Virus record (IMG/VR): IMGVR_UViG_3300036852_000533
Location: 1 to 52,184 of that record
Strand: one strand, 5' to 3'
Length of the DNA: 52,184 bases
Source: a virus
Taxonomy: Duplodnaviria > Caudoviricetes
In this document: positions 1 to 52,184 of the stretch, in pieces
Position numbering within the stretch: position 1 is the stretch's first letter
Layout: the number at the start of each line of letters is the position of its first letter
Translations under genes and position numbers: made by a program
The notes under the pieces: model-generated
Seen by the model: the letters and a program-made list of their open reading frames with translations, nothing else
What the model was told of the DNA's origin: nothing
Databases searched by the model: none

Positions 1-127
1 GGGGGGGAGATTCCATCGAGGATTAAAAATGAAAACTGAAATTAAAGACGGCGGCCCAGCGTTCCCGCTTTGCACCCTCAATCCGTCGGACGGAACCAAG
101 TTTCTCTGGCAACAGGGAATGACCCTG
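1..127 (+). repeat. Terminal direct repeat, copy 1 (assembly circularisation overlap)
   Basis: Identical to 52058-52184; cuts through ORF 29..283. Confidence 0.95.
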
Positions 128-283
128 CGCGATCACTTCGCAGGCCTGGCCATGCAGGCGATTTTCTCGCGCTCAGAATCAATTAGCTGTCCCCAATCGA
201 GACTCGACGATGTAGAAAAGTGGGCTGATTATTCATATCAAATCGCCGACGCCATGATAGCCGCACGGGAGAGGAAGCCATGA
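29..283 (+). CDS. Conserved phage early hypothetical protein (GGPAFP...GMTLRDxFA family)
   Basis: DGGPAFP, GMTLRDHFAGLAMQ and YQIADAMIAAR motifs are common in small phage proteins; GAGG RBS upstream. Confidence 0.8.
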   Translation: MKTEIKDGGPAFPLCTLNPSDGTKFLWQQGMTLRDHFAGLAMQAIFSRSESISCPQSRLDDVEKWADYSYQIADAMIAARERKP

Positions 284-477
284 GCGACTACGCCGAACTG
301 TGCAAAGACCTGCGCGAACAGCGAAAGCTCGACCGCGAGAGGTATGGCGTGCCGTGCCCTGAGTGCGTCAGGCTGCTGCCGAAGGCGAATCCATCCATCC
401 TTCTGCCCGGCCAACGATGCCGCATCCACCGATACCGCGACCCGCGCAAACCCGAGAACAAACCACCGACCCCATGA
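280..477 (+). CDS. Small hypothetical protein with CxxC
   Basis: ATGA overlaps with both neighbours; CPEC motif. Confidence 0.65.
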   Translation: MSDYAELCKDLREQRKLDRERYGVPCPECVRLLPKANPSILLPGQRCRIHRYRDPRKPENKPPTP

Positions 478-1340
478 AAACCACCAAACCGGAAGAATCA
501 CAACAACTAGCCATGCTCGAACCGCCAGAATCGCAACTGCCCGCGCGCCAAGTCGCCTCGCTCACAGGCATCAACATCGCCGCGCTGATTGACAAGGCGG
601 TGGACGCCAAAGCCGCCATTGAAGTCTTGAAGGAACTCCGCGCGATGGAGCGCGACATTGCCGCCGAGCGTTCCAAGGCCGCGTTCGATGAGTCCATGTC
701 CGGGTTTCAGGTGGAGTGCGAACCCATCCTGAAAGAGAAGGGCGTGCCCACGTCGTCCGGTGCGATGGCTTACAAGTACGCTCCGATTGAGGCCATTGAG
801 ATTCAGATTCGCCCACTCTGCCGCAAGCACGGCTTCTCGCACACGTTCGACACCGACACGACCAGCGCGGAGGGCTGGGTGATCGCCAAGTGTCTGGTGA
901 CTCACAAGGATGGCCACTCGCGCGTCAGCACGGCGAAGTTTCCGCTCGGGACCAAGACGAACATCATGTCGAATACGCAACAGTACGCAGCCGCCCTGAC
1001 GTTCGCCAACCGCCGCGCACTCTGCAACGCCTACGGCTTGATTCTGGTAGGTGAGGATTTGGATGGTGACAGCGGCAGGCTTAAAGGCTCCAAAACCACC
1101 GTTCGCCCGCAAGCGCAACCCACCCACGACGACGCCACGAACAAGCGCAAGCTCGTGGACATGCTGCGGAATGTCATTGGCGTTGCCTCTGGTTACAATC
1201 TCGACTTGCGGGCAAAGGAACTGCTAGACGGTTATCTCCATGACGAAAACATCATTGGAGATCAGCAAGGACTGTCAGACCTGGCTGGTGCGGAACTGGC
1301 CAACGCCGTCGCGAAGGTTCAGGCGAAATTGAGCCTATGA
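474..1340 (+). CDS. erf: ERF-family single-strand annealing protein
   Basis: YKYAPIEAI..IRPLCRKHGFS and QYAAALTFANRRALCNAYGL..EDLDG match ERF motifs; start reassigned to ATG 474. Confidence 0.85.
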   Translation: MKTTKPEESQQLAMLEPPESQLPARQVASLTGINIAALIDKAVDAKAAIEVLKELRAMERDIAAERSKAAFDESMSGFQVECEPILKEKGVPTSSGAMAYKYAPIEAIEIQIRPLCRKHGFSHTFDTDTTSAEGWVIAKCLVTHKDGHSRVSTAKFPLGTKTNIMSNTQQYAAALTFANRRALCNAYGLILVGEDLDGDSGRLKGSKTTVRPQAQPTHDDATNKRKLVDMLRNVIGVASGYNLDLRAKELLDGYLHDENIIGDQQGLSDLAGAELANAVAKVQAKLSL

Positions 1341-1382
1341 AGACTCCCGAACTCGCCCGCGACGAGGGCGGTCGCTCGTAAG

Positions 1383-1697
1383 ATGGACACTCAAAGTGCA
1401 AAGCCGATCGGAGCGCAGGACAATGGCGCGGTTCGCTGCACTGTCGGGTTAGGCGCACGGAGTGAGTCAGCAACGAGTAAATGGCGAAGAAACAACCCAG
1501 AGAGGGCACTGGCCAAACACCTGAAAGATGAAGCGAAGAAAAACGAACGAAAACACGAAGCGGGCGGGCGCGCAGAAACCCAAACGAAATGTGTCGAGTG
1601 CGGGATGGTCTTTGACCGCACGGAGGCACACGTCCGAGGCTTCCGAATCCTCAAAGGAAACCGGGGCTACAACTGCATCTGCGATGAGTGCGCCTAA
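1383..1697 (+). CDS. Cassette-borne Zn-finger-like protein, paralog of 8685..8990
   Basis: CVEC...CICDECA; stop TAA lies in the GCCTAAC core box; reads through an attC half-site. Confidence 0.7.
   Translation: MDTQSAKPIGAQDNGAVRCTVGLGARSESATSKWRRNNPERALAKHLKDEAKKNERKHEAGGRAETQTKCVECGMVFDRTEAHVRGFRILKGNRGYNCICDECA
1426..1454 (-). repeat. attC half-site (R''/L'' arm only)
   Basis: Plus strand GCGCGG-TTC-GCTGCACT-GTCGG-GTTAGGC, same layout as the arms of the intact sites; partner arm not found. Confidence 0.6.
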
Positions 1698-1797
1698 CGT
1701 CGCATTAAGCCACGCCGATGAAACCTGAACCGTCCAATCTCGCCGCGAACCCTGTGCCGCCAACGCCCCCGGCGCTGGCTTCAGTAAGTGGTTATGC
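1692..1797 (-). repeat. attC recombination site (intact)
   Basis: Plus strand GCCTAAC-GTCGC-ATTAAGCCACGCCG ... CGGCGCTGGCTTCAGT-AAGTG-GTTATGC; imperfect hairpin with unpaired bases on the right arm. Confidence 0.8.
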
Positions 1798-2023
1798 GGT
1801 GGGTGACAAAGTGACGGCAACGAGAAACATCTGGAGTGCTGCCAACGAGGACTCGCCCATGTATCTCTGCGCTTATCGTGGCGACATCTTAGAAATCCGC
1901 CGACTTGGTTCGTGTGGGTGGGCCTGCTACGTCGCACATCCCGAAAAAGAATCCGGCCCAATGTTTGGTGTCGAGGCTGGTGAAATCAAACCGCATAACG
2001 CAAAATCACAAAAGGGCAAATGA
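1718..2023 (+). CDS. Cassette-borne hypothetical protein
   Basis: Starts inside the attC loop; body bounded by the inverted pair GTTATGCGGT (1791) / ACCGCATAAC (1990). Confidence 0.7.
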   Translation: MKPEPSNLAANPVPPTPPALASVSGYAVGDKVTATRNIWSAANEDSPMYLCAYRGDILEIRRLGSCGWACYVAHPEKESGPMFGVEAGEIKPHNAKSQKGK

Positions 2024-3033
2024 GCTTTCAAAAGTGCCAAATCGTCGGGGTGAACATCTCACCGACGACGTACCATCAACCTCAGAAACACGAGCGCGGG
2101 TCGCCGGAGTTTGTCATGTCTCAATCCGCACTTAAATCCTTCGGAAAATGCCCAAGCAAATGGAAGGACGGCGCCGAGGAGGATGACACCGCTTCAATGG
2201 CGTGGGGCAACTTGGTTGACACGCTCGTTCTCACGCCACAGTTGTTCGCCGAACGCTATGCCATCCGACCCGAGACGTACAAGGATGAGAAGGGCAACGT
2301 GAAGGACTGGCATCCGAACTCCAACACCTGCAAGGCGTGGTTGGAAGCCTGTCACAAGTATGGTCGAGAGGCCATCAGCCGGGGCAAAGAATCCGAGGCG
2401 TCCAAGGCAGTTCTCAGATTGAAGCGCGACGTTCGCATTGCCGCGTTCTTGGCGGTCTGCAAGTTCCAAGTCGAGTTGCGCGGCTTCTGGAAGGACGACG
2501 TGACCGGACTGGAGATACCCGTGCGCTGCCTTTTGGACGCCGTGCCAGAAGGTGACAGTGAATTCGGGAATGACCTTGGCGATCTAAAAACCTCCAAGGA
2601 TGTTTCGCTTTACACCTTCCGCAGGCAGGCTGTCCGGCTCGGATACCACATTCAATCCGCTTTCAGCTTGGACTTCTTCAATGCTGCCAGTGGGCAGCAG
2701 CGCAACCAATGGCGATTTCTCTTGCAGGAGAGTGATCCGCCGTACCAGACGGGCCGGCGCATTTGCACGTCCTACGAGAACCCGCAGGATGCACCACCGC
2801 AGAACTTCATCCAGTTCGGGCGCGACGAATACAAGCGGATGATGCGGAACTACTGCATCTGCCTCAAGGCGGGCGTGTGGGGCGATTTCGATACGACCGA
2901 CGAAAGCGTAGAGGGCTGGAGCGTGCTTGAAGCCGACCCATGGGCCGTGAATGACGCCCTGTTCGCCCCCAAATTCCAGTTGCCCGAGAGTGCGGAGGAT
3001 TTACGGGTCAATGTGGAGGAGATCACACCATGA
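2020..3033 (+). CDS. RecE/exonuclease VIII-like PD-(D/E)XK nuclease (DUF3799-like)
   Basis: SQSALKSF..CP, MAWGNLVDTLVL, RCLLD..DLKTS and GYHIQ motifs; near the SSAP gene. Confidence 0.8.
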   Translation: MSFQKCQIVGVNISPTTYHQPQKHERGSPEFVMSQSALKSFGKCPSKWKDGAEEDDTASMAWGNLVDTLVLTPQLFAERYAIRPETYKDEKGNVKDWHPNSNTCKAWLEACHKYGREAISRGKESEASKAVLRLKRDVRIAAFLAVCKFQVELRGFWKDDVTGLEIPVRCLLDAVPEGDSEFGNDLGDLKTSKDVSLYTFRRQAVRLGYHIQSAFSLDFFNAASGQQRNQWRFLLQESDPPYQTGRRICTSYENPQDAPPQNFIQFGRDEYKRMMRNYCICLKAGVWGDFDTTDESVEGWSVLEADPWAVNDALFAPKFQLPESAEDLRVNVEEITP

Positions 3034-3254
3034 TGACACCATTTACTCAGATAAAATCACAACAGTTTCGCATCTACGAATTAGAACAAGAACGCGACGC
3101 CCTCCGACAAAAACTTAGAACTTGCATGGAAGAAAAAGGCGGGGTCACAGCCAATTACCTTAAGTGCCAGAACGATTTCAATGTCCTGAAACAACAAGTC
3201 GCCGCAATGCGAAAGGATAAACCGTGGAAACAAGAATCATTTACAACTGGCTGA
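3030..3254 (+). CDS. Small coiled-coil hypothetical protein
   Basis: ATGA-coupled to the exonuclease gene; heptad-like sequence. Confidence 0.6.
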   Translation: MMTPFTQIKSQQFRIYELEQERDALRQKLRTCMEEKGGVTANYLKCQNDFNVLKQQVAAMRKDKPWKQESFTTG

Positions 3255-3640
3255 TCGGAGGCTATTGGCCAGGCACCATTACGAAGCGCGGCCTCACAAT
3301 CTGGATGGGCTACTACTTCAACCACGATACGCTCCGCGGACGCTTCTCCTACTGGCTTCTCAACCTCGATTGCGCCATGCGTCGTTCTCCGCACGACCTG
3401 AAATTATGGCTGGCCGACCAGCTTTCACGCGCGGCCATGCGCTTGCGGGGCGAAAAGGTGAGTGTTTTTGGATTCTACGATTACGCCAAGGGCAATCGCG
3501 CTGCGCAACTGTGCGATGCCGTGGATTTTGACCATTGTCTCAACTGGTCGAATGACGAGGCTGACATGATCGAGGAAAACCGGGCCAGACTCCAGGAACT
3601 TGCGAGCCTTGCGGGAGCGACCTGGAGAAGCAACCCATGA
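3224..3640 (+). CDS. Hypothetical protein
   Basis: In operon; AGGA RBS before GTG. Confidence 0.6.
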   Translation: METRIIYNWLIGGYWPGTITKRGLTIWMGYYFNHDTLRGRFSYWLLNLDCAMRRSPHDLKLWLADQLSRAAMRLRGEKVSVFGFYDYAKGNRAAQLCDAVDFDHCLNWSNDEADMIEENRARLQELASLAGATWRSNP

Positions 3641-3753
3641 AACCCATCGCCAGCTTCTGCCTCGTCATCTTCATCGCCTTATGTGTGGCAGCGTTCGCTG
3701 CCGTCACGCTGGCGGCCATTTACTTCTTGGCGACGATCTTCAGCCAGTCCTAA
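3637..3753 (+). CDS. 38-aa single-TM membrane peptide (below the ORF-track cut-off)
   Basis: MKPIASFCLVIFIALCVAAFAAVTLAAIYFLATIFSQS; ATGA overlap with the upstream gene. Confidence 0.55.
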   Translation: MKPIASFCLVIFIALCVAAFAAVTLAAIYFLATIFSQS

Positions 3754-3788
3754 AAAGTAAATCCCGCCAGCCCTTTCGGACTGACGGG
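3752..3788 (-). terminator. Intrinsic terminator for 3810..4457
   Basis: Minus strand CCCGUCAGUCC-GAAA-GGGCUGGCGGG, 11-bp stem with GU pairs, followed by AUUUACUUUUU. Confidence 0.8.
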
Positions 3789-3809
3789 AGCACTTGGAAA
3801 AATTCCCGG

Positions 3810-4457
3810 TTATGGCGTTCTAGGATTGATCGTCACCGTACCATCGGGAGACACAGAGACGGAATTGGTCTGTCCGCCCACGCGCACGAGCGAAGCATTG
3901 CCCCAAGGCGTGACCGCCTTGACCGCTACAATGGCGGGGTCATTCTTCAATTCGCGCGCCAGCTTGCCCAAGCCAGCCGTTGAGCAGCCGGTGAGCGTCA
4001 TTGAAGCAGTCCCGAGCGAGAGCGCGCCGACCAGAAACCACAGACCCACTTTTCCACTGCCTGAAATAACATCTTGATCAAGGAGCGGATTCTGTTTCAC
4101 GAGAGCTTGGTGTCCCCACGTCGCCAATCCGCCCATGACGGCGCCAACATCGCCGCTGCCAGTCCAATAACCGGCTTTTCCGCCAATGTAATCAAGCAGT
4201 GCGCCAATCACCGGGCCGCACCAAGGCAGCGCGGCATCGGGCACGAACTTCAACCATTTCTTTATGGCCATTACGAGCGCGCCGATAACTGGCACGAACA
4301 GGAACTTCCACGCGCTGAATCTGGCCACAAGGTCGTGAATCTTTTGATCGGTCGCGTTCAGTTCCGGTGGCGCATTGGAGACGGTCTGCGCCAGAACCGT
4401 AAACGCGAGTGCGAAAAGCGGGATGAGGACGAGAAACCAGCGGATGTGATTCTTCAT
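3810..4457 (-). CDS. Membrane protein: N-terminal signal/TM, holin-like core, C-terminal lipobox segment
   Basis: VPVIGALVMAIKK..VPDAALPW..VIGALL..GAVMGGLATWGH resembles small 3-TM phage holins; a later hydrophobic stretch ends in LTGC. Confidence 0.6.
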   Translation of the reverse strand: MKNHIRWFLVLIPLFALAFTVLAQTVSNAPPELNATDQKIHDLVARFSAWKFLFVPVIGALVMAIKKWLKFVPDAALPWCGPVIGALLDYIGGKAGYWTGSGDVGAVMGGLATWGHQALVKQNPLLDQDVISGSGKVGLWFLVGALSLGTASMTLTGCSTAGLGKLARELKNDPAIVAVKAVTPWGNASLVRVGGQTNSVSVSPDGTVTINPRTP

Positions 4458-4463
4458 GCCTTG

Positions 4464-4492
4464 GTTTTACGCCGATTGCAAAAATCGTGCAA
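4464..4492 (-). promoter_or_regulatory. Sigma70-like promoter, probably leaderless, for 3810..4457
   Basis: TTGCAC-17 nt-TAAAAC, then 6 nt to the ATG; overlaps a TTGCA..TGCAA palindrome. Confidence 0.55.
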
Positions 4493-4597
4493 GAAAAAGC
4501 TTGCGTGTTGTTTATTAACTGTTAAACATGCATAAGTGATCCGCAGCCGCAGCCGCAGCCACGGCGAAATTTGTCAGCCGTCAGCCATCATGTGTCT

Positions 4598-4882
4598 ATG
4601 AACGCGACAATCTATTTCATCTACGAACTGGAAGCCGCGAGAAGCTTCTCGTGCAAGAACACCGTCGAGGACATCGAGGGAGAAATCCGCTACTGGCTCG
4701 GCAAGAGTCCAGGAATGTTCAAAGACCAGCTCAGGGAAATCGTCGTCGTGCCGGATGACCAGAAGAAGGACTGGATGTATGTGCTCCAAAAGCTGGAGGA
4801 CGAACAATCCGAGGCTGAGGAACGCCATCGCCTCAAAGCCGAGAAACGCGAATATGACCGGCTGAAGGCGAAGTATGGCTAA
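4598..4882 (+). CDS. Hypothetical protein
   Basis: ATG at 4598; stop lies in the degenerate core box GGCTAAT. Confidence 0.65.
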   Translation: MNATIYFIYELEAARSFSCKNTVEDIEGEIRYWLGKSPGMFKDQLREIVVVPDDQKKDWMYVLQKLEDEQSEAEERHRLKAEKREYDRLKAKYG

Positions 4883-5723
4883 TGACCAAGCTCAAGCAAT
4901 GACCACCGGACCCACAACGACCACTGAACTACCGGCGATCCCGCCGTTGGCTGGGCGGACTGATTCGACTGATTCTCGTCCGAATCATAAAACACTCGTC
5001 AGGAAATCCGCCGCATGGCTGCGCAACCGGAAAAATTGCAATGTGGTGTTCGCGGAACTGGCGACGCAAAATAACGAGACGCCGGATGTCATCGGCTTCC
5101 ACGGTGCCGGCGGATCAATACTCGTGGAATGTAAAACCAGCCGCGCCGATTTCCTCGCGGACAAAAACAAAATCTTCCGGCACCACGAGGAAATGGGAAT
5201 GGGCGATGCGCGATACTTCGCCGCACCCAAAGGACTGCTCAAGCCGGACGAACTCCCGGAAGGATGGGGGCTGCTGGAAATTACTGACGCTGATGGCAGA
5301 ACCTACGAAACCAAACAGGCGACTTACAAGGAGGCGAACAAGCGTGCCGAGGTCAAGATGCTCATGTCGGCAATTCGCCGTCTGGAAATCTCGACGGCAG
5401 TGTTCGTGCGCGCCGAGGAGGAGAACAGTGCGCGCCCAGACATGGTGGCGCGATGGGCGAAAATCTGCCACGAAGCACACGACCGCGATGAAGCATGGAT
5501 AGCCATGCTCCGCCGCGAAGGAATAAAAGCCGCGCACCCTGACGACGGCTGGGTGGACAGGGAGAATAACACCGTCCACTTCGCGTATCCGCAATTCAAT
5601 GATGGCGCTGGCATCGGTGACAAAATCGCTCTCGGCTGGGCATCCGACAAATGGCGCATCGTGACAATCACGGGCCGGGCCGATGGGCTGCTATTAGAAC
5701 GTTGGGCCTTTTCGTCGAACTGA
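4875..5723 (+). CDS. PD-(D/E)XK / MmcB-like nuclease domain fused to a second unknown domain
   Basis: ETPDVIGF..ILVECKTSRADFLAD..GMGDARYF..ELPEGWGLL in the N-half; unrelated C-half begins at MVARWAK. Confidence 0.65.
   Translation: MANDQAQAMTTGPTTTTELPAIPPLAGRTDSTDSRPNHKTLVRKSAAWLRNRKNCNVVFAELATQNNETPDVIGFHGAGGSILVECKTSRADFLADKNKIFRHHEEMGMGDARYFAAPKGLLKPDELPEGWGLLEITDADGRTYETKQATYKEANKRAEVKMLMSAIRRLEISTAVFVRAEEENSARPDMVARWAKICHEAHDRDEAWIAMLRREGIKAAHPDDGWVDRENNTVHFAYPQFNDGAGIGDKIALGWASDKWRIVTITGRADGLLLERWAFSSN
4877..4969 (-). repeat. Degenerate attC
   Basis: GGCTAAT-GACCAA-GCTCAAGC resembles the left arm at 8985; right arm TTG-GCTGGGCG-GACTG-ATTCGAC; both cores mutated and stem weak. Confidence 0.45.
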
Positions 5724-5829
5724 TAACATCATGGGAAAGATTGCAACAAAAGCTCTGAGCTTCCGTGAGCGCCGCGCCGAATTCTCGACGCGCATCATGG
5801 CGAATGGCCGGCAGAACGCGCGATAAGTT

Positions 5830-6045
5830 ATGAAACTGGTAAACGCCGGCGACAGAGTGGCGGAAGCCTCATTCGCCCCAGCGTCCGAACTACCAACCAG
5901 CATGAATGGCCGATGCCCTCACTGCAACGACTGGACATGGGAACGGCTGTGGGGTGCTCTTGTCCAATGTCTTCAATGCGGGAGGCGCTACTACCACCGG
6001 GGCTGCGAACGGCGAATGCAGCACGACGACAAGCTGAGGCACTGA
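5830..6045 (+). CDS. Small Zn-ribbon-like protein
   Basis: CPHC...CLQC. Confidence 0.55.
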   Translation: MKLVNAGDRVAEASFAPASELPTSMNGRCPHCNDWTWERLWGALVQCLQCGRRYYHRGCERRMQHDDKLRH

Positions 6046-6049
6046 GGCG

Positions 6050-6340
6050 ATGCAAACGAAAATTTTACTCTGCAAGAAATGCGGAAAATATCTGGACGTA
6101 TGCAAATGCGCAGGGGCAAAGCCTCAGTTGCATCCAACGGGTGTTATGCGGCCACACCATAGAAAGAATATAGTACGCGAAGCAAAATCTGAGATCGAGT
6201 GGTGTAAGGATCAGATTGCGCTGACTCAACTCGGCGGTGAAACAAAGCCATACACGCGAGCCGAATGGATAGTCTGTATGAATCGAAGAATCGAGGCGAA
6301 TCAACAAATACTCAAAAAGCACAATGCTCTGGCCGCATAA
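6050..6340 (+). CDS. Cassette-derived hypothetical protein
   Basis: Segment 6143-6341 bounded by the 12-bp inverted pair GTTATGCGGCCA / TGGCCGCATAAC; stop in the core box. Confidence 0.65.
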   Translation: MQTKILLCKKCGKYLDVCKCAGAKPQLHPTGVMRPHHRKNIVREAKSEIEWCKDQIALTQLGGETKPYTRAEWIVCMNRRIEANQQILKKHNALAA

Positions 6341-6347
6341 CGAACCC

Positions 6348-6929
6348 ATGACAAAAAAAGAATGTATCATCAAAGCCTGTCAGGTAATCCGCAAGCGGGT
6401 GCGCTTCGATGGCGCGTCAATCTCGCTGCCGACGACTCCGTTTCCGGGTAATGACACGAAGGCAATCCGTGAGGCAACGCGCCTCTACGTGGAATCGTGG
6501 ATCGTGCCACTACTCGACTCCATCGAATCCGGCGACATGACCCGGATCCGACAATACTACGAATTTGAGAAGGGCCACAAAATGGAGTCGCCCAACGTAA
6601 AGGTGGGCGGTCAGAGTGGGCGCGAGAATATGAAAAATGAAACTCCGAGAAGCGATGCTGCCGAAGAACGAACACGGCTGAACTACGAGATGTCTCGCGA
6701 GTGCGGCGACCCGCCATATCCCGGTGCTGACATGGCAGACTTTGCTCGTGGGCTGGAACGCGAACTGAATGAGGTGCTGGCGGTGTTCCGCCACCGGCAT
6801 GTGAACAACGGCGAGAATGATGGCTGTAAAAAGTGCGGCCTCGATCTGCGCCACGAGATACATGAGCGCGTGGCCGCGCAGCCCAACGGCCCGGATGAGC
6901 GGCCCGGCGCTAACACCCCAAAACTCTGA
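6348..6929 (+). CDS. Hypothetical protein, probably two genes in frame (second start at 6630) joined across an attC remnant
   Basis: GCCCAAC-GTAAAG-GTGGGCGG half-site at 6590 precedes an internal MKNETPRSD start. Confidence 0.55.
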   Translation: MTKKECIIKACQVIRKRVRFDGASISLPTTPFPGNDTKAIREATRLYVESWIVPLLDSIESGDMTRIRQYYEFEKGHKMESPNVKVGGQSGRENMKNETPRSDAAEERTRLNYEMSRECGDPPYPGADMADFARGLERELNEVLAVFRHRHVNNGENDGCKKCGLDLRHEIHERVAAQPNGPDERPGANTPKL

Positions 6930-6991
6930 CATGCAAAACGACCTTCTAACTGCTGACGCTCCGCCGGGTTCACACCAGCGCATGGTTGTGC
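6881..6991 (-). repeat. attC site (intact cores)
   Basis: GCCCAAC-GGCCCG-GATGAGC-GG-CCCGGCG ... CGCCGGG-TTC-ACACCAGC-GCATG-GTTGTGC. Confidence 0.75.
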
Positions 6992-7004
6992 CCATACTAC
7001 CGAC

Positions 7005-7319
7005 ATGCACACAAACGAAAAACTAATCTTCGAGGAAATTACAAATCCGAATGTCCTGCCAAAACTCAAGCTGGATGTCGTGGAATGTCCCGACTGTCAC
7101 CACCGCATTGCAGTGCCGGTGAAATATACTGACTGGCAAGAAACCGCTGAACGCTATCGGCGCGCATACGAAGCAATGATGACCAAACTCGGCGTGCTGC
7201 TCAAAGAGGCCGGTGAACAATTCGACGTGCCGTTGGTGGAATACTTCGACACCGAACGGCAACTGATGATCCAAATGCTCAACGAAATAATCGCTGGACT
7301 CGATAAACGCGATGAATAG
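7005..7319 (+). CDS. Cassette-borne hypothetical protein
   Basis: Bounded by GTTGTGCC (6985) / GGCACAAC (7319); CPDC motif. Confidence 0.7.
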   Translation: MHTNEKLIFEEITNPNVLPKLKLDVVECPDCHHRIAVPVKYTDWQETAERYRRAYEAMMTKLGVLLKEAGEQFDVPLVEYFDTERQLMIQMLNEIIAGLDKRDE

Positions 7320-7454
7320 GCACAACGCCCGAACTGAGCGACCGGAGGCGAAACATGAATAGCGATATACGCATGATGAATGTGGAGGATCAGCAAGACC
7401 TAAAAACTTTCGAGCAGGACGAGCCTCCAGTTCGCTCCAGTGAGCTTTTTAGAT
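7320..7454 (-). repeat. attC site with mutated R'' core
   Basis: GCACAAC-GCCCGA-ACTGAGC-GA-CCGGAGGC ... GCCTCCAG-TTC-GCTCCAGT-GAGCTT-TTTAGAT (GTT changed to TTT). Confidence 0.7.
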
Positions 7455-7729
7455 GCGTCGAAGTATCAAGTCAACTAAAAGACAATCTGACCGTGATGAA
7501 ACGGCTAATCGGCGACAAATGGCAAGAGTCGTCGAAGGAATATCGGGTCATCCTGCTCGCAGTGATGGCCGCAAGCGGAGACACCAACCCGCTAGGCTGC
7601 GCGATACCGATGGCAAAGGAAATGTCCGAACGAGGACACAGCCCGCTCATGCTGCTGGCCGTCGCAACGGAAATGAGCGAAGCATCTGACGTAGAGCGCA
7701 GCGACGGCGCTCAGAAAGACTCACGATGA
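7355..7729 (+). CDS. Cassette-borne hypothetical protein
   Basis: GGAGG RBS and ATG inside the attC; stop inside the next attC. Confidence 0.7.
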   Translation: MNSDIRMMNVEDQQDLKTFEQDEPPVRSSELFRCVEVSSQLKDNLTVMKRLIGDKWQESSKEYRVILLAVMAASGDTNPLGCAIPMAKEMSERGHSPLMLLAVATEMSEASDVERSDGAQKDSR

Positions 7730-7774
7730 AAAAGAAAACACAACAGCGCCGTTCGCTGCCGCGACGGGCTATGA
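7684..7774 (-). repeat. attC site with both cores mutated
   Basis: ATCTGAC-GTAGAG-CGCAGC-GA-CGGCGCT ... AGCGCCG-TTC-GCTGCCGC-GACGG-GCTATGA. Confidence 0.65.
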
Positions 7775-7980
7775 CTCCGAAGGGTTGGCGGCGACTGCTC
7801 GTGGGAGAGATGACCAGAAAAGGCGACTGGCTGGAAAATGTCGGAGATGGTCCGTGGACACGTCTGCGCGTCCGTTACTGCCTTAAAGAAGTAGAAGGTG
7901 ATTGGCGTGCCATCATCCGCCGGACGACCTCTCGCAAAAGGAGTCCTAACGCAGACTTCAGACACCCCGCCACACCATGA
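7726..7980 (+). CDS. Cassette-borne basic hypothetical protein
   Basis: Start in the attC loop with ATGA overlap; ends GCTATGACTCC / GGAGTCCTAAC are imperfectly complementary. Confidence 0.6.
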   Translation: MKKKTQQRRSLPRRAMTPKGWRRLLVGEMTRKGDWLENVGDGPWTRLRVRYCLKEVEGDWRAIIRRTTSRKRSPNADFRHPATP

Positions 7981-8023
7981 CTACCGAACTTAAAATGACG
8001 CGCGATGGCGGGGTTGTCTGGAC
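7944..8023 (-). repeat. Truncated attC (R'' lost)
   Basis: TCCTAAC-GCAGAC-TTCAGACA-CCCCGCCA ... TGGCGGGG-TT-GTCTGGAC; no GTT core follows. Confidence 0.6.
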
Positions 8024-8031
8024 TCTCTAAC

Positions 8032-8322
8032 ATGAACGCAACATATCCAACCGTCGAAGAGCAGGAGAAACTAGAACCTGCCAGAACTGTGCCCCGCTGT
8101 CGTGAATCGCAACGCTGGCTGAAAGAAGCCGACAAAATCATCGCGGCATACCCGGAGAAACACCGCGAGTATCACGCAATGGTGCTGCGGCATACCTACG
8201 AGAACGGGCTGTATGACACGAACTGTGCAATCAAATCTCTCATGGCGATAAAGGAACTCATCATCAAGGGTGAATACTCTGACGAGCGCGTGCTGGAACT
8301 GATAAACGAAGGGCTGCAATGA
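8032..8322 (+). CDS. Hypothetical protein
   Basis: ORF in the coupled early operon. Confidence 0.65.
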   Translation: MNATYPTVEEQEKLEPARTVPRCRESQRWLKEADKIIAAYPEKHREYHAMVLRHTYENGLYDTNCAIKSLMAIKELIIKGEYSDERVLELINEGLQ

Positions 8323-8522
8323 ATCTCGTGATGCTCATAGAAGAAGGATGCCGGGAAGTCTATGTGAACCCGGAAAGCGTCGAGTCAGTCCAAAATGCCG
8401 CAGGCGGAAAAGACTCCATCTTGTATCTGAAAACCGGGCGAAAGCTGATAGTCACCGGGTCAAGTGGCGATGTAATGTGCAAACTCAAAGGCATACGCTC
8501 GTGGAGAGACGCCCTGAAATGA
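8319..8522 (+). CDS. Small beta-rich hypothetical protein (FlbD-like pattern)
   Basis: VYVNPESVESV..SILYLKTGRKLIVTGS..DV resembles FlbD-like small proteins. Confidence 0.5.
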   Translation: MNLVMLIEEGCREVYVNPESVESVQNAAGGKDSILYLKTGRKLIVTGSSGDVMCKLKGIRSWRDALK

Positions 8523-8692
8523 AAACCTACACTGCCGAAGATTTCAAACGCTGGGGCGCGAAGGGCGGTGCAAAGTCCAAGCGTGTGCTGACCAAAGCAC
8601 AGGCCAAGGCGATGGTCGCCGCACGGGAAAAGAAACTTCGGAAAACCAAGCGCGTGGCCCGGCGTGCTAACGCAGAGGTCAGCCATGAGTGA
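8519..8692 (+). CDS. Small basic KGG-motif protein
   Basis: FKRWGAKGGAKSKR; very Lys/Arg rich; stop inside the attC. Confidence 0.65.
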   Translation: MKTYTAEDFKRWGAKGGAKSKRVLTKAQAKAMVAAREKKLRKTKRVARRANAEVSHE

Positions 8693-8762
8693 CGCGCCCG
8701 CGACATCCGAATCCACGCAAACCGTCAACGCGGCACTCATTGGCTGCACCGACGGGTTAGGC
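8665..8762 (-). repeat. attC site (intact)
   Basis: TGCTAAC-GCAGAG-GTCAGC-CA-TGAGTG ... CACTCA-TTG-GCTGCACC-GACGG-GTTAGGC. Confidence 0.82.
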
Positions 8763-8990
8763 GCACGGGATTGGAAGGCATACCGGCGCATCTGGAACAA
8801 GACGCACCCTGAAAGCATCAAGTCAGCACAGAAAAAACTGAGAACCAAAAAACATGAACAAGGCGAAATCGTCAACCAAGCCGAGTGCAAATGCACCGTA
8901 TGCAAAAGCGTCTTCAACCGCGATGACGCGCACCTGCGGGGATACCGATTCCTGTCGCGCTTCGTATGCGTGTGCGACGAGTGCGCCTAA
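8685..8990 (+). CDS. Cassette-borne Zn-finger-like protein, paralog of 1383..1697
   Basis: GLGAR...KHE.G...KC..C..VF.R..AH.RG.R...C.CDECA shared with 1383..1697; ends GTTAGGCGCAC / GTGCGCCTAAC. Confidence 0.75.
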   Translation: MSDAPATSESTQTVNAALIGCTDGLGARDWKAYRRIWNKTHPESIKSAQKKLRTKKHEQGEIVNQAECKCTVCKSVFNRDDAHLRGYRFLSRFVCVCDECA

Positions 8991-9110
8991 CGACCAAGCT
9001 CAGCGACCTGTGCCGGAGACAGGCGTTGAGCGGAAAGGAAACGATGAATGAACCAACAGCGGTCGTGCGTGAAAAGCGCGGCACAGGTTCTCTGGAGCGC
9101 ATGGTTAGGT
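8985..9110 (-). repeat. attC site (intact)
   Basis: GCCTAAC-GACCAA-GCTCAGC-GA-CCTGTGCCG ... CGGCACAGG-TTC-TCTGGAGC-GCATG-GTTAGGT. Confidence 0.85.
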
Positions 9111-9373
9111 GTGCGTCGTGCAAATACTGGGGAACTAAACCCGGTGAACGCGGCAATCCTCGCCTGCGGTCCTGCAACCATCCAAAGCATGTGATGGGAT
9201 ACCAGTCCGCCGCCGCCGTGCCAGATGACGGAATGATAATCGAATCGGATGAGGGATGGGGCATCGAAGTTGGGCCTCTCTTTGGGTGCGTGAATGGTGA
9301 GGCGAGCACACCTAACGGTGCGCTATGCGACGGGGATGAGCCGCCGCAGACGTTGAAATCGAAACAATCGTGA
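9044..9373 (+). CDS. Cassette-borne Cys-rich hypothetical protein
   Basis: AAGGA RBS and ATG in the attC loop; CASCKYW...GPLFGCV; ends GTTAGGTGTGC / GCACACCTAAC. Confidence 0.75.
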   Translation: MNEPTAVVREKRGTGSLERMVRCASCKYWGTKPGERGNPRLRSCNHPKHVMGYQSAAAVPDDGMIIESDEGWGIEVGPLFGCVNGEASTPNGALCDGDEPPQTLKSKQS

Positions 9374-9410
9374 ACGGCTCATCCCCGTTCGCTGCAGCGC
9401 ATGGTTAGGC
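9310..9410 (-). repeat. attC site (intact)
   Basis: ACCTAAC-GGTGCG-CTATGC-GA-CGGGGATGAGCCG ... CGGCTCATCCCCG-TTC-GCTGCAGC-GCATG-GTTAGGC. Confidence 0.87.
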
Positions 9411-9436
9411 GACTGGAATAATTTTTGGAATAATTT

Positions 9437-9649
9437 ATGAACGAGAAAGAGCAAACCGATCACTTCGCCAACGATGTGGACAACCTGGTAGAACGTTACC
9501 GGAGCGAATACGAGATGAGCTACGCCGCCGTCGTGGGCGTGCTCCAAATGAAAATCCATCTACTGTGCGACGAAGCATCGGAGCGTGGTGATGAAGTCGC
9601 CCAACGTCCGCATAAGCGATGGCGGACACGAGACGTGAAAATTAACTGA
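9437..9649 (+). CDS. Cassette-borne hypothetical protein
   Basis: Ends GTTAGGCGACT / AGTCGCCCAAC; C-terminal tail encoded by the next attC. Confidence 0.7.
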   Translation: MNEKEQTDHFANDVDNLVERYRSEYEMSYAAVVGVLQMKIHLLCDEASERGDEVAQRPHKRWRTRDVKIN

Positions 9650-9687
9650 CGGCATCGCCCGCCATTCGCTTCATGCGGTGGTTAGGC
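9599..9687 (-). repeat. attC site (intact)
   Basis: GCCCAAC-GTCC-GCATAAGC-GA-TGGCGG ... CCGCCA-TTC-GCTTCATGC-GGTG-GTTAGGC. Confidence 0.85.
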
Positions 9688-9708
9688 ATCCGTCGAACCA
9701 ACAAAAAC

Positions 9709-9924
9709 ATGATACATATAATCGAATCCTTCGCCTGCGGACTCGCGTTCGCAATGGGAATAACCTCGTGGTTCTTCATCCGCGACTTGGCGACCGTGAA
9801 AGGTCGCGAAGAACTGAAAAAAGAAATGCACGAACACGCCAAGCGCGTCGAGGACAGGCTGGCTGTCCAAGTCTCGACGATGCTTGTCTGTCTCGACGAA
9901 ATCAAGAAGCGCAAGGATGCCTAA
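9709..9924 (+). CDS. Cassette-borne small membrane-anchored protein
   Basis: N-terminal TM then coiled coil; ends GTTAGGCATCC / GGATGCCTAAC; stop in the core box. Confidence 0.7.
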   Translation: MIHIIESFACGLAFAMGITSWFFIRDLATVKGREELKKEMHEHAKRVEDRLAVQVSTMLVCLDEIKKRKDA

Positions 9925-10023
9925 CGAAAAAGCTGACCGATGAGAGGGAGCGCGCCAACGACGTTCGATTCGAGAGTGAGCCAAACGCGCTCCCTCTCAT
10001 TCGTGTCCAGCGCATTGTTCCCC
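9919..10023 (-). repeat. attC site (intact, belongs to the attI-proximal cassette)
   Basis: GCCTAAC-GAAAAG-CTGACC-GA-TGAGAGGGAGCGCG ... CGCGCTCCCTCTCA-TTC-GTGTCCAGC-GCATT-GTTCCCC. Confidence 0.85.
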
Positions 10024-10044
10024 GACTGGTCGAAAAAGAAAAGC

Positions 10045-10073
10045 TTGACACCACAAGCGGCTTGTGATACAAT
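10045..10073 (+). promoter_or_regulatory. Near-consensus sigma70 promoter with a palindromic operator in the spacer
   Basis: TTGACA-17 nt-TACAAT; spacer contains CACAAGC-G-GCTTGTG (10052-10066). Confidence 0.8.
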
Positions 10074-10083
10074 GCCAGTGAAG

Positions 10084-10461
10084 ATGAAAACTGAACTCAT
10101 CCAAATCGGGCTGACCGCCGCACAGGTGGACTCAGCGGACTGGCTACTCGGCTGCCCTCTCTTTTACGATGCCGCCGAATCACTCGCCCACAACTGGGAC
10201 GAGACACCGGAGCGCGCCGCCGCAATCGTGGCCGCTGCAAAACAAGTGAAGCGTGACGGGCGGACTCTGACGCTGCCAAACGACCATGAGGTAATCGAAT
10301 ACCTGCACCAATACGCCGAGCAACTGGCGGACATGAGCGCAAAGGAATACCTCGATGAACTCGTGGGCAAAGGCATCCCGCACCGTGAAGCTCAATGCAA
10401 GGTCAACGCCGCCGTGCGGTCTGCGGAATCGCTCGCGGAGAAAATCGCCTGCCACCTATGA
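10084..10461 (+). CDS. Hypothetical protein, first gene of the two-gene attI-proximal cassette
   Basis: ATG just downstream of the promoter; ATGA-coupled to the next gene. Confidence 0.7.
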   Translation: MKTELIQIGLTAAQVDSADWLLGCPLFYDAAESLAHNWDETPERAAAIVAAAKQVKRDGRTLTLPNDHEVIEYLHQYAEQLADMSAKEYLDELVGKGIPHREAQCKVNAAVRSAESLAEKIACHL

Positions 10462-10613
10462 ATCCCGAAGCTCGCAAATACCTCGCCAGCATCGGAAGCA
10501 AAGGCGGGAAGGCAACCGGGACAAGCAAGCGGCGTGGGTCTGCCGCCTACTACAAACGAATCTCAAAGCTCGCCGCGAAAGCACGAAAGGCGAAGTCGGG
10601 GAACTCTTATTAA
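10458..10613 (+). CDS. Small basic KGG-motif protein (possible DNA-binding regulator)
   Basis: YLASIGSKGGKATG..RG..YYKRISKLA; stop codon lies within the attI candidate. Confidence 0.7.
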   Translation: MNPEARKYLASIGSKGGKATGTSKRRGSAAYYKRISKLAAKARKAKSGNSY

Positions 10614-10616
10614 GCA
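10598..10616 (-). other. Candidate attI site
   Basis: Minus strand TGCTTAA-TAAGA-GTTCCCC (L box, 5 nt, R box) with no hairpin partner; AGTCGGGGAAC at 10594 is the perfect complement of the cassette's other end GTTCCCCGACT at 10017; immediately upstream of intI. Confidence 0.7.
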
Positions 10617-10626
10617 TCATCCACGC

Positions 10627-11601
10627 ATGTTTAAGGATAATTTCATAACGGTTGCCAGAGCACACGGGTTGCGACTCCAGACCGAACGCGCTTATTACGG
10701 CGCGGCAGCCAAGCATATTAAGTGGCTTGGAGCGAGGTCTGCAAAGGATTTGGAGCGTGATCCGACGAAACAATTCCGGGATTACCTCACCATGCTGGCC
10801 AATGTGAATGGCGATAGAAGCGAAGGCGACGAAGGCATTTCAGCTTCCAGCCAGAATTTGGCATTTCACGCATTGAGATTTCTCTACGAAAAAGTAATCG
10901 GCATCCAGCTTGGAGACCTTTCAAACATTCCGCGCGCAAGCGGGCACGAAAGAATTGTGGATGTGCCCCCTGACGATGTGGCGATAAAACTCGTGCAATC
11001 AGTGCCGGGCGTTAACGGAGTCGCGCTGCGCTTGATCTATGGCACTGCCGGACGGCTCAATGACATTCTGAGATTGCGAGTTAAGGATTTGGACTTCCGC
11101 AGGAAACTCGTGAGCGTGCAGGAGAGCAAGGGTGGTAAATCACGCCTCGTCCCAATGCCGCCTAGTCTGATTCCAGAACTTTCCGCGCTGGTAAAGGAGC
11201 GGGAAAGGATTCACGAGGCAGACTTGGCGGACGGATTTGGGTGGGTTCACATGCCGGGGATGCTGGCCAAAAAATATCCTGGAGAGGAAAACTCGCCCGG
11301 CTGGCAGTACCTGTTCGCATCAGCAACACTTTCCAAAGACCCCATCAGCGGAAAAACGGGGAGGCATCATATCTTTGACGTGACATTGCAACGTGCCTTC
11401 GCCAATGCGCGGCGGAAGTTGCGAATCAAACGGCACTACACTATTCACGGACTCCGCCACGCTGCGGCTCAATGGATGGAGCGCAACGGGGTGACGCGCT
11501 CAACGATTCAGGAAATTCTCGGGCACGAAAATTCGAGTACGACCGACCGTTATCTCCTATCTGGGAAACGCAGCGTGGCGAACGTGCCGACGCCAATCTA
11601 G
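10627..11601 (+). CDS. intI: Integron integrase (IntI-family tyrosine recombinase)
   Basis: N-terminal SAM-like domain (TERAY..SASSQNLAFHALRFLY); catalytic R (GRLND), K (SKGGK), HGLRH, LGH, Y (TTDRY); IntI-specific insert GWVHMPGMLAKKYP..GWQYLF...SKDPISGKTGRHH. Confidence 0.92.
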   Translation: MFKDNFITVARAHGLRLQTERAYYGAAAKHIKWLGARSAKDLERDPTKQFRDYLTMLANVNGDRSEGDEGISASSQNLAFHALRFLYEKVIGIQLGDLSNIPRASGHERIVDVPPDDVAIKLVQSVPGVNGVALRLIYGTAGRLNDILRLRVKDLDFRRKLVSVQESKGGKSRLVPMPPSLIPELSALVKERERIHEADLADGFGWVHMPGMLAKKYPGEENSPGWQYLFASATLSKDPISGKTGRHHIFDVTLQRAFANARRKLRIKRHYTIHGLRHAAAQWMERNGVTRSTIQEILGHENSSTTDRYLLSGKRSVANVPTPI

Positions 11602-11864
11602 GGATGGTTTGTCGCCGACGGATGAAAGTGAGCGACCTCCATGCGAACGGCATCAAGTTTGTTCTCCAAATCCATCATGTGCCGCCATTGCGCCGCACGG
11701 GCGTCCTTTTCATCCTGCCGATGCTGGTTGAAGTGGTCACTGGTTACGAATAACTGATAAGCTAAAACGAGGGATAACCCACCGCCGGCAGCCGTGGACA
11801 CTTTCCCCTTGTGCTTATCAGCAATGTTGCGCGTCCGCTGAAGCAATGTGGTGTCGCCGCTCAT
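11598..11864 (-). CDS. Small single-TM coiled-coil protein (possible lysis accessory)
   Basis: TM AAGGGLSLVLAYQLFV then coiled coil; last gene of the late operon. Confidence 0.5.
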   Translation of the reverse strand: MSGDTTLLQRTRNIADKHKGKVSTAAGGGLSLVLAYQLFVTSDHFNQHRQDEKDARAAQWRHMMDLENKLDAVRMEVAHFHPSATNHP

Positions 11865-11866
11865 AT

Positions 11867-12259
11867 TTAATTTATTAGTGGTTTATGACGCTTGATTGTA
11901 GGTGGATTCATCAATTTGTGATTCGCTATGGCTGACAACCAAGCAGCAAGTGTTCGTGTGTCTTTTTGTAAACTCTTATCTTCTTCGATTTTTTCGCACT
12001 GAGAAAGCAGCGCTCCCCAATCCTCAAAAGTCAATTCATAGTTCCTGTCAAGATATTTGTCCAGTAACGCATCTATGTTAAGGTGGTCATCAGGACTATG
12101 TAACAACTTCGCAGCTTTTTGTCCAAACAACGCCATCACTGCTTCAAGACGTGTAACTCGCTCACTCATTTTCCCGTGTGCGTTAATAGCACTGACTGCA
12201 AAGACAAGAAAAACACTCGCAAAACCACCAAGCAACCACAATGTAATTGATTCAGTCAT
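11867..12259 (-). CDS. N-terminal TM protein (possible lysis accessory)
   Basis: ITLWLLGGFASVFLVFAV then SERVTRLE; AT-richer than neighbours. Confidence 0.55.
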   Translation of the reverse strand: MTESITLWLLGGFASVFLVFAVSAINAHGKMSERVTRLEAVMALFGQKAAKLLHSPDDHLNIDALLDKYLDRNYELTFEDWGALLSQCEKIEEDKSLQKDTRTLAAWLSAIANHKLMNPPTIKRHKPLIN

Positions 12260-12301
12260 TTAGTAAACGGATGTTCTGGGTGACTTGGTTCGTGCTCAGT
12301 T

Positions 12302-14152
12302 TCATTTCGAGTGTTGCACCACGAACGGCGCGCTCAAAGCTGTCGTCGTGGCTGAACCGCCGTTGGCGTGATCCAGGTCATCAAAATAGATGGTGTTTCG
12401 GAATCCACCCACGCTTGCCACATGCCCCGCCGAATCCACGGCGATTGCACTGCCACTGGTGGGGGCCGCGCCGCCTGCCCGCTTCACCCATCGGCTTGCG
12501 CCCGTGCTGTTGGCGCTGGCGATGAAATAGGTGGCATTTCCGCTTAGAAATGTGTTTGGAGCGAAGGAAACAAATGACGTAAGCTGGCCGGTGTAGAAGA
12601 TATTTCCGCTGCTGTCCACCGTCACGGAAACACCCAAGTCCCCTGCTCCATAGCCGTAACCGGGAATGTTTGGAGTTCTGGCCCACAAGTAATTTCCACT
12701 CACATCGTACGCCGCAAGAAACAGGCCGCCATCGTTGTTGGCTGTGCCGTCATAATATGCCACCACCGGGCCTCCCACGGATGAGGAAGCACGATAATTC
12801 CCCGTGGCGATGATATTTCCGGTGATCGGGTCAGCGGCAACAGCCTTGATGCCGTCGTCTGAAGGACTACCTCTTGGCTTGAACCATTTGCACAGCCCGT
12901 CCGATCCTGAAAATTTTACCAGAAACACGTCGTAACCCGCACTGACCACACTCTGGCCACACAGATTGACCGTGCCATTGTATCCTCCACACAGGACTGC
13001 ATCTCCGAACTTGTCAATGGCCAGAGCACTCGGGCTGTTTAGAATCAAGGACGATGAGGAAAACCCTTTGGCCCAGAGCGCCGTGCCGTTATTACTGGAT
13101 AGCTTGGCGACAGCGATGGCATTACCGGGACCGGTGTTGGCGACGGTAAAGCTGTCAAACACCATTCCAGTGCCGACAAACTGACAGGCAACAAACACGT
13201 TGCCGCTTCCATCCAATGACACGCCTTTGCCTCCTGAACTGGATGACGAACCAAAGCGTCTCGCCCAGATGAGAGTGCCCGGAACACCGGAAGTGCCGGG
13301 AGAATATTTGGCGACATACGTATCGGTGGAGGCCACTGCCGTCAGCGGTGTGCCGCCGAAGTCCACCGTGCCTGAAAAGAATCCACAGACGATAATGTTC
13401 CCGGTTGAGTCCGTGGCCACACCCGTCACATCTTCATTGTAGATGCCGCCGAGGCGCTTCGCCCAAAGCAGACCGCCCTGGGAGTTGTATTTGACAACGA
13501 AAATGTCCGTTCCGCCCGCTGATTCCAGATGAGTGTTTCCGAAATCAACGTAGGGAGCGAACGCACCGGAGGAGATGACGTTTCCATTGGCATCAGCGGC
13601 CACGGCAGTTGGGCTGGCGTTCGCGTTAAGCACGCCGATACCAACCCATCTGAACGTTCCCGGAACGGGCGCATTGGTCGGCCTGGCCACGACGCGATAA
13701 ACCATCATACTGTTCGTGCGTGGGAGTTGCAGGACGTTTGTGCTGTTGGTCGGTGGATACACTGATGAAGCTTGTAACCATGTTGCGCCGCTGGGAACCA
13801 CTGTCGGTTTGCTCTCGATGAAACTCTCGTAACTATTGGTCGCCGTCCATTTCAGGACGACGGTGTTCGAGCTTTTCGTGATGAAAATGGCGGCGGGATA
13901 TGAACCGAGCGGTGTTGTCGGAACTGGTGGAGGTTGTGCGGCGACCATTGCAGCAATCTGATTCGTGGTCGGCACATAATAGTTCTTCGTCGGATCAATT
14001 GCGGCCGTGCTCACCATCGGCTTGTTGAGCGTGTCGGCGCTGGCCGCGTCCTTCGGGCTGCGGACTTTGGCGTTCAATGGCAGCACAAGCATCATCACGC
14101 ACGCCGCAAGCAGCGTGAGGGCCAGAATCTTTTCCTCGGTGCGCCAGTTCAT
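12302..14152 (-). CDS. Secreted-type beta-propeller (SBBP-like repeat) protein
   Basis: Repeated VAxDxxGN..G.F..TVDFG..DxFVVKY..G..LWAK blades; N-terminal signal-like segment; start reassigned to 14152. Confidence 0.75.
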   Translation of the reverse strand: MNWRTEEKILALTLLAACVMMLVLPLNAKVRSPKDAASADTLNKPMVSTAAIDPTKNYYVPTTNQIAAMVAAQPPPVPTTPLGSYPAAIFITKSSNTVVLKWTATNSYESFIESKPTVVPSGATWLQASSVYPPTNSTNVLQLPRTNSMMVYRVVARPTNAPVPGTFRWVGIGVLNANASPTAVAADANGNVISSGAFAPYVDFGNTHLESAGGTDIFVVKYNSQGGLLWAKRLGGIYNEDVTGVATDSTGNIIVCGFFSGTVDFGGTPLTAVASTDTYVAKYSPGTSGVPGTLIWARRFGSSSSSGGKGVSLDGSGNVFVACQFVGTGMVFDSFTVANTGPGNAIAVAKLSSNNGTALWAKGFSSSSLILNSPSALAIDKFGDAVLCGGYNGTVNLCGQSVVSAGYDVFLVKFSGSDGLCKWFKPRGSPSDDGIKAVAADPITGNIIATGNYRASSSVGGPVVAYYDGTANNDGGLFLAAYDVSGNYLWARTPNIPGYGYGAGDLGVSVTVDSSGNIFYTGQLTSFVSFAPNTFLSGNATYFIASANSTGASRWVKRAGGAAPTSGSAIAVDSAGHVASVGGFRNTIYFDDLDHANGGSATTTALSAPFVVQHSK

Positions 14153-15402
14153 TGCGGATGCCAGACCATGATTGGAGTTGCCACGCTGTAAGTGATCGTT
14201 GTCCATTCTCCCGGTTGGAGCGGAATCGTGTGATCGCCAGAAACCAGCGTTCCGAAAATGGCCGCGCCGTTCAGATTTACCGCCGTGGTCGCGCCGTTGG
14301 CGTCGAGAAATACATTCACGTTTTTGGTGAGCGTGTTCGTCCAATTAAATGGAGATGCGGTAACACTGATACTCGTTGAGGCCAGTTGGTTGGAGGCGTA
14401 GGAAGCGACACCATTCGTTACATAAATCTGTTGTTGCAAATGAAGGTTGCTAAGGAGCAACGAACACGTCACTTCGCCGGAGTTCACAATCCTGCCGATA
14501 TTCACCGCACTTGGCTCAAGACCGATTTGGGTTGACCCACTTCGCGGCACGAAGAATCCATTGCCGGTGTAGGAGTAACCCTGAACATTCAAGTCTCCAG
14601 TCGCCACATAGGCAGTGGGGACTTGGAGATTGCCGCTGAGATTGGTCTGCCCGCCGTTCGTCAGGCAGAGGGTGATTTTCGTGACGGTATTTGTTCCGGC
14701 GGTGAAGGTATGAGTGTTGGTGTTGATTGCGACCCACTCGAACGGCGCTACGGGATTGCTAGACAAAAGGAATGAGAAAGAGTTGGCGTTCGTGAGAAGC
14801 GGCCCAGGCGGGAGTGCGTTCACCTGAGCGAAAGTGGTGGCCGTGCCATCGGCGTCAATCGGGACTGCGCCGCTGGCGGTGGCATTGGCGATACCACGAG
14901 CACCGTCTCCAACTTGCACACGGCCACTAGTGAGCGTGGCGTTGTTGGTGGTCAGCGTCGCGCCGGTGACGTTGCCGACGGGGATGCTGGGCGACACTCC
15001 GTTGGTGGAAACCGTCCGTCCGTCCGCACTGACGGTAATGCCGCTGCCAGCCGTGACGGTGTTGGACATTCCCGCGCCGTTGCCGGTGAAGCTGCCGGAC
15101 CAACTGTTGCTCGGGTTGATGCGGGCGGTGGGGACGGTGCCGCTGGCGAGGGCGGAGGCGTTTAGATCGGTCAGGCCCGCTCCGTTGCCGATGAAGTTGG
15201 TGGCCACAACGCTGTCTGCGGACAGCGTTCCCAACACAACAAGATTAGTGGTCAACGCGTCAGACTTGATTCCCAGCTTGGAAGTTCCGGTCGTTCCGTA
15301 AAATTGATTGGTGTCAAATGACTGGAAAGAAGGATTGGCCCCAAAGGCTGAAAGGGAAAGTAATAGCGCGCCGAGTATCGAGAATTGAATGAATGATTTC
15401 AT
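14149..15402 (-). CDS. Fibre-like Thr/Asn/Gly-rich protein with a signal-peptide-like N-terminus
   Basis: F.GNGAGLT.LNAS.L.SGTVP.ARI motif typical of trimeric fibres; MKSFIQFSILGALLLSLSAFG. Confidence 0.6.
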   Translation of the reverse strand: MKSFIQFSILGALLLSLSAFGANPSFQSFDTNQFYGTTGTSKLGIKSDALTTNLVVLGTLSADSVVATNFIGNGAGLTDLNASALASGTVPTARINPSNSWSGSFTGNGAGMSNTVTAGSGITVSADGRTVSTNGVSPSIPVGNVTGATLTTNNATLTSGRVQVGDGARGIANATASGAVPIDADGTATTFAQVNALPPGPLLTNANSFSFLLSSNPVAPFEWVAINTNTHTFTAGTNTVTKITLCLTNGGQTNLSGNLQVPTAYVATGDLNVQGYSYTGNGFFVPRSGSTQIGLEPSAVNIGRIVNSGEVTCSLLLSNLHLQQQIYVTNGVASYASNQLASTSISVTASPFNWTNTLTKNVNVFLDANGATTAVNLNGAAIFGTLVSGDHTIPLQPGEWTTITYSVATPIMVWHPQ

Positions 15403-15405
15403 GGT

Positions 15406-15666
15406 TTATATCCAGTTTTGGGCACCTGCATCCCAGGTCCACTGCACGGAGTCGTTCAGATTGGTGTACTGCGCCGGCTTGGTTGGGTCATCCGGTATCA
15501 AAGCCCCGGGGTCGCCGGAGCCTTCATAAAGTTCCTGCGATCCACCCGTGCCACCGCTGGCAATCTGGCATGATAAATAGGCGATGATGGCGAGAATTTG
15601 TTTCTCCGACAGGCATGCGAAGCATTTGGTGGAAGCGATTAAATCAGTTGGAGTGCAGGGTGTCAT
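15406..15666 (-). CDS. Cys-motif small virion-region protein (paralog 1)
   Basis: CTPTDLIASTKCFACLSEKQILAIIAYLSC. Confidence 0.7.
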   Translation of the reverse strand: MTPCTPTDLIASTKCFACLSEKQILAIIAYLSCQIASGGTGGSQELYEGSGDPGALIPDDPTKPAQYTNLNDSVQWTWDAGAQNWI

Positions 15667-15670
15667 AAGC

Positions 15671-16120
15671 TCAAGGATAAACACGGATTTCCACCCATAC
15701 GCGCTCCGGCTCGCCCGCTACGGGGGTGAAGTTCCAATCTTGAAATTCCTGTCCATTGGTGAACTCCATAAACACTATATTCTCTCCCGAAACGTAAGTG
15801 TTGTAGATGGTGCCTTGCCCTGAATCGTTCACCCCCATCGTTGAAAGCACAAAAGTTTTTCCAGTTGGAAAAGCGCCCGCCAACGTGCCGATGATACGCC
15901 CAAGAGGCTGGTTGTACGTCCAGACAATAGGTCCGACACTGTTTTCCAGCACGGTCACGTCGGGCGTGGGCGCTGGTACAATGCTTGCCCGATACACCTT
16001 TTGCGTGTCCTGTCCCGCAATGCTGCACGACAGGTTTGCAATAATGGCCAGCAATTGCTTCTCGGATAAACAGAGGAAGCACTTGGCAGATTCGATCAGT
16101 TCGGCGGATGTGCATGACAT
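15671..16120 (-). CDS. Cys-motif small virion-region protein (paralog 2)
   Basis: CTSAELIESAKCFLCLSEKQLLAIIANLSC. Confidence 0.7.
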   Translation of the reverse strand: MSCTSAELIESAKCFLCLSEKQLLAIIANLSCSIAGQDTQKVYRASIVPAPTPDVTVLENSVGPIVWTYNQPLGRIIGTLAGAFPTGKTFVLSTMGVNDSGQGTIYNTYVSGENIVFMEFTNGQEFQDWNFTPVAGEPERVWVEIRVYP

Positions 16121-16123
16121 CTG

Positions 16124-16633
16124 TTAAACAAAGTTTACGGTTTTGGTGTCGGACCAGCCGGAATCTTCGCAGGAGCATCCAACCCATCTCGCCTGCGCTT
16201 CCACGACATCTCCGGGAGAGAACCCGCTGCTGGTCGTGGAAGTATCCACGTTTTCTGACACAACCTCAGTCCACTCGCTTGCGGGAAGCAGACGATAACG
16301 AATCTGCCATTGCGGACAGGGGGCGCTGGCGGGCGTAACAACTTCGGCGGCGATGCTTTCAGCCCCCGACTGGAACACATCCCATTCCCCGCTGGCGGGT
16401 ATGGCTGGCGGCGTGCAACCCACCAGCCCGCAGAGCGCCGCGGCCCAGATCGCCAGCAGTTGTTTCTTGGAAAGACAGAGGAAGCACTTGGCGGAATCCA
16501 ACAAGCTCTCCGGTTCGGTGCTCCCACCAGCAGCAACCGCCAATGAATAAGCGGTCGCGGCCAGCAGTTGCTTGAAGCTCTCGTCTTGGAACTCCTTCGC
16601 ACTGTCAGACAATGCTTCGGGGGTGCAATCCAC
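16124..16633 (-). CDS. Cys-motif protein with two repeats and an FN3-like C-terminus (paralog 3)
   Basis: Two SAK.F..S.KQLLA repeats; WQIRYR...EW...VEAQAR...SGWS. Confidence 0.7.
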   Translation of the reverse strand: MDCTPEALSDSAKEFQDESFKQLLAATAYSLAVAAGGSTEPESLLDSAKCFLCLSKKQLLAIWAAALCGLVGCTPPAIPASGEWDVFQSGAESIAAEVVTPASAPCPQWQIRYRLLPASEWTEVVSENVDTSTTSSGFSPGDVVEAQARWVGCSCEDSGWSDTKTVNFV

Positions 16634-16636
16634 GGT

Positions 16637-17020
16637 TCAGGTTCCGGTATGCTTGCCTAATTTGCAGGCCAGCAGGATGAGAATGGCGTCCAAATCACTG
16701 AAATTCTGGAAACAGCAGCCTGTGGCCGCGTTCAATTCCTGGATGCTGGTAGGCACGGTCGCCCCGGCAGCCACCGCATTGTTGTAGGCGATGTTGAGCA
16801 ACGCAATGCGCCTTTGATTCGGATTCATCGTGGACACCAGCGCCGTGGCATCTGCAATCAGGGTCGTGGTCATGGCCGCGCTGTAATCGGTCCCGCCGAC
16901 CGCAGCCAGTTCCAGCACGTTCAGATAGATCATCAGCGCCTTTTGCTGAACCTCGTTCAGCCCGTCCAATCCGAACACGACGTTCGTTTCCGCAAGAGCG
17001 GATTTGGTGCAAGTCGGCAT
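16637..17020 (-). CDS. Small virion-region protein (distant Cys-motif paralog)
   Basis: MPTCT...CCFQ..LDAILILLAC. Confidence 0.65.
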   Translation of the reverse strand: MPTCTKSALAETNVVFGLDGLNEVQQKALMIYLNVLELAAVGGTDYSAAMTTTLIADATALVSTMNPNQRRIALLNIAYNNAVAAGATVPTSIQELNAATGCCFQNFSDLDAILILLACKLGKHTGT

Positions 17021-17023
17021 AGG

Positions 17024-17353
17024 TTACATTTCCTCTTTTGGTTCAAATTCTCCAGCCATCGCATCACTGCCCCCGGATTCTTCCGCCGGATGGTCGTAGG
17101 CCACGGTGATGCCGTTTTCGTCGCTGCTGACGACCTTCAGGCGGATAACGTCGCCAGGCTTCACCCGTTGGTCGCCAATGAGCGATGTCGGAATTACGGC
17201 TGTCTCGCCTTCGTCCGAGTCGTCCATTGCCTCGCCCGGATTACGATTTACCTCGTAGTCATCATCGCCTTTGGACATCGCGTTTGGGCCGCGTTCAATC
17301 ATGCGAATCTTGGAAGCGTGTTTGATGGCTGCGCCGAACAGCGGCGCAGCCAC
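17024..17353 (-). CDS. Acidic hypothetical protein
   Basis: In operon directly after the capsid gene. Confidence 0.55.
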   Translation of the reverse strand: MAAPLFGAAIKHASKIRMIERGPNAMSKGDDDYEVNRNPGEAMDDSDEGETAVIPTSLIGDQRVKPGDVIRLKVVSSDENGITVAYDHPAEESGGSDAMAGEFEPKEEM

Positions 17354-17362
17354 CAGACAGTT

Positions 17363-18694
17363 TTACGTTTCAACACACATCTCAGGATTCGACGTGTAAT
17401 ACTGAGCCGCATACTGCGGAACATCGCCGCAAACCGGCTGGTCAACCGTGCAGGCACGGCCCGAACCGTCAATCAGGTGCAGAATCGGCATCACCAGATC
17501 GCGTTGTTCGTACTTGAAACCTGCTTCGAGGTAGCAGAGCCAGTAGAACCACCATTGCAACGCATTGTCCTTCGTGCAGGTCGAACCGTCCGGGTTGGGC
17601 CAGCTAATGACGCCATCCGGGTTGTGGAACTTCCAATTGCCCCACATGGCGCTGTTGATCGTGGGGATCATCTCGTGAATCTTCTTCGGACTCGCCGTGA
17701 GCATCGTCGCCGCCTTGGGATGTAGGATGTAGGTAATCGCGTACCGGGCGTTGAGCCACGCCGAATTTACGGTCGGCTTCTGGCCGGTCGTCGCTGCCGC
17801 GTTTGTGTACGGCAACAGCCGTTGCAACAAACCGTTGCCTGCGTGCTGGAACCGCAACTGTTGCGTGTCGAACGTGGGGGCAAACGGGCCGAACGGGTCG
17901 GCATTGATGCCCTTGCCAGGCATGTAGAGCGGGGAAAGCTCCTTGATGCCTTCGACTTTGAGAAGCGAGCGCAGTTCCGGGTTCAGTCCGACAAGCTTCT
18001 GGTAGGTGCGCGAGTGTGTCACCATGTTGAACATGCTCGCTGGCAGGCCGCTGGACTCGGAATAGCCCTTCATTTCGAGTTCCTGGCCGTAGGCGGTCAG
18101 GATGTTCCAGGTAAGCTCGCTGGTGGGCAGCAATGCCGTGCTGCCGAGGTTGATCGTCTCCAGGTTCTTGCCCGTGTTGGCGCTCGTGATGGCGAACGTG
18201 TCGTAATCCGATCCGGCGATTTGCAGCAGGTCGTGGTACGCCGTGAACCGGGTGCGGAGGTAGTCGGCGAAGAAGCCCAGCGGAATCTTCCGCAACACGC
18301 GATAGATTCCGCGAATCTGGTCAGACAGGTTCGGAATCTGCCGCAGTTCATCGAGGCACATGACGCGCGAGTACAGCGTCTTGTTCTCCATCTTGTAGCT
18401 GTCCCGGGTCGTGCCCCAATCCACGAACGTCTTGGGCGGGTTGCAGGCGTTCGCGCAATCCCCGGTCAGGCCGGAATCACGGTCGGCCCACGGCGACGTG
18501 TAATCCGGCTGGGCCACATGCACCTTGTCGAACACGCGCACTGCCGCGCCATCTTTCCAGACGGCAGTCATGTGGCGACCGAGGAACGGCGCGTTGGGCA
18601 TGTCGGAGATGAAGTCGTTCAGGAACGTCTCGTCGTATATCGGAGTTTGTCTCGCAAAATCGTCTCGAAGTTGGTCGCACGATGTAGTTGGCAT
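17363..18694 (-). CDS. Putative major capsid protein
   Basis: About 443 aa, downstream of portal and scaffold candidates, preceded by a long leader; assignment by size and synteny; start reassigned to 18694. Confidence 0.7.
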   Translation of the reverse strand: MPTTSCDQLRDDFARQTPIYDETFLNDFISDMPNAPFLGRHMTAVWKDGAAVRVFDKVHVAQPDYTSPWADRDSGLTGDCANACNPPKTFVDWGTTRDSYKMENKTLYSRVMCLDELRQIPNLSDQIRGIYRVLRKIPLGFFADYLRTRFTAYHDLLQIAGSDYDTFAITSANTGKNLETINLGSTALLPTSELTWNILTAYGQELEMKGYSESSGLPASMFNMVTHSRTYQKLVGLNPELRSLLKVEGIKELSPLYMPGKGINADPFGPFAPTFDTQQLRFQHAGNGLLQRLLPYTNAAATTGQKPTVNSAWLNARYAITYILHPKAATMLTASPKKIHEMIPTINSAMWGNWKFHNPDGVISWPNPDGSTCTKDNALQWWFYWLCYLEAGFKYEQRDLVMPILHLIDGSGRACTVDQPVCGDVPQYAAQYYTSNPEMCVET

Positions 18695-18852
18695 ACAATC
18701 ACTTAAATCTTTTTTGCTTCCGCATAAAATTGCGCGGCGGCAATGGTTTTCGTTTCGTTTGGGAGTTCTCGCGATTACGTGGAGCGCGGGCACGTGCCAA
18801 CGAGGAGGCGGATACACTCGTTACCAACGCGCAACCGTTAAGCCCAAAGTCC

Positions 18853-18882
18853 TTGACCGGCAACTTGTAAAATTATTACACT
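18853..18882 (+). promoter_or_regulatory. Promoter with TGTAA-N5-TTACA operator, probably leaderless
   Basis: TTGACC-18 nt-TACACT, 6 nt before ATG 18889. Confidence 0.55.
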
Positions 18883-18888
18883 GTAAGT

Positions 18889-19056
18889 ATGAGCTTCAAA
18901 AAAGAACTCAGAAAATGGCGCGGCAAAAGACTTCAAAAGCAAGCCGCCGACCTTCTAAAAGTAAAAGCTCAAACGTACTCGACATGGGAGCAGGGACGGC
19001 GGACCCCAAGCGATTTGGCGCGTCTGGAATTGCGAAGAAGAATGTATGGATGCTGA
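18889..19056 (+). CDS. XRE/Cro-type HTH regulator, 55 aa (missed by the ORF track)
   Basis: MSFKKELRKWRGKRLQKQAADLLKVKAQTYSTWEQGRRTP is a canonical HTH_XRE pattern. Confidence 0.8.
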   Translation: MSFKKELRKWRGKRLQKQAADLLKVKAQTYSTWEQGRRTPSDLARLELRRRMYGC

Positions 19057-19444
19057 ATCCCAGAGAGCCTACAGAGTCGCAAACCACGAAAAGCTTCTGG
19101 AAATCGAGAGGCTATCTCGCGCCAAGCGCGTGGACAAAAATCGTGAGTATGCAAAACAAAGGAGGGCTAAAGAGCCGGAGAGAATGATGGCTTTCGTAAA
19201 AGCGTCGTACTGGAGGCACAAGGAAAAACGCTCGGCATATTGGAAGGAGTATTACCTTAAAAACCGGGAGCGGCTGATTTCCGACCGGGTGCGATGGTCA
19301 AAAAACAACCCGGAAAAAGACAAAGCCACAAACTCCCGATACCGAAAGCGCAATTCAGAAAAACTTTCCGCCAGCAACAAGAAGTGGAGAGTTGAGAAAT
19401 TTCCAAGTCCGACAATCTTCCGGGGCCGCATCAGCCGTTGCTGA
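19046..19444 (+). CDS. Highly basic helical-repeat protein (like the N-terminal part of HNH-associated proteins)
   Basis: Repeats of Y/W-R..N.EK; no HNH motif seen. Confidence 0.6.
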   Translation: MDAESQRAYRVANHEKLLEIERLSRAKRVDKNREYAKQRRAKEPERMMAFVKASYWRHKEKRSAYWKEYYLKNRERLISDRVRWSKNNPEKDKATNSRYRKRNSEKLSASNKKWRVEKFPSPTIFRGRISRC

Positions 19445-19450
19445 TTTAGA

Positions 19451-21841
19451 TTACTTCACCCCATCCGACAACCCCGTCAGCCCCGCCTTTTCCGCCAGCA
19501 CAGGAATCTTTTTTGGACAGGCTTCGTCGTATTCACGTTTGAGCCGGATGTAATTCGGATCCGTGATCGTATCCGCCAGCTTTTCCATCGCCCGCTTCAA
19601 ACTGGCGTCCGCAGCCGCGTAATTGCTGCTGTGCCGGAAAAAGGTGACGCAGTTGCTTTGGTCGCCACGCCGGTAAATGTTGGGCGGTTTTCGCCATTCC
19701 GGCCACTCATATTCACCATCCCAAGTGGCGAGCATGACCTTGCAGCCCTTCTTGTAAGCGAGCTTCCAGAGAGCATTTCGCCCATGTTCAAAATCGTAAC
19801 GTTGCAGTTTGGTGTTCACCTTGATCGGATAATTGGCCAGCAGGCTGGGGGAACACCAGAAACCGGACGTGTTCAAATGCGGGCTAACCTCGTAAGTGGC
19901 CTGACTGCCGTACAATCCCGGGCCGTGCTTTTGCCAGACACTCACCATGCGTTGCAACCATCCCTGCCGTTGTACGAAAGCGGTGCCCCCAAGACAAACC
20001 ATCATGTCCTCTGGAATCGTTTTGGACACGGCGATGAAAGCGCCGATGTCCCACCCGGAATCGTCATGCTGATAAAAACTGACATTGGGCAGCGTCAACA
20101 GGAGCTTGCGCATCTCCTGAGTCGGAGGCCTGCCTTGACAAACCACGATGATCCGATGCCCGACTCCACCTGGATTTTTCAGGCAGGAGAATACAAACCG
20201 CCGCGTCAATTCAATGTGCTCCTGATCGTGTGGGACGTGGACGTACACGACCACCACGGAAGGCGCCAGCACCGTCGGAAGTTCACCATTGAAACAGTCA
20301 AAATTGCCGGGAATCCGGGTGGCATTGTGGTCAAGATATGCGCCCCACTTGCGCTCGAAAATTGCAGTGGATTGCCTCACAAAATCCATCAGCGGATGGC
20401 CAAGTGTTTTCGTGCTCCGCCCTTCATCGTGCAAACCGCGGGCGAGCGGCGTGTACATGACGCGATAACCTGCACGCCGGATTGCCAGACATAGCGAATT
20501 GTCCTCGCAGTACAAAAAGAAGTCCCTGTCCCATTGCCCAGCTTTGTAAAACGCTTGCCTGCGGGTGAGCATAACAGCCCCGCGCACGTCCTCCAATTCC
20601 AATGGTTCCTTGAAAGTCGGCTCCCGTTTCCCCCAATCAATGTTTTCCCATCCGCGCGCATTGGGTTTTCTTAGACAACCTCCGGTTTGAATCCTGCCAT
20701 CTTGAAATCTCAACTGGCATCCCACAATCCCCACATTCGGCGCTGCCACTTTGAGCATCTTTTGTACGGCATCCACACCAAGCTCCACATCGTCATTGCA
20801 GAATAGAATCCACCGACCATTTGTGTGCTTGGCTCCAAAATTACAGTTCCGGCCAAAGCCGGTGTTTGATTCCGAGGAGCACACGTAATTCACCTTGGGA
20901 TGTTTCAATGCCTGCTGCGGCAGGATGCCAGTCTGGTCCCGGCAGACCACGATTTCACCGACCTGCGGAATCAACGCAGTCAGACATCGGTTTAGAATCG
21001 CCGCCTCGGGACGATAAATCGGCACCACGGCGGATACATCCTCAGCCACGGATGTATTGAAGTCGGTCGGAGGACTTCCATTCAATGCCTCTTGGGCCGA
21101 TTGAAGCAACTGGCCTTTGCGATTCGGGAATTCCCCGTATGTGCAATAAAACCTGAAATGGTTGGACGGCGCGCTTCCATGCCATCGCGTTGGAACATCC
21201 GACAGCAACGCAATGGCCGGCGTCGTGGACGCCTTGCAGAGATGCAGGTGTATGGTGTCAATCGTGACGATCAACTTTGCGGCATCGTAGAGCGCCAGCA
21301 AATCCAACGGATGCGGCAACCGAATTTCAGAGAGACGAAGGATGCGATGTGTTGTTCCGAATGTTTCACGAATCAGGGAGACCAGCTCATCCATAAACCT
21401 GAACGGGCTGCTTTGGGAATAATCGCCTATCAGAATCGCAGGCTTTTCACCAAGATGTTGCTTCGCCAGCGCGCCGGCGTTTGCCGGTCTTGGCAACACC
21501 AAGGGCAGCGTGTCCCACAGATGCAAACAGCCTGCACGATCCCATTGGTCAAGCTGGAAAGATGACCGCCTTTTTTGAATTGGAAAATCCCGACCGAAGG
21601 TGGACAGGACAACCACGCTTGGGAATCTGGCCCTGGCGAATTTTACGGCGCCGGCCAGATCGCTCCAATGGCCATCGAAAATAACCGGAGTGAGATAGGG
21701 AATGTCGCTCACGAGCGGAGCAAATTCCTGAGCCGAGATCAGTGCTGGTTTCTGGCCGGTGCGGTTGAATTCAAACAGCAGAATCGGAAGCACCCCGAGA
21801 ATGTCGCCGTGCTTTCCAAGCTGGAGATAGGTCTTGGGCAT
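19451..21841 (-). CDS. Multi-domain glycosyltransferase (GT9-like, GT2 and a third GT-like domain)
   Basis: LGKHGDIL..LP and AKLIVTIDTIHLHL (GT9-like); SAVVPIY..NTGFGRNCN..ILFCNDD..FFLYCED (GT2); GWDIGAF. Confidence 0.85.
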   Translation of the reverse strand: MPKTYLQLGKHGDILGVLPILLFEFNRTGQKPALISAQEFAPLVSDIPYLTPVIFDGHWSDLAGAVKFARARFPSVVVLSTFGRDFPIQKRRSSFQLDQWDRAGCLHLWDTLPLVLPRPANAGALAKQHLGEKPAILIGDYSQSSPFRFMDELVSLIRETFGTTHRILRLSEIRLPHPLDLLALYDAAKLIVTIDTIHLHLCKASTTPAIALLSDVPTRWHGSAPSNHFRFYCTYGEFPNRKGQLLQSAQEALNGSPPTDFNTSVAEDVSAVVPIYRPEAAILNRCLTALIPQVGEIVVCRDQTGILPQQALKHPKVNYVCSSESNTGFGRNCNFGAKHTNGRWILFCNDDVELGVDAVQKMLKVAAPNVGIVGCQLRFQDGRIQTGGCLRKPNARGWENIDWGKREPTFKEPLELEDVRGAVMLTRRQAFYKAGQWDRDFFLYCEDNSLCLAIRRAGYRVMYTPLARGLHDEGRSTKTLGHPLMDFVRQSTAIFERKWGAYLDHNATRIPGNFDCFNGELPTVLAPSVVVVYVHVPHDQEHIELTRRFVFSCLKNPGGVGHRIIVVCQGRPPTQEMRKLLLTLPNVSFYQHDDSGWDIGAFIAVSKTIPEDMMVCLGGTAFVQRQGWLQRMVSVWQKHGPGLYGSQATYEVSPHLNTSGFWCSPSLLANYPIKVNTKLQRYDFEHGRNALWKLAYKKGCKVMLATWDGEYEWPEWRKPPNIYRRGDQSNCVTFFRHSSNYAAADASLKRAMEKLADTITDPNYIRLKREYDEACPKKIPVLAEKAGLTGLSDGVK

Positions 21842-21850
21842 GTCACAAAA

Positions 21851-22066
21851 TTAGATGCTTTCGTGTTCAGCACACCATTTTCTCAAACACGCCAAATCAC
21901 AGAAATCATAGATAAACAACGTGCAAGGTTCTTCTGTTATTGGCATTGAAGCGTTACGCTCGATTTGAGGCGTGTAAATTGAAACGACCTTTCTCAATTC
22001 CAAAATTTCCCCAGAGACATCGTGCTCTTTGCCGCATTGGTCGCATTTATTTTTAGATATTTTCAC
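21851..22066 (-). CDS. Small Zn-binding hypothetical protein
   Basis: CDQCG...DFCDLACL. Confidence 0.55.
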   Translation of the reverse strand: MKISKNKCDQCGKEHDVSGEILELRKVVSIYTPQIERNASMPITEEPCTLFIYDFCDLACLRKWCAEHESI

Positions 22067-22350
22067 GTCAACACCGCCTGAACTTCATCCTGTCTCAGCA
22101 TTATCACACGACCGTCGCCTAGCGGCACCCATTGGCCGTACTGCTTCTTCCACCGCACCCGGTCGCCCACGGAGAACTCGGGTTCGATGACTGCGCCTTT
22201 CTTGGTCTTGTGGCCTCTGCCGATGGCCAGCACCACGCCTTCCTCCGGCATCGTGTACCACTGATATTTGTGCGGGATTTCCAGAAACGTCCTTGGCGCC
22301 GGTGACTCCGGCTGAATGAACACCCGGCCTTGAGTGGGTTTTACATTCAT
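22063..22350 (-). CDS. groES: GroES/Cpn10-like co-chaperonin
   Basis: VKP..GRV.I..EEGVVLAIGRG..KG...FSVGDRV...YG...IMLRQDEVQAV. Confidence 0.85.
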   Translation of the reverse strand: MNVKPTQGRVFIQPESPAPRTFLEIPHKYQWYTMPEEGVVLAIGRGHKTKKGAVIEPEFSVGDRVRWKKQYGQWVPLGDGRVIMLRQDEVQAVLT

Positions 22351-23570
22351 GCAGTTTTCCCAAAGCCTTCGGCCAGATCGTCACTGCCCATCGGTTTCTT
22401 TTCAAGAGCACCACCACCCCCGCCGCCTTCAATCTCGCCAGGATCGGTCTTGCGGTACCTGGCCAGTTCGGCGTCTTTGGCCGCAATGATGTCGTCTTTC
22501 TTTTTGAGCATGACGAGAGCGCGCGGAAAAGACGCGGCATAGCGGCGAATCAGGGCCGCTTGCTTGGCAGCGAGCTTCCCGCGTTCCTCCGGTGACAGCT
22601 TGGCCCGCTCCTGTGCAAATCCATCCAGCATCGTAAGCGCCTTATTCATGGCGTCCACCGCCTCGGGATTTTCAGGGTCGTCTCCAAAGTTCTGCGGGTA
22701 CTTTTGGACAAGTAACTGCTCAAATTCGGAGTGCGTGGCGTCAAATGTCTTGGCAAAGCCCTGTTCCTTTTCCTGAAACTGACGGCGCTTTTGGTCGTAG
22801 GTATTGCGCTTCTCGGAAATCTCCTGTTGGCCGGATTCTTCGATGGAATAGAGCTTCTGCGTGTATTCCAACACGGCGGCGGCGTCCTCGCCAAACAACT
22901 GCTTGGCCAGCGTGCGCTGTTCGGCTCGGGAATTGCGCAGGGCGAACACACGCTCGAAATCGCGTTGCGTGGCAGCCCGGGTCTTTTCCTCGGAAATCAA
23001 TTCGCCGTCGCGCTGAATCTGCTCTGAATACTTGACCTGCATCCCTTTTACGTCCTCGACGGCATCCTTCCACTGCTTGTTCCACTTCTCCTGATACTTT
23101 GTCTTGAACTCGGGACTTTCCTGAAAGTCGCGGGCGTACAGTTCAGCCTCCAAATCCTGCTGGCGCTTTTCGAGCGCATCATAGCGCGCCTGTTGTTCCG
23201 GGGTCAGAAACGGTTTCTTCTCCAATTCGGCCAGTTTTGAGGCGAGGGATTGGCGTTCGGTAGCCTGCGACTGCTTGAACGTCTCGTATTCTTCTTTGAG
23301 CTTCTTGTGCGCGATACGCAACTTCACCGGGTCTTTTTCTTCCTTCTCGGGCGCTGGCGACGGCGCGGGCTTGCCCGGCGATTCTTTGCCCGCTTCCGGC
23401 TTTGACTTCTCTGGAGATGGCGCGGGCTTCGGCGCAATCAGCGACTCCATTCCGCTGATAAGCGACTCACTACCGGCATCAGGAGCGGGTGACGGGCTTG
23501 GTGCCGGACTTGGACTTGGTGCCGGTGATGGCGATGGGCTTGGAGCGGGTGGCGCGATTGTTTCTGGCAT
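22347..23570 (-). CDS. Putative scaffolding protein
   Basis: Pro/Ser-rich N-terminus and long charged coiled coil; between portal and capsid candidates. Confidence 0.6.
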   Translation of the reverse strand: MPETIAPPAPSPSPSPAPSPSPAPSPSPAPDAGSESLISGMESLIAPKPAPSPEKSKPEAGKESPGKPAPSPAPEKEEKDPVKLRIAHKKLKEEYETFKQSQATERQSLASKLAELEKKPFLTPEQQARYDALEKRQQDLEAELYARDFQESPEFKTKYQEKWNKQWKDAVEDVKGMQVKYSEQIQRDGELISEEKTRAATQRDFERVFALRNSRAEQRTLAKQLFGEDAAAVLEYTQKLYSIEESGQQEISEKRNTYDQKRRQFQEKEQGFAKTFDATHSEFEQLLVQKYPQNFGDDPENPEAVDAMNKALTMLDGFAQERAKLSPEERGKLAAKQAALIRRYAASFPRALVMLKKKDDIIAAKDAELARYRKTDPGEIEGGGGGGALEKKPMGSDDLAEGFGKTA

Positions 23571-23572
23571 GG

Positions 23573-23854
23573 TTATTCCTTCTCGGGTTCGGGGAGTGGT
23601 GACGTTTGATCGGCGTGCAGGGTGTGAACGGGATACTTGGCCGTCCTTTCCAGCTTTTCATGCAGATTGATGAACACGCCGATGAAACGGCGCACACCAG
23701 CCAGTTCGGATTCGGTCGCGCCATTGGCGGCGAACTGCGCCATCGAATAGGCGAGCGAGACGGTCATCCATCGCTGTGATGCCTGTTTACCAAGCTCGTC
23801 GGCGCTGTCCTTTTGGAACAACTGGTATTGCTGGCGAGGGTTGAAGTCGGTCAT
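23573..23854 (-). CDS. Small hypothetical protein between portal and scaffold
   Basis: ATG 23854 lies 6 nt after a GATAAT -10-like hexamer. Confidence 0.6.
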   Translation of the reverse strand: MTDFNPRQQYQLFQKDSADELGKQASQRWMTVSLAYSMAQFAANGATESELAGVRRFIGVFINLHEKLERTAKYPVHTLHADQTSPLPEPEKE

Positions 23855-24023
23855 GGAAACATTATCCCCTCTTTGACACAAATGCGCCAATGACCAAACC
23901 GCTTGTGAAGCTTGCGCAAAGCGGATTCGTCAGAGCGTGCGATGATGTTTCCAACCCATTGCAGGTTGTGTGAAGATCGCGGTGTCCTGCCTGACCATGT
24001 TGCAAACACAAAATGTTTTTTTG

Positions 24024-24230
24024 TCATTTGGAATCCTCTTTCTCAAAATCGGAAAGCTGCGCATCCAGCCGCAACCGCACCATGACATTGACTTGCTTGT
24101 TAATGCTCATGTCCACATCAGGATAGAGCCTGCTTTGGTGGCGACGCAGCCGCTTGAGCTTTTTCAGGTTTTCAGGTGTCAGTCGGATTTGCAACGTGTG
24201 GACGATGCAATCATTCTGTGGCTGTGTCAA
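24024..24230 (-). CDS. Small hypothetical protein (possible RHH-like)
   Basis: TLQIRLTPE..KKLK...SINKQVN pattern. Confidence 0.45.
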   Translation of the reverse strand: MTQPQNDCIVHTLQIRLTPENLKKLKRLRRHQSRLYPDVDMSINKQVNVMVRLRLDAQLSDFEKEDSK

Positions 24231-26550
24231 GGGTATTTTCCATACGCCGTTGTTCCAGCCGGTTTGACCGTGCAGAGTGCATCAAATTCAGGCTGTTCTC
24301 CGCCGATTGATTGAGCAAATCACGGTGCGCCTTCAAATCCTCGCGTTTGATGGTGGAGAGGGTTTCCAGATTGCGCCGTTGCTGTTCCAACTCGAAATCC
24401 AGTTGCTTCTGCTGCCGTTTCAAGGCGGCGTTCTGCGCATTGATCTGCGCCTTGACCTGCGCCATCATCACCGTGCTCTGCGCCTTGGCCTGTGCCGCCG
24501 GGTCGCCGCCTTGTTGCTGGCCTTGCTGCTTCTGGCTTTCCATGAACCGTTGTGCGAACGCCTTGACCTCATTCATCAGCCGGCCCAGAACATCCGCCAG
24601 TTGCTTCACGAGTTGTTTCTGTTGTTCGTCCTGAGCCAGCACGGCCAGATGTTGCCCGATGTTTTGCGCCGTGACCTGCAAGCCAATCAGTTCGTCGAGC
24701 GTACCAACACCGCCGGTCTGTTGAATCTTTTGAATCACCGATTGCATCATGCGGAGCAGCGTCGTGATGTAACCCTGCTGGTCAATTCCCTGCCGCATCG
24801 CGCATTGGACGCCTTGCATGAGCGTGCCGAACACGTTCTCGGCGGCATAAGTACCGTCGGTAGCTTGAACAGGGGCCGATGGCACCAGCAAATTGGCTTT
24901 CGCTGGATCGTCCAACATCGTTGACCAAACAATACGCTTGGCTTTTATTTGAGATTCCGGGTCCAGTTGTTGAAGATTTTCGTTTATCCACTGAGATTGC
25001 GCCTGTGCCAGCGTCCGGTCGCCTCCGCCCAAGACGCGCTCGGGCATCACGCGCCACACGGAATGGTCATGCAACAGGTTTTTCGGGATGCCATCCTCCA
25101 AACATTGTTTCTGGAATTTCTGAACCGCCGGGTCGGTCGCGTCCTCGTGGCAAAAACGGCGCACCAGTTCCTCGTAATAAAACGCCTCCTGCACGTACAT
25201 GCTTTGCAGCATGGCGGAAATCATCATGTTGGCCATGTTCAGCCGCGCCTGAGCCTCAAACTTCGTCATCTCCTTGTTCGTGCCGTCGTTGGCGTCCTGC
25301 ACGAACGCGGCGGCGCTTTCCTGCATGATCTGCCGCATCTGTGCCATGCCCGCCTGAACCAGATTCGGGTCAATCTGGTTGCGTTCCTCGCGCTTCACGA
25401 TTTCAAACCCTTCCTCGATGAACCCGTATTGCTGGAGCACCTGTTTCTTGGCGCGGTCGCGGTCGGCGGGGTCTTTGATTTTGAAATACATCTTCAGGTG
25501 CTCGAAGATGCTTTGCACGAACTCGCAGCGCAGCCGGTTGAGCGTGTCCACCGGGGCGTACAGGTCAACTCCCAGCCCGCGCACGGAATGATACTTGAGC
25601 GGCGCCACGAGACTGCCGTCGCCGTACTGGATGTTCAGGATGTGGTCAATATGGTCGCTGAACACCTTCCCGCTGCCGTTGTAAAGAAACTGGTTGATGT
25701 CCACGTTGTCGTAGGCTTCGCGCAAAACGATGTGGCGATACCATCGGTTCGGTTCGTCCACTTCCTGATAGTAAAAGGCGCGCAGCTTGATCTTCGGGAT
25801 GGCGTCATTCCAGTACCAGCCCTGATTCTGTTTCCATACTTCGGCCATTTCCTCGGGCTGGTTGCGCCACGTCGAGGGGGTTGTGTCGTTGTATTTCCCC
25901 TTCTGAGAATCCAGAATCTTCCTCGCCATCTCGACGTTCCATCCCTTGTCCGTCTTGTCGCCCTGGGTGATGGACATAAACTCGCCCGGCGTCAGGTAAA
26001 GGTTGATGGCGAAATAACGGTCGTTGCTGAAATCACAATAGGTGTCGGTCGGAACCAAAAAATCCTCCAGCGGTACGAATCGCCCCAGCCAGCGCCATTG
26101 ACTCGGCCACATAATCACACCGGGACCGTGCATACACACGGAGGCATTACGCGATTTGATAAGGTAGTGATGCCGCTTGCCGGTGCGTCCGCGCTGCAAT
26201 GGGATGTGCAGGTTCTTGGTGAACGCCAGCGACCATTCATCGCGTTTCTCTACCTTGCCAGATTCAAGCGCACAGTTGAAAAGCAGACCGGGATGCAGCA
26301 GCGCGTTGTCCAACTGGCGGTTCGCATCCTGCATGATGCGCTTGCCCTCCCCCCAGTTGACTGCTATCTGGATGTTGAACTTCTTTATCTCCTCGTTCGT
26401 GTATGGCTGTTGACCGTTGAAAAGCGTGTTGATCTTGGCCCGGTCGTGGGCGTGAATATCTTCGATGTCCTGCATGGCACTGCAAACGGCCAAAATCTTT
26501 TCAGGGGTTCCAAACTCAGGCCCGGCAATGTCACCGTTGGTCGCGCTCAT
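24211..26550 (-). CDS. Putative portal protein
   Basis: 779 aa with Gln-rich C-terminal coiled-coil barrel and a TKFEAQAR motif like P22/T7-type portals; head-module position. Confidence 0.75.
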   Translation of the reverse strand: MSATNGDIAGPEFGTPEKILAVCSAMQDIEDIHAHDRAKINTLFNGQQPYTNEEIKKFNIQIAVNWGEGKRIMQDANRQLDNALLHPGLLFNCALESGKVEKRDEWSLAFTKNLHIPLQRGRTGKRHHYLIKSRNASVCMHGPGVIMWPSQWRWLGRFVPLEDFLVPTDTYCDFSNDRYFAINLYLTPGEFMSITQGDKTDKGWNVEMARKILDSQKGKYNDTTPSTWRNQPEEMAEVWKQNQGWYWNDAIPKIKLRAFYYQEVDEPNRWYRHIVLREAYDNVDINQFLYNGSGKVFSDHIDHILNIQYGDGSLVAPLKYHSVRGLGVDLYAPVDTLNRLRCEFVQSIFEHLKMYFKIKDPADRDRAKKQVLQQYGFIEEGFEIVKREERNQIDPNLVQAGMAQMRQIMQESAAAFVQDANDGTNKEMTKFEAQARLNMANMMISAMLQSMYVQEAFYYEELVRRFCHEDATDPAVQKFQKQCLEDGIPKNLLHDHSVWRVMPERVLGGGDRTLAQAQSQWINENLQQLDPESQIKAKRIVWSTMLDDPAKANLLVPSAPVQATDGTYAAENVFGTLMQGVQCAMRQGIDQQGYITTLLRMMQSVIQKIQQTGGVGTLDELIGLQVTAQNIGQHLAVLAQDEQQKQLVKQLADVLGRLMNEVKAFAQRFMESQKQQGQQQGGDPAAQAKAQSTVMMAQVKAQINAQNAALKRQQKQLDFELEQQRRNLETLSTIKREDLKAHRDLLNQSAENSLNLMHSARSNRLEQRRMENTLDTATE

Positions 26551-27332
26551 GTTTTCACCTGTTGCGCTTTCAGCATCCGTCCCGCCTTCGTCCGCATGTC
26601 CAACTTGGGAGATTCAAACGTGACGGGGATGTGCGTGCCATTGGAACTTGGCCCGGGCGCTTCCGAAATCAGCCGAATCAATCGCCCGCTCTTGTCTCCA
26701 TTGAACACTACGGCATCGGTTCTGATCGCCGACAACTCGGATTCTTCACCGAACTTGCCAAACTGAATCAGCCTCGACTTGGTGGACCTCACCACGGACA
26801 TTTCTGCGGCGAGGATTTCAAACGTCACAAGGCTGTCGCAGTAGGATGTCAAATCAGCAGCGGCGTCCGGTGGATAAACAGAAGTCCGAGCGAGGCACAA
26901 TCGTTCCTTTCCTTCCTCTGCCGGAAACTTCAGGTGCGGGCCGATGAACCGTCTGGGCTGGTTGTGGTAGGCGGTCAACAAGTCCCGCTGCCAGCCTTTC
27001 TTGAGCGGCACGCAATCCGCCTCCATGTAGAACCACGGGCAGCGATAATGCCGCTGCACATGGGCGGCGGCATGTTTGAACAGGTGGTTGCAGCCTTCGA
27101 CTTTGCCGGTGTCTGGCCGCGCTGTCACCGCGCAGATGTCCACCGTGGCAAACGCGACTTCGGCGGACAGCTTCACCTTCATTATCATCTCCCCATGCAC
27201 GTCAGGCGACGGCACGAGCAGACAATGGCCTTCCGGCTGCCGACCATTCAGGTGGAAAATAAAGTCGCAGAGCCTTTCGGCCAATGGCGCATCCCCGACC
27301 GAGAATGGAATGACGATCAAAAGGAGGTTCAT
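26547..27332 (-). CDS. Putative GT-A-fold glycosyltransferase-like protein
   Basis: LLIVIPF at the N-terminus and WFYMEADCVPL (ExD motif). Confidence 0.5.
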   Translation of the reverse strand: MNLLLIVIPFSVGDAPLAERLCDFIFHLNGRQPEGHCLLVPSPDVHGEMIMKVKLSAEVAFATVDICAVTARPDTGKVEGCNHLFKHAAAHVQRHYRCPWFYMEADCVPLKKGWQRDLLTAYHNQPRRFIGPHLKFPAEEGKERLCLARTSVYPPDAAADLTSYCDSLVTFEILAAEMSVVRSTKSRLIQFGKFGEESELSAIRTDAVVFNGDKSGRLIRLISEAPGPSSNGTHIPVTFESPKLDMRTKAGRMLKAQQVKT

Positions 27333-27604
27333 GCTTTTTTGAAAGGGTAAACCCGGTTTAATATGCCGGTTGAAATATCGAGTTTGTACCGAATCGTTGA
27401 TGGCGGAGAATCATTGGAACATTTCAAAAGCAATCCCGTGCCGTCCGGTCGAAACCATAATTCAAAATCGGCATTGATCCAATCTGGATTTTTAATGGCC
27501 CGTGGCACTTCCTCCGACTTTGACATTGACGCACCTCCGGCTGGAGATGCGGCTAGAGCAATCGCAGCCAGAGCGGATCGTTTCAGGAATGTGCGCTTGT
27601 TCAT
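27329..27604 (-). CDS. Small protein with a Tat-like signal
   Basis: MNKRTFLKRSALAAIALAA. Confidence 0.55.
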   Translation of the reverse strand: MNKRTFLKRSALAAIALAASPAGGASMSKSEEVPRAIKNPDWINADFELWFRPDGTGLLLKCSNDSPPSTIRYKLDISTGILNRVYPFKKA

Positions 27605-27972
27605 ATTTTCGATTCGGATAAAATCCAGCATGACGGGTGATACTTGTCACGCTCATTGGCTTCTGGCAAACATAAACGCAGGGGAACGTGAACTTTGAGA
27701 CGCATCACGCAACCGCACGCGGAGCAAATGTGAAGCGATTTTTCCCCGTCCACCCTGAGATTCAGGTGGTTTTTCAATTCAACCTGCTTTTTTATGGCGT
27801 CCGCAATGGATTCGATCATGTCCCAATCCTTCACGTTCATCGGGCATTTCAAGCACACATCCGCCCGCGACTGGGCAAGTTCATTGCCCACCGGCATACC
27901 ACCGGCGCCGAGCCAGTCGGTCAGCGTCTTTGCTCCGCTGATAAGTTGTGAAGCGCGCTCGAAAAAGTTCAT
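27601..27972 (-). CDS. Cys-rich hypothetical protein
   Basis: R..VCLKCP...CSACGC..LKV...CW; start reassigned to 27972. Confidence 0.65.
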   Translation of the reverse strand: MNFFERASQLISGAKTLTDWLGAGGMPVGNELAQSRADVCLKCPMNVKDWDMIESIADAIKKQVELKNHLNLRVDGEKSLHICSACGCVMRLKVHVPLRLCLPEANERDKYHPSCWILSESKI

Positions 27973-28373
27973 CGGTCCAAAGTTTTTCCGCACTTGGGGC
28001 ACCCCCAGCCAATCCATTTCTGGCTGGGGCACGTCGCGCAGAATCGCGCGTTCATCAGCGTGCCGCAGGCGGGACACGGATTGTTCGTGGCGGGACCGGA
28101 TTTGACTTGAATCGTGCCGTCGGTGCAGAAACTTGGATTGTTGCCCAGCCGGTTGCACTGGTACACGTCTAGTTCAGCAGCGACGTGATCTAACGAAAGA
28201 AACTGCGGCTGGTTGCGCGGATACAGATTCTCGTTGGCCAGCCGGTGACGGATGATGGCCCGCACTTGGCCGTAAAATGTGTCCTCCATGCCGGGAAATT
28301 TGAATCCTGTGCGTCCGTCCGTAAAGGGGTAGCCACCCGGGGGATAAGGACCGTCTCGACGGATGAGTTTCAT
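27969..28373 (-). CDS. Cys-rich Zn-ribbon hypothetical protein
   Basis: YPPGGYPF N-terminus; CPACG, CATC, CPKCG. Confidence 0.65.
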   Translation of the reverse strand: MKLIRRDGPYPPGGYPFTDGRTGFKFPGMEDTFYGQVRAIIRHRLANENLYPRNQPQFLSLDHVAAELDVYQCNRLGNNPSFCTDGTIQVKSGPATNNPCPACGTLMNARFCATCPSQKWIGWGCPKCGKTLDR

Positions 28374-31300
28374 GGAGTTTTTGCAGCTTCTTCCACTGGC
28401 GTTTGCTGCTTCAAGAATTGACGATACTGACTCAGGGCCACTTGCGCGTTGCCGTGCATCTTTTTACGTTCTTCCAGCGCGTCGGCGTAAATCTTTTTCT
28501 GATCGGCGGTCAGCGTGGCGTAGAACTTACGGTCGCTTTCCTGAGTCCCGGTAAAGGAGCGGTTGCCATAGTTTCGAGCAAACCGCTCCAGCTTTTCCAC
28601 ATCTGTCTTTCCTTCACGGATGGCCACGGCCATTTCTTGTGCTGCTTCCTTCGGGGATTGATATCGCAACGCGAGTTTGACCCCACGATACGGGTCTTTG
28701 TCCGGGTCGTAGATGAATTCCCCCGGCTCCACCTTGCCGCGCGCCTTGTTGAAATCCTGCGCCAACTTTCCGATGGTATCGGTGGAAGCGGAACGCCGCT
28801 CGGTGATACCGATGGAATTAAGGAAGGATTCCCATAAATTTTGCTCGCGCGGATTCAGGACGCCGCGAAGGGAAATTGGCACAATCGTTTTGCCTAAATC
28901 CTTTACCTGTTCCAATCTGGAACGAGTGCGTCCAAACGCATCACGCCCGGTCAATCCTTCCATTGCTGTTCGCCCATAAATCGGATTCAGGCGCGTGTAA
29001 AGAAACTGGCCCGGGTTCGTCGCCAGATGAAGCAGGTCGCCCTGAACGGTTCGCAGCGAGTACGCCTTTCCGTTGTGAACGATGTTGAAGGCGTTCTTGC
29101 GTTCCATGTGCCATTCGTCGTCCAGCACCTTGTTCATTATCCTAGCGGTGAAATAAAGCGTGGCCGCGCCCAATGCCAGCGCCTTGAATTGTTCCCGGCC
29201 ATACTGGGTACCCGCCTGAGCAACAAAGCGACTGCGTGCCTCCAGAAAGTCGGGCGCGAGTAATGCCAACCTAAGAACGTCCTGTGTGGTTTTGCTCCGT
29301 CCCAGCATTTCGTAGTTCAACTCACCAAAAGCCGAATTCATCTGGTTGGCCGTCAGATGATACAGTTCATTCTCGCCCAGTTTGGGATAGCTGGCGCGAT
29401 TGCGCTCCAGTGCGTGCAATCCTGTGGCTACTTTCAGGCGCGGAATGTAGCTATTGAACAACCAGTCGTTGTAGGCCTGAAGTTTCGGGCCAAGGCTGGG
29501 GATATGGCGCGTCAGCGATGATCCAGTGAGTCCTTCGCTGAACAACTCATAGCCCCGAGAATCACCCACAACCAGTCCGCCCCGAACCAATCCGCTCACA
29601 TCTGGATTCTGAAAATCAATCTCTTTGACGGGCTTGAAATTGCGGTGTTCCCATCCGTGAACCGTGATTTGAACCGGGTGGAAGCCGGACAAATCCAGCA
29701 TGGTCTGTTTGACCGTGCTGCCCAACGCCAATGCCCCGCGTCCGATTGGGTTTTGGCGCACCGATGAACGCTCGAATAATGTTTTTACCTGCTTGATAGC
29801 GTCGGGATGAATCAGCACGTCGCCCTGTACGAAGATCGGTTTTCCATTCTCGTCTGCCGTGGCCCACTTCCACTTACGCAGCGCCGGATGATCGAACGGT
29901 TTGAAGTCGCCCCGGTTGTTGGCCGGTGTCTCGGTGTCGGTGGGCTTGAACGACCGCTTGATAAGCGTGGCCTCCGTCTCGCCTGACTCGCCCTCAATCT
30001 TTTTGCCCATACCGCCCACGTCAATCATGGGCCTGCCGTCGGGCATCTTAATCTGCATCATCGCCTTGACCGCCTGTCGGTCGGCAATGGCCTTGTTCAA
30101 GGAAAGGTCGTAGGCGGCGACCCGCTTGATGAAGCTCTTGATGGGTTTCAAACCGGCGCGTTCGGCCTCAAAGTCGTATTGAAACACGCGCTGTTTCGCC
30201 AGCGCGGGACGCCCGGTGAAAATGCCACTCCGTAGTTCAGCGAGCACCTTCTGTTTCCACGGCGAATCGGCCTCATAGGTGCGATGAATGTAATCCTCAA
30301 TACCGTCCTCCAGTACCCCGGCGTCAATGGCATCCTGCAAACGCGACGCAAAGTAATTCTTCACGTTCTGAGCCAGCGTCTTTTGCTCGGGAGAAAGACT
30401 CTGTGCTTTTTCATATCCTGCTTTGTAACGAGGCTTTGTCTCTGCGGCACCAAGCGCAAGCAAATCGGGATTGCCGCCCGTGTCAATCCAGTTGGAAATT
30501 GCCTCTTGGTCTGTGGAGTTTGGAACGGCCTTTTCCGCGCTCTTGACCCACTTGCGGGCGGTCTGAGCCGACTCGGACAATGCCAGATGGCGGTCGCCAA
30601 GAGCGGCCTTCCACGAATCCCACACTGGATAATTCACCAGTTTGGCCTTGAGATATTGTGCGGCGGCTTTCAGACCCATCAGCCCTTGACTGACACCATC
30701 CTTCGCCTTCTCAACCTGTGCGCCCAAGTCAAATGCTGCCGATGCCTTGTCCGTGGCCGGAGAGGATTCCGCCAGCGTTTTGACTGCATCGGTAAGTTGC
30801 GCCAGTTCGGGCTTCAAAGGCTCTCCCGGCGTCGCCGCGCCCATGCCAACGACCTCTTTTACAAGTGGCGACCCGGTTGCAGGATCAAGCGGAGTGGTTT
30901 CGATTTCTCCCGGCGGCAGCGGGGAAGATGTATCAGTCCCCGCCTCCAACTCAGCCAGACGTGACTTCTGTGCCTCAGTCATTTCCCGGCCTTGTTCACG
31001 CTTCAAACGCAACCTGCCAAGCTGAGACGCATCGAAATCAGATAGCGGCTTGGCGAGCGACTCCGCTCCTTTGTTTGTCACGCTTGCGCGTTCAGCCTCG
31101 CCCAAAGTCAAAATTCCTTCACCGTGCTCGTTGACCTCAAGTTTACCGAGCGATTCGAGCAATGCGCGCCCTTGTTCTGTAGGCAAAAACACCTTTATCT
31201 GGTTGCTGCCCTGAACCTCCGCCAATTCACGAACGACTTTTGAAGCGATGCCGCGCCTTTGGAATTCCGGTTTGACTTCAATCGCTTCCAATACGCCGTC

Positions 31301-32686
31301 ATCGCTGACGTGCATCCAACCAGCGGGCTTGCCATCGGCAAGAATAATGTCGCCACCGTCTTGCGCTGATTCTTTGAGTTGCGACACCACACCGGCCTTG
31401 CGTAATTGCGATGGAGTTTTGTCGTTGGCGTAAGTTATCTTCTGTTCCGTCGCGGACGGGACAGGTTCCCCACTAACGGGTGTTAATGGCTGCCCGTCCG
31501 CGGCGGGTTCCTTGGGTTTTACTGGAGGAATTATTTCATCGCCGACTTGACCTGCGACCTCACCCGGTCGTGTGGGTTCTGGTAGCCTTGGCTCGGCTTG
31601 TGGCTGAATTCCTGCGCCACTTTCTTGGATGGGCACTTGCCTTTCGCCTTCCCCGGCGAGTGGGCGCACATCGCCATGAACTTCTGCTGTCGGCTCGATA
31701 CGGCTGGCATTGGGTTCTCCTTTGGTTTTTTCTCGCAGCTTCGCGAGGTCAGTCTTGAAATCTTTTACCAGCCCCGGACTTGCTCCATGCTTGGCCAGCA
31801 ATCCACCCAGCACCAATCCGCCAGCGCCGCTCAACCAGAGTTCTGTCGCCTTTCCGGTGTCGCCTTTTTCAAACGCATCCGCCCCGGCGATGAGTTGTTC
31901 AGGTGAATTCTTGAGCATGTCGTAGGCAAAGAAAGAGGCAATGGCGCGTTGTGCGGTCAATCCAAGTTTGGCCGTTCCCGCCGTGGCCGCGCCTTGTGGT
32001 GACAAAAAGAAATTCACAAACCCGGCAATGGCGTTGTGCGCTCCCGCAAGCAGGCGTTTGGGCGTGCCGTCGGGCAGCGCAGAAATGGCCAGCGTGAACG
32101 GGCCAACGACGCCAATTCCTGGATGGTCACTTTCCTCGCCGGATGGCGTGATGAATCGAAGATGCGGCGAGCCATCGTCGTAAAACTCGAACTTGGCCAG
32201 TCCGATTGGCGCTTTGGCCGTTTCGTGGACGAACCGCGTGAAGGCTGATGGCGGCTCCGGTTCCTCAATCGGCATCCCAGCCCCGGCCAAAATGTTCGCC
32301 AGCGTCGGTTCGATCTTCTTTTCCGGCGCGATGGTTTCGCGCGCGGGCGGCTCGAACTTCATTCCAATGGCGGCAGGAAGTTTTGGCTTCGGTGGTGGTG
32401 CAACGGGAAATTCGGCGGCAATCGGCTTCAAGGATGAATCGTCCAACGGCTGAAACAGCGTCGGGAATTGTTGGCGCGCGAATGGATTGGCCGCTGACAA
32501 TTCTCGCTGTTGTATTTCTTGCTCTGGCGCTTCCACTTCGCGGCGAAAATTTCCAAAACCGGCGTGTGGGGATTGCGCTACACTGGTTCCGAAAATCTCT
32601 GACAGTTCTTCCTCGGTCGGCGGTGAATCGCCATCCAAGGTGAAGCTTCTGCCTGTTTCGGGATCGCTAACATCGTAGGTTGGCAT
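28370..32686 (-). CDS. Large putative internal virion/ejection protein with an embedded GNAT domain
   Basis: 1438 aa; MPTYDVSDPETGRSF.L.GD.PPTEEEL N-terminus; IEVKPEFQRRGIAS acetyl-CoA motif. Confidence 0.7.
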   Translation of the reverse strand: MPTYDVSDPETGRSFTLDGDSPPTEEELSEIFGTSVAQSPHAGFGNFRREVEAPEQEIQQRELSAANPFARQQFPTLFQPLDDSSLKPIAAEFPVAPPPKPKLPAAIGMKFEPPARETIAPEKKIEPTLANILAGAGMPIEEPEPPSAFTRFVHETAKAPIGLAKFEFYDDGSPHLRFITPSGEESDHPGIGVVGPFTLAISALPDGTPKRLLAGAHNAIAGFVNFFLSPQGAATAGTAKLGLTAQRAIASFFAYDMLKNSPEQLIAGADAFEKGDTGKATELWLSGAGGLVLGGLLAKHGASPGLVKDFKTDLAKLREKTKGEPNASRIEPTAEVHGDVRPLAGEGERQVPIQESGAGIQPQAEPRLPEPTRPGEVAGQVGDEIIPPVKPKEPAADGQPLTPVSGEPVPSATEQKITYANDKTPSQLRKAGVVSQLKESAQDGGDIILADGKPAGWMHVSDDGVLEAIEVKPEFQRRGIASKVVRELAEVQGSNQIKVFLPTEQGRALLESLGKLEVNEHGEGILTLGEAERASVTNKGAESLAKPLSDFDASQLGRLRLKREQGREMTEAQKSRLAELEAGTDTSSPLPPGEIETTPLDPATGSPLVKEVVGMGAATPGEPLKPELAQLTDAVKTLAESSPATDKASAAFDLGAQVEKAKDGVSQGLMGLKAAAQYLKAKLVNYPVWDSWKAALGDRHLALSESAQTARKWVKSAEKAVPNSTDQEAISNWIDTGGNPDLLALGAAETKPRYKAGYEKAQSLSPEQKTLAQNVKNYFASRLQDAIDAGVLEDGIEDYIHRTYEADSPWKQKVLAELRSGIFTGRPALAKQRVFQYDFEAERAGLKPIKSFIKRVAAYDLSLNKAIADRQAVKAMMQIKMPDGRPMIDVGGMGKKIEGESGETEATLIKRSFKPTDTETPANNRGDFKPFDHPALRKWKWATADENGKPIFVQGDVLIHPDAIKQVKTLFERSSVRQNPIGRGALALGSTVKQTMLDLSGFHPVQITVHGWEHRNFKPVKEIDFQNPDVSGLVRGGLVVGDSRGYELFSEGLTGSSLTRHIPSLGPKLQAYNDWLFNSYIPRLKVATGLHALERNRASYPKLGENELYHLTANQMNSAFGELNYEMLGRSKTTQDVLRLALLAPDFLEARSRFVAQAGTQYGREQFKALALGAATLYFTARIMNKVLDDEWHMERKNAFNIVHNGKAYSLRTVQGDLLHLATNPGQFLYTRLNPIYGRTAMEGLTGRDAFGRTRSRLEQVKDLGKTIVPISLRGVLNPREQNLWESFLNSIGITERRSASTDTIGKLAQDFNKARGKVEPGEFIYDPDKDPYRGVKLALRYQSPKEAAQEMAVAIREGKTDVEKLERFARNYGNRSFTGTQESDRKFYATLTADQKKIYADALEERKKMHGNAQVALSQYRQFLKQQTPVEEAAKTP

Positions 32687-32687
32687 G

Positions 32688-33446
32688 TCATCGCGGAGTT
32701 ACAAGGAAACGGCCTACCCGCATCGCATTGGTGGACGAAGCCGGCCCTGTGACCCTACTCGTCCGGTTGGTCATGGAAAGAAACGGCGGCACGTTGGTCC
32801 CTTCGACGACAAAACGAGGATTTATCGTCTGCCGTACAGTTTCAGACTGCGATGCCGTTGGCGGCTTTGGTGGCGCAAATTTCCCCTGCTTTTCCAGCCA
32901 TGCTTTTGTAAGATCAGCCTGCTGTTTTAGCAGGTCGGCTTCTTCCTCCGTCTCAGCGAGTTTCACGGCCTCCATCTGGGCCTTCCAGAGCGCCGTGTTG
33001 CGCTCAAGGGTGGTCAGATTGGGCGGGCGTGCTTCCTTGGTGGTCGCGGCGACCGGCTGGGGATTCCAGCGTTGGTTGTAAGCCGACCACGCCTCATTCC
33101 CCGCTTCCGGGGTGTAAGTGTCAACCAACTGACTTCCGACAACGGGCTTGCCTTCGCTGTCAAATTGGTCCGGGACGTTGAAGAATTCGCGGCGGAATCG
33201 GTTCCTTTTCAAACCGGCGTCGGTTTCGTAAGCCTGCGCGTAGTCATCCGCCTTTTCCGCCGCCAAACGTCCCGCCTGTTCAACGGCGTTAGCGTCCACC
33301 GGGCCGTACTTGTCAAAAGCTCTCCCGGCGTAGTCGGGCCGGTCCCACGCATTGTAATCCATCGAGGAATAATCCTCGGGCGGTTGCGCTTCTTCCTCGG
33401 GAACGAACAGCCCGCGATGGCCGCGTATGGTGACTTGAAATGGCAT
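32688..33446 (-). CDS. Putative internal virion protein
   Basis: Position in the ejection-protein cluster. Confidence 0.55.
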   Translation of the reverse strand: MPFQVTIRGHRGLFVPEEEAQPPEDYSSMDYNAWDRPDYAGRAFDKYGPVDANAVEQAGRLAAEKADDYAQAYETDAGLKRNRFRREFFNVPDQFDSEGKPVVGSQLVDTYTPEAGNEAWSAYNQRWNPQPVAATTKEARPPNLTTLERNTALWKAQMEAVKLAETEEEADLLKQQADLTKAWLEKQGKFAPPKPPTASQSETVRQTINPRFVVEGTNVPPFLSMTNRTSRVTGPASSTNAMRVGRFLVTPR

Positions 33447-33449
33447 GGG

Positions 33450-34181
33450 TTAAATATTCCCGTAAGTGGTCCAGCGCGGGACTGCACTGTTTGGATACGG
33501 ATCGTAAGCAGTCGGGCCATAACCGAATCTGGGTGCCGGGCTATCGCTTTTTCCGCCCGAACCACCGCCAGTAAAAGCCGCCCCGTAAATGGTGCGGCGC
33601 GGTTCGGAGGTTCCAGGCATCTCATAACCCGCCTGTAAAAAGGCCAGAACGTCGCGCATCTTTTGCTCCCGTTTTTGTTGCTCCAGTTGTTCGCGTTGCA
33701 GGCTGAGATTCTGTCCGAACTGGCTGCCGCGCTGGGCCAGTTCATCCCGGTTCAAGCCAAGCTGTCCGGTTTGCAACGCCAGATTGCCGCGCGAGATTTC
33801 AAGGTTGCCAAGACCCAATTCCCGGCGCAAAGCGTTCTCCGCGTCAAACTGGCGACGGCCCTCCGCCGTCGTGGTGTCGAACTCGCGGGCGCGTTCCTGA
33901 CTGGCGATGTCGAACTGGCGTCGGCCTTCCGCCGTGCTTACGTCAAATTGACGCCCGCCCTCGGTCAATGCGCGGTTGCGATAGTTCAAATCTCCCATGC
34001 CCAGATCGCGGCGCAACGACAGATCACCCTGTCCAAGCTCCCGCTGCAAACCTGTGCTCTCGTTGAACTCGCGCGCTTGCTCCAGATTTTGAATCGGCAG
34101 CGCCCACCGCTTGTAGGCGATTTCGTCGGAGTTGTTCCGGGCGTTGAGCACCGGGCCAAGGATGGAAAGCAGGTCAATCAT
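33450..34181 (-). CDS. Putative ejection protein with 11-aa repeats
   Basis: EGGRQFD / EGRRQFD / ERAREFD / EGRRQFD at 11-residue period. Confidence 0.6.
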   Translation of the reverse strand: MIDLLSILGPVLNARNNSDEIAYKRWALPIQNLEQAREFNESTGLQRELGQGDLSLRRDLGMGDLNYRNRALTEGGRQFDVSTAEGRRQFDIASQERAREFDTTTAEGRRQFDAENALRRELGLGNLEISRGNLALQTGQLGLNRDELAQRGSQFGQNLSLQREQLEQQKREQKMRDVLAFLQAGYEMPGTSEPRRTIYGAAFTGGGSGGKSDSPAPRFGYGPTAYDPYPNSAVPRWTTYGNI

Positions 34182-34183
34182 AA

Positions 34184-34888
34184 TCAGTAACCTCCCATGC
34201 TGCGACCTTGCGGCCTCGCTGGAAGCCGGCTCGTATCAACCGCCGGCAAGCCGGAGAATCCGGAGCCGTAATTGTTGTACCGGCTGGTGTAAAACGCATC
34301 GCTGGGCGACCATGCGTTTGTGTACCGGCTGTAATCGTTAAGACTGAAAGTTGAGGGATCAACACCATAAACTCCGCCATCATCTCCGGTGAATCCTCCC
34401 CCGCTTCCCCCCACACCACCCAGCAATCGGTTGAGCAATTCCTTCTGTGTGTTCCATTGTTCTCGGTCGAAGCCGAGCGTCTGGCCAAATTCCGAACCGC
34501 GTTCCGCCCGGTCTGCGGCGGATTCCTGCTGGCTGATGTCCTGCCCGCGATAGCTCGTCATCGGGCCACTCACGCCGCCTATCAAGGCGAGCAACCCTTC
34601 CAAGCCCTGCCGCTTGCGCTGTTCCGCCTTCTGGCCGTACAGGTCATATCCCCGGTTGCGGACGAACTCGCTGCCGGGCATCCCGCTACCGACGCCGAAA
34701 TAGGCGTTCTCCGTGCGGGTCGCATCGGCGGAAGGCAGACCGTTCAAAAGCTGGCCGACATTGCTGCTGGCCGAACTTGTCAGATCGGCAAAGCCGGGAA
34801 TCAGTTGGGAGAAGTCCGCTCCAAGATTGCCCGCGCTGCCCAGACCGGGAATCGCGGGACTCAGGTTGACACCTTTGAGTTTCGCCAT
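34184..34888 (-). CDS. Putative ejection/pilot protein
   Basis: Gly/Ser-rich with an RGQDI motif; position after tail genes. Confidence 0.55.
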   Translation of the reverse strand: MAKLKGVNLSPAIPGLGSAGNLGADFSQLIPGFADLTSSASSNVGQLLNGLPSADATRTENAYFGVGSGMPGSEFVRNRGYDLYGQKAEQRKRQGLEGLLALIGGVSGPMTSYRGQDISQQESAADRAERGSEFGQTLGFDREQWNTQKELLNRLLGGVGGSGGGFTGDDGGVYGVDPSTFSLNDYSRYTNAWSPSDAFYTSRYNNYGSGFSGLPAVDTSRLPARPQGRSMGGY

Positions 34889-34891
34889 AAA

Positions 34892-35911
34892 TCAAATCGG
34901 GTTTCCGATGCGCCCCCCCATCACACAATCCACCAGCACGGGCGTCTGCTGAGTGGGCAGCTTGTCGCGTAACTGGAAGTTCAGTTCGCGCACGGCCTTG
35001 AGCCATTTGATTTCCGCCGCATCATCCTGATTCGCGTTCTCGAAACGAATCGCCTGCATCCCGAACTTCAACGCCGACCAGTTGTCCAGCAGCAGAAAAT
35101 CATTCTCGTTTCGCAGCGGCAGAAATTCCAGCTTCACCAGCGCGTCGAGATAAAACCGTTTCACTCCGTTGCTGTCCCGGCAATCGTCCGGCAGACAGAA
35201 GTTAAGCAACCGCGAGCGGCGGCGCCGCGGGTTCGTCTCGTTCGGCTCGAACACTGCCAGATCGTGCAGCAAATCGGTGGTCGCGTCATATTCATAGAGA
35301 TACGCCATGCCCTGAGTGGCTTCCCGAATGATGCTGGTGATTTCCGTCACCCGGATGGATGTGGACACAAATGGCGCGGCGGCGGTCAAAGTCAGACCAT
35401 CGCGCCACTGGCCATTCACCTTTTCCTGCAAGGGCTGCCCGCCAAACTGTTTGCCGTAAAGCGTGATGGTCTTGCCCACGTCGTTGCGCTTGACGACGTA
35501 GTAACGGATGAGCTTGCCTTCGCTGCCGGTGATGTCGTTGTGAGCCGGCCCGGGATTCGCGTCCTCCGCCACCAGTTCGGACCCGAACGAGAAATTTCCA
35601 TTGGGACCGTAACGATAACCCGCCTCATGCACTCCCATGATTTGATACCACTTGTTCTGCATCCAAGCTTGTCCAGTGCGGCAGGACCGCAGGCCCAATA
35701 CGGTGCCCACGCAGCGCGGCCAGGTGATGTAACAGCCCGTGAGACAGAAGCGAACCAGTTGCTCGGTGTCGTACCAACCTCCCCGGCGCAGGAGCCGTTC
35801 CTGAACCTCGTTGAGCAGCCCGACAAACTGGGCCGAGTCCGCGCACACCCCGGCCACGTCTTGCAGCGAACCGTTGACGCGGGCTTCGGCGAGTGTAAAT
35901 CGGTACGACAC
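34892..35911 (-). CDS. Putative tail adaptor / tubular protein A-like
   Basis: FVGLLNEVQERLL..GGW N-terminus and helical C-terminus; synteny. Confidence 0.55.
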   Translation of the reverse strand: MSYRFTLAEARVNGSLQDVAGVCADSAQFVGLLNEVQERLLRRGGWYDTEQLVRFCLTGCYITWPRCVGTVLGLRSCRTGQAWMQNKWYQIMGVHEAGYRYGPNGNFSFGSELVAEDANPGPAHNDITGSEGKLIRYYVVKRNDVGKTITLYGKQFGGQPLQEKVNGQWRDGLTLTAAAPFVSTSIRVTEITSIIREATQGMAYLYEYDATTDLLHDLAVFEPNETNPRRRRSRLLNFCLPDDCRDSNGVKRFYLDALVKLEFLPLRNENDFLLLDNWSALKFGMQAIRFENANQDDAAEIKWLKAVRELNFQLRDKLPTQQTPVLVDCVMGGRIGNPI

Positions 35912-35955
35912 GACAGTTGTTTCAGTCCAGTTAGCGTTAAAGTCAATTCATTTCC

Positions 35956-37263
35956 TCATGTGAGAACGTGGATGCCGGTGTCGAACACGAAATAAACCCG
36001 GCTGTTGGCCGTGCAATACGCCGCCATGTTGGAGTTCAATCCGTTCGGCATTGCGATGGTCGTTTCCAATGTTGCCGGGTTGGTGGGGGTGTACACCTTG
36101 ACCGCCCGAGGGTTGTTGGAAGCGATACCGAGATACCATCGGGACCGGCAAAGATGATCAGCCGCTCCGATCAAATTTTCCGGCACACCCAAGCCAATGC
36201 TGCCCACCACCGTATCGGTCAACGGATTGATGATGTGGGCGGTGTTGGCATTTCCCCGATGATTGGACACCAACAATCCGGCGATGGCTGAATAAAAGGT
36301 AAAACTAACCCCCTGGGTGAAATCCAGTACCGGAATAGTCACCGAGCCGCTCGCAGTAAGACTGGCGGGATTGATGACCTGCATGTTGCTGAAACTGGTG
36401 GCCAGATAAATCCGGTCGCTGTTGGATGCGTAAGCCAAAAAGCCATCGGTGGCCGTGCCTGAATTGTAAATGGTGCCGTCAAAAGTTCCGCTGGCGCAGT
36501 TAAACGCGCACACATGTCCGCTGCCAGGGATGGCGTCAGAAATGTAAAGCCGGTCCCGCAGCGCATCATAAGCCAGTCCAAACCAGACCTTTTCCTCCGG
36601 GAAGTTTATCGTGCTGACCGCCAGGGTTGCTGGATCAATGATGTGCAGCAGCGCGGTCGTTCCCTCGCTCACGGCGTAAATCTTGTTCTGGCCGGAACCG
36701 TAGGAGATTTGATTGATACCTTCCTGCCCGGCGAAAACCAATGTGTTGACGACCGTGTTGGTCGCGCAATCCACGACAAACAGGCTTGGATTGGTCGTCA
36801 TGCGCTGACCGACAAACATGCGATTGTCCTGTGGCGCGTAGGCTATGCCAAACAGGGCGGCGCCACCCGTGGCAATGACGGTTTCAATCGCGGGGGTGCC
36901 GGAACAATCTCCGCAGTGCAGGGCGCCATCCATCAAGACACTGTTCACAAATTCATCCAGCGCTGCCTGCGCCAGCGCGTTCGCCGCCGCCTTGGTTGCC
37001 GCCCGGAATGTGTTTGCCGCTCCGATCAGGCAATTCAATTCCGCATCGAGGGTGATCCACCCGGGCAACGTGCCGTCAAAATTGAGGCTCTGTTCATCGC
37101 CGCAGTCCACACAGAACTGCACCGGGTCGTTTCCGAAACGCGCGGGAGGTTCGGGTGGAAGTGCGGGCGGCAATGGCGCGGGCGGCAAGCCTTGAAGATT
37201 GTAACTTCTGAGATCGTCCGGCGGGACGCAGATCAATGTGTTGCAACGGCGGCAAGCACTCAT
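35956..37263 (-). CDS. Tail-associated protein with a YVTN/YncE-like beta-propeller
   Basis: Repeated IAY....RxY......VID..T.TVV.TI blades; start reassigned to 37263. Confidence 0.7.
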   Translation of the reverse strand: MSACRRCNTLICVPPDDLRSYNLQGLPPAPLPPALPPEPPARFGNDPVQFCVDCGDEQSLNFDGTLPGWITLDAELNCLIGAANTFRAATKAAANALAQAALDEFVNSVLMDGALHCGDCSGTPAIETVIATGGAALFGIAYAPQDNRMFVGQRMTTNPSLFVVDCATNTVVNTLVFAGQEGINQISYGSGQNKIYAVSEGTTALLHIIDPATLAVSTINFPEEKVWFGLAYDALRDRLYISDAIPGSGHVCAFNCASGTFDGTIYNSGTATDGFLAYASNSDRIYLATSFSNMQVINPASLTASGSVTIPVLDFTQGVSFTFYSAIAGLLVSNHRGNANTAHIINPLTDTVVGSIGLGVPENLIGAADHLCRSRWYLGIASNNPRAVKVYTPTNPATLETTIAMPNGLNSNMAAYCTANSRVYFVFDTGIHVLT

Positions 37264-37265
37264 AA

Positions 37266-40200
37266 TCAAGCTGGAATGATTTCCACCAAAATGTCGCACT
37301 GCCCGATGGCCGCAAAAGTATCATCAATGAATTGAAAAAAAGCTGGTGAAGAAATTTGCAGGCCGATGACCTCCCCGGCCAGATACGGCCCGATTACCAC
37401 GACCGCTGTGGAACCAATCGTATCACCGCTGAAAAAGGCGGAGGTGCCTGCGCCATAAACCGGCGGATCGGCGCTGGGCTGGCTGGTTACAGAAATTCCT
37501 TCCCCGGTGGCCCCGGGCACTTCGGCGGTCAAGGTGGCTGTGACGCGCACGCGATAATCCGCATCACAGTCGTAGCAGACATCTTCATTGGTGCGAAACA
37601 CGGCATAGTTGAGGATTCCCACCCCATCCTCAGTGTATTCACTGGTGACGTTGTAATGGCCGTTGGCTCCAGCCATCGCCGTGTCGAACGTGACGAGATA
37701 GCCTTCCGTCTCACCGCTGTATTCAAAATTGGTCGTGGTATTCCACGTCATGTCCCCGATGGGCGTCTCGGTGCAATCCGGCGCGCAGACCAGATCACCC
37801 GCGATCACGGCGACGACGACGAATTCATTCAAGGCGATTTGCGCCAGTGCCGTCGCCAATTCCTGAGTGCTGGCATGATGGCTGTTGGCGGCACCGACGA
37901 GACAGTTCAACCCGGTGTCGAGCGTAATCCAACCCGGAAGCGTGCCCGAGTAGGTCAGCGTGTTTCCTTCCTCGCACTCCACGCAGTAGGTCACGGCGGC
38001 ATTGCCAAACTGAGGAGCGGGTCCGGCTTCATCCGGCAACGGCAGATCCTCACAGACCGGCGCGCAAACCGGCGGGGCGAATTGCAGGACCGGCTCGGGA
38101 CTGGCGGCAATCCGCGCGCCCATGAACCGGCAATGGCCGGTGAACTCGAAGCGCAACTGGAAGAAATGACCCGTGCGCAGGGGGCGGTTGTTGCCGCTCT
38201 CACACGGAATCGAGGATGGCTCGCCCAACCCCAGCCGCGTGAGATAGCCAGGTTGTGCGTTCGTCGGCACAGTGTCGGCGCATACATCGAACTCGCGCCA
38301 GTCCACCCAGCAGGGATAAAAGTCGGGGCGATATTGCACCTTCACATGCACGGTGCCCACCATGTCCTGCACCATGAATTCTCCATCCATCAGCCGCGCC
38401 AGTTCCGTCGGTGGCTTGGCCTGCGGGCCGAACACCAGTGGCGTCTCAAAACCCCACTTGATGCGCGTGCTGCCATTGTCGAATTTTTGAGGGCTGGACG
38501 AGGGCAGCAGTTCGTAAAGTTCCAGCCGGTTGGTGTCCAGATTGAACGTGATGGCGAATCCGCGGCTGGTGCCGTCAAACAGGCCCGACACATTTTGCAG
38601 GATGTTGAGTCCCGTCCACAGTCCATCATAAGCCGGCGGAGCTTTGCCGCGCAGATTGGAGAGCAGGTCGAAATTGAGGGCGACCACGCCTTGATGAAAC
38701 ACGCCCTGTCCTGACACGGCAGGAGCGGCACTGGCAAGCAGGCGGTTGTCGAACACGACTGAGCTTCCGTAAGAAAGCAGTGAACGATTGTCGTTCTGAA
38801 ACACCCGCGCCATCTCGCGGCTGATAGGGGTATTGCCCCACTCGCCGAAATCGCGCCGGGCAATCACGAGCGATCCCAAACCCTCAATCGAACGGAAAAT
38901 CGTGTCGCTGTTGGCCAGTACGGTCGAGTTTTGCGCCAATGGTCCGAAGCCGATGAGCGCGGCGGTCAGAATCGGCCCGTTGATGTTGGGCAGGCTTGAA
39001 AAATCCACCGGGGCGAGACAGGAATACATTCCCTGATCGGTGCCGATGATGAGCGCGCCCTGGCCCAGCGACACATCGAGCGTCGCCGTGAAATTCATGG
39101 ACGAAATGATCGTGCCGCTGGTGGGGATGCGGAAATTTCCGCCCCGGAAAGTCAGTTCGGTGTATTTCAACACCGCATCGCGGTACTGATTGGCCGGCGT
39201 GCCCGAGGCTCCACCCACCGGGTCGCTGACGATGAAACTTAAACCATCGGTCAGACACATCCAGTTTTGCCCCAGCCCATACGCGCCCATGCGCCCGGCG
39301 GGAAGTTCGGGCACGGAAAGAATATCCTGCGGCAATGGCGTTACAGCCACAACAGAAACATCGGTGAGGTTTATTAGATAGAGCGTGGTGCTTGGAGCGG
39401 GTGGTGTGGCGTAGGAAACGGAGTACTGGTCCAATCCAATCCATGCTGTTTGGTTGTTTGGCCCCGAATACTCCAAGTCAATCGTCACGTTAACCATGCC
39501 ATTGGTGGCTGGATTGATAAAACTGGCCGTGATATTTCCCAACAACACATTGGGCGAAGTCACATTGGCTCTTTGAATCAAAACAGGCGCTGGGACAAAA
39601 TAAAGCGTGGATGGCAATGGCGACACAACATAAGTCACAATGGCTGCGTGGCCATTGGGTGCAGGCGGCCCAATGGAATAAACCCGGCAGATCCTCCCGT
39701 CTATCAGAAGGTCCAAGCCAATCGAATAATCGCCGGGGCGACGGCTCACGAATTCAAACGCCCAACCTGTCGGATTTTCGGCGCTGGCAGTGGTTGGAAA
39801 GAAGGGGCGGCTTATATCGTCACGCTCCATATAATCAGATCGAATCATCAAGGAACTGCCGCTTGGAACCGTCGCACCAACTGTAGCGTGCGCGTTGGTG
39901 AGAATAATCGAATAGGATGGTGTCGGTGAAGAACTTTGCACCGGCTGATAGTACGCATTGTTGAACAGCACGGGCACGTTGAACGGACCGGCGTAGGCAG
40001 CCGCCGTCGTCACGGTCATTATTTCTCCAATCGCAGGAGGAATTCCAGTGGCGGGGTCCACTATCGCGGTGACGCTGGCAAGCACCGTGGAAGGCCCATA
40101 ACTTCTTCGCGCGGAAACTCCATCGTAAAAAATCGGCAGCTTCGCCGTGCCATCCGTGATGATGAGCCATTTTTCCGCCTGCCACATCCAGACCTGATTG

Positions 40201-40571
40201 GTGGTCGCGTCGTTCGGATCGCCCGGAATCGTGACTTCGCTGGCGGTGCAGGTGCCGCCGACGATGACAAAACGAAAGAGCCGCCCGGAGATTTGTGCCA
40301 GCACGGAGGATGGCCCGAAGTCTGGCCGGTAGAAACCCGCGCCTTGAAAGAAGCCCGTCTCAATCGCGGTCTGCAACACCGTGTCGCCGTTGTAATTGAT
40401 GGGACACTTCTGTACCGGAGGACGCGGTTGGATGAAACCGCCACGCATCGTGGCATTGAACGCGAAGGCGAGTTGGTTTTTGGCGAGGAGGATTGGCTCC
40501 ACGCCCGAATTCATGCCCGCGTCAAACGCACCGAGCAGGTCGTAGAAAATCTTTGGAGCAATGGCAGCCAC
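37266..40571 (-). CDS. Putative tail nozzle / tubular protein B-like
   Basis: 1101 aa beta-rich; N-terminal F..GMNS..P....NQL..A.N...RGG; NTPISREM; FFQLRFEFTG near the end of the core. Confidence 0.65.
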   Translation of the reverse strand: MAAIAPKIFYDLLGAFDAGMNSGVEPILLAKNQLAFAFNATMRGGFIQPRPPVQKCPINYNGDTVLQTAIETGFFQGAGFYRPDFGPSSVLAQISGRLFRFVIVGGTCTASEVTIPGDPNDATTNQVWMWQAEKWLIITDGTAKLPIFYDGVSARRSYGPSTVLASVTAIVDPATGIPPAIGEIMTVTTAAAYAGPFNVPVLFNNAYYQPVQSSSPTPSYSIILTNAHATVGATVPSGSSLMIRSDYMERDDISRPFFPTTASAENPTGWAFEFVSRRPGDYSIGLDLLIDGRICRVYSIGPPAPNGHAAIVTYVVSPLPSTLYFVPAPVLIQRANVTSPNVLLGNITASFINPATNGMVNVTIDLEYSGPNNQTAWIGLDQYSVSYATPPAPSTTLYLINLTDVSVVAVTPLPQDILSVPELPAGRMGAYGLGQNWMCLTDGLSFIVSDPVGGASGTPANQYRDAVLKYTELTFRGGNFRIPTSGTIISSMNFTATLDVSLGQGALIIGTDQGMYSCLAPVDFSSLPNINGPILTAALIGFGPLAQNSTVLANSDTIFRSIEGLGSLVIARRDFGEWGNTPISREMARVFQNDNRSLLSYGSSVVFDNRLLASAAPAVSGQGVFHQGVVALNFDLLSNLRGKAPPAYDGLWTGLNILQNVSGLFDGTSRGFAITFNLDTNRLELYELLPSSSPQKFDNGSTRIKWGFETPLVFGPQAKPPTELARLMDGEFMVQDMVGTVHVKVQYRPDFYPCWVDWREFDVCADTVPTNAQPGYLTRLGLGEPSSIPCESGNNRPLRTGHFFQLRFEFTGHCRFMGARIAASPEPVLQFAPPVCAPVCEDLPLPDEAGPAPQFGNAAVTYCVECEEGNTLTYSGTLPGWITLDTGLNCLVGAANSHHASTQELATALAQIALNEFVVVAVIAGDLVCAPDCTETPIGDMTWNTTTNFEYSGETEGYLVTFDTAMAGANGHYNVTSEYTEDGVGILNYAVFRTNEDVCYDCDADYRVRVTATLTAEVPGATGEGISVTSQPSADPPVYGAGTSAFFSGDTIGSTAVVVIGPYLAGEVIGLQISSPAFFQFIDDTFAAIGQCDILVEIIPA

Positions 40572-40572
40572 A

Positions 40573-41439
40573 TCATGTCAGCGCGATTATCAAATCTTTC
40601 ACATGATCGGCCAGCGAGGCAATGGCGTTGGCCTCGTCCATGTTTTGCACGCGAATCAGCAACACGCCGTCACCGGCGCTGAACACCGTTCCGCCCGCCG
40701 CCACTTCCACCGACAGCGTGTCCGTGGCCGAGCCGGTGTTGGCCGCAGTCACGGCGGTGCCGGCGGTCAGTTCGCCCAGCGTATCCGTGCCGGCCAGCGT
40801 GATGGTGACAACACCTCCTGTGACATTGGTGGTGCCGATTTCCAGATTCAGCACCTGACTGGCGGCGGCGCCAGCGCCAATGGTGGTGGTCACAAAGGAC
40901 ACCGAAAGAATCTTGAAGGCAAACCCGACCACGTAATTGGTCATCAAATCCGCCGCCGCATTGGTCATGGAGGCCAGCGTGATGGGAAAGGACAACGTGA
41001 ACACGCCCGCGCCAGCCGCAATCGTGTCGCTTGCGGTGCCGGTGGAATTGTCGGTGATGGCGGTCGGAAGTCCCGCCGACAAATCCGGCTGCGTGCCCGC
41101 CGGGGATACCTGTGCGCCGGCGGTGATCGTGTTGCCCGAAGCCGTGTTGCCGTCGTAATCGAGGTATTGAAGCACCAACGACCCGCTGCCCGGCTTGGAC
41201 ACGACCGAAAACACGCCCGCGCCCTCGACAAACACATTCTGTCCGACCGAAGCCCAGGTGGAATCTCCAACGAGCACGGTGACATTGGAGCCAATGGCGG
41301 GCACCGTGAAATCCGCCGTCGTCACCGTGAACGCATTTACACCGTCGCTGCCGGCATCGCCTTGGGAACCTTCGACGCCCGGAATTTCCACCACCGCTGG
41401 CGTGGGGCATTTACAGTCACAAGGATTCGCGGCACTCAT
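40573..41439 (-). CDS. Putative fibre/decoration protein
   Basis: Short collagen-like GxxGxxG stretch; Ala/Thr/Gly-rich; start reassigned to 41439. Confidence 0.6.
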   Translation of the reverse strand: MSAANPCDCKCPTPAVVEIPGVEGSQGDAGSDGVNAFTVTTADFTVPAIGSNVTVLVGDSTWASVGQNVFVEGAGVFSVVSKPGSGSLVLQYLDYDGNTASGNTITAGAQVSPAGTQPDLSAGLPTAITDNSTGTASDTIAAGAGVFTLSFPITLASMTNAAADLMTNYVVGFAFKILSVSFVTTTIGAGAAASQVLNLEIGTTNVTGGVVTITLAGTDTLGELTAGTAVTAANTGSATDTLSVEVAAGGTVFSAGDGVLLIRVQNMDEANAIASLADHVKDLIIALT

Positions 41440-41495
41440 AAAATGGAGGTTGAATTGTTCCGGCTCATGGCTCATTACTACCGCAGACACGCAGC

Positions 41496-43289
41496 ATGTC
41501 AACTGTTTCCAAATACGGTCTAAATTTCCCCGAGGGCACGGACGACTCCCAAATCGAGCAAAGCATGATCCGCGAAGGCGGACAGTGGAAAGGTCCCGGC
41601 GGCATCGTTCGCGGGCACGGCCTGTTTTTCCACTACAAACGGATGTTCCGGCTGTTCTGGCCCGAGGATGACGACCACCGATGGGAGGATGCCGAGCTTC
41701 AAGCCATACTCGACAACCAGTTCACGACGTTAATGGGGTCATCGGGGAGCGTTAAAACGACGACCGCCGCAAAATTCATCCTCTGCTTCTGGTCAACATG
41801 GCCGGATGAAACTACAGTACTCGTTTCCTCAACCGATTTGCGCGGTTTGGAACTTCGCGTGTTTGGCCGATTGAAGGAACTGCACGAACGAGCCAAGAAT
41901 CGCTACGATTGGTTTCCGGGCTTCGTGCTGGACTCAAAAAAGGTCATCGCCACGGACAATATCGAGGAAACTCAGGCGCGCGATCTGCGTCAGGGCATCA
42001 TTTGCATCCCGTGTATCTCCCCTGGTGGCAGCTTTGTCGGACTCGGCAAGTACATCGGTATCCACAACACGCGATTGCTGTTCGTGGGTGATGAGTTCCA
42101 ACTCATGCGCGAGTCAATTCTCGACGCCATCCCAAATCTGCTCAACAACCCCATCGCCAAGTTCATTTTTCTCGGCAACCCGCTTGCTCAAAACGACCCG
42201 CTCGACCGGGTGAGCGAACCACGCGAAGGCTGGTCGTCCATCGGTGTGCCGACCAAAACAATCCGCTGGCGCACCAAGTTCATGGATGGCCTCTGTTTGA
42301 ATCTTCCGGGTCTGGACAGCCCGAATTTTGATTTTCCAGAAGACAAACCAGACCGGTTTCCGTACATGGTTGGCCGACGCAAGGCAACACTCGTGGCGGA
42401 AACCTACGGCAAAGACTCGCAACAGTATTGCTCCCAGATTCTCGGGGTGCGTGTCACCGGATTGACCGCGCGCAAGGTCGTAACGCGAGAACTCTGCGAC
42501 CAGTTCCATGCGTTCGACAAACCCATCTGGCGCGGCGATCCCCGGACGAAAATTTACGCCGTGGACGCCGCTTACGGCACCATCGGCGGCGACCGTTGCA
42601 TTGGCGGCTGGATTGAATTCGGAGTGGACACGGACGGCCATCAACTTTTGAACATCGGCCTGTGGAAATTGATTCCGGTATCGGCGCTGTCAAAGATTCC
42701 TCCTGACGACCAGATTGCGGAGTTTGTGAAACAGGATTGCGAGTCGGAAGGCATCGAACCGGAGAACGTGTTTTTCGACGGACGCACTTTGCTGGCAACA
42801 GCCTTTGCCCGCATCTGGTCGGCCAAGGTCAATCCGGTGGACTTTGGCGGACGCACGACCAATCGCCCCGTCTCAAACGACATCCACATCTTTGACGACA
42901 AGACGGGTCACAAGCGGTTGAAACTTTGTGCCGAACACTACTCAAAATTCGTGACTGAACTCTGGTTCTCCGTCCGTTATTGCATTGAAAGCTCGCAGTT
43001 GCGCGGCATGACGGAGGAGGTCCTGAACGACGGGTTCCCGCGCGAGTGGAAAACTGTGCGCGGCAACCTGATTGAGATTGAAACCAAACGGGAGATGAAG
43101 AATCGCACTGGAAAAAGCCCGGACTTGTTCGATCAACTGGCAACTGCCGTGGAAGGAGCGCGACGACGGGGATTTCAGATTGCCAAGCTCGGCGCGGCCC
43201 ACGCCAAATCGAAAGAACCCGACTGGCTGGAAAAACAGCGCAAGGATTACGAGAAGCTGTTAAGTGACCGAAGGCTTCAAGCGGCCTGA
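41496..43289 (+). CDS. terL: Terminase large subunit
   Basis: GSSGSVKT Walker A-like, LFVGDE Walker B, FLGNP coupling motif, AVDAAYG..DR and KSPDLFD RNase H motifs. Confidence 0.85.
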   Translation: MSTVSKYGLNFPEGTDDSQIEQSMIREGGQWKGPGGIVRGHGLFFHYKRMFRLFWPEDDDHRWEDAELQAILDNQFTTLMGSSGSVKTTTAAKFILCFWSTWPDETTVLVSSTDLRGLELRVFGRLKELHERAKNRYDWFPGFVLDSKKVIATDNIEETQARDLRQGIICIPCISPGGSFVGLGKYIGIHNTRLLFVGDEFQLMRESILDAIPNLLNNPIAKFIFLGNPLAQNDPLDRVSEPREGWSSIGVPTKTIRWRTKFMDGLCLNLPGLDSPNFDFPEDKPDRFPYMVGRRKATLVAETYGKDSQQYCSQILGVRVTGLTARKVVTRELCDQFHAFDKPIWRGDPRTKIYAVDAAYGTIGGDRCIGGWIEFGVDTDGHQLLNIGLWKLIPVSALSKIPPDDQIAEFVKQDCESEGIEPENVFFDGRTLLATAFARIWSAKVNPVDFGGRTTNRPVSNDIHIFDDKTGHKRLKLCAEHYSKFVTELWFSVRYCIESSQLRGMTEEVLNDGFPREWKTVRGNLIEIETKREMKNRTGKSPDLFDQLATAVEGARRRGFQIAKLGAAHAKSKEPDWLEKQRKDYEKLLSDRRLQAA

Positions 43290-43472
43290 AATGATTGATT
43301 TCCGCCGTTTCCACCGCTGGCGCGCGATATTCGCCGCATCGGTATAGTTCGACCCGTAACCCGGAGGCCCCTGCGCGTTGCAGGACAGACAAACGACGCG
43401 CACGACGACATGTTCCGAGGTTGAGGTCACATCGCAATTGGTGCTGCCGCAGAATGGGCAGGCGCCGGTCAT
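43260..43472 (-). CDS. Lar-like Zn-ribbon protein
   Basis: CPFCGS...VVCLSCNAQGP...A...WKRR. Confidence 0.65.
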   Translation of the reverse strand: MTGACPFCGSTNCDVTSTSEHVVVRVVCLSCNAQGPPGYGSNYTDAANIARQRWKRRKSIISGRLKPSVT

Positions 43473-43855
43473 TTCCTCCGGTTCTTTCTCCACGCCTTCG
43501 CCAGCGCGGGCAGTGCGGGCGTCGCGAATTGCGCCACGTCCTCGCATATTTGGACGAACTTCGAGTGGTCGAAGCTGAACAGGTAGCTGGCGGTGTCGCC
43601 CACGTAGCCGTCCTGCTCGTAGCGTACTCGAGCGCGTGTCATTGCCATTTCAAACGTCTCATGCAGCAGAATTGAAACGCAATGATCCCAGTGGTTCACC
43701 GAGATGCTTACCTTGATTCGGGCGGGCGATTTGTCGTCGGGCCGCGTGTAGAAGTAACCGCCACGCTCATTGGTAATCGCGTAAAGCTCGACGTTTTCGT
43801 GGCCCAGCGAAAACGTGCCGATGAAGATTTGGCTGTCATGCTTCTTGGGATTCAC
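43469..43855 (-). CDS. Hypothetical protein with an HExxE motif
   Basis: ILLHETFE. Confidence 0.6.
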   Translation of the reverse strand: MNPKKHDSQIFIGTFSLGHENVELYAITNERGGYFYTRPDDKSPARIKVSISVNHWDHCVSILLHETFEMAMTRARVRYEQDGYVGDTASYLFSFDHSKFVQICEDVAQFATPALPALAKAWRKNRRK

Positions 43856-44355
43856 AAAACTTCCTCCGCGATTCGTACGAGCGCGCCCGGTTTGTTGACT
43901 TTGGTTTCAAGTGCGGTCACGGCGATGGCCAAAGCTGACCAAAGATGGGAACTTATCCCGTACAGCGGGCCTTGATTTTTCTTCGTGCCCACGATGCCGA
44001 ATCGGTCAATTATAGCCTGCCGGATGTTCGGGTCTTTGGCTCTCATGTTTCCGCACAGGTGAAGCTTCACGTCGCGCCGAAACACGAGAATCGCGTCTTG
44101 GCCTGTGATGATTTTCCATTGCTGGTAGAATCTTCCAGTCCAAAGGCATGTTTCAAATACTTCCCTGCCAACACTCATGCCGTAACTTGCCACCATTTCA
44201 ATCGCGAGCGCGTTTTTGGTGTCCGAAGGCTCGTTTGAGATGCGTTGTATGATGACTTCGTTCGTGGCGATCATTCGTTCTGTAACGCAAGACCCGCTCC
44301 ACAGTATCAGCGCGCTTTCGGTTGTCCCCGGGTCAATTGCAATGATGGTGTTCAT
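43852..44355 (-). CDS. RuvC-like Holliday junction resolvase
   Basis: IIAIDPGTT..LAIEMV..VKLHLCG..AKD..HLWSALAIA. Confidence 0.8.
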   Translation of the reverse strand: MNTIIAIDPGTTESALILWSGSCVTERMIATNEVIIQRISNEPSDTKNALAIEMVASYGMSVGREVFETCLWTGRFYQQWKIITGQDAILVFRRDVKLHLCGNMRAKDPNIRQAIIDRFGIVGTKKNQGPLYGISSHLWSALAIAVTALETKVNKPGALVRIAEEVL

Positions 44356-45329
44356 GCTGGGATTGTGAGCTTACCGTCGCCAAAGAAGATTGAAGCCGCC
44401 GGAAAACCACATGCGCCCTTGTGACCCCCACCACCGTACTTGGTCGCGATGGCTGACAAGTCCAAGTCCTTGCGATGCTGCGCGTGGTAGAGGCTGAACG
44501 TCCAGCCGCGCCCGTTGAAGAAGAACGCCATCAGCGCATCGTGCCCCGTTTCGGGAACATCGCACGCGGCGAAGGTCTGCGAGTTGCATCGAGCCGTCGT
44601 AAGCGCGAGGAACTTTAATCCCTCAAACTCCACGACAAAGCTCCGCGCCTTGACCATCGCGGCGTCGCGCGTCTTGTAGCACTGCATGGCCGAGCGACCT
44701 TCTTCAACGATTCGACCGGCTTCGTCGTAATCACGCACGCCATCACCCGATAAAAGTCGCGGCCAGTCAATTTCAGACTGGCTATCCAGTCCGAATTGGA
44801 AAGCGAGGCACGCCTGCCAATCCTCCAACCCATTCGATTGATCCCAAACATCGTACGTCCCGGCAAGCCGCACGGCGAGAGGTTCGGAAACTTTTCGGTC
44901 AACGAAGTCTTGCCTGGTTGGCAACTCGCTCAAGGGATGGCCGACTTTGTTCGCATGACACCAAACCCACATGAGCCGGCACGCGGCCACGCCGTCAATG
45001 CGGTAGCCTGGAATGTTGGCAGGATGTGATTCGATTGCGGTTTTGTGATGATCCAGCCAGTACCAGTCCGTCCAGTCAATCCAGTCGAATGGTTGTGGCA
45101 GCGTCTCCGGTTTTTTGAAATCTAATCCAAACACGCGATCAACCGGCAGGTCGAGCACGTAGATTTTACCGTCTGGAATGGTGAGCGGTTTGTCTGAGAA
45201 ATCCCAACCGATTAGTTCGGCGTCGGGCAGGAATTTGCGCGCGATTTCCGCACAGAATCGTCCGTCCCAATCCGCGTCATGATAGAACACTGTTGTTTGC
45301 ATGGAATCCTTTCCTGGTTTGTTTTTCAT
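44352..45329 (-). CDS. DHH/DHHA1-family phosphoesterase
   Basis: YHDADWDG, YVLD, WLDHHK and YGGGGHKGACGF; start reassigned to 45329 (alternative 45302). Confidence 0.88.
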   Translation of the reverse strand: MKNKPGKDSMQTTVFYHDADWDGRFCAEIARKFLPDAELIGWDFSDKPLTIPDGKIYVLDLPVDRVFGLDFKKPETLPQPFDWIDWTDWYWLDHHKTAIESHPANIPGYRIDGVAACRLMWVWCHANKVGHPLSELPTRQDFVDRKVSEPLAVRLAGTYDVWDQSNGLEDWQACLAFQFGLDSQSEIDWPRLLSGDGVRDYDEAGRIVEEGRSAMQCYKTRDAAMVKARSFVVEFEGLKFLALTTARCNSQTFAACDVPETGHDALMAFFFNGRGWTFSLYHAQHRKDLDLSAIATKYGGGGHKGACGFPAASIFFGDGKLTIPA

Positions 45330-45526
45330 GCCATGTATTTCGCGCCTTTCGTGGTCAGGTTCAGTCTCCGCGATCTCGAACGCAGGTTTCGCCGATACGC
45401 CAGACCTGCTTTTCCCAGTTCTTGAACGACGGCCTCGCTCGGAGAACAAATGAGGCCGGCAAGCAATTCTTTCATTGCCTGCAACGCCTCGGGAGACAGG
45501 GAATTTAAGCTCGTTTTCATTTTCAT
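45326..45526 (-). CDS. Small basic hypothetical protein
   Basis: ATGA-coupled in the replication operon. Confidence 0.5.
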   Translation of the reverse strand: MKMKTSLNSLSPEALQAMKELLAGLICSPSEAVVQELGKAGLAYRRNLRSRSRRLNLTTKGAKYMA

Positions 45527-45732
45527 GTTGGTGGTGTTTGGTTGCTTTGCTGGCCGGCGGGAAAGGCGTGCCATGCCACGGTTTCAATCGCCAAAAGTTC
45601 TTGTGGCGTCTTTGCCCCAAGCGCAATGACGTGCTGCCACAATTCGAGATTCCAAAGCTGCGCGAAGTCTCTGCGCGCCGCTTGCAACTGTTCCGCGCGA
45701 TGGGCTAGTTGTGATTCAGTCACGGGGCACAT
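45523..45732 (-). CDS. Small hypothetical protein
   Basis: Overlap-coupled downstream of the helicase gene. Confidence 0.5.
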   Translation of the reverse strand: MCPVTESQLAHRAEQLQAARRDFAQLWNLELWQHVIALGAKTPQELLAIETVAWHAFPAGQQSNQTPPT

Positions 45733-47005
45733 CCTCTCTGCTTATCTTCGAGCCGCCGAAAGCCAGTTCCTCGAACCTGCAGTACGATCGGTGGAACCCA
45801 ATTTCTTTCGAGTCGGTCGGCCCTTCGCGTTGTTTGGCGATAATAAGCTTCACGGTTGAAACCTCGTCCTTCGCGCCTTTGTCCGGGTGAAGGAAGCAAA
45901 CCACGTCGGCATCCTGTTCGATTTGTCCCGAGTCGCGCAGGTCGGACAGCGTTGGAATACGGTCCTCCTTCTCGACGGCGCGCGAGATTTGAGCCAGCGC
46001 GATAATCGGGATGCGATACCTGAGCGCCGCGAGTTGCAGTGCGCGGCTGACCTTGCCCACGTTCAGGAAATAATTTTCCTCGGAATCTTTCACGCCAACT
46101 TTTTGAAGATAGTCCACGACGGCGAGCACGGCCCCGGCCCGCACTTGCGCCCCAAGGTCGGCCAGAATTTCCGAAAGGTCGTAAAGTGTGTCCTGAATCA
46201 CAAGCTGGTGGGTTTTCAGGCGGTTGGTTTCTCGCCGGATGGAAAAAATCTGATCCTGAGTCAGTTCTTGGTTCTGGATGTCCTGACGCGACACTCTTGA
46301 TCGTCCCAGCACGAGCCGGCGAAGAAGTGATTTGCGCGGCATTTCTAGCGAGTAATAAACCACGCGCCCCTTCTCCGATACGACATCGGAAAGCTGGATT
46401 GCCAGCGCCGATTTACCATTAGACGGGCGTGCGGCAATGACGACCAGCGTGCCAGGGTGAAGTCCCAACGTCGCATTGTCAAACGTGGCCAGCCCGGTTC
46501 TCAACCCCCATGCGCTTTCAGGATTTTCGTATTCACTCTCGATGCTCGTGTACACCGCCTCGGCGTGGTCGTGCTGAGATGCGGTTGAGGTTTCTCCAAT
46601 GGCGTTGAGTTTGCCCGTCACTTCACTGACCTTGTGAGCCGTGGCGCCGGACTCCACAAGTTCTCGCAGTTCAGCCGCCAACCGGACGGCCCGGCGCTTG
46701 CGCTCCAATGCTTCCAAGTCTTTCAACCACTCCGGCCATTGATGAACGGAAGTCTGAGCGTTGAGAGCGAGATTCAGCGCCAGACCCCACTCAGGATGCG
46801 CGCGGTAGAGCCGATGCAGCCCAACCGTTTCAAGGTCGCACACGCCTTGGGCTATCTGGTCGCGCAGGAAATCGAACACCGACCGCGTGACGCCATCGTA
46901 AAACACGTCTGGCTGGATGGCGTTTGAAATGTCGGGCTTTTCGCACACGCAGGCCAGCAACGACCATTCGGTGCGCTCGTCATTGTCCGGTAGAGAATCG
47001 TTCAT
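45716..47005 (-). CDS. dnaB: Replicative DNA helicase (DnaB-like)
   Basis: VIAARPSNGKS, YSLEM, VVDYLQ, LAQISR, DLRDSGQIEQDAD, IIAKQREG. Confidence 0.95.
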   Translation of the reverse strand: MNDSLPDNDERTEWSLLACVCEKPDISNAIQPDVFYDGVTRSVFDFLRDQIAQGVCDLETVGLHRLYRAHPEWGLALNLALNAQTSVHQWPEWLKDLEALERKRRAVRLAAELRELVESGATAHKVSEVTGKLNAIGETSTASQHDHAEAVYTSIESEYENPESAWGLRTGLATFDNATLGLHPGTLVVIAARPSNGKSALAIQLSDVVSEKGRVVYYSLEMPRKSLLRRLVLGRSRVSRQDIQNQELTQDQIFSIRRETNRLKTHQLVIQDTLYDLSEILADLGAQVRAGAVLAVVDYLQKVGVKDSEENYFLNVGKVSRALQLAALRYRIPIIALAQISRAVEKEDRIPTLSDLRDSGQIEQDADVVCFLHPDKGAKDEVSTVKLIIAKQREGPTDSKEIGFHRSYCRFEELAFGGSKISREDVPRD

Positions 47006-47826
47006 GTGGCCTCCAATGCTCTGATTTTGCGCTGCAACTCGGCGCGGGTATCCGGCGCTGAAATCATGTCGTGTTCCTGTCGCAGCAGCGCCAACTGTTT
47101 CTCCTTGTTGGACGGCTCCGGCCTGCCGTTCTTTGAAAGTCTAAATTCCGGGTGTCCCCGATGCGTCTTGGCCTTCCACTGGTGTTGTTCGTTCTTCCAT
47201 CGGTTGCAGACGTGTTTAACCCAATCCACCCGAACCCCGGCCCCGTCAGCCCCGGAACGCTCATCCCACTTGTCGTACACCATGCGGCAGAAGTCCTCGG
47301 GGATGGCAGCGTTCATCGTCATGGCAAAAGCCTTCTTGAAATCAAAAATCTCGCGCCCTTCGCCCCCACCCCCATCCCCAGAAGCATGTACAAAAGCAGA
47401 AGCAGAAGCAGAGACAGCCGATGTAACGCTTGATGTGTTACGTAACGCTTTGTAACGCTGCTCATGCTTTTCCCTGTGTTTCCTAACCCTTTCCCTTGTG
47501 GCCGTTGCCTTTGGGTCATTGGATAGCCTTTCTCGGAACGACATGTAGTTGAGTATCAGCCATCCGTCGTCGAGTTGTTCGATTCTCCGGCCATCGTTGT
47601 CTGGGGTTCGTGATCGAGCATCCGGTTGTTGGAACTTGCTAACAGACTGCTCGCAATGTTCGAGGCTGACGCGGCTCTTTCCAGCCAGCCAGCCGACCGA
47701 ACCTCGAACGAATCCATCCGCATCCGCCAAAGCCAGGAGCGTGACCCACACCTTGCAGGTTTCCGGGGATTCCTCCCAAATGGAACTGTCAACGATGTCG
47801 CTGAAAAGTTTTACGTAGCCAGCCAT
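47002..47826 (-). CDS. Phage replication initiator protein
   Basis: YVKLFSDIVDSSIW..LLALADADG N-terminal domain; RERVRKHR; directly upstream of dnaB; internal iterons. Confidence 0.75.
   Translation of the reverse strand: MAGYVKLFSDIVDSSIWEESPETCKVWVTLLALADADGFVRGSVGWLAGKSRVSLEHCEQSVSKFQQPDARSRTPDNDGRRIEQLDDGWLILNYMSFRERLSNDPKATATRERVRKHREKHEQRYKALRNTSSVTSAVSASASAFVHASGDGGGGEGREIFDFKKAFAMTMNAAIPEDFCRMVYDKWDERSGADGAGVRVDWVKHVCNRWKNEQHQWKAKTHRGHPEFRLSKNGRPEPSNKEKQLALLRQEHDMISAPDTRAELQRKIRALEAT
47423..47459. repeat. Iteron-like repeats (candidate replication origin)
   Basis: GTAACGCT at 47423, 47442 and 47452, plus a GTTACGTAAC palindrome, inside the initiator gene. Confidence 0.55.
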
Positions 47827-47836
47827 CGCGTTATCC

Positions 47837-48010
47837 TTAAGCGCATAGGGATTCAACTCTCTGATACGCCTCGACGTAAATCGCATTGGCGAGCACCAAT
47901 TCTGATTCAGCTTTCGCCAATTCAGATTTCAAACGGTCAATCTTCTCGGTGAGTTCCACGCAGGCAATATCCGCATCAGTATGTTTGTCAAACAGGTCAT
48001 TCGGTTTCAT
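47837..48010 (-). CDS. 57-aa coiled-coil hypothetical protein
   Basis: MKPNDLFDKH...ESLCA, just upstream of the initiator RBS. Confidence 0.5.
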   Translation of the reverse strand: MKPNDLFDKHTDADIACVELTEKIDRLKSELAKAESELVLANAIYVEAYQRVESLCA

Positions 48011-48222
48011 GGTTCAAACGCTCAAAACCACCGTCGCTGCGTTGAGATGTCGCAGTGGCCGGCTCGCGCAGGCTCTTTGGCAAGGTCACAACGACGGCGG
48101 TTTTGAATTTTCGGAAGTTCACGATCACGCACTGCTTACGGCCAAATCTCAAAATGGCCTGTCGGACTTCCGCCCGACGCCCGCGACTTTCCAATACGGC
48201 GGAGGGGGTGTCAATGAAATTC

Positions 48223-48825
48223 TTATGGGAGAGTGCTTTTTCTGTAAGCCCTCAGTTCTTTCAGAACACCCGGCGCAAGCCGCTTGTACACGAAGTTATT
48301 CGTGTAGTGGCCAATCACGGACGGCCTTTGCGTCACTGGGTCGAACGGCCAACGGTTCAACCTGAAAATCTGTTCGTAAAATTCCAGCGGGAAGGTTCGT
48401 GTCCATGCTTGTAGCTCTTGGGCGATGAACTTCTCAAGAATCTCTGCCAGCGCAAGCTTTGCCCGTTCCCGCTGGTAGCCAGTCGCCTCATCAATTAACG
48501 CGATAATGCCGATGCGAGCCAAACCGCGAACGAGGATTTCACAAGACTTGGCGAACTTGATTTGGTTAGCTCGCAGAATGTCTTGTTCGCGGGCTTTCAG
48601 ATAGATTTCGCAGACTTGTGGCAAAATCTCAGCGTTGTACCCCCATGCGCGTTGTCCGGTTGGAAGCCGGAATTGGATAGGCTTTGTCGAAGCGGCCAAC
48701 TCATTGCTAACAAGAGGTTTAAGGTTCTCAGAGTCGAAAAGAGGGCTACCTTTTTCGAGCGGGTCAAAATCAGCGGAACCACGACCGGCAGCGGGCTTTC
48801 CAGAACGTCCGATGGCTTCCAACAC
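48223..48825 (-). pseudogene. P63C-domain protein, apparently truncated at both ends
   Basis: RGLARIGIIALIDEATGYQ..ILEKFIAQEL..W..TFP.EFY..IFRL..IGHYTN..VY.RLAPGVL.EL; stops right after this motif and has no clear start. Confidence 0.55.
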
Positions 48826-49770
48826 ATTCAGCCCTCACAAGACCCGATGGGTGCATTGCTGTTTGCATTGACGTTGACCAAATGGGGAAGGATTGGGCAG
48901 AAAGAGTTGTCACCAAGTTCTTCCTGCCACAATCCGGCGTGGACGCAATCAAACGGAACCCAGAAGGGTCTAAGTTTGAGTTTTCCTGTTTCGCCTCACC
49001 CTGAAACCCTCACCCTTGCGGAACTGTCGGGCTTTCCCTGTGAATGGGTCAACGACATGCTCTTGACCGCTTTTGATGAACGCTCTTGCCGTTCTGGTTT
49101 CGCTTCGGACCTTTGCCTTATCTTCCATAACCGCTATCTCCACTGTCCACTGGTTTCAGCGCGTCCTTCATGGACACACCGCGCCTTAAAAAGGCGACCA
49201 GCGCGGTTATCGTGGGGTTTGAATTCCTGCCTCTTGCAACTTTATGAAATCAAATTAGGACACTGCCGCGCTGTGAAAAGCTGGATGCACCTCTTCCTTT
49301 CCGCCGGAATTGACACCTCAAGGTCGTGCAAAATCATCACTGGTTTTGTATCCAATCGGTCAATGTATGTCAAACTCCAATCTACACGTTCCTACATTTG
49401 TTACTTTTCGTGTATAACTCAGAGGCAGAGGCAGAAAGAGGAGCGTTACCAGATTCTCATGACACGACCGAACCGATCTTTTCGCTTACATCGAAAACTT
49501 TCCAAAAATCCAGCGCGGTCAAAGTAGGGGTGTCACGTACAACCATCCTCGCGCGCAGCGGGGGTATGGGTGGGCACCGTGGGGACGGGTCGGGAGAAAA
49601 AGAATGCTTTAGCTAGCTGGAATTAGTACATGCACAATATCAATTATGTTTAGTTGCGTCGCAACGCAGACTTCAGAGAGCCGGCCCAATGAACGCACCG
49701 ATTGCCAACCCTGACGCGATGCCCGATTTTGCGATGACCGTCAACGCGGTGGTCATTCGCACACACAAGT

Positions 49771-50202
49771 TCAAACTGCCGGCTCTGGCATGGATGCAGA
49801 CTGGCTCTGCGCTGGGCTGGCTACAGGTTGTGGCTCTGCCGGCCTGATCGTGCCTTGGACTTGCTTCACTGGCTTCGCTGGCTTCGCTGGCGTTGGACGG
49901 TGAGAGCCTGGCAAGGGACGGCCAGCGAGGATTCGCTCTTGTTCGCTCAGGCGTGTTTGTGCGTCCGTCAAGTCTCTGAGCTTGCGCGAGTCCAGCCTCG
50001 GCCGTTCAAGCTCGTCTGTGATCGCCTTGGCAACAAGGTCTAATTGACCGCGCGTGCGTGCAAGACATTTGTCCTGGTAGTCGGTTGACGGGTCTTGAAC
50101 GAGTGTTTCAATCGTTTGGCGAGCTTGCTCCTCCCGTTCAAATCTCAGGCGAGCGGATTTACGCCCCATTTCGGCGGCATTTTCAACGGTGAATTTGGCC
50201 AT
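49771..50202 (-). CDS. Candidate terminase small subunit / DNA-binding protein
   Basis: FT.ENAAEMGRK N-terminus and helical body resemble small-terminase-like proteins; weak call. Confidence 0.4.
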   Translation of the reverse strand: MAKFTVENAAEMGRKSARLRFEREEQARQTIETLVQDPSTDYQDKCLARTRGQLDLVAKAITDELERPRLDSRKLRDLTDAQTRLSEQERILAGRPLPGSHRPTPAKPAKPVKQVQGTIRPAEPQPVASPAQSQSASMPEPAV

Positions 50203-50535
50203 GCGTAAAGCGTTGATAAGCTCGCAACTGTGCAAAGTCAACCGCGTTTGCTATAGCAGAACGAGATTTTGCTGGGTTTGTGCGGAAAACATTGGAGTTT
50301 TAGCGGAAGAATAGACCCGGGGCGTACCAGTGGAAACCCCGGGTGTTGCGTTGGTAGTTCCCCCGGTGCTCTGATTCGGGTTTGCCCCGGGTTGTGTGCT
50401 CAGTTCATTGATGTATTGTGGGCATGTGAGCAGAGACAGACATTTAGATCCCATCAGGCGATGCAACCCTTGGACTCTGCTCACACTTAGCCCGGATGCG
50501 CGCTTGGTGGGGTCTTTCAACAACAAAAGAAAAAA

Positions 50536-50859
50536 ATGACAACTGAAACACTCACGGACCTCGCCAACGAAGGAACTAGCCAGCGGAACATGGGCTGGCT
50601 GCAACTGACCATCTCGACCGGCGATTCAACGCGCCAACTGACCAACGCTCTCAAGGAGCAGGGCTGGATGAAGATGCAACCACGGTTGTGGATACGCCCG
50701 TGCGTCCGGTTTGGAACACAGTCTGAGCACCTCGCCCGGCTGAAAGACCATGTGCCCTACGCTGCCAATCTCCGAGTCATATTCATAACGGACAAGCAGT
50801 GGACCGACTCCGTGACGCTCGTGGGGCCAAATTTTGTACTGCCCTCGAAGGGCCAGTAA
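50536..50859 (+). CDS. Orphan Cas2-like protein (type II-like)
   Basis: LKEQGWMKMQPRLWIRPC...EHLARLKDHVP..ANLRVIFITDKQW...LVG aligns by eye with the type II Cas2 pattern L..DGF.M.Q.SVY.R.C...H..R....LP..G.VR...ITDKQF; the N-terminal FD acidic residue is absent. Confidence 0.7.
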   Translation: MTTETLTDLANEGTSQRNMGWLQLTISTGDSTRQLTNALKEQGWMKMQPRLWIRPCVRFGTQSEHLARLKDHVPYAANLRVIFITDKQWTDSVTLVGPNFVLPSKGQ

Positions 50860-50876
50860 CCCAACGAACAAATAAT

Positions 50877-51062
50877 ATGAAACGCACCGAACTCCAATCC
50901 AAAATCGAAGCCACCGACCGCGAAGTGAGCAAGCTGCGCGAAGAGCGCGCCGCGCTGCCAAAGAATGATGACAGTCTCGCTGCGCGCCGGCTTGACACCG
51001 AGATCGAAGAAGGTCTGAGATGCATCGCTGAACTCAACGATCGAAAGGAAGCGACCTCATGA
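50877..51062 (+). CDS. Small coiled-coil early protein
   Basis: ATG at 50877; coupled to the next gene. Confidence 0.6.
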   Translation: MKRTELQSKIEATDREVSKLREERAALPKNDDSLAARRLDTEIEEGLRCIAELNDRKEATS

Positions 51063-51469
51063 AAACCACCATAACCCCCCGCGCCGACGCGGTTAAGCCG
51101 ATTGCGCCCGTCATGCCCGACAACGAAGACGCGCAGGAGCTTTTGCGCGATCATCCGGCGTTTCGGAAGGATGAACCTTACACGCTCAGTCAAATCATGG
51201 CGAACTTCGAGCTAATGAAGCGCACCACGGATGCGGAATGGTGCCGATGGTTCGCTGAATCGGTGATCGAACGAGGCATTGAGGAGAGTCCAACGCTTTT
51301 AGCGGCGCTGGAGCTAGATATGGCCTTTCACCGCCGGCTATTTGCCATCACCAGCCTTCCCGACTTCAAGGCGGCTGGCTATATCGGGAGCGGGGACGCC
51401 AACGACATGCGCGACTTTCTGTTCGGGCTCAAGCGATCCGCCATCGCCAAAGCGAAAGGCCAGCCATGA
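51059..51469 (+). CDS. Hypothetical early protein
   Basis: SPTLLAALE...AIAKAKG C-terminal motif common in phage early genes. Confidence 0.7.
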   Translation: MKTTITPRADAVKPIAPVMPDNEDAQELLRDHPAFRKDEPYTLSQIMANFELMKRTTDAEWCRWFAESVIERGIEESPTLLAALELDMAFHRRLFAITSLPDFKAAGYIGSGDANDMRDFLFGLKRSAIAKAKGQP

Positions 51470-51663
51470 CCGTCTGCATACATTGGGCACTCCTCGCCAT
51501 CCTGCTGATCGGTTACTCAGGTTCGATTCTGGCGGCTTTGCTGATTGTAGCCGGTCAAGACGGGGTTGGACCGGTAAAAATGACTGGAATCAAGCGCAGC
51601 GCACGGCGCGGGGCATTTCCTCAACTGTCGAGACTCAATCCAAACATCATAATTCACGCATGA
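51466..51663 (+). CDS. Small membrane protein
   Basis: N-terminal hydrophobic segment; ATGA overlaps. Confidence 0.5.
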   Translation: MTVCIHWALLAILLIGYSGSILAALLIVAGQDGVGPVKMTGIKRSARRGAFPQLSRLNPNIIIHA

Positions 51664-51932
51664 ACAAATCCGCTTCACTACTCGGGCGAATCGTCCGTAG
51701 AGTCTTTGGGCCTGACGCTCCACCACCGGGCTACACTATCGAGACTGACGGCAATCATTTTCGCTGGCGCGATAAAAATTACACAAGCTCGATTGACCGT
51801 CCTAGCTATCGAGCGGCGTGCAAAGCGGCATGGCGCTCTGAAATAGACAAACAATGGGCGCGCGAACGAGAGGCAAGGGTTTGGCGCATCGTGAAAGAGC
51901 ATGAACAAACGCGCACACAACTACTACGTTAG
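51660..51932 (+). CDS. Hypothetical early protein
   Basis: ATG at 51660 with ATGA overlap. Confidence 0.55.
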   Translation: MNKSASLLGRIVRRVFGPDAPPPGYTIETDGNHFRWRDKNYTSSIDRPSYRAACKAAWRSEIDKQWAREREARVWRIVKEHEQTRTQLLR

Positions 51933-52083
51933 CTTCTCCGCGACCACCGTTCAGGTGGAGGCTGGAAGTTACGACATGGCCGAATTCAAGGCGCGCTTGG
52001 AATTGAAGGACTCGGCGCGCTGCACCGGCGTTGTTGACCAGGGGGAAGCTGATGACAGGGGGGGAGATTCCATCGAGGATTAA
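51901..52083 (+). CDS. Small hypothetical early protein
   Basis: Stops 2 nt before the ATG that corresponds to position 29 across the circular junction. Confidence 0.55.
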   Translation: MNKRAHNYYVSFSATTVQVEAGSYDMAEFKARLELKDSARCTGVVDQGEADDRGGDSIED

Positions 52084-52184
52084 AAATGAAAACTGAAATT
52101 AAAGACGGCGGCCCAGCGTTCCCGCTTTGCACCCTCAATCCGTCGGACGGAACCAAGTTTCTCTGGCAACAGGGAATGACCCTG
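52058..52184 (+). repeat. Terminal direct repeat, copy 2
   Basis: Identical to 1-127. Confidence 0.95.

Follow-up and report, generated by a model that had tools for sequence, protein, structure and literature searches.

Organization of the locus

The window, by which we mean the whole 52,184-nt stretch of DNA that was analysed, is a complete virus record, the genome of a 52-kb soil phage, and its ends carry an exact direct repeat of 127 nt. A block of + strand genes in this genome starts with erf and exo and ends with intI, which encodes an integron-type tyrosine recombinase, and packed into the block are the ORFs of an attC cassette array (Table 1). All three parts of an integron (integrase, attI and attC cassettes) are found here and are integron-type by tests that use bacterial references only. 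A complete integron is what an earlier reading of this DNA, made from its letters and referred to below as the sequence-only reading, had described at this locus, and its components are recovered: the hairpins that it placed at 1692, 6881, 8665, 8985, 9310, 9599 and 9919 are the same seven places returned by a bacterial attC model, its hairpin-less core site just upstream of intI is GGGGAAC at 10598-10604, and the IntI-specific insertion that it saw in the recombinase aligns without a gap through the insertion of VchIntIA.

Table 1. Integron features of the window (a slash marks the crossover; R1, covariance model trained on bacterial attC sites)
Feature	Position	Strand	Details
Paralogue of cassette ORF 8685-8990	1383..1697	+	Proteins 40% identical, E 7e-17; ends GCCTAA/C
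Isolated cassette outside array: attC 1692-1797 and ORF 1718-2023	1692..1998	+	R1 37.0 bits; geometric 14/14
Weak or decayed attC, cassette end 6340	6021..6149	+	R1 16.7 bits, E 0.036; left box ends GAC; right box GTTATGC
attC, cassette 6887-7325	6881..6991	+	R1 31.0 bits, E 6.5e-6; right box GTTGTGC
Decayed attC-like site without GTT	7320..7452	+	R1 15.8 bits, E 0.06
Decayed attC-like site without end boxes	7690..7768	+	R1 19.5 bits, E 0.007, model positions 7-91
attC, cassette 8671-8990	8665..8762	+	R1 41.1 bits; geometric 14/14
Cassette ORFs	8685-8990, 9044-9373, 9437-9649, 9673-9924, 10084-10461, 10458-10613	+	From ORF list, range 8685..10613
attC, cassette 8991-9315	8985..9110	+	R1 40.1 bits; right box GTTAGGT versus next left box ACCTAAC 4/4
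attC, cassette 9316-9604	9310..9410	+	R1 35.7 bits; DNA fold z -6.05, 0/200 shuffles as stable
attC, cassette 9605-9924	9599..9687	+	R1 46.2 bits, E 7e-10; DNA fold z -3.3; geometric 14/14, extrahelical C, T
attC nearest attI, first cassette 9925-10603	9919..10023	+	R1 19.1 bits, E 0.008; 15-bp perfect stem
Sigma-70-like promoter, TTGACA-17-TACAAT	10045..10073	+	11/12 consensus positions plus TG; in first cassette, towards intI
attI	10598..10626	+	Box GGGGAA/C, crossover 10603/10604; then conserved TCTTATTAAGC; 23 nt before intI ATG
intI, integron-type tyrosine recombinase	10627..11601	+	324 aa; ORF open 10534-11601; TIGR02249, 2a3v alignment

The array is short, with five intact sites nearest attI, whose cassette ends match perfectly, one weaker site and several decayed ones. 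The decay is found at the attI-distal sites (6021, 7320-7452 and 7690-7768), so that some of the array has probably become fixed. Between 6341 and 6886 there is a cassette-like end that is not accompanied by an attC. Outside the array, the isolated cassette is flanked by a cassette-type ORF (1383-1697) on one side and by the exonuclease gene on the other. The cassette-type ORF has kept an attC 3′ arm (at about 1431-1454), although R1 finds no full attC there, and its DNA is nearly identical to that of its paralogue 8685-8990 at the attC arm and end box only; attC arms are thus kept at the DNA level even within diverged coding sequence.

The integrase and its lineage

The likely start of intI is M32 at 10627, which is also where a database copy (P0002) begins. 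The product matches Phage_integrase (1.7e-26) and SAM_4 in Pfam, and in NCBIfam its best family by far is TIGR02249, 'integron integrase', at 230.9 bits, though the curated cut-off of 265 is not reached; the integron integrase family NF011946 scores 151.3 bits, XerC 59.8 and XerD 51.1. The best solved relative is VchIntIA/IntI4 (2a3v, E 7.5e-35), with which the alignment covers residues 102-354 without a large gap and spans the IntI-specific stretch VHMPGMLAKKYPGEENSPGWQYLFAS; it is unbroken across VHMPGMLAKKYPGEENSPGWQYLFASATLSKDPISGKTGRHH, with matches at the W, DP and RHH positions. The XerC-like chain 4a8e, in contrast, aligns at 151-223 and 301-341 only, and Xer-type chains skip 224-300. 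The IntI-specific additional domain of VchIntIA reportedly carries the residues that hold extrahelical bases. All of the catalytic residues (R, K, HxxR, H and Y) can be located in the translation, within AGR, SKGGK, HGLRH, GH and RY; an alignment of 33 family members (A1) shows no variation at R143, K168 or R277 and almost none at H274, H300 or Y309.

In a FastTree phylogeny of 226 rows rooted on three Xer proteins, the integrase falls on the IntI side rather than with non-integron recombinases, in a long-stemmed clade of 35 with an SH-like support of 100; the exact position of this clade relative to the deep IntI branches lacks support (20-29). The relatives that share 44-79% identity with it come from viral or unassigned metagenome contigs, and no IntI more than 41% identical was found in bacterial representative genomes (best 80 of 574 confirmed relatives). 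An IntI relative of any kind is present in nine of 50,697 GenBank phage records, with identities no higher than 35.3%. The IntI thus appears to belong to a phage-only lineage, known from viral or unassigned metagenome contigs and from no bacterial representative genome. What the window phage has in common with its relatives is intI and attI alone: the best 11 of 31 HSPs (of at least 70 bits) all lie within 10578-11601, and the cassette proteins of the window were found in no other fetched locus. Since the relatives share only these two elements, cassette order is not comparable between otherwise similar genomes.

The attC sites

The covariance model R1 was trained on 23 bacterial attC sites and zero phage sequence, and the window was searched with filters off; the training sites were chosen by a scan whose geometry had been set after the phage sites were seen, and the validity of the model rests on strand and position bias in bacterial loci. 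It gives seven matches in the window, all on the + strand, six at 31-46 bits and one at 19 bits, compared with - strand scores of at most 17.5 bits at the same sites, and nothing at E<0.1 in the whole window outside 1692-10023. The site at 9919-10023 scores low because the left box that it has in situ, GCCTAAC, is part of the adjacent cassette; the first cassette's own far end, GGGGAAC, agrees with the right box GTTCCCC of this attC at 4/4 positions.

The sites are imperfect hairpins bounded by RYYYAAC and GTTRRRY. Read from the 3′ end of the + strand they consist of a 7-nt box, a 5-nt spacer, 3 bp, an unpaired C (once G), 6 bp and an unpaired T. This places the extrahelical bases, on the arm that faces AAC, at positions 16 and 23, as in the published description of the attCaadA7 bottom strand, where they are G16 and T23 (Nivina 2016). 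The sequence-only reading had reported a recurrent 'GA versus TTC' signature, which is roughly right because the unpaired C and T of the + strand are G and A on the other strand; the bases themselves stand in the + strand 3′ arm as C (once G) and T. A geometric scan of the window gives three perfect (14/14) matches, with none in 40 dinucleotide shuffles. Applied to 24 bacterial intI loci, the geometric scan finds 51 matches upstream of intI on the intI strand and 3, 1 and 3 in the other three classes, and the unpaired letters are C and T in 39 of the 51. When both strands of 80 intI loci from bacteria and metagenomes (1.09 Mb) are searched with R1, 143 of 143 matches at E<=1e-4 are on the intI-sense strand; the phage sites, whose bottom strand is the intI-sense strand and which lie upstream of intI, therefore have the canonical polarity.

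Covariation supports the fold. For the inner helix, 25 attC sites from the phage IntI family show 97.4% pairing, with both partners varying in 13 of 14 pairs. The covariation score is 0.599; shuffles give 0.174, none of 500 attaining the observed value, and sliding the partner column gives 0.04-0.10.

Cassette ends and attI

The two ends of a cassette match across the crossover. At 23 sites (from the window and two relatives, G002 and L004), 79 of 92 variable positions are complementary between a right box and the next left box, compared with 58 of 92 between the right box and its own hairpin partner, and none of 10,000 permutations reaches the cassette-end matching. The match also extends to rare heptamers at the predicted ends 7320, 1993 and 6335. 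GCACAAC, the complement of the right box of the site at 6881, has a single copy in the window, at 7320 and directly after the stop codon of ORF 7005-7319; GCATAAC, the complement of GTTATGC, occurs three times, with the 6335 copy overlapping the TAA of ORF 6050-6340; and the right box of the isolated cassette, also GTTATGC, is matched by GCATAA/C at 1993-1999.

The attI site is marked both by a homology boundary and by its box. Homology to locus L002, whose IntI is 78% identical, starts exactly after the AAC at 10604, the DNA upstream being unrelated; AAC followed by TCTTATTA is also present in L136, with a variant in L135 and L004. The attI box is the reverse complement of the right box of the first attC (GTTCCCC in the window), and this match is seen in five of the five family members that have such a box (the window, L002, L135 by eye, G002 and L004). 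The predicted insertion site is 10603/10604. In G002 a 245-nt cassette is present in tandem copies, with the start of the repeat at CTAAC in an attC; the final copy ends in TCCTAA/C, where it is joined to attI. Footprints of past site-specific recombination at AA/C are accordingly present both in the window phage and in its IntI relatives.

Orientation and content of the cassettes

The longest ORF is on the + strand in five of the six between-site intervals of the window. In the phage family the intI strand carries it in 19 of 22 intervals (5/6 in the window, 12/13 in G002 and 2/3 in L004), whereas in bacterial loci this is so in 3 of 30, or in 13 of 62 when R1 sites are used. The cassette genes thus occupy the bottom strand and run towards intI, not from a Pc on the top strand. 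The canonical layout proposed by the sequence-only reading consequently stands for the polarity of attC relative to intI, but intI is not divergent: it is co-directional with the cassette genes, at their downstream end, and it is the cassette ORFs that are inverted with respect to attC.

In several cassette ORFs the stop codon is supplied by the attC that follows or by attI. Three ORFs (8519-8692, 9044-9373 and 9437-9649) cross a predicted crossover, and excision would alter their C-termini. There is one strong promoter-like site, pointing towards intI (Table 1); it is to be taken as a pattern match only, because such sites are no more numerous in the region than in shuffles.

No Pfam, PHROG or NCBIfam family was matched by the cassette ORFs of the window. 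Pfam-recognized cargo on the intI strand of related arrays, where + strand ORFs only were searched, comprises Mom, three N6_N4 methylases, Methyltransf_24 and two PAPS_reduct proteins. The cargo is likely to consist of phage accessory genes, and the DNA-modification genes of the related arrays suggest a possible role in counter-defence. That the cargo is not a captured host resistance array, as had been proposed from the letters, fits the lack of known families among the window's cassette ORFs, their packing into the + strand erf/exo block and the absence of this IntI lineage from the bacterial species genomes scanned.

Interpretation and alternatives

We consider it highly probable (about 0.85) that this is a genuine integron and that it is the phage's own rather than its host's; the directly observed elements of this reading are the parts, their geometry and polarity, the covariation, the matching of cassette ends, the attI boundary and the tandemly re-inserted cassette of G002. 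In the mechanism that we propose, IntI, a tyrosine recombinase with the integron-specific extra domain, would recognize attC sites as folded single-stranded hairpins, the recombining ('bottom') strand being here the + strand and thus the coding strand. Cutting would occur between A and C of 5′-AAC-3′ at the left end of each hairpin. Recombination of attC with attC would release a circle made up of C, the hairpin, one or two small genes and a YYYAA end, and recombination of attI with attC would insert such a circle at 10603/10604. Cassettes would be expressed from upstream or within-cassette promoters and not from a Pc beside intI. The integron may still be active in the window phage, which could use it for acquiring, excising and reordering genes; among the listed assembled contigs of two runs there was no joint between attC sites, and no excision or reordering junction was seen.

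IntI could mainly or also be a lysogeny integrase, with an attC or attI acting as attP and the whole genome inserting, like a giant cassette, into a host integron or at a secondary site. We think this unlikely, even though any circular genome with an attC would formally count as a cassette, no second integrase or recombinase turned up in the ORFs that were scanned and intI ends its gene block where the - strand genes start, a position comparable to that of lambda int. A Vibrio prophage flanked by attC sites, among the cases described by Qi et al. (2023; PMC9892861), also counts in its favour. Against it, no repressor or other lysogeny gene was recognized in the window and neither a prophage copy nor a close IntI was found in bacterial representative genomes, and it leaves unexplained both the array of sites with matching ends and the tandem re-insertion of a cassette at attI. 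A lysogeny role is compatible with the integron reading.

Slightly less probable again is that a real integron has become a relic, its array fixed as ordinary phage genes and intI kept for another job or decaying. Such a state would account for the decay of the distal sites and for the three ORFs that run over crossover points, and the footprints record past events only; yet intI is intact with all of its catalytic residues, the five attI-proximal sites are intact with perfectly matched ends, and attC arms are conserved as DNA where the coding sequence has diverged. The same arms are also present in other contexts of the source community (X1 record 3; 31-mers of 9385-9412 at depth 35 versus 18.8), evidence that is not independent because the sample is probably the source of the window DNA.

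The integron reading also has to be weighed against capture of a piece of a host chromosomal integron, as in the phages of Vibrio anguillarum. Phage cases of this kind are described and the attC arms resemble those of some bacterial arrays (e.g. L056 and L094), but we judge such an origin improbable: the IntI clade, long-stemmed and distinct, has no member in the scanned genomes of bacterial species, where identity does not exceed 41%, the gene orientation is the reverse of the bacterial one, the ORFs overlap their neighbours start to stop on the strand of the flanking phage genes, and a cassette and a cassette paralogue lie within the erf-exo module. That the hairpins are terminators, REP-like repeats or RNA structures and the integrase of Xer or phage type is very improbable. 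In favour of this reading, gene ends are overlapped by several of the hairpins, neither 6868-6995 nor 1686-1800 has a single hairpin as its minimum-energy fold, and no Rfam family was matched; it is contradicted by the bacterial attC model, the strand asymmetry, the 16/23 geometry, the cassette-end matching and the IntI insertion.

Comparison with other systems

Taken as the phage's own integron, the element resembles bacterial sedentary chromosomal integrons (loci L076, L096, L056 and L197) in the extra domain of IntI, in an attI that adjoins the 5′ end of intI, in an attC array upstream of intI with its bottom strand intI-sense and unpaired bases at 16 and 23 (C and T commonest), and in cassette ends that match across the crossover. 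It differs from them in lying within a 52-kb phage genome, in an IntI at most 41% identical to those of bacterial representatives, in cassette genes on the bottom strand pointing towards intI, in an attI just 23 nt from the intI start and in its short array.

Integrons and CALINs in phages, with methyltransferase genes in the cargo of phage attC clusters, are described by Qi et al. (2023, Front Microbiol, PMC9892861), and the complete cases given there are host-type: a Vibrio chromosomal integron fragment, a class 1 integron in a P1 phage and a Shewanella prophage. The window shares with those described the presence of integron parts inside phage genomes and, in its related arrays, DNA methyltransferase cargo, but differs from the complete cases in its separate IntI clade and inverted cassette genes, their integrases being 26-35% identical. 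It is with the complete cases that the window was compared; the supplementary tables of that study hold further phage attC clusters. What is new relative to known integrons is an IntI lineage, apparently confined to phages, with cassette genes facing opposite to the bacterial ones.

Two further arrangements invite comparison. A lambda-type int, also a tyrosine recombinase gene, closes a long rightward block of small accessory genes, as intI closes its own, but the IntI of the window would use folded single-strand substrates at many sites instead of one double-stranded attP. In Treponema-type integrons intI is inverted and lies upstream of the cassettes, with the usual polarity of attC to gene; there, as in the window, intI and the cassette genes point the same way, whereas in the window intI is downstream and it is the genes, not intI, that are inverted relative to attC. 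A Treponema-like order is found in the GenBank virus Rctr41k, in which intI is followed by downstream attC sites on the opposite strand.

Integron integrase and genome setting

The element in the left part of this genome is, with a probability that we put at about 85 %, a real integron native to the phage lineage. The record has an exact terminal repeat of 127 nt and represents a whole virus of 52,184 bases, with phage genes flanking the integron on both sides and a large terminase, a DnaB helicase and a Holliday junction resolvase encoded elsewhere. Recognisable genes all lie on the + strand in 1–11.6 kb, after which the gene strand switches to −; no tRNA gene was found in the window.

Features of the phage genome (R1, covariance model trained on 23 bacterial attC sites)
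Feature	Position	Strand	Remark
Erf-type annealing protein	363-1340	+	Upstream of the integron
attC	1692-1797	+	R1, among the six best (46-31 bits)
Exonuclease	2020-3033	+	Upstream of the integron
attC	6881-6991	+	R1, sixth, 31 bits, E 6.5e-6
attC	8665-8762	+	R1, among the six best (46-31 bits)
attC	8985-9110	+	R1, among the six best (46-31 bits)
attC	9310-9410	+	R1, among the six best (46-31 bits)
attC	9599-9687	+	R1, top, 46 bits, E 7e-10
attC	9919-10023	+	R1, 19 bits, E 0.008
796-aa protein	19451-21841	-	Family 2 glycosyltransferase domain
GroES-type co-chaperonin	22063-22350	-	Cpn10, E 6.9e-11; among unrecognised genes
1438-aa protein	28370-32686	-	GNAT acetyltransferase domain

The integrase ORF spans 10534–11601, and translation most likely starts at M32 (10627), which is the start in the 324-residue database copy. 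By far the best family is NCBIfam TIGR02249, 'integron integrase' (positions 10–311 of 315), with a score of 230.9 bits that lies under the curated cut-off of 265; the XerC and XerD models score 59.8 and 51.1 bits. Among solved structures the closest is 2a3v, the integron integrase of Vibrio cholerae (E 7.5e-35), which aligns with residues 102–354 without a large gap and spans the stretch that is present in IntI and absent in Xer, whereas Xer-type chains align to its two flanks only. All catalytic residues (R, K, HxxR, H and Y) are present, and the claim of the sequence-only reading that this is an IntI-type recombinase with the specific insertion is borne out by the wide margin of TIGR02249 over XerC and XerD and by the continuity of the 2a3v alignment. 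No other integrase and no repressor was recognised among the scanned ORFs of the window, and IntI may also serve to insert the entire phage genome at a site in the host.

attC sites

Rfam gave no match in the window at gathering scores and holds no attC family, and a test was therefore built from bacterial data alone. Bacterial species genomes were scanned with the alignment of the phage IntI family, and the best 80 of 574 relatives supplied 80 loci with ordinary IntI (32–41 % identity). A geometric scan (AAC...GTT boxes, a 4–6 nt spacer, 3 bp, an unpaired base, 6 bp, an unpaired base and 5 bp) of the 24 loci with enough upstream DNA gave 51 intI-sense matches upstream of intI, three upstream on the opposite strand and one and three on the downstream strands; nine of the 24 had no intI-sense upstream match. 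This bias of strand and position shows that the attC sites detected by the scan are genuine, and it settles their polarity. Six misaligned or odd-spaced rows (L038:7261, L087:5124, L087:8611, L045:4402, L060:8506 and L089:2238) were removed from a first alignment of 29 sites before modelling, and R1 comprises the remaining 23, from 13 loci, with the structure written by hand.

Run on both strands of the window with filters off, R1 found seven sites, all on the + strand and the same seven hairpins that had been picked out from the sequence alone; their reverse strands score at most 17.5 bits, and at E 0.1 nothing was found in the window outside 1692–10023. All 143 R1 matches (E at most 1e-4) in 80 bacterial and metagenome loci lie on the intI-sense strand, and the polarity of the phage attC sites is therefore canonical. 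Perfect matches to the geometric scan number three in the window and none in 40 shuffles. On the + strand arm opposite AAC the unpaired bases stand at positions 16 and 23 from the 3′ end and are C (once G) and T, the commonest pair in the bacterial set (39/51 sites); the available text of Nivina et al. (2016) gives unpaired G16 and T23, the same positions, for the bottom (recombining) strand of attCaadA7.

Across 25 attC sites belonging to the phage IntI family, pairing in the inner helix reaches 97.4 %, and 13 of its 14 pairs show compensatory changes; covariation is far above that in shuffled and slid controls. The outer box pairs poorly in these sites, because the crossover would put the left-box letters in the neighbouring cassette. 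By minimum-energy folding neither 6868–6995 nor 1686–1800 is a single hairpin, and 8980–9116 has a z of −0.59; plain folding is thus insufficient, and the covariance model and a test of the end boxes are needed.

Footprints of recombination

At an integron crossover the left box is split: its first six letters are part of the left-hand cassette, and the right box of that cassette sits one hairpin back. A right box should consequently agree more closely with the left box that follows than with the partner in its own hairpin. At 23 sites from the window and from two loci with relatives of its IntI (G002 and L004), right boxes match the next left box at 79 of 92 variable positions and their own partner at 58 of 92, and none of 10,000 permutations was as good. 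One of the 23 rows, the first cassette of G002 against attI, was scored as 1/4 one base off register; by eye the box is TCCTAAC, and the match 4/4. For the last attC of the window, GTTCCCC matches GCCTAAC in its own hairpin at 1/4 and GGGGAAC at 10598–10604 at 4/4. GTTGTGC of the 6881 site pairs with GCACAAC at 7320, a heptamer unique in the window, and GTTATGC of the 1692 site and the weak 6021 site fits GCATAAC at 1993 and 6335, two of the three copies in the window. The match at 1993 delimits a single inserted cassette (1698–1998), flanked by a cassette-type ORF on one side and the exonuclease gene on the other, and the box matches take the array back as far as about 6021, by way of sites now decayed. 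The distal attC sites are decayed in the window, and three ORFs extend over a predicted crossover. The paralogous ORFs that begin at 1383 and 8685 were considered as a marker of the crossover end of the hairpin and set aside, the copies being too old. We note that some cassette ORFs obtain their stop from a TAA within the next attC box.

The attI site leaves a comparable trace. The closest relative with DNA, L002, has an IntI 78 % identical to that of the window, and homology between the two is confined to 10603–11601, starting just after AAC and stopping at the intI stop codon, with unrelated genes upstream of AAC. The first-cassette ORFs, 10458–10613 in the window and 13–804 in L002, are unrelated and yet share an attI-encoded end, AAC TCT TAT TAA (N-S-Y-stop). 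AAC followed by TCTTATTA also occurs in L136, and a variant form in L135 and L004. In all five relatives with a first cassette (L135 by eye) the attI-side box is the complement of the right box of the first cassette, with a different four-letter word in each. G002 carries a 245-nt cassette in tandem, in which the repeat begins at CTAAC of attC and the last copy adjoins attI; judged from sequence, this is the trace that re-insertion at attI would leave. The AAC (not GTT) boundary, the positions of the unpaired bases and the strand preference of the model agree, and the + strand is therefore taken as the recombining strand. The G002 contig (59.7 kb; L129 19788–20000 and L003 1–424) repeats its first 142 bases in its last 142 (98.6 % identity), within the tandem cassette, which encodes a membrane-like peptide of 50 residues; either the record is circular or the cassette repeat has broken it.

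Cassette genes

The cassette genes of the window lie on the recombining strand and read towards intI. The longest ORF is on the intI strand in 12 of 13 intervals in G002 and two of three in L004, as against three of 30 in bacterial loci, or 13 of 62 when sites are defined by the model. The sequence-only reading cited the canonical layout, with intI divergent from attI and the attC array; in the window intI is not divergent from the cassette genes, which by longest ORF face it in five of six intervals. ORFs 1383–1697 and 8685–8990 are paralogous (40 % identity, E 7e-17), and this pair, together with Pfam-recognised genes on the same strand of related arrays, argues that the + strand frames are real genes.

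No known family was found for the cassette cargo of the window. Related arrays carry a Mom-family protein, N6/N4 DNA methylases, another methyltransferase and PAPS-reductase-like proteins, and their DNA-modification genes would be of the kind that phages use against restriction. Compared with all collected loci, the cassette proteins of the window (all except ORFs 6349 and 10085) found only their own copy, apart from ORF 4875–5723, which is 38 % identical to a protein of locus L025. ORF 8685–8987 falls with viral hypothetical clusters in the Protein Atlas at 0.90, which is a lead only, and the small, very basic ORFs 8519–8692 and 10458–10613 have only a GxKGG motif in common (E 0.25). The sole strong promoter-like site (10045–10073) is within the first cassette and directed to intI, and we infer that the cassettes are expressed from upstream.

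Lineage and published phage integrons

No relative emerged from the viral contigs when they were scanned with the integrase protein alone; relatives appeared only with the family alignment. The protein database has about 90 IntI relatives at 44–79 % identity, many of them on 20–77 kb contigs, and five such relatives were found in contig collections, three viral and two metagenomic. In the bacterial representative genomes no IntI exceeds 41 % identity to that of the window (best 80 of 574 relatives), and GenBank phages gave only known host-type IntI cases, at 35.3 % identity or less. In a Xer-rooted FastTree phylogeny of 226 rows the family forms a single clade of 35 on a long stem. It sits close to other viral branches in the basal part of the IntI tree, where deep nodes are unsupported; these near-basal branches are compatible with an origin of integrons in phages. 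Nothing else detectable is common to the window and the family-bearing phages, judged from the 11 of 31 HSPs that score at least 70 bits, all of which lie in 10578–11601.

A second IMG/VR IntI clade (L007 7921–9704, L010, L017 and L018; support 99) is about 35 % identical to the IntI of the window; attC arrays lie upstream of these genes too, and in 4/4 intervals the intI strand carries the longest ORF; L023 (2/2 intervals) and L024 (2/3, including a DNA methylase) look similar. In GenBank KX853513 (Virus Rctr41k, Caudoviricetes; L223) the stretch 4680–10101 holds a gene annotated xerD that is IntI-like (34 % identity to the IntI of the window) and, downstream of it on the other strand, six attC matches interspersed with methyltransferase-like genes. 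It represents another layout for a phage integron, with intI first and everything pointing one way.

The available text of Qi et al. (2023; PMC9892861) describes a screen of 10,705 phage genomes that yielded three complete integrons and a single bare integrase, these in temperate phages, and 17 integrase-less attC clusters, so that integron parts in phages are already published. The cases in print are, as far as that text goes, captured host pieces or integrase-less attC clusters, and the Vibrio and P1 cases, at least, are host-type. Our literature search found only that study on phage integrons, and no IntI lineage native to phages that has an attI of its own and a wholly inverted cassette polarity. 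The available text of Nivina et al. (2016) states that cassettes facing the promoter are unobserved in mobile or chromosomal integrons. We offer only tentatively the broader proposal that phages own integrons, with one or more old, separate IntI lineages and a cassette pool of inverted polarity functionally unmixed with the bacterial one, shuffling counter-defence genes such as those for Mom-like proteins and orphan DNA methyltransferases.

A phage-native lineage would mean an integrase clade and attI of its own and a cassette polarity suited to blocks of genes read in one direction, and cargo could then pass between otherwise unrelated phages. Integrons are known as bacterial gene-capture devices, and in preprints of 2024 they are reportedly stores of anti-phage defence genes. 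If the proposal is true, counter-defence shuffling in phages mirrors the storage of anti-phage systems in bacterial integrons, and both sides of the arms race use the same machine. The recombining strand is here the coding strand, which amounts to a natural experiment on strand selectivity, and the compact IntI/attI/attC set, a platform of about 1 kb, would serve laboratory tests.

Present activity

That the integron is active at present we hold less firmly than that it is real. Two soil sequencing runs (X1, probably the source, and X2) carry the stretch, both as contigs, and in these contigs no excision or reordering junction was seen and, among the joints listed, none between attC sites. One odd record of X2 runs from 10507 through 30 other letters back to 8599 and contains parts of ORFs 8519–8692 and 10458–10613. 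It was rejected as a recombination product and is read instead as a third small paralogous ORF, its sequence suggesting a third diverged copy of the small basic ORF in a variant phage. Among the loose ends listed for X2 are two at 9410 and 10482. Small contigs of the source sample have the same attC arms around other DNA, which fits a wider cassette pool, in a sample that is probably the source of the window and so not independent.

Other features of the genome

Most − strand genes of the window lack a PHROG or Pfam match. The stretch 11776–13372 is the only one matched by certain contigs of both soil runs, which have identical foreign flanks at both ends, and a gene related to this beta-propeller repeat protein region seems to be present in another genome of both communities.

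What the first reader, a model, noticed from the sequence alone, without database searches (positions are those of the whole stretch)
6881..10613. All cassette ORFs are antisense to attC polarity and face intI
Seen: the arm with the extra unpaired bases and the R''-5 nt-L'' layout is always the right-hand arm, so the canonical attC top strand is the minus strand, consistent with attI at about 10604. Yet every ORF is on the plus strand. Known: in classical integrons most ORFs follow attC polarity and are read from Pc near attI. Inference: this array is transcribed from phage early promoters toward intI, so new cassettes enter at the promoter-distal end, the reverse of the classical expression logic.
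Basis: partly seen in the sequence, partly recalled or inferred. Interest (0 to 1): 0.88.

Follow-up and report, generated by a model that had tools for sequence, protein, structure and literature searches.

The report
Phage integron with back-to-front cassettes
This complete phage genome carries a real integron (a gene-capture system) whose recombination sites point the usual way relative to the integrase, but whose captured genes all lie on the opposite strand and read toward the integrase, a layout that also predominates in other phage-borne integrons and is rare in bacterial ones.

Summary
Observation confirmed. The window is a complete 52-kb phage genome. It has intI (10627-11601, +), an attI junction at 10603|10604, five intact attC hairpins (8665-10023) and two or three decayed ones back to 6881.

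Polarity rests on three tests: position of the extra bases, a class 1 reference integron in the same orientation, and a covariance model built only from bacterial attC sites (8 of 8 significant hits on +). All make the + strand the recombined bottom strand, the classical polarity relative to intI.

The genes are nevertheless on +. All 13 ORFs rank first of six frames. Two tested ORFs have homologue families. The longest minus ORF gave only a shadow hit.

All three close relatives with upstream sequence share the layout. With my own detector and strand caller, arrays 5' of intI gave 32 plus / 13 minus cassettes in viral contigs against 11 / 123 in bacterial genomes and metagenomes (p = 6e-16).

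Transcription from phage promoters is inferred, not shown. The first cassette has its own strong promoter-like site. Four literature searches found no description. This scan noted the same reversal before on other phage DNA.

The parts
6881..6991 (+). Left-most, decayed attC (left box GCCCAAC 6881-6887, right box GTTGTGC 6985-6991); the + strand is the bottom strand
   Evidence: Covariance model hit 6878-6994, +, 25.6 bits, E 1.8e-4. It folds no better than shuffles. Its right box is the exact complement of the next left box.
7005..7319 (+). Cassette ORF, 104 aa
   Evidence: Own frame ranks first of six; no Pfam or PHROG family.
7320..7454 (+). Decayed attC (left box GCACAAC 7320-7326; right-hand GTT lost)
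   Evidence: Model hit 7317-7457, +, 20.6 bits, E 0.003; no stable fold for 7318-7400.
7355..7980 (+). Two overlapping ORFs, 7355-7729 (124 aa) and 7726-7980 (84 aa); the second runs 30 nt past the 7949|7950 boundary
   Evidence: own frame first; the margin for 7726-7980 is small.
7944..8035 (+). attC remnant: left box TCCTAAC 7944-7950, hairpin with a bulged T in the right arm, right box lost
   Evidence: Fold z = -2.3. Not found by my detector or by the model.
8005..8692 (+). Three translationally overlapping ORFs: 8005-8322, 8319-8522 and 8519-8692 (a KGG-motif basic protein)
   Evidence: Listed variants in relatives' contigs are 9 synonymous and 6 non-synonymous for the last two ORFs.
8665..8762 (+). 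Intact attC; the + strand is the bottom strand
   Evidence: Fold -26 kcal/mol, z = -2.7; 2 extra bases in the right arm; model 34.0 bits on +. Relatives' contigs diverge from the window at 8666 and 8672, which is the left box.
8685..8990 (+). Cassette ORF, 101 aa; starts inside the attC; stop TAA lies in the next left box
   Evidence: 22 cluster representatives at E <= 1e-3. Most match from residue about 25-34 onward, the part encoded after the attC.
8985..9110 (+). Intact attC
   Evidence: model 35.6 bits on + versus 9.0 bits on minus.
9044..9373 (+). Cassette ORF, 109 aa, Cys-rich; ends 57 nt inside the next cassette
   Evidence: Its nearest Atlas clusters are viral hypothetical proteins at score 0.90-0.91, which is a lead only.
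9310..9410 (+). Intact attC
   Evidence: Fold -34.6 kcal/mol, z = -6.6; model 30.5 bits on +.
9437..9649 (+). Cassette ORF, 70 aa; ends 44 nt inside the next cassette
9599..9687 (+). Intact attC
   Evidence: Fold z = -3.8 with single-base bulges T and C in the right arm; model 47.4 bits on +.
9673..9924 (+). Cassette ORF, 83 aa (or 71 aa from 9709); stop TAA lies in the next left box
   Evidence: Own frame is first but only marginally. My caller preferred a minus ORF, 9.5 against 8.4. Variants: 9 synonymous / 6 non-synonymous on +; 6 / 9 and 1 / 13 plus 1 stop for the two minus ORFs.
9919..10023 (+). Intact attC of the attI-proximal cassette (right box GTTCCCC)
   Evidence: Fold z = -3.7; 3 extra bases in the right arm; model 22.7 bits on +. 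Its right box is the exact complement of the attI junction box.
10045..10073 (+). Sigma-70-like promoter inside the first cassette (TTGACA-17-TACAAT, TG before the -10)
   Evidence: 11 of 12 matches. This is a consensus match only.
10084..10613 (+). Two overlapping ORFs of the first cassette, 10084-10461 (125 aa) and 10458-10613 (KGG-motif, 51 aa); the second stops in attI
   Evidence: 12 homologues at 64-92% identity with 38 invariant columns.
10598..10626 (+). attI: junction box GGGGAAC 10598-10604, crossover between 10603 and 10604, then a conserved simple site with no hairpin
   Evidence: Against relative L004: 12 of 34 positions identical left of the crossover, 46 of 56 right of it. No fold (z = +1.45).
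10627..11601 (+). intI, integron integrase, 324 aa
   Evidence: TIGR02249 231 bits over positions 10-311 of 315, below the curated cut-off of 265. 34% identical to IntI1, with no gap across the IntI-specific insertion. It is the only tyrosine recombinase in the genome, and no serine recombinase was found.

Best explanation
This is a working-looking integron built into the rightward early gene row of a phage.

**Site polarity.** IntI, attI and the attC sites have the classical mutual polarity. The + strand of every attC is the recombinogenic bottom strand, cleaved at AA|C in the left-hand box. Each cassette therefore runs from the C of one left box to the AA of the next, and new cassettes enter at 10603|10604.

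**What differs.** The cassettes are mirror images of bacterial ones. The attC lies in front of its gene, and the gene is written on the bottom strand. [quoted passage not shown]

**Expression (inferred, not shown).** The array and intI are read as one rightward unit, from upstream phage promoters, from promoters inside cassettes, or both.

**Scope.** The layout is shared by the window's integrase clade and predominates in other viral-contig integrons. It looks like an adaptation of integrons to one-directional phage gene modules.
For: **1. attC polarity**
- Extra bases are in the 3' arm of the + strand in 5 of 5 intact sites.
- The attC of aadA2 in a class 1 integron laid out the same way has the same geometry.
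- A model trained only on bacterial sites hits 8 of 8 times on +. In 16 viral loci and 2 reference loci it hits 46 of 46 times on +.
- With my detector, arrays 5' of intI are 93 bottom-strand-plus / 4 minus / 8 ambiguous in viral and metagenome loci, and 106 / 1 / 4 in bacterial genomes. Shuffled DNA (444 kb) gave 0 sites.

**2. Real cassettes**
- The right box of one site is the exact complement of the left box of the next in 5 of 6 cases, with 1 mismatch in the sixth. Boxes within a site differ at 1-3 positions.
- The lone box at 10598-10604 is followed by non-folding sequence that is conserved in L004 (78% IntI identity), while the cassette to its left is unrelated.
- L005 has a tandemly duplicated cassette.

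**3. Genes on +**
- 13 of 13 ORFs rank first in their own frame.
- ORF 10084-10461 has 12 homologues. ORF 8685-8990 has 22 cluster representatives.
- Listed variants in relatives: 21 synonymous / 17 non-synonymous in + ORFs, against 14 / 39 plus 1 stop in minus ORFs.

**4. Relatives**
- L004, L005 and L076 all have + ORFs ending at or in the left box or attI.
- Among 20 ORFs from viral arrays, 7 of 15 + ORFs had a Pfam family: Mom, two N6_N4 DNA methylases, two PAPS reductases, DUF4406 with a dATP/dGTP pyrophosphohydrolase, and DUF4326. None of the 5 minus ORFs did.

**5. Contrast with bacteria**
- Cassettes: viral 32 plus / 13 minus / 5 uncalled, against 11 / 123 / 4 in genomes plus metagenomes; Fisher p = 6e-16.
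- Without the window's clade: 27 / 12 against 10 / 123, p = 2e-14.
- By locus majority: 16 / 4 against 3 / 45, p = 2.5e-9.

**6. Embedding in the phage**
- The 4 kb upstream of the array is + strand in 7 of 8 viral plus loci.
- A + strand promoter-like site lies in the first cassette. No minus-strand promoter-like site lies between attI and the first 1.2 kb of intI.
Against: - There are no expression data and no recombination data.
- IntI scores below NCBIfam's curated cut-off (231 against 265 bits).
- The three distal sites are decayed.
- Four + ORFs run 22-57 nt past their cassette boundary. Their C-termini would change on shuffling, which is odd for freely mobile units.
- The outer extra base is C, not G, in 4 of 5 sites, although C is also common in the bacterial training sites.
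- Folding energies of the two strands are nearly equal: sum -131.8 against -127.1 kcal/mol.
- One window cassette (9688-9918) was called minus by a hair, and one was uncalled.
- My strand caller is a heuristic. Thirteen viral cassettes were called minus and 5 loci were ties.
- Most of the 230 fetched loci gave no callable cassette: calls came from 25 viral, 19 metagenome and 33 genome loci.
- IMG/VR 'viral' contigs can include bacterial flanks.
- The host is unknown, so a sigma-70 consensus may not apply.
Confidence: 0.8

Rival explanations
1. Fossil array. The integron no longer works. The hairpins are relics, or now serve as RNA or regulatory elements, and the + strand genes are ordinary fixed phage early genes. 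Their orientation would then say nothing about a living cassette system.
For: - The distal sites are decayed.
- Several ORFs run across cassette boundaries.
- IntI is below the curated family cut-off.
- A second soil run holds the same array at 100% identity in the pieces listed.
Against: - The five attI-proximal sites are intact and score 23-47 bits with a bacterial attC model.
- Box complementarity between neighbouring sites is perfect in 5 of 6 cases.
- Relatives with 51-78% IntI identity carry unrelated cassettes at the same junction, and L005 has a duplicated cassette.
- The catalytic-region alignment to IntI1 has no gaps.
- Assemblies of relatives break just upstream of intI. That is expected of a variable array, though it is weak evidence.
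Confidence: 0.1
2. In this integrase family the minus strand is the recombined strand. The genes would then be in the normal cassette orientation, and the entry site would lie at the far (left) end of the array.
For: - The sites are near-palindromes, and the box complementarity between neighbours is symmetric, so it cannot tell the strands apart.
- On the minus strand the outer extra base would be G, the usual identity.
- Stop codons of + ORFs sit in the left box, as canonical ORFs often stop in R''.
Against: - Extra bases are on the 3' arm of + in 5 of 5 sites, as in aadA2.
- The bacterial model hits 8 of 8 times on +, and at most 9 bits on minus.
- The box at 10598-10604 is followed by a conserved sequence that does not fold, next to intI. 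That is an attI, not the complete attC this reading requires.
- Relatives' contigs diverge at the left boxes (8666, 8672, 8985), not at the right boxes of those sites.
- Arrays 5' of intI are bottom-strand-plus in 199 of 204 polar sites across 230 loci.
Confidence: 0.04
3. The real cassette genes are the minus-strand ORFs (for example 8360-8917, 8914-9309 and 9642-9914). The + strand ORFs would be chance shadows.
For: - Long minus ORFs exist, up to 185 aa.
- One cassette was called minus marginally.
- One database protein, P0134, matches part of ORF 8360-8917.
Against: - 13 of 13 + ORFs beat all minus frames.
- Two + ORFs have homologue families.
- The 185-aa minus ORF spans an attC and a cassette boundary. 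It has no self-entry among called proteins. Its one hit covers only residues 47-119, the exact shadow of the conserved KGG ORF.
- Variants are mostly non-synonymous in the minus frames.
Confidence: 0.03

Closest known systems
Classical integrons (class 1 mobile integrons; sedentary chromosomal integrons)
   Same: - IntI with the IntI-specific insertion, and attI next to the intI 5' end.
- attC hairpins with R and L boxes and extra bases.
- The bottom strand has the same polarity relative to intI.
- Box complementarity between neighbouring sites.
   Different: The genes lie on the bottom strand, with the attC in front of the gene rather than behind it, so they converge on intI instead of diverging from it. 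No outward Pc-like promoter was found. In my bacterial controls, 123 of 134 called cassettes have the classical orientation. Nivina et al. [quoted passage not shown]
Inverted-integrase integrons (Treponema type)
   Same: The cassette genes and intI are transcribed in the same direction.
   Different: In those integrons intI is transcribed toward attI, and the array lies 3' of intI with the attC sites co-oriented with it (PMC3607928 and PMC4889954, passages read). My loci of that type have the bottom strand on minus in 23 of 24 polar sites. Here the array lies 5' of intI, attC polarity is classical, and only the genes are flipped.
Phage-borne integrons and CALINs of Qi et al. 2023 (PMC9892861)
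   Same: Integron parts in phage genomes; phage attC sites recombined by IntI1 through their bottom strand.
   Different: Their complete integrons are a class 1 integron in P1, fragments of Vibrio chromosomal integrons, and the Shewanella M16-3 integron. I checked M16-3: it has the classical layout, with cassette CDS on minus and a LexA box. In the passages and section 3.3 that I read there is no mention of genes reversed relative to attC. Their supplementary tables were not seen.
Reverse-oriented, self-promoted cassettes in chromosomal integrons (for example toxin-antitoxin cassettes)
   Same: Individual cassettes whose genes do not depend on Pc and carry their own promoter (PMC13108822, passages read). 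The first cassette here has a promoter-like site.
   Different: In bacteria these are a minority: 8 of 96 and 3 of 42 cassettes in my controls. Here the whole array is reversed, and so are most cassettes in viral contigs.

Membership tests
Integron (complete: intI + attI + attC cassettes) | Integron integrase: a tyrosine recombinase with the IntI-specific additional domain | tested here: met
   TIGR02249 covers positions 10-311 of 315 at 231 bits, below the curated cut-off of 265. It aligns to IntI1 at 34% identity with no gap across the insertion (ALERKYP...RRHH region) and with the catalytic R, K, H-x-x-R, H and Y aligned.
Integron (complete: intI + attI + attC cassettes) | attC sites: imperfect hairpins with RYYYAAC and GTTRRRY boxes and extra bases on one arm | tested here: met
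   Five intact sites. Eight hits with a model built from bacterial attC sites.
Integron (complete: intI + attI + attC cassettes) | attI next to intI, where cassettes are inserted | tested here: met
   A lone box at 10598-10604 is followed by a non-folding sequence conserved in L004, with unrelated cassettes to its left. Insertion activity itself was not tested.
Integron (complete: intI + attI + attC cassettes) | Cassette genes co-oriented with the attC top strand and expressed from a Pc promoter at the attI/intI end | tested here: not met
   All genes are on the bottom strand. No minus-strand promoter-like site lies near attI, but that is a weak consensus scan.
Integron (complete: intI + attI + attC cassettes) | IntI-catalysed attC x attI and attC x attC recombination | not testable with these tools
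   Only indirect evidence: different cassettes at the same junction in relatives, and a duplicated cassette.
Inverted-integrase integron group (Treponema type) | intI transcribed toward attI; attC sites in the same orientation as intI; array 3' of intI | tested here: not met
   The array is 5' of intI and the bottom strand is +.
CALIN (cluster of attC sites lacking an integrase) | No intI within reach of the attC cluster | tested here: not met
   intI starts 23 nt after the crossover.

The most novel reading that the evidence does not exclude
Phage integrons form a separate, mirror-image branch of the integron world.

- They have their own pool of cassettes, written on the recombinogenic strand with the attC in front of the gene.
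- The pool is exchanged among phages and is rich in counter-defence cargo, such as DNA methylases, Mom and nucleotide-modifying enzymes.
- Because the array is read as part of a phage operon, the same transcription would express the cassettes and drive intI. It would also expose the bottom strand as the non-template single strand, coupling cassette shuffling to infection.
Probability: 0.4. Interest if true: 0.92.

Novelty: new variant of a known kind. Interest (0 to 1): 0.82.

Why it matters
Integron theory holds that bottom-strand selectivity exists so that promoterless genes land downstream of Pc. An integron family that keeps the selectivity but flips every gene breaks that link.

- **A third architecture.** It adds to the classical and inverted-integrase layouts, and it seems tied to phage genomes.
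- **Different expression and regulation.** Expression would come from phage or cassette promoters, and intI would lie at the end of the operon rather than under SOS control.
- **An open origin.** It asks how such mirror-image cassettes arise.
- **A role in phage evolution.** Cargo in related phage arrays is DNA-modification enzymes. These integrons may therefore be the phage-side counterpart of the bacterial defence-cassette 'biobanks'.
- **A practical consequence.** Integron annotation pipelines that assign cassette genes by attC strand would mis-annotate these arrays.

Tried and rejected
I could not see the contigs of the roughly 80 close IntI homologues, or of the cassette-protein homologues.

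**Searches that found nothing**
- A single-protein scan of viral contigs with IntI.
- A viral-contig scan with the cassette protein family A2.
- tblastn of 16 plus and 15 minus window ORFs against the 155 loci held then. The only hit was a shadow of intI.
- Pfam and PHROGs on the window's cassette ORFs gave nothing above the cut-offs.
- Rfam holds no attC family. The only hit was a chance miRNA match at E = 0.13.
- The protein Atlas gave no usable hit for ORF 10084-10458 and only leads for ORF 9044-9370.
- No RNA holder was listed for this DNA.
None exceeded 39% identity, so absence of the window's IntI clade from bacterial genomes is suggested, not shown.

**Methods dropped**
- A sense-versus-shadow codon ratio, because off-register antisense ORFs scored high. 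I replaced it with six-frame likelihoods.
- Longest-ORF calling, because antisense ORFs are sometimes longer (for example 78 aa against 70 aa in cassette 9411-9598).

**Limits of what was run**
- The IntI tree is the quick tree; the careful search did not finish. It shows the window clade as 4 of 4 plus, and plus loci in at least 6 separate places.
- Arrays 3' of intI in viral contigs gave unclear strand calls: 6 plus, 4 minus, 6 uncalled.

**Not run or not seen**
- Structure and complex predictions were not run.
- Supplementary tables of Qi et al. 2023 were not seen and may show gene orientations.

**Literature**
- Four full-text searches found no description of the reversed layout.

Full report
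**What the window is.** The window is a whole virus record of 52,184 bases with direct terminal repeats, estimated 100% complete. It encodes an ERF recombinase, a PDDEXK nuclease, a DnaB helicase and a large terminase. The only tyrosine recombinase is the gene at 10627-11601, and no serine recombinase was found. That protein matches the integron-integrase model TIGR02249 over nearly its full length at 231 bits, below the curated cut-off of 265. It aligns to IntI1 at 34% identity with no gap across the IntI-specific insertion.

**The sites.** Five hairpins fold well as single strands: 8665-8762, 8985-9110, 9310-9410, 9599-9687 and 9919-10023. In each, the right-hand arm of the + strand carries 2-3 extra bases. 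The usual pattern is a bulged T, about six pairs, a bulged C or G, then 8-9 nt before the GTT box.

**Calibrating polarity without memory.** I fetched a class 1 integron that lies the same way round, with intI1 on + at the right and aadA2 and dfrA12 on minus at the left. Its aadA2 attC shows the same geometry on its + strand. That strand is antisense to aadA2, so it is the bottom strand. Nivina et al. 2016 (PMC5027507, passages read) give the rule: the bottom strand carries the cleaved AAC in R', and the extra bases lie near L''.

**An independent model.** I built a covariance model from 23 attC sites of bacterial genomes whose cassettes were all canonical. In the whole window, with filters off, it gave eight hits at E <= 0.003, all on +:
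- the five intact sites;
- two decayed ones, 6878-6994 and 7317-7457;
- a separate site at 1689-1800.

The best minus-strand score at any of these sites was 9 bits. A hairpin remnant at 7944-8035 was not detected.

**Cassette boundaries and attI.** The right box of each site is the exact complement of the left box of the next site in 5 of 6 cases, with one mismatch in the sixth. Boxes within one site differ at 1-3 positions. The most telling pair is the non-consensus GTTCCCC (10017-10023) with GGGGAAC (10598-10604).
- Right of 10604 there is no hairpin.
- The sequence there is conserved in relative L004: 46 of 56 positions, against 12 of 34 left of the crossover.
- The cassette to the left in L004 is unrelated.

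That is what an attI junction looks like. The crossover is at 10603|10604, 23 nt before the intI start. Contigs of relatives in two other runs stop resembling the window at 8666 and 8672, and two contigs in a third run begin to resemble it at 8985. All three points lie in left boxes.

**Which strand codes.** A codon model trained on 29 long ORFs elsewhere in the phage ranks the own frame first of six for all 13 + ORFs from 6324 to 10613. Two margins are small.
- ORF 10084-10461 has 12 homologues at 64-92% identity.
- ORF 8685-8990 has 22 cluster representatives. Most match from the point where the attC ends.
- Listed variants in relatives' contigs are 21 synonymous / 17 non-synonymous in + ORFs, against 14 / 39 plus one stop in minus ORFs.
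- As an attempt to refute, I searched the longest minus ORF (185 aa). It has no self-entry among called proteins. Its single hit covers only the stretch antisense to a conserved + ORF.
- One cassette (9688-9918) remains marginal.

**Relatives.** About 80 proteins share 47-79% identity with this IntI. Three loci of this clade with upstream sequence could be fetched: L004, L005 and L076. All show attC sites with the + strand as bottom strand, and + ORFs that end in the left box or in attI.
- L004 has a Mom-family gene.
- L005 has a duplicated cassette. By my reading, the two copies differ mostly at synonymous positions of the + frame.

**A wider comparison.** I wrote an attC detector that gave 142 sites in 1.44 Mb of loci and none in 444 kb of shuffled sequence.
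- Polarity follows the position of the array. For arrays 5' of intI it is 93 / 4 / 8 (plus / minus / ambiguous) in viral and metagenome loci, and 106 / 1 / 4 in bacterial genomes. For arrays 3' of intI, the known inverted-integrase type, it is 23 minus / 1 plus / 7 ambiguous.
- A six-frame strand caller gave the known answer for aadA2 and dfrA12.
- For 5' arrays it called 87 minus / 8 plus / 1 uncalled in bacterial genomes, 36 / 3 / 3 in metagenome contigs, and 13 minus / 32 plus / 5 uncalled in viral contigs including the window. Fisher p = 6e-16, and p = 2e-14 without the window's clade.
- Only 25 viral, 19 metagenome and 33 genome loci gave any call.
- Pfam supports the + calls in viral arrays: 7 of 15 + ORFs and 0 of 5 minus ORFs had a family.
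- The bacterial attC model hit 46 of 46 times on + in 18 loci.
- In a quick IntI tree, plus loci fall in at least six places.
- The isolate phage integron of Shewanella M16-3 is classical.

**How it probably works.**
- *Shown:* the geometry of the sites, boundaries and genes.
- *Inferred:* IntI recombines the + strand as usual, so these mirror-image cassettes always land with their genes pointing at intI.
- The array continues a + strand gene row, here and in 7 of 8 comparable viral loci.
- The first cassette has a near-consensus promoter-like site on + at 10045-10073. No terminator-like site lies between the last cassette ORF and intI, and no outward promoter-like site lies near attI. intI is therefore probably read through from the cassettes.
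- Stop codons sit in the R' box in 5 of 32 viral plus cassettes, mirroring 29 of 123 bacterial cassettes that stop in R''.
- *Speculation:* the bottom strand is here the non-template strand, so transcription could favour its folding.

**Known or new.** Four full-text searches found only Qi et al. 2023 on phage integrons. The passages and section I read do not mention this reversal, and its supplements were not seen. The Treponema-type inversion is a different arrangement. This scan's own notes report the same reversal on other phage DNA. Those notes are unchecked AI notes and are not used as evidence.

Noticed in passing
window 1689-1800: A separate attC site about 5 kb from the main array, between the ERF gene and the PDDEXK nuclease gene, with the same polarity. 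The bacterial attC model scores it 32.6 bits on + (E 3e-6); my detector gives it only a weak score of 18.
   Followed up: partly
window 8519-8692 and 10458-10613: Two paralogous small basic proteins with a KGG motif. Each is the last ORF of its cassette and reads across the crossover: one stops 22 nt into the next cassette, the other stops in attI. L004's Mom-like ORF ends in the same attI stop codon, with the same last three residues.
   Followed up: partly
L004, L060, L054, L063, L037, L073 (viral loci): Cargo of reversed cassettes in other viral arrays is typical phage DNA-modification or counter-defence genes: Mom, two N6/N4 DNA methylases, two PAPS-reductase-like proteins, DUF4406 with a dATP/dGTP pyrophosphohydrolase, and DUF4326.
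   Followed up: partly
L005 1-470: A tandem duplication of one 243-bp cassette encoding a 50-aa membrane-like ORF, directly upstream of attI.
   Followed up: partly
L004 and L005 (contig starts): Both viral contigs of the window's IntI clade begin only 465-817 nt upstream of intI and are classed as fragments. The assemblies seem to break inside the cassette array.
   Followed up: no
L003, L013, L033, L041, L051, L053 and others: Many viral contigs, among them Virus Rctr41k, have arrays 3' of intI with the bottom strand on minus (the inverted-integrase layout). Gene strand calls there were unclear.
   Followed up: no
window 8685-8762, 7355-7454, 9044-9110: Several + ORFs start inside an attC, so part of the hairpin is translated. 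For ORF 8685-8990, the homologues share mainly the part encoded after the attC.
   Followed up: partly
window 10045-10073: The 17-nt spacer of the promoter-like site holds a palindrome (CCACAAGCGGCTTGTG), which could be an operator. It was first noted by the first-stage reader.
   Followed up: no

Follow-up and report, generated by a model that had tools for sequence, protein, structure and literature searches.

In integron papers, attC is treated as an untranslated site behind a gene, and its mRNA hairpin as a brake on the next gene. The early region of the phage genome considered here raises the question of whether attC sites can instead lie in front of genes and provide their start codons, and to which gene each site then belongs. 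The window (the whole stretch of DNA analysed, 52,184 nt) is a complete soil phage genome according to its virus record (direct terminal repeats, completeness 100), and PHROG scans identified genes for a terminase, DnaB, a resolvase, Erf and an exonuclease. The gene for the Erf-type annealing protein (363..1340, + strand; PF04404, E 3.1e-10; phrog_155, E 4.2e-24) lies in the same + strand operon as an array of attC-like sites, and this early operon is closed by a gene for an integron-type integrase, intI (10627..11601, +; TIGR02249, 230.9 bits; phmmer match to VchIntIA, 2a3v, E 6.2e-35).

The TIGR02249 score of the integrase, about 231 bits (230.9-231.4), is under the NCBIfam cut-off of 265; this is its top family by far, the next non-IntI family scoring 82.6 bits. 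In the phmmer alignment, the IntI-specific extra segment between patches II and III is present (...KYP...W.YLF...S.DP.S...RHH...), and residues 71-323 align with residues 63-316 of VchIntIA (2a3v) with a single one-residue gap. PHROG scans revealed no second integrase, leaving IntI as the only one of the phage, and a search for its relatives among viral contigs found none. With intI located about 600 nt from the last attC, the array lies outside the CALIN definition of an integrase-less cluster.

A strict box search (RYYYAAC...GTTRRRY, with up to two mismatches) caught just three array sites and was superseded by an arm HMM and then by a covariance model, R1, which was built from 16 sites of five contigs and run over the whole window with filters off, matches being counted at E<0.01. 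R1 detected 12 attC-like matches, all on the + strand and all within 1688-10027, while the best match outside the array (the other 42 kb) reached 11.9 bits and the array sites read on the - strand reached at most 14.1 bits. The R1 consensus comprises 17 pairs, 11 with changes on both sides, and in covariation controls 90.6% of cells were paired compared with 70.6% in shuffles (0 of 500 reached 90.6%) and 25-42% with slid partners. The features of attC are present, including R and L boxes, an unpaired spacer, a variable loop and two bulged bases, at positions 16 and 22/23, on one arm. Perfect 10-mer pairing of a GTT box with the next AAC box occurs seven times at distances of up to 588 nt in the array and twice over the same range in the other 41.6 kb.

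A preliminary description of this DNA had placed the start codons at 1718, 6931, 7355, 7726, 8685 and 9044 inside attC hairpins. This observation is confirmed: all six lie within R1 matches of 30.8-59.9 bits, and four of the six sites were absent from the R1 training set. Sites with the same layout at 4873-4973, 6017-6153, 7958-8022 and 9915-10027 had been missed. Single-site DNA folds are weak (z +1.05 to -0.66) at 1340-1470, 1685-1800, 6895-6995, 7316-7460 and 7680-7790, all of which except 1340-1470 were later backed by R1. No Rfam family matches the hairpins, the sole hit being a chance match to miR156 (E 0.34).

Ahead of the 12 matches lies a weak attC-like site at 1342-1458 (+; R1 13.2 bits, E 0.25; GTTAGGC box at 1448), containing a 14-codon bridging frame (1337..1381, +) whose ATG overlaps the erf stop (ATGA) and whose TAA lies 1 nt before ATG 1383. 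The latter is the sole in-frame start between 1341 and 1538 and begins a cassette ORF (1383..1697, +), a paralogue of ORF 8685-8990, with its TAA inside the next R' box. That box belongs to the attC-like site at 1688..1801 (+; R1 50.9 bits; R' 1692-1698, R'' 1791-1797), which contains ATG 1718; the corresponding cassette ORF (1718..2023, +) starts at the loop boundary of the site, 20 nt past the upstream TAA, and no SD was seen before this ATG. A decayed attC-like site (AAC to AAT, GTT to ATT) follows at 4873..4973 (+; R1 21.8 bits, E 0.0025); the first ~33 codons of ORF 4875-5723 read through it, and the PHROG match of the encoded protein starts at residue 28. The next attC-like site (6017..6153, +; R1 21.4 bits; R'' box at 6143) contains ATG 6050, and ORF 6050-6340 terminates with a TAA in the box GCCGCATAAC; GTT 6143 and AAC 6341 form a perfect 10-mer complement.

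At the attC-like site 6877..6995 (+; R1 35.7 bits; R' 6881-6887, R'' 6985-6991), the stop of ORF 6324-6929 is in the loop, and gene 7005-7319 begins 14 nt past the R'' box. The frame 6931-7026, of 31 codons, opens 1 nt after that stop in a frame other than that of gene 7005-7319, and is a bridging short frame with no gene start. Among the six start codons named previously, those at 1718, 7355, 7726, 8685 and 9044 open real genes, whereas 6931 opens this short frame only.

Farther downstream, the attC-like site at 7316..7458 (+; R1 30.8 bits; R' 7320-7326) has an R'' box mutated to TTTAGAT (7448-7454). As described previously, an RBS-like GGAGG precedes ATG 7355; it occupies 7344-7348, 6 nt ahead of the ATG, and the RNA fold places this SD in the stem and the ATG in the loop. 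The cassette ORF (7355..7729, +) has a conserved core (F/V-R-C) from the R'' box onward, and after 7382 its next in-frame start is at 7493. The attC-like site at 7680..7778 (+; R1 39.8 bits), with decayed boxes (AAC to GAC), holds in its loop the ATGA overlap of ORF 7355-7729 and ORF 7726-7980. A partial attC-like match (7958..8022, +; R1 19.3 bits, model positions 20-85 only) lies between ORFs 7726-7980 and 8005-8322. Within the attC-like site at 8661..8766 (+; R1 59.9 bits; R' 8665-8671, R'' 8756-8762), an SD (AGAGG, 8674-8678) is followed by ATG 8685, which falls in the 5' half of the stem, and then by the stop of the upstream ORF (8690-8692). The cassette ORF beginning there (8685..8990, +) carries an attC-coded leader (MSDAP...GLGA), has no in-frame start between 8685 and 8846, and ends with a TAA in the next R' box.

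The latter site, at 8981..9114 (+; R1 54.8 bits, outside the training set; R' 8985-8991, R'' 9104-9110), carries in its loop both ATG 9044 and, 4 nt ahead of it, the AAGGA reported before this start (9035-9039); a second in-frame ATG, 9101, lies just 5' of the box. The proteins were said to read through the right arm, and GSLERMVR and IGCTDGLGA are indeed encoded across the 3' arm and the R'' box. The cassette ORF 9044..9373 (+) has a core, from MVRCASCKYWG onward, that is kept in relatives, among which its head (attC 8981-9114) and tail (attC 9306-9414) are exchangeable. The tail site (9306..9414, +; R1 56.6 bits; R' 9310-9316, R'' 9404-9410; DNA fold z -6.5) holds the upstream stop 9371-9373 in its loop, and gene 9437-9649, which differs from its counterpart in contig L026 by 10 synonymous and 4 non-synonymous changes, begins 27 nt past the box. 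The attC-like site at 9595..9691 (+; R1 69.9 bits; R' 9599-9605, R'' 9681-9687) has the upstream stop 9647-9649 in the loop and ATG 9673 in the 3' arm, with ATG 9709 past the site.

The last full attC-like site, at 9915..10027 (+; R1 60.9 bits; R' 9919-9925, R'' 10017-10023), has the upstream TAA 9922-9924 in the box and ATG 9940 in the 5' stem half. A promoter-like site (TTGACA-17-TACAAT with TG; 10045..10073, +), a consensus match only, lies inside this last cassette, with 11 of 12 consensus matches, the best of six in 1-12300. Finally, a lone R'-type junction, GTCGGGGAA|C, is found at 10595..10604 (+), 23 nt before the intI ATG, and is fully complementary to the R'' box at 10017; no hairpin lies 3' of it (10592-10670 does not fold), and we infer that it is a candidate cassette/attI junction.

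Considering all 12 sites, 10 contain a candidate start of the downstream ORF and every one contains the end of an ORF of more than 50 aa, with 1060 of 1337 site bases coding in our own gene set, in which gene calls are longest-frame choices. The position of the longest-ORF start over all loci is a biased measure, because open frames extend upstream by chance. The sites could be real attC sites in which the in-site ORF parts are mere upstream extensions, the true starts lying at or after the R'' box and attC being an untranslated spacer. We consider this unlikely, although it has points in its favour: later in-frame starts at or after the R'' box exist for 9044, 9673, 9940, 1718 and 7726 (ATG 9101, ATG 9709, ATG 10072/10084, GTG 1799 and ATG 7771, respectively), genes 7005 and 9437 begin past their sites, two cassette genes of relatives with Pfam domains (GNAT and DUF7448) begin 9-12 nt past the box, and the loop-coded part of the leaders is poorly conserved. 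On the other hand, at 8 of 11 sites the frame of the gene runs open over 80 nt or more ahead of the GTT box, whereas the other two frames do so in 6 of 22 cases, and two gene families resist such a reading more directly.

In the family of ORF 7355, a leader of 15-40 aa precedes V-R/Q-C in 17 of 27 proteins, and in all seven DNA contexts the coding-strand attC ends at the core and contains an in-frame ATG. The selected core begins at the box, and in five of the seven contexts no ATG, GTG or TTG occurs between the attC ATG and the core, while L123 and L125 have GTG codons beside the box as possible starts. Relative to L083, the first 14 core codons of 7355 have synonymous changes only (three), and the ORF has 16 synonymous and 17 non-synonymous changed codons with zero stops. 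ORFs 8685 and 1383 likewise have no later in-frame start for about 150 nt. Judged from these comparisons, translation of the 7355 and 8685 families must begin inside attC, since their conserved core starts at the R'' box; for these two families, the start would have to lie in the site. More generally, attC appears often to supply the start codon and the first 15 to 30 codons of the next gene. The earlier description also suggested that the hairpin may hide the RBS until a ribosome arriving from the upstream gene opens it. In RNA folds of six sites, the main stem contains the SD or AUG at only three (7316-7458, 8661-8766 and 9915-10027), the loop containing it at the other three; translational coupling across sites is plausible.

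The second issue is polarity. The earlier proposal that each attC lies 5' of its own gene is borne out by three agreeing lines of evidence, namely the bulge side, a control with plasmid R100 and the junction beside intI. The extra (bulged) bases in the window sites are on the + arm opposite AAC, a position described in part of Nivina 2016 as the mark of the bottom strand. R1 finds the aadA1 attC of R100 on the intI1 strand, opposite aadA1 (47.6 vs 6.7 bits), and the window genes thus lie on the attC bottom strand. The distance from the lone RYYYAA|C to the intI ATG is 23 nt in the window, 39 nt in L062, 29 nt in L077 and about 100 nt in L121, so that this layout recurs in three phages and one MAG; no attI candidate was found at the array end far from intI. 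In addition, a synonymous excess in the + frame only identifies the coding strand, the GNAT and DUF7448 genes are on the R1 strand in L062 and L083, and all 14 arrays compared have more A than T on the R1 strand. ORF coverage did not separate the strands (0.82-0.98 vs 0.60-0.97), and G-C skew, like fold energy a secondary mark of bottom strands in mobile integrons, is near zero and fails to support the + strand. The intI gene is on the R1 (bottom) strand, as is intI1 in R100, which places the window outside the inverted integron-integrase group, and the window genes run towards intI rather than away from attI as top-strand cassette genes do.

Ordinary polarity, in which + is the top strand, each gene owns the following attC, crossover occurs at G|TT in the 3' box and the start codon lies in the attC of the previous cassette, would account for several of the leader-core combinations. 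The 8685 leader recurs almost unchanged in front of two unrelated proteins and of cores with 95, 47 and 44% identity, with divergence starting after G|TTAG, and three unrelated leaders occur on the 9044 core. The - strand also folds better, by a mean of 3.3 kcal/mol, which counts against + being the bottom strand. This arrangement is nevertheless less probable still than untranslated sites, as it conflicts with the bulge side, with the R100 control, with the AA|C junctions at intI in the four elements and with the 7355-family tails, which diverge directly after A-S-N = GCATCTAAC. Reversed cassettes, with attC in front of the gene, are accordingly the supported arrangement.

Similar arrays were found in 27 other contigs, and comparison with relatives bears on the suggestion that start signals travel with the gene. 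Close homologues of 7355 do share leaders; however, the same core also occurs behind at least six attC inner parts, and the 9044 leader is also present on an unrelated protein. Since leaders and cores occur in other combinations, start signals are not strictly tied to a gene, and the suggestion holds only in part. Matches to other contigs in blastn each cover one module with a box at either end; mosaic breakpoints fall at both boxes, a pattern that one crossover point is insufficient to explain, and the halves of the site 8981-9114 match different contigs. The inner part of the site 1688..1801 has 93% identity to L083 122-18, with different flanks, and that of 9915..10027 has 90% identity to L100 2071-1968. 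Contigs of four runs revealed no cassette excision joint. It is highly improbable that the hairpins are conserved linker or RNA elements where general or Erf-type recombination shuffles modules rather than integrase substrates, for although the box-bounded modules, the mosaic site 8981-9114 and the phage-encoded Erf and exonuclease would suit it, the canonical attC geometry is present in detail, R1 recovers a class 1 attC, the sites adjoin an IntI carrying the IntI-specific segment, and each R'' box and the R' box after it are complementary over 10-11 nt, the footprint of site-specific exchange.

Many loose ends at 9410/9411 in the contigs of the four runs stem from 25-50-base pieces of a 3' arm motif common to many sites and carry no information on the crossover, and the paralogue pair 1383/8685 is too diverged for fixing a cassette boundary. 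A scan with a 14-base pattern yielded at least 119 loci, most of them chance matches; among the loci listed, R1 sites were present at 17 of the leading 100 and at 5 of the 20 others.

Taken as a whole, the data are best explained, and probably correctly, by an early phage operon that is an integron with reversed cassettes, in which attC serves as the cistron joint. The early + strand operon leads from the Erf and exonuclease genes by way of small genes to the integrase, and would itself be the integron. Its platform would be arranged as in bacteria, with the attC bottom strands and intI on one strand and the cassette/attI junction just before intI; because the genes are written on the bottom strand towards intI, each cassette would read attC, gene, RYYYAA. 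Each attC would join two cistrons, the upstream gene ending in the R' box (the TAA of YYTAAC), the 5' arm or the loop, and the downstream gene usually starting from an ATG of the loop or 5' arm and reading L'' and R'' into the conserved core. The early transcript would carry all hairpins, ribosomes crossing one arm of each may hold them open, and the nearby stop and start codons would allow coupling or re-initiation. IntI would presumably move the cassettes, and the attC inner part would behave as a start module that can be swapped between genes instead of belonging to a single one.

A more tentative suggestion, possible rather than probable, is that a temperate phage lineage took over a whole integron for the accessory genes of its early operon, that cassettes were selected in reversed orientation, and that attC loops became portable start modules (stop, RBS, ATG and leader) for any in-frame core. 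Reversed cassettes would let the early transcript of the phage read the cassettes and then intI. Considering that IntI is the only integrase of the phage, the reaction it catalyses may also integrate the entire phage into a host integron, which would be phage attC x host attI, or the reverse.

Compared with classical integrons (chromosomal and class 1), the element shares the IntI-specific segment, the attC architecture and the variable loop, and, as in the R100 integron, the bottom strands are on the intI strand and the putative junction adjoins intI. It differs in that the genes are on the bottom strand and run towards intI, for which reason no platform Pc promoter could drive them; in that attC stands in front of the gene and is mostly coding; in that the candidate junction lies just 23-39 nt from the intI ATG (window, L062 and L077); and in that the whole element is within a phage operon. 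Qi et al. 2023 (PMC9892861) surveyed 10,705 NCBI phage genomes for integrons and attC clusters, and passages of that paper report Vibrio array fragments, class 1 integrons in a P1-type phage, an inactive Shewanella prophage and integrase-less clusters, that is, phages with attC sites and, rarely, integron integrases, as in the window. Neither 'start codon' nor 'reverse' occurs in its text, although its supplements may list gene orientations.

Translation through attC has a precedent in class 1 integrons. According to passages of a review (PMC8876359), ribosomes are hindered by attC stem-loops in mRNA, a block that ORF-11 in attI1 and short ORFs in attC relieve; where a frame passes through the site and ends close to the following start, termination and re-initiation bring expression back. 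The window frames 1337-1381 and 6931-7026 resemble such short frames, by sequence alone. In the class 1 case, as described there, the RNA is that of the top strand and the short ORF is separate from the gene, whereas in the window the gene itself usually seems to start in the site, which encodes some of the protein. Nivina et al. 2020 (PMC7439510) shows that attC structure can be engineered into almost any sequence, a design to which the window would be a natural counterpart. In the inverted integron-integrase group, e.g. in Treponema (parts of PMC3607928 and PMC4889954), intI and cassette genes are co-directed, as here, but there intI is turned and the order is intI, attI, cassettes, whereas the window would have an ordinary platform with turned genes and the order cassettes, attI, intI. 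A literature search, with supplements outside its reach, found no paper on bottom-strand genes starting in attC.

Against the established picture, the window presents sites of canonical attC geometry that are translated on the coding strand before the gene and that, in two gene families or more, provide the start codon and leader. It illustrates how an array could be expressed as a tight operon in which no platform promoter is needed, and a complete integron, integrase included, is here part of a complete phage genome. Provided that the sites are active, phages of this group could trade single small genes site-specifically, both mutually and with chromosomal integrons of hosts. Since gene and site polarity disagree, such cassettes may be overlooked or given the wrong orientation when standard tools are used for a census.

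The putatively temperate phage lineage is linked to Verrucomicrobiota through one MAG contig. In L121, a 7355-type cassette end directly abuts the attI side of an intI in a chromosome, a hint of such phage insertion. In a second soil study, 62% of sampled words of 6800-10700 are present, and the fragmentary pieces listed have zero letter differences from the window.

A strict search for RYYYAAC...GTTRRRY pairs recovered three attC-like sites in the window, and a small HMM of the 3' arm located the remaining places named in a preliminary description of the sequence. An alignment of sixteen sites, taken from the window together with four further viral contigs, yielded 17 consensus pairs; 11 of these vary on both sides. 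Paired cells amounted to 90.6%, compared with 70.6% in shuffles (0 of 500 reached the observed value) and 25-42% when partners were slid by 1-3 columns. The covariance model built on this alignment (R1), run on the entire window with filters off, returned 12 hits at E<0.01, all on the + strand and within 1688-10027; seven of the 12 were outside the training set. The best score elsewhere in the window was 11.9 bits, the same sites read on the - strand reached at most 14.1 bits, and two further places (1342-1458 and 2244-2350) were weak, at about 13 bits. In nine chained pairs, each within 588 nt or less, the GTT box of one site and the AAC box of its successor are complementary across 10 bases (seven perfect, two with one mismatch), compared with two perfect pairs at the same range in the other 41.6 kb. 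Such chained complementarity is the expected footprint of cassettes that were formerly circles closed at their own R boxes. A decayed attC-like site at 4873-4973 codes the first ~33 codons of a 282-aa protein whose PHROG match (phrog_631) starts at residue 28, and may be a past cassette joint taken into a core phage gene.

The 52,184 bases represent a complete virus record with direct terminal repeats (estimated completeness 100), and the sequencing runs containing this stretch are labelled as soil and freshwater metagenomes. Between 12 and 50 kb, the - strand carries large structural-type genes together with a terminase, a DnaB-type helicase and a resolvase, while the + strand from the record start to 11601 forms a single dense run of about twenty small ORFs with a tyrosine recombinase last. 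The array shares this run with genes for an Erf-type annealing protein (363-1340, +) and a protein resembling exonuclease VIII (2020-3033, +). The + strand order is similar to the lambdoid phage early-left operon, which ends in int. The recombinase, with a preferred start at ATG 10627 in frame with GTG 10534 of the ORF list, scored 230.9 bits against the NCBIfam integron integrase model, well over any Xer model and below the curated cut-off of 265. The solved structure matching it best is 2a3v, the integron integrase of Vibrio cholerae (E 6.2e-35), with a single one-residue gap through the segment distinguishing integron integrases from Xer proteins. No second integrase was found in PHROG scans of 29 + 39 window ORFs. 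Directly past intI, a 680-aa protein with beta-propeller (SBBP) repeats is coded at 12302-14344 (-), and the phage also encodes a GroES-like co-chaperonin at 22063-22350 (-).

The preliminary description placed each attC at the 5' end of its own gene, and three lines of evidence now agree with this polarity, with the + strand as the probable attC bottom strand. First, the consensus shows ten unbroken pairs along the AAC-triplet arm and, on the arm ahead of the GTT box, two bulged bases, located 16 and 22/23 positions from the box end, the second being a conserved T. According to Nivina et al. (2016), the bottom strand bulges opposite the AAC triplet at positions 16 and 23/24, the farther being a conserved T, and the attC spacer measures 5-6 bases. 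Second, on the class 1 integron of plasmid R100, R1 matched the aadA1 attC at 47.6 bits on the intI1 strand, opposite to aadA1, as against 6.7 bits on the aadA1 strand; the canonical bottom strand is therefore the sense strand of R1. Third, at the right end of the array, the last full site (9915-10027) is followed by one cassette, a lone GTCGGGGAA|C and then intI. This lone junction is a perfect complement of the R'' (GTT-side) box of that site, has no hairpin after it and lies 23 nt before the intI ATG. Comparable lone junctions precede intI in three other loci, at 39 nt (L062), at 29 nt (L077) and, in L121, at ~100 nt from a chromosomal intI with housekeeping genes next, where a gene related to ORF 7355 terminates in GCATCTAA|C. 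However, two secondary marks reported for mobile-integron attCs count against the + strand as bottom strand: the fold of the - strand is more stable by a mean of 3.3 kcal/mol, and the G-C skew is about zero.

Several features of these array ends deserve separate mention. In L121 (a Verrucomicrobiota MAG per its label), the region 1-1400 joins an end of the ORF 7355 gene, this end being 91% identical to that in the window, to the sequence upstream of intI; the contig start falls inside this gene, and the intI, 32% identical to that of the phage, has an in-frame TAG at 1031. The joint could represent either a shared cassette occupying the first place or the terminus of a prophage that integrated at attI. 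In both the window (10460-10614) and L062 (3099-3392), the ORF of the last cassette crosses the AA|C junction; its stop adjoins the intI ATG in L062 (TAAATG) and lies 12 nt before it in the window, so that translation of the integrase may be coupled to that of the last cassette. A near-consensus promoter-like site within that cassette (10045-10073, +; TTGACA, 17 nt, TACAAT, with TG), upstream of ATG 10084, ORF 10460-10614 and intI, could allow intI expression apart from the long early transcript.

That the genes lie on this same strand is indicated by codon comparisons. Between window 7451-7691 and L083, the + frame of ORF 7355 shows 16 synonymous versus 17 non-synonymous changed codons and no stop, compared with 1-11 synonymous changes in the other five frames, each of which contains stops in one or both of the compared sequences. 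For window 9438-9605 versus L026, the frame of ORF 9437 shows 10 synonymous versus 4 non-synonymous changes. A GNAT acetyltransferase in L062 and a DUF7448 protein in L083 (104.9 bits) are both encoded on the R1 strand, with a GTT box and the AAC box complementary to it as their exact bounds, and A exceeds T on the R1 strand in all 14 arrays examined, the same bias as on proven coding strands. On this evidence the platform is ordinary and the cassettes are reversed, whereas in the 'inverted integrase' integrons of Treponema (PMC3607928, PMC4889954) it is intI that is turned. As read from sequence, the unit order on the coding strand is attC, gene, RYYYAA.

All six start codons that had been placed inside attC hairpins lie within R1 sites, the RBS-like motifs GGAGG (7344-7348) and AAGGA (9035-9039) are in place, and the described peptides reading through the attC 3' arm are present. 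Five of these starts open ORFs of 84-124 codons, but ATG 6931 opens only 31 codons; this frame begins 1 base past the stop of ORF 6324-6929, is out of frame with gene 7005-7319 and ends 20 nt beyond ATG 7005. Both this frame and the one at 1337-1381 (between erf and ORF 1383) look like bridging frames. All 12 sites contain the end of an ORF of >50 aa, ten contain a candidate start of the next ORF, and 1060 of 1337 site bases are coding in the gene set of this analysis. For four upstream ORFs (those ending at 1697, 6340, 8990 and 9924), the TAA of the site's own YYTAAC box is the stop.

A protein search with ORF 7355 recovered 26 relatives. Of the 27 family members, 17 (count of 27 with the query included) have a leader of 15-40 residues before V-R/Q-C (F-R-C in the window), a motif that is the R'' box GTTAGRTGC translated in frame. 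The conserved core extends from there to E-A-S-N, which is the R' (AAC-side) box GCATCTAAC, and tails diverge beyond it. Six of eight metagenome loci with genes of this type carry an R1 site on the coding strand ending at the core, and an in-frame loop ATG occurs in all seven contexts (six loci and the window). In five of them no ATG, GTG or TTG lies between this ATG and the core; in L123 and L125, GTG codons adjoin the R'' box. In about four to five of the seven contexts, by reading, the loop ATG has an SD-like purine run ahead of it, and the first 14 core codons differ from L083 by three changes, all synonymous. On these comparisons, we consider the start of ORF 7355 inside the attC to be real. 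For the paralogue pair 8685 and 1383, the next in-frame start is absent for ~150 nt, and the attC-coded leader of ORF 8685 is present in 5/5 database relatives. Later in-frame starts are present for ORFs 9044, 9673, 9940, 1718 and 7726, whose starts within the attC are candidates, and genes 7005 and 9437, plus two Pfam-named cassettes of relatives, start 9-27 nt past the box. The paralogous cassettes (1383-1697 and 8685-8990) both end in ...CDECA with TAA within GCGCCTAAC and read G-L-G-A-R across the R'' box, their DNA likeness being highest at both boxes. In the loop of site 7316-7458 (7350-7422), contigs from runs X3 and X5 match either side and skip 66-71 bases, and therefore represent relatives with another or shorter loop where the window has the ATG and leader.

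With regard to the proposed hiding of start signals in the mRNA hairpin until an upstream ribosome opens it, RNA folds place the 7355 SD and the 8685 and 9940 AUGs in the main stem, and the start signals of 9044, 7726 and 1718 in the loop. An upstream frame overlaps the start at 8685 (ATGAGTGA) and at 7726 (ATGA), so upstream ribosomes would have to open the stem. At 9940 and 1718, the start lacks an SD and comes 15 and 20 nt after the upstream TAA, an arrangement compatible with re-initiation; at 7355, 25 nt separate the upstream stop from the SD. According to a review (PMC8876359), ribosomes are impeded by attC stem-loops in class 1 mRNA, and short frames inside attC or attI lift this block through termination and re-initiation, so that the proposed mechanism would have a known relative.

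Among the matches listed, R1 found like sites in 17/100 and 11/28 further loci, on at least 27 distinct contigs, with all sites of a locus on one strand except for one match in L054. L026 (77-4046) differs from the window in having five attC sites after, not before, a partial intI, on the same strand, the first ~1.6 kb downstream. The literature searched, which includes a screen of 10,705 NCBI phage genomes (Qi et al. 2023, PMC9892861), yielded no account of genes that lie on the attC bottom strand and start within the attC.

The claim that start signals travel with the gene holds only loosely. By polarity, the attC in front is part of the gene's own cassette, and close ORF 7355 homologues have common leaders (P0013 with L122; P0016, P0017 and L127), their tails past the AAC box being far more variable. 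However, other leader/core combinations also occur: the ORF 7355 core stands behind at least six different 3' arms, the ORF 9044 core has three unrelated leaders, and the ORF 9044 leader is also found on an unrelated protein. Nearly identical copies of the ORF 8685 leader precede cores of 95, 47 and 44% identity as well as two unrelated proteins, and three unrelated proteins end in the tail that site 9306-9414 codes. In blastn comparisons of the array with other contigs, single modules (attC inner part or gene core) match with both boxes as limits, and both boxes are therefore exchange points. Exchange within the conserved 3' arm, or site homogenisation, could be the source; so could rare top-strand recombination, whose rates are 10^3-10^4-fold lower (Nivina 2016). 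An exchangeable start module is a fair description of the attC inner part. Two small, lysine-rich ORFs (8519-8692 and 10460-10614) have a common G-x-K-G-G motif, and in a contig from run X2, position 10507 is connected to 8599 through 30 other letters, which may reflect a hybrid or a third copy.

Follow-up and report, generated by a model that had tools for sequence, protein, structure and literature searches.

Neighbour-encoded protein tails in the reversed cassette array of a putative phage integron

The window analyzed here, a 52,184-nucleotide stretch that makes up a 52-kb phage record, carries an integron integrase, a likely attI just upstream of it, and attC hairpins, four of them well formed and several decayed, among small genes on the + strand. 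Judged by its sequence, the region represents a cassette array belonging to a complete integron borne by a phage. We consider it probable that the cargo of this integron is reversed relative to its attC sites, that protein tails are encoded by the neighbouring cassette, and that these tails are a passive by-product.

Integrase gene and attI site

The intI gene (10627-11601, + strand) is the last gene of its operon and encodes an integron-type tyrosine recombinase. The protein aligns over its full length with TIGR02249 (positions 10-311 of 315, E = 1.6e-68), its 231 bits lying below the curated NCBIfam cut-off of 265. Its top match in the PDB is VchIntIA (2A3V, E = 6e-35), with which the IntI-specific stretch (ALKEKYP...RRHH) aligns gap-free; taken together, the TIGR02249 and 2A3V alignments assign the protein to the IntI clade and indicate that it carries the additional domain between conserved patches. 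The intI reading frame is intact, and its product retains the residues that align with the VchIntIA active-site motifs.

A putative attI (10595-10640, no strand assigned) consists of a final AAC box followed by non-hairpin sequence and overlaps the start of intI; this assignment builds on the same layout in loci L074, L093, L095, and L014. The final 3' box, GTTCCCCGAC, is matched by GTCGGGGAAC, which ends 22 nt 5' of the intI ATG, and no hairpin is formed beyond this point, as in the four other loci.

The phage host is probably a member of the Verrucomicrobiota or Planctomycetota. The notion of a prophage residing within a host integron is not supported, the array of the G002 record lying at one end only. 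Rfam and tRNA scans of the window gave no matches. A search of viral contigs for IntI relatives by peptide patterns gave none, as did a search of viral contigs for close relatives of ORFs 6348 and 7726, and comparison of 24 window ORFs with 155 fetched loci yielded no relatives apart from the exonuclease.

attC sites and cassette cargos

Four sites, all on the + strand, combine an imperfect hairpin, RYYYAAC and GTTRRRY boxes, and extrahelical bases on one arm. Site attC1 (8666-8762, GCTAAC ... GTTAGGC; fold z of −2.25 for 8664-8764) contains the last six codons of ORF 8519 and is also where ORF 8685 has its start codon and leader, and an identical body, cut off at AAC, occurs in another metagenome. 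The loop of attC2 (8986-9110, CCTAAC ... GTTAGGT), in which the expected stem is present at a fold z of −1.1 (8984-9112), contains the ribosome-binding site and ATG of ORF 9044. The best hairpin, with a fold z of −7.3 (9309-9412), is that of attC3 (9311-9410, CCTAAC ... GTTAGGC), which encodes an 18-residue tail of ORF 9044. Finally, attC5 (9920-10023, CCTAAC ... GTTCCCC; fold z of −3.6 for 9918-10025) shares 90% identity with an L011 site that has unrelated flanks.

Four more sites on this strand are decayed or partial. Two of them, the attC4 remnant (9641-9687, ATTAAC, a 3' arm and GTTAGGC) and a degenerate site (6909-6991, a GCTAAC box plus what is left of a 3' arm, with GTTGTGC at its end), form no hairpin, and 9639-9689 and 6943-6993 hold 3' arm remnants only, with fold z of at least 0. 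The decayed attC at 7683-7775 (boxes CTGAC and GCTATGA, z of −2.16) has a loop in which the stop of ORF 7355 (TGA) and the start of ORF 7726 (ATG) overlap, and the one at 7945-8035 has kept its CCTAAC box and a stem with a bulged T but has lost its 3' box (z of −2.23, fold of 7943-8035).

Within bases 1-10700, seven perfect inverted 10-mer pairs of the form GTTnnnnnnn / nnnnnnnAAC flank cargo, whereas 300 shuffles produced 0.18 on average and never more than 2. Complementary box halves bound the + strand cargos of ORF 1383-1697 (1448-1698, GTTAGGCGCA / TGCGCCTAAC, with a 3' arm match of 24.8 bits at 1425-1455), ORF 1718-2023 (1791-1999, GTTATGCGGT / ACCGCATAAC), ORF 8685-8990 (8756-8991, again GTTAGGCGCA / TGCGCCTAAC), ORF 9044-9373 (9104-9316, GTTAGGTGTG / CACACCTAAC, a cassette without internal stop), and ORF 9709-9924 (9681-9925, GTTAGGCATC / GATGCCTAAC), as well as the cargo in ORF 6050-6340 (6143-6341, GTTATGCGGC / GCCGCATAAC). 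The exception is the cargo of ORF 9437-9649 (9404-9646, + strand), whose boxes GTTAGGCGAC / GAAAATTAAC are non-complementary. The attI-proximal cassette (10017-10604, + strand), bounded by the final box pair given above, holds ORFs 10084-10461 and 10458-10613 and a promoter-like site at 10045-10073; a 95% identical copy of 10028-10599 alone is present in another metagenome contig. In L016 and L011, the pairing partner of a 3' box is the following site's 5' box, not that of its own site, at 8/8 and 7/7 junctions, respectively.

Reading frames at the boxes

All ten ORF ends listed in the first-pass annotation, six running past a box and four stopping at its TAA, were found as described there. 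The box TAA serves as the stop of ORFs 1383-1697, 6050-6340, 8685-8990, and 9709-9924. That the other six lack a stop before the AAC core holds for ORFs 6348, 7726, 8519, 9044, and 9437; ORF 7355-7729 also runs on, adding 12 codons before a TGA at 7727, but its box (CATCTGAC, 7683-7690) is degenerate and the AAC not exact. In ORF 6348-6929, GCTAAC (6909-6914) is read as Ala-Asn and followed by four codons and a TGA at 6927. ORF 7726-7980 gains nine codons through CCTAAC (7945-7950), ORF 8519-8692 six through GCTAAC (8666-8671), and ORF 9044-9373 18 through CCTAAC (9311-9316), the tail PNGALCDGDEPPQTLKSKQS agreeing with the one quoted at first pass, while ORF 9437-9649 passes through ATTAAC (9641-9646) to meet a TGA immediately after. 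Three cases can be added to that list: ORF 1718-2023, which continues for seven codons beyond GCATAAC and has its TGA overlapping the exonuclease ATG; ORF 10458-10613, with two codons beyond GGGGAAC; and ORF 4598-4882, which stops at the TAA within a degenerate GGCTAAT.

Among the 13 window ORFs extending to a box, it is read in the Asn frame in eight and in the TAA frame in five, the frames of two of the 13 (boxes 9925 and 10604) having been set by judgement, against the longest-frame rule. All six L011 ORFs use the Asn frame, and the third frame is absent from the 19 ORFs of window and L011 combined. In bacterial arrays, whose forward strand is non-coding, the frames on that strand number 25/19/20. 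A tally over viral loci gave A for four, B for one, and none for two, its small size reflecting a 5' arm model that detects consensus arms only.

For run-on ORFs with a following forward ORF, the next ATG lies at −4, +1, −4, −4, and −8 from the stop in the window and at +4, +8, −4, and −4 in L011. ORF 9044 stops 27 nt short of the nearest ATG and 63 nt short of the start of the next ORF, and ORF 9437 stops 23 and 59 nt short of them, respectively; such spacing disfavours translational coupling. Each gene begins in or just behind its own attC and fills the cargo to its end. N-terminal leaders are likewise encoded by attC, a feature on which the first reading of the sequence had not remarked. 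Because the cargo is reversed on the attC strand that folds, many genes both start and end within an attC.

Site polarity and crossover point

Crossover at AA|C of the + strand, as assumed in the first-pass annotation, is supported by the extrahelical bases, the layout of bacterial arrays, the position of the last box at intI, and the tails of homologues. A bulged T and a second bulge are located on the 3' arm of the + strand, opposite the AAC triplet. Extrahelical bases mark the recombined bottom strand, according to the excerpted text of Nivina 2016 (PMC5027507), a rule that identifies the + strand as the attC bottom strand. In bacterial arrays (Verrucomicrobiota and Planctomycetota) that share this attC family, site polarity and the placement of intI are identical, but the cargo is encoded on the opposite strand. 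A codon model (accuracy 97/119 and 357/481) assigned 56 of 68 bacterial cargos to the strand opposite to the pattern strand, and Pfam matches in these arrays were obtained for 7/77 reverse ORFs versus 1/69 forward ORFs, the single forward match being an IS481 transposase. Six contigs hold an IntI relative; all six have intI downstream on the pattern strand, and a terminal AAC box can be read in four.

Phage cargo, on the other hand, was placed on the pattern strand by the codon model in 7/9 cases in the window, 7/8 in L011, and 23/31 in viral flanks. Moreover, MT-A70 and DnaB are forward in L011, and differences between the window and L159 at codon positions 1/2/3 number 5/4/16. Codon model and homology were used here instead of longest-ORF counts, which fail to tell the coding strand in short phage cassettes. 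Cargo coding on both strands was considered and rejected: the antisense frame is also open in 55-61% of 210-240-nt windows inside long genes of the phage. The window thus departs from the integron layout of top-strand promoterless cargo before attC and a promoter near attI, its cargo lying on the bottom strand and reading towards intI. This departure touches the arrangement of cargo, not the recombination machinery. The phage genes are on the bottom strand, and coding sequence beyond AA|C belongs to the next cassette.

Under the opposite polarity, the + strand would be the top strand, crossover would occur at G|TT within the 3' box, an attC would go with the gene in front of it, and tails would move together with their genes. 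A gene before its attC is indeed the textbook layout, and several comparisons (L007/L010, L156/L158, X1, X2) break right behind the GTT box. We nevertheless regard this reading as scarcely probable: on the + strand, AAC faces the arm with the extra bases, the placement of intI and cargo in bacterial arrays makes the pattern strand the bottom strand, the last box abuts intI, and the start codons of ORFs 1383, 8685, and 9044 would fall outside their own cassettes. Homologues, furthermore, do not keep the downstream attC in any of the three families compared below.

Not all junctions fall at AA|C. Contigs of metagenome runs X1 and X2 diverge from the window right after 9410-9411, and the same attC body or leader is found upstream of unrelated cargo in L156, L158, P0008, P0009, P0012, and P0013. 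As attC bodies are joined to differing cargo on both sides, AA|C is not the sole junction type observed. The linkage of an attC to its downstream cargo is unstable as well, either because GTT-box junctions occur or because attC types are reused, and AA|C as the only or main crossover is not proven by these alignments. Identity with L159 stops 9 nt short of AA|C. The metagenome contigs aligned to the window contained no clean joint of an excised cassette; four candidate joints in such contigs were discarded as repeat matches with sides of 25 letters or less.

Junctions on both sides of attC bodies, together with several decayed sites in the window, are also consistent with a fossil array, in which the sites would be dead to IntI and modules would be swapped by homologous recombination across conserved 20-24-nt attC arms. 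The phage encodes Erf and an exonuclease VIII-like protein (474-3033), and an IntI relative was present in only one of the ten related viral records searched. The intact intI with its conserved active-site residues argues against this explanation, which we consider unlikely, as do the breaks at AAC and GTT triplets even beside a non-consensus arm (attC3) and the perfect 10-mer box pairs around cargo, a footprint of site-specific exchange.

Tails among homologues

If tails are supplied by the neighbour, as the first-pass annotation had proposed, identity between homologous cassettes should end at AAC. This is what was found: three cargo families keep their bodies and change their tails at the box, and in 3/3 the downstream attC is not kept, contrary to the expectation of the same tails regardless of the neighbour. 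The four sequences of the 9044 family have four different tails, and the two cargo homologues of the 1718 family have two, P0011 differing from the window in its tail and also in its leader. Identity between L004 and L007 stops at GCGCCTAAC. The 8685 family served as a control: CDECA, at the box TAA, is the end of all five members. Conversely, the attC3 body is identical at 82-86 of 88 positions in three contigs, with flanks matching in just 15-20 of 57-59 positions, and it provides three unrelated ORFs with one and the same 18-residue tail, one copy being two residues shorter via a new stop. From the comparison of homologues, the neighbour encodes the tail, and cassette exchange therefore changes it. 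An in-frame fusion of the predicted kind is present as well, at 4030-4959 of L007, where cargo is fused to a DNA methyltransferase.

The first-pass annotation had interpreted these open-ended cassettes as a combinatorial route to protein diversification by tail swaps and fusions. The differing tails of homologues, the L007 fusion, and the non-random frame at the box, with its third frame empty, would all fit such an adaptive role. However, the tails comprise 0-18 codons in the window and 5-24 in L011 and are translated hairpin arms, their conservation is no greater than the identity of attC DNA, one copy being shortened by a stop and otherwise unchanged, and the frame bias is also explained by stops placed beside the next start codon. 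Adaptive diversification is highly unlikely in our judgement. Of the original proposal, crossover at AA|C and coding of tails by the next cassette stand; the diversification route, with short, hairpin-derived, and freely varying tails, does not. The change of tails is real, though to all appearances a by-product and not a means of inventing proteins.

Proposed model

According to the explanation we favour, integrase would cut at AA|C of the box preceding each hairpin, so that a cassette on the + strand would read C, attC, GTTnnnn, cargo, nnnnAA. Unlike those of bacterial cassettes, the cargo genes lie on the bottom strand, co-directional with the phage early operon and intI. A gene then either stops at the TAA left by a GTTAnnn box or reads AAC as Asn into the next attC; the stop that ends such a run-on is in most cases a TGA located at the following start codon or next to it. 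We infer that the tails themselves are a passive by-product. Any effect they have may be on translation, a run-on ribosome opening the hairpin via its 5' arm and ending beside the next start.

A more far-reaching interpretation, which we put forward only tentatively, is that of a mirror-image cassette pool in which attC sites are translated as leaders, stops, tails, and bridges, exchange at AAC and GTT resembling exon shuffling with selection on frames. In such a pool, the modules would be open-ended, without a start or stop of their own, on the attC bottom strand inside the early operon of phages of Verrucomicrobiota-type hosts, and every attC would supply the gene behind it with a leader and the gene in front of it with a stop, a tail, or an in-frame bridge.

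With attC sites inside reading frames, cassette order would set protein starts, protein ends, and gene-to-gene translation. The array offers a concrete, testable example of a mobile recombination site fixing gene boundaries, and it points to a phage cassette pool separate from that of the hosts despite a common attC family. Gene callers and integron finders are prone to mis-annotate such arrays.

Comparison with known integrons

Integrons stack promoterless genes in one orientation, and attC is viewed as a non-coding tag behind each gene. A literature search found no paper on a reversed, bottom-strand cargo design in phage integrons. Chromosomal integrons of Verrucomicrobiota and Planctomycetota (metagenome-assembled loci L018-L155, including L074, L093, L095, and L070) share with the window the attC family (5' arm AACGACCCAAGCTCAGCGAC, 3' arm TTCGCTGCAGCGCATGGTTAGGC), the position and strand of intI relative to the sites, and the terminal AAC box at intI. 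Their cargo, in contrast, is on the top strand before attC, whereas that of the phage is on the bottom strand, behind attC, and translated through the sites.

In class 1 integrons, attI1 and attC are translated, an ORF-11 leader is known, and attC hairpins hinder ribosomes. There, as in the window, translation passes through recombination sites, and an adjacent site can contribute part of a protein or help the following gene to be translated; the effect concerns the 5' end of top-strand genes in class 1 integrons but both ends of bottom-strand genes in the window. Richard et al. are said to have described, in 2024, inverted toxin-antitoxin cassettes in large chromosomal integrons, with cargo running against the usual array direction. 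Those cassettes are single, have their own promoters, and sit in a canonical array, whereas 7/9 cargos of the window are reversed according to the codon model and belong to one operon.

Phage-borne attC sites, occasionally accompanied by an integrase and with DNA methyltransferases among the cargo, are described in the excerpted text of Qi et al. 2023 (PMC9892861), and DNA methyltransferase cargo is likewise present in L004, L007, and L011. In the same portion of that paper, cassettes are oriented as in bacteria, and bottom-strand genes, starts within attC loops, and neighbour-coded tails do not appear. The integron of the window, in comparison, is complete, and its operon closes with the integrase gene.

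Integrase and attC sites of the phage array

The 52,184 bases constitute a complete virus record, which codes for an Erf-type annealing protein (474-1337), an exonuclease VIII-like protein (2020-3030), a DnaB helicase, a Holliday-junction resolvase and a large terminase. Its sole integrase gene, intI (10627-11598, + strand), is covered at full length by the integron-integrase model TIGR02249 (E = 1.6e-68), with a score of 231 bits that lies below the curated cut-off of 265. Among solved structures, the closest is that of the Vibrio cholerae integron integrase (2A3V; E = 6e-35); the integron-integrase-specific stretch aligns to it without gaps, and the active-site motifs are retained. These motifs would include the catalytic Arg, Lys, His-x-x-Arg, His and Tyr. 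Further genes on the minus strand encode an SBBP beta-propeller repeat protein (12305-14344), a family 2 glycosyltransferase of 796 residues (19454-21841), a GroES-like co-chaperonin (22066-22350) and a 1438-residue protein with a GNAT acetyltransferase domain (28373-32686). The run of seven G at the start of the record (1-7) could be an artefact of assembly or of the end.

Upstream of intI, hairpins bounded by YCTAAC and GTTAGGC are found on the + strand at 8666-8762 (attC1), 8986-9110, 9311-9410 (attC3) and 9920-10023, together with decayed attC copies (7683-7775 and 7945-8035, +) and arm remnants (9641-9687, 6909-6991, near 1425-1455 and near 4877-4900, +). DNA folding gave a best z of -7.3 and values from -3.6 to -1.1 for other sites, with no fold for two short remnants. 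The 3' (GTT) box of a site forms an inverted repeat with the 5' (AAC) box of the following site rather than with that of the same site. Within the first 10.7 kb there are seven perfect inverted 10-mer box pairs, compared with an expectation of 0.18 (300 shuffles), and the same pairing was read at 8/8 and 7/7 junctions of two other viral loci, L016 and L011, respectively. Such pairing across junctions is the footprint of cassette exchange within the conserved triplet.

Beyond the array, four further perfect GTT/AAC inverted 10-mer pairs (16909/17843, 31416/32806, 44514/44699 and 48659/48814; 0.61 expected from shuffles) are candidate cassette fossils. The viral contig G002, classed as a provirus, holds at one end a nine-attC array with bacterial-type (reverse) cargo (L015/L016, bases 770-6160), reflecting either included host DNA or a prophage beside a chromosomal integron. 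Among promoter-like sites in the first 11.7 kb, the best one (10045-10073, +; TTGACA, 17 nt, TACAAT preceded by TG; 11/12 matches) lies inside the cassette adjacent to the putative attI and is directed at ORF 10084, ORF 10458 (ORFs are named by their start) and intI; overall, such sites were no more numerous than in shuffles.

The recombining strand

According to Nivina et al. (2016; PMC5027507), IntI cuts within 5'-AAC-3' of the attC bottom strand, which carries extrahelical bases on the arm opposite this triplet and is purine-rich where unpaired. The + strand of the window carries AAC on the 5' arm and a bulged T plus a second bulge on the 3' arm. Because these bulges lie opposite AAC, the + strand is, by this rule, the bottom strand and would be cut at AA|C. 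The crossover point assumed in the first-pass annotation thus agrees with the bulge position and is independently backed by bacterial arrays.

At least 139 loci in bacterial genomes, mostly of Verrucomicrobiota and Planctomycetota, contain a 19-base segment of the 3' arm. On the strand showing the AAC box 5' and the GTT box 3' (the pattern strand), intI lies downstream of the sites in all six contigs with an IntI relative, as in the window. The array end is visible in four of the six, where an AAC box complementary to the last 3' box is followed by non-hairpin sequence; 22 nt separate the terminal box of the window, GTCGGGGAAC (10595-10604), from the intI ATG. In bacterial arrays, the longest open frame is reverse in 57/67 cargos (genes between two attC boxes), and a codon model that placed 74-82% of 240-nt test pieces correctly assigned 56/68 to the reverse strand. 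Pfam domains were found in 7/77 reverse ORFs versus 1/69 forward ORFs, the single forward match being an IS481 transposase. As their cargo is on the reverse strand, the bacterial arrays are textbook integrons, with the pattern strand as their bottom strand.

ORF ends at the box

All ORF ends listed in the first-pass annotation proved right on the window sequence. Its description of an AAC core followed by the next attC holds in general, except that ORF 7355 is followed by a degenerate box and that decay has affected two of the next attC sites. Three more ORFs reach a box (1718-2023, 10458-10613 and 4598-4882). Out of 15 + strand ORFs approaching a box, two have their own stop before it (474-1340 and 7005-7319, +), five end at the box TAA, and eight extend 0-18 codons past it. 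Among the 13 reaching a box, AAC is read as Asn in eight, TAA serves as stop in five and the third frame is never used, a count for which the automatic rule and manual assignment differ at two boxes and in which the tabulated coordinate of ORF 4598 is two bases off. The Asn frame is used in 6/6 cases in L011, and the three frames 25, 19 and 20 times on the non-coding forward strand of bacterial arrays.

Asn-frame run-ons usually terminate at a TGA overlapping the next ATG or no more than 8 nt from it (five cases in the window, four in L011), ORFs 9044 and 9437 being exceptions. For this reason we read the tails as the price of hairpins packed into an operon, with a possible use in translational coupling. 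The earlier proposal that tails provide a route to protein diversification finds no support, and there is no sign that the tail peptides matter. A 17-codon mini-ORF (7977-8031), whose ATG overlaps the TGA of ORF 7726, crosses a decayed attC and stops at a TAA 2 nt upstream of the ORF 8032 ATG; it resembles a relay that would couple translation.

Tails and leaders among homologues

As had been predicted, homologues keep their bodies and differ in their tails from the box onwards; identical tails regardless of the neighbour were not seen. RMVRC at the GTT box and GEAS(TPN) at the AAC box mark the limits of the body that three homologues of ORF 9044 (88-92% identical) keep, and the ends differ in 4/4 sequences. 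For the homologue in the related locus L159, the upstream attC is still alignable with that of the window while the downstream attC is another site, identity breaking off 9 nt ahead of AA|C. The homologous protein P0011 has a body nearly identical to that of ORF 1718, with EKGQR versus AKSQKGK after PHN. Loci L004 and L007 have a common cargo (87% identity) and diverge directly after GCGCCTAAC, one tail ending GELCSGANNQ-stop and the other running on into a DNA methylase as a single 309-residue ORF. The attC3 body is identical at 82-86 of 88 positions among the window, L156 and L158, its flanks matching at 15-20 of 57-59; three unrelated ORFs enter it in one frame and acquire an identical tail, shortened by two residues in L158 through a new stop. 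As a control, CDECA is the C-terminus of 5/5 members of the 8685 family, with identities as low as 44%, and is followed by the box TAA, which lies within the cassette.

The attC1-coded leader MSDAP...GLG fronts two unrelated proteins (P0008 and P0009) and the ORF 1718 leader two others (P0012 and P0013); the P0011 leader differs from that of ORF 1718. These attC-coded N-terminal leaders, MSDAPATSESTQTVNAALIGCTDGLG and MKPEPSNLAANPVPPTPPALASVSG (8685-8762 and 1718-1797), are nearly unchanged on unrelated proteins, the carriers of recurrent leaders coming from other metagenomes (P0005-P0009, P0012 and P0013). Contigs from the probable source sample and from a second soil sample (X1 and X2) depart from the window right after the attC3 3' box, and a lake contig identical to 8669-8748 differs from it before AAC. 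These breaks indicate that attC bodies are joined to differing cargo on both sides, and leaders partly act like tails. Such two-sided junctions could arise through reuse of attC types for many cassettes, which is also seen in large chromosomal arrays, through occasional recombination of the top strand, or through module swaps across conserved arms by the Erf system of the phage. The upstream attC link is kept more often (8685 family, L159, L004/L007) than the downstream link (0/3 families), which favours, without proving, AA|C as the main junction.

Orientation of the phage cargo

The codon model favours the + strand for 7/9 window cargos, and the ORF 9044 cargo differs from its L159 relative at 5/4/16 sites in codon positions 1/2/3. 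L011 carries DnaB and an MT-A70 methylase on the forward strand, on which 7/8 of its cargos score, as do 23/31 attC flanks in other viral loci. The attC loops of ORFs 8685 and 9044, and also of locus L012, hold a start codon and ribosome-binding site, and the 8685 family is without an alternative in-frame start; the cassette order on the + strand is therefore attC, then gene. The L011 cassette array comes directly after the DnaB helicase gene (2960-4990, minus strand), the translation of which has an apparent intein-type insertion. Two window cassettes encode small lysine-rich proteins with a KGG motif (8519-8692, WGAKGGAK; 10458-10613, IGSKGGKA), and one X2 contig joins matches to both, suggesting a third family member.

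Integrons in phages have already been published (Qi et al. 2023; PMC9892861). Full-text literature searches, with most matches judged by summary, returned no paper on bottom-strand cargo or neighbour-coded tails. Whereas bacterial arrays of the same attC family carry their cargo on the opposite strand, that of the phage arrays lies on the attC bottom strand.
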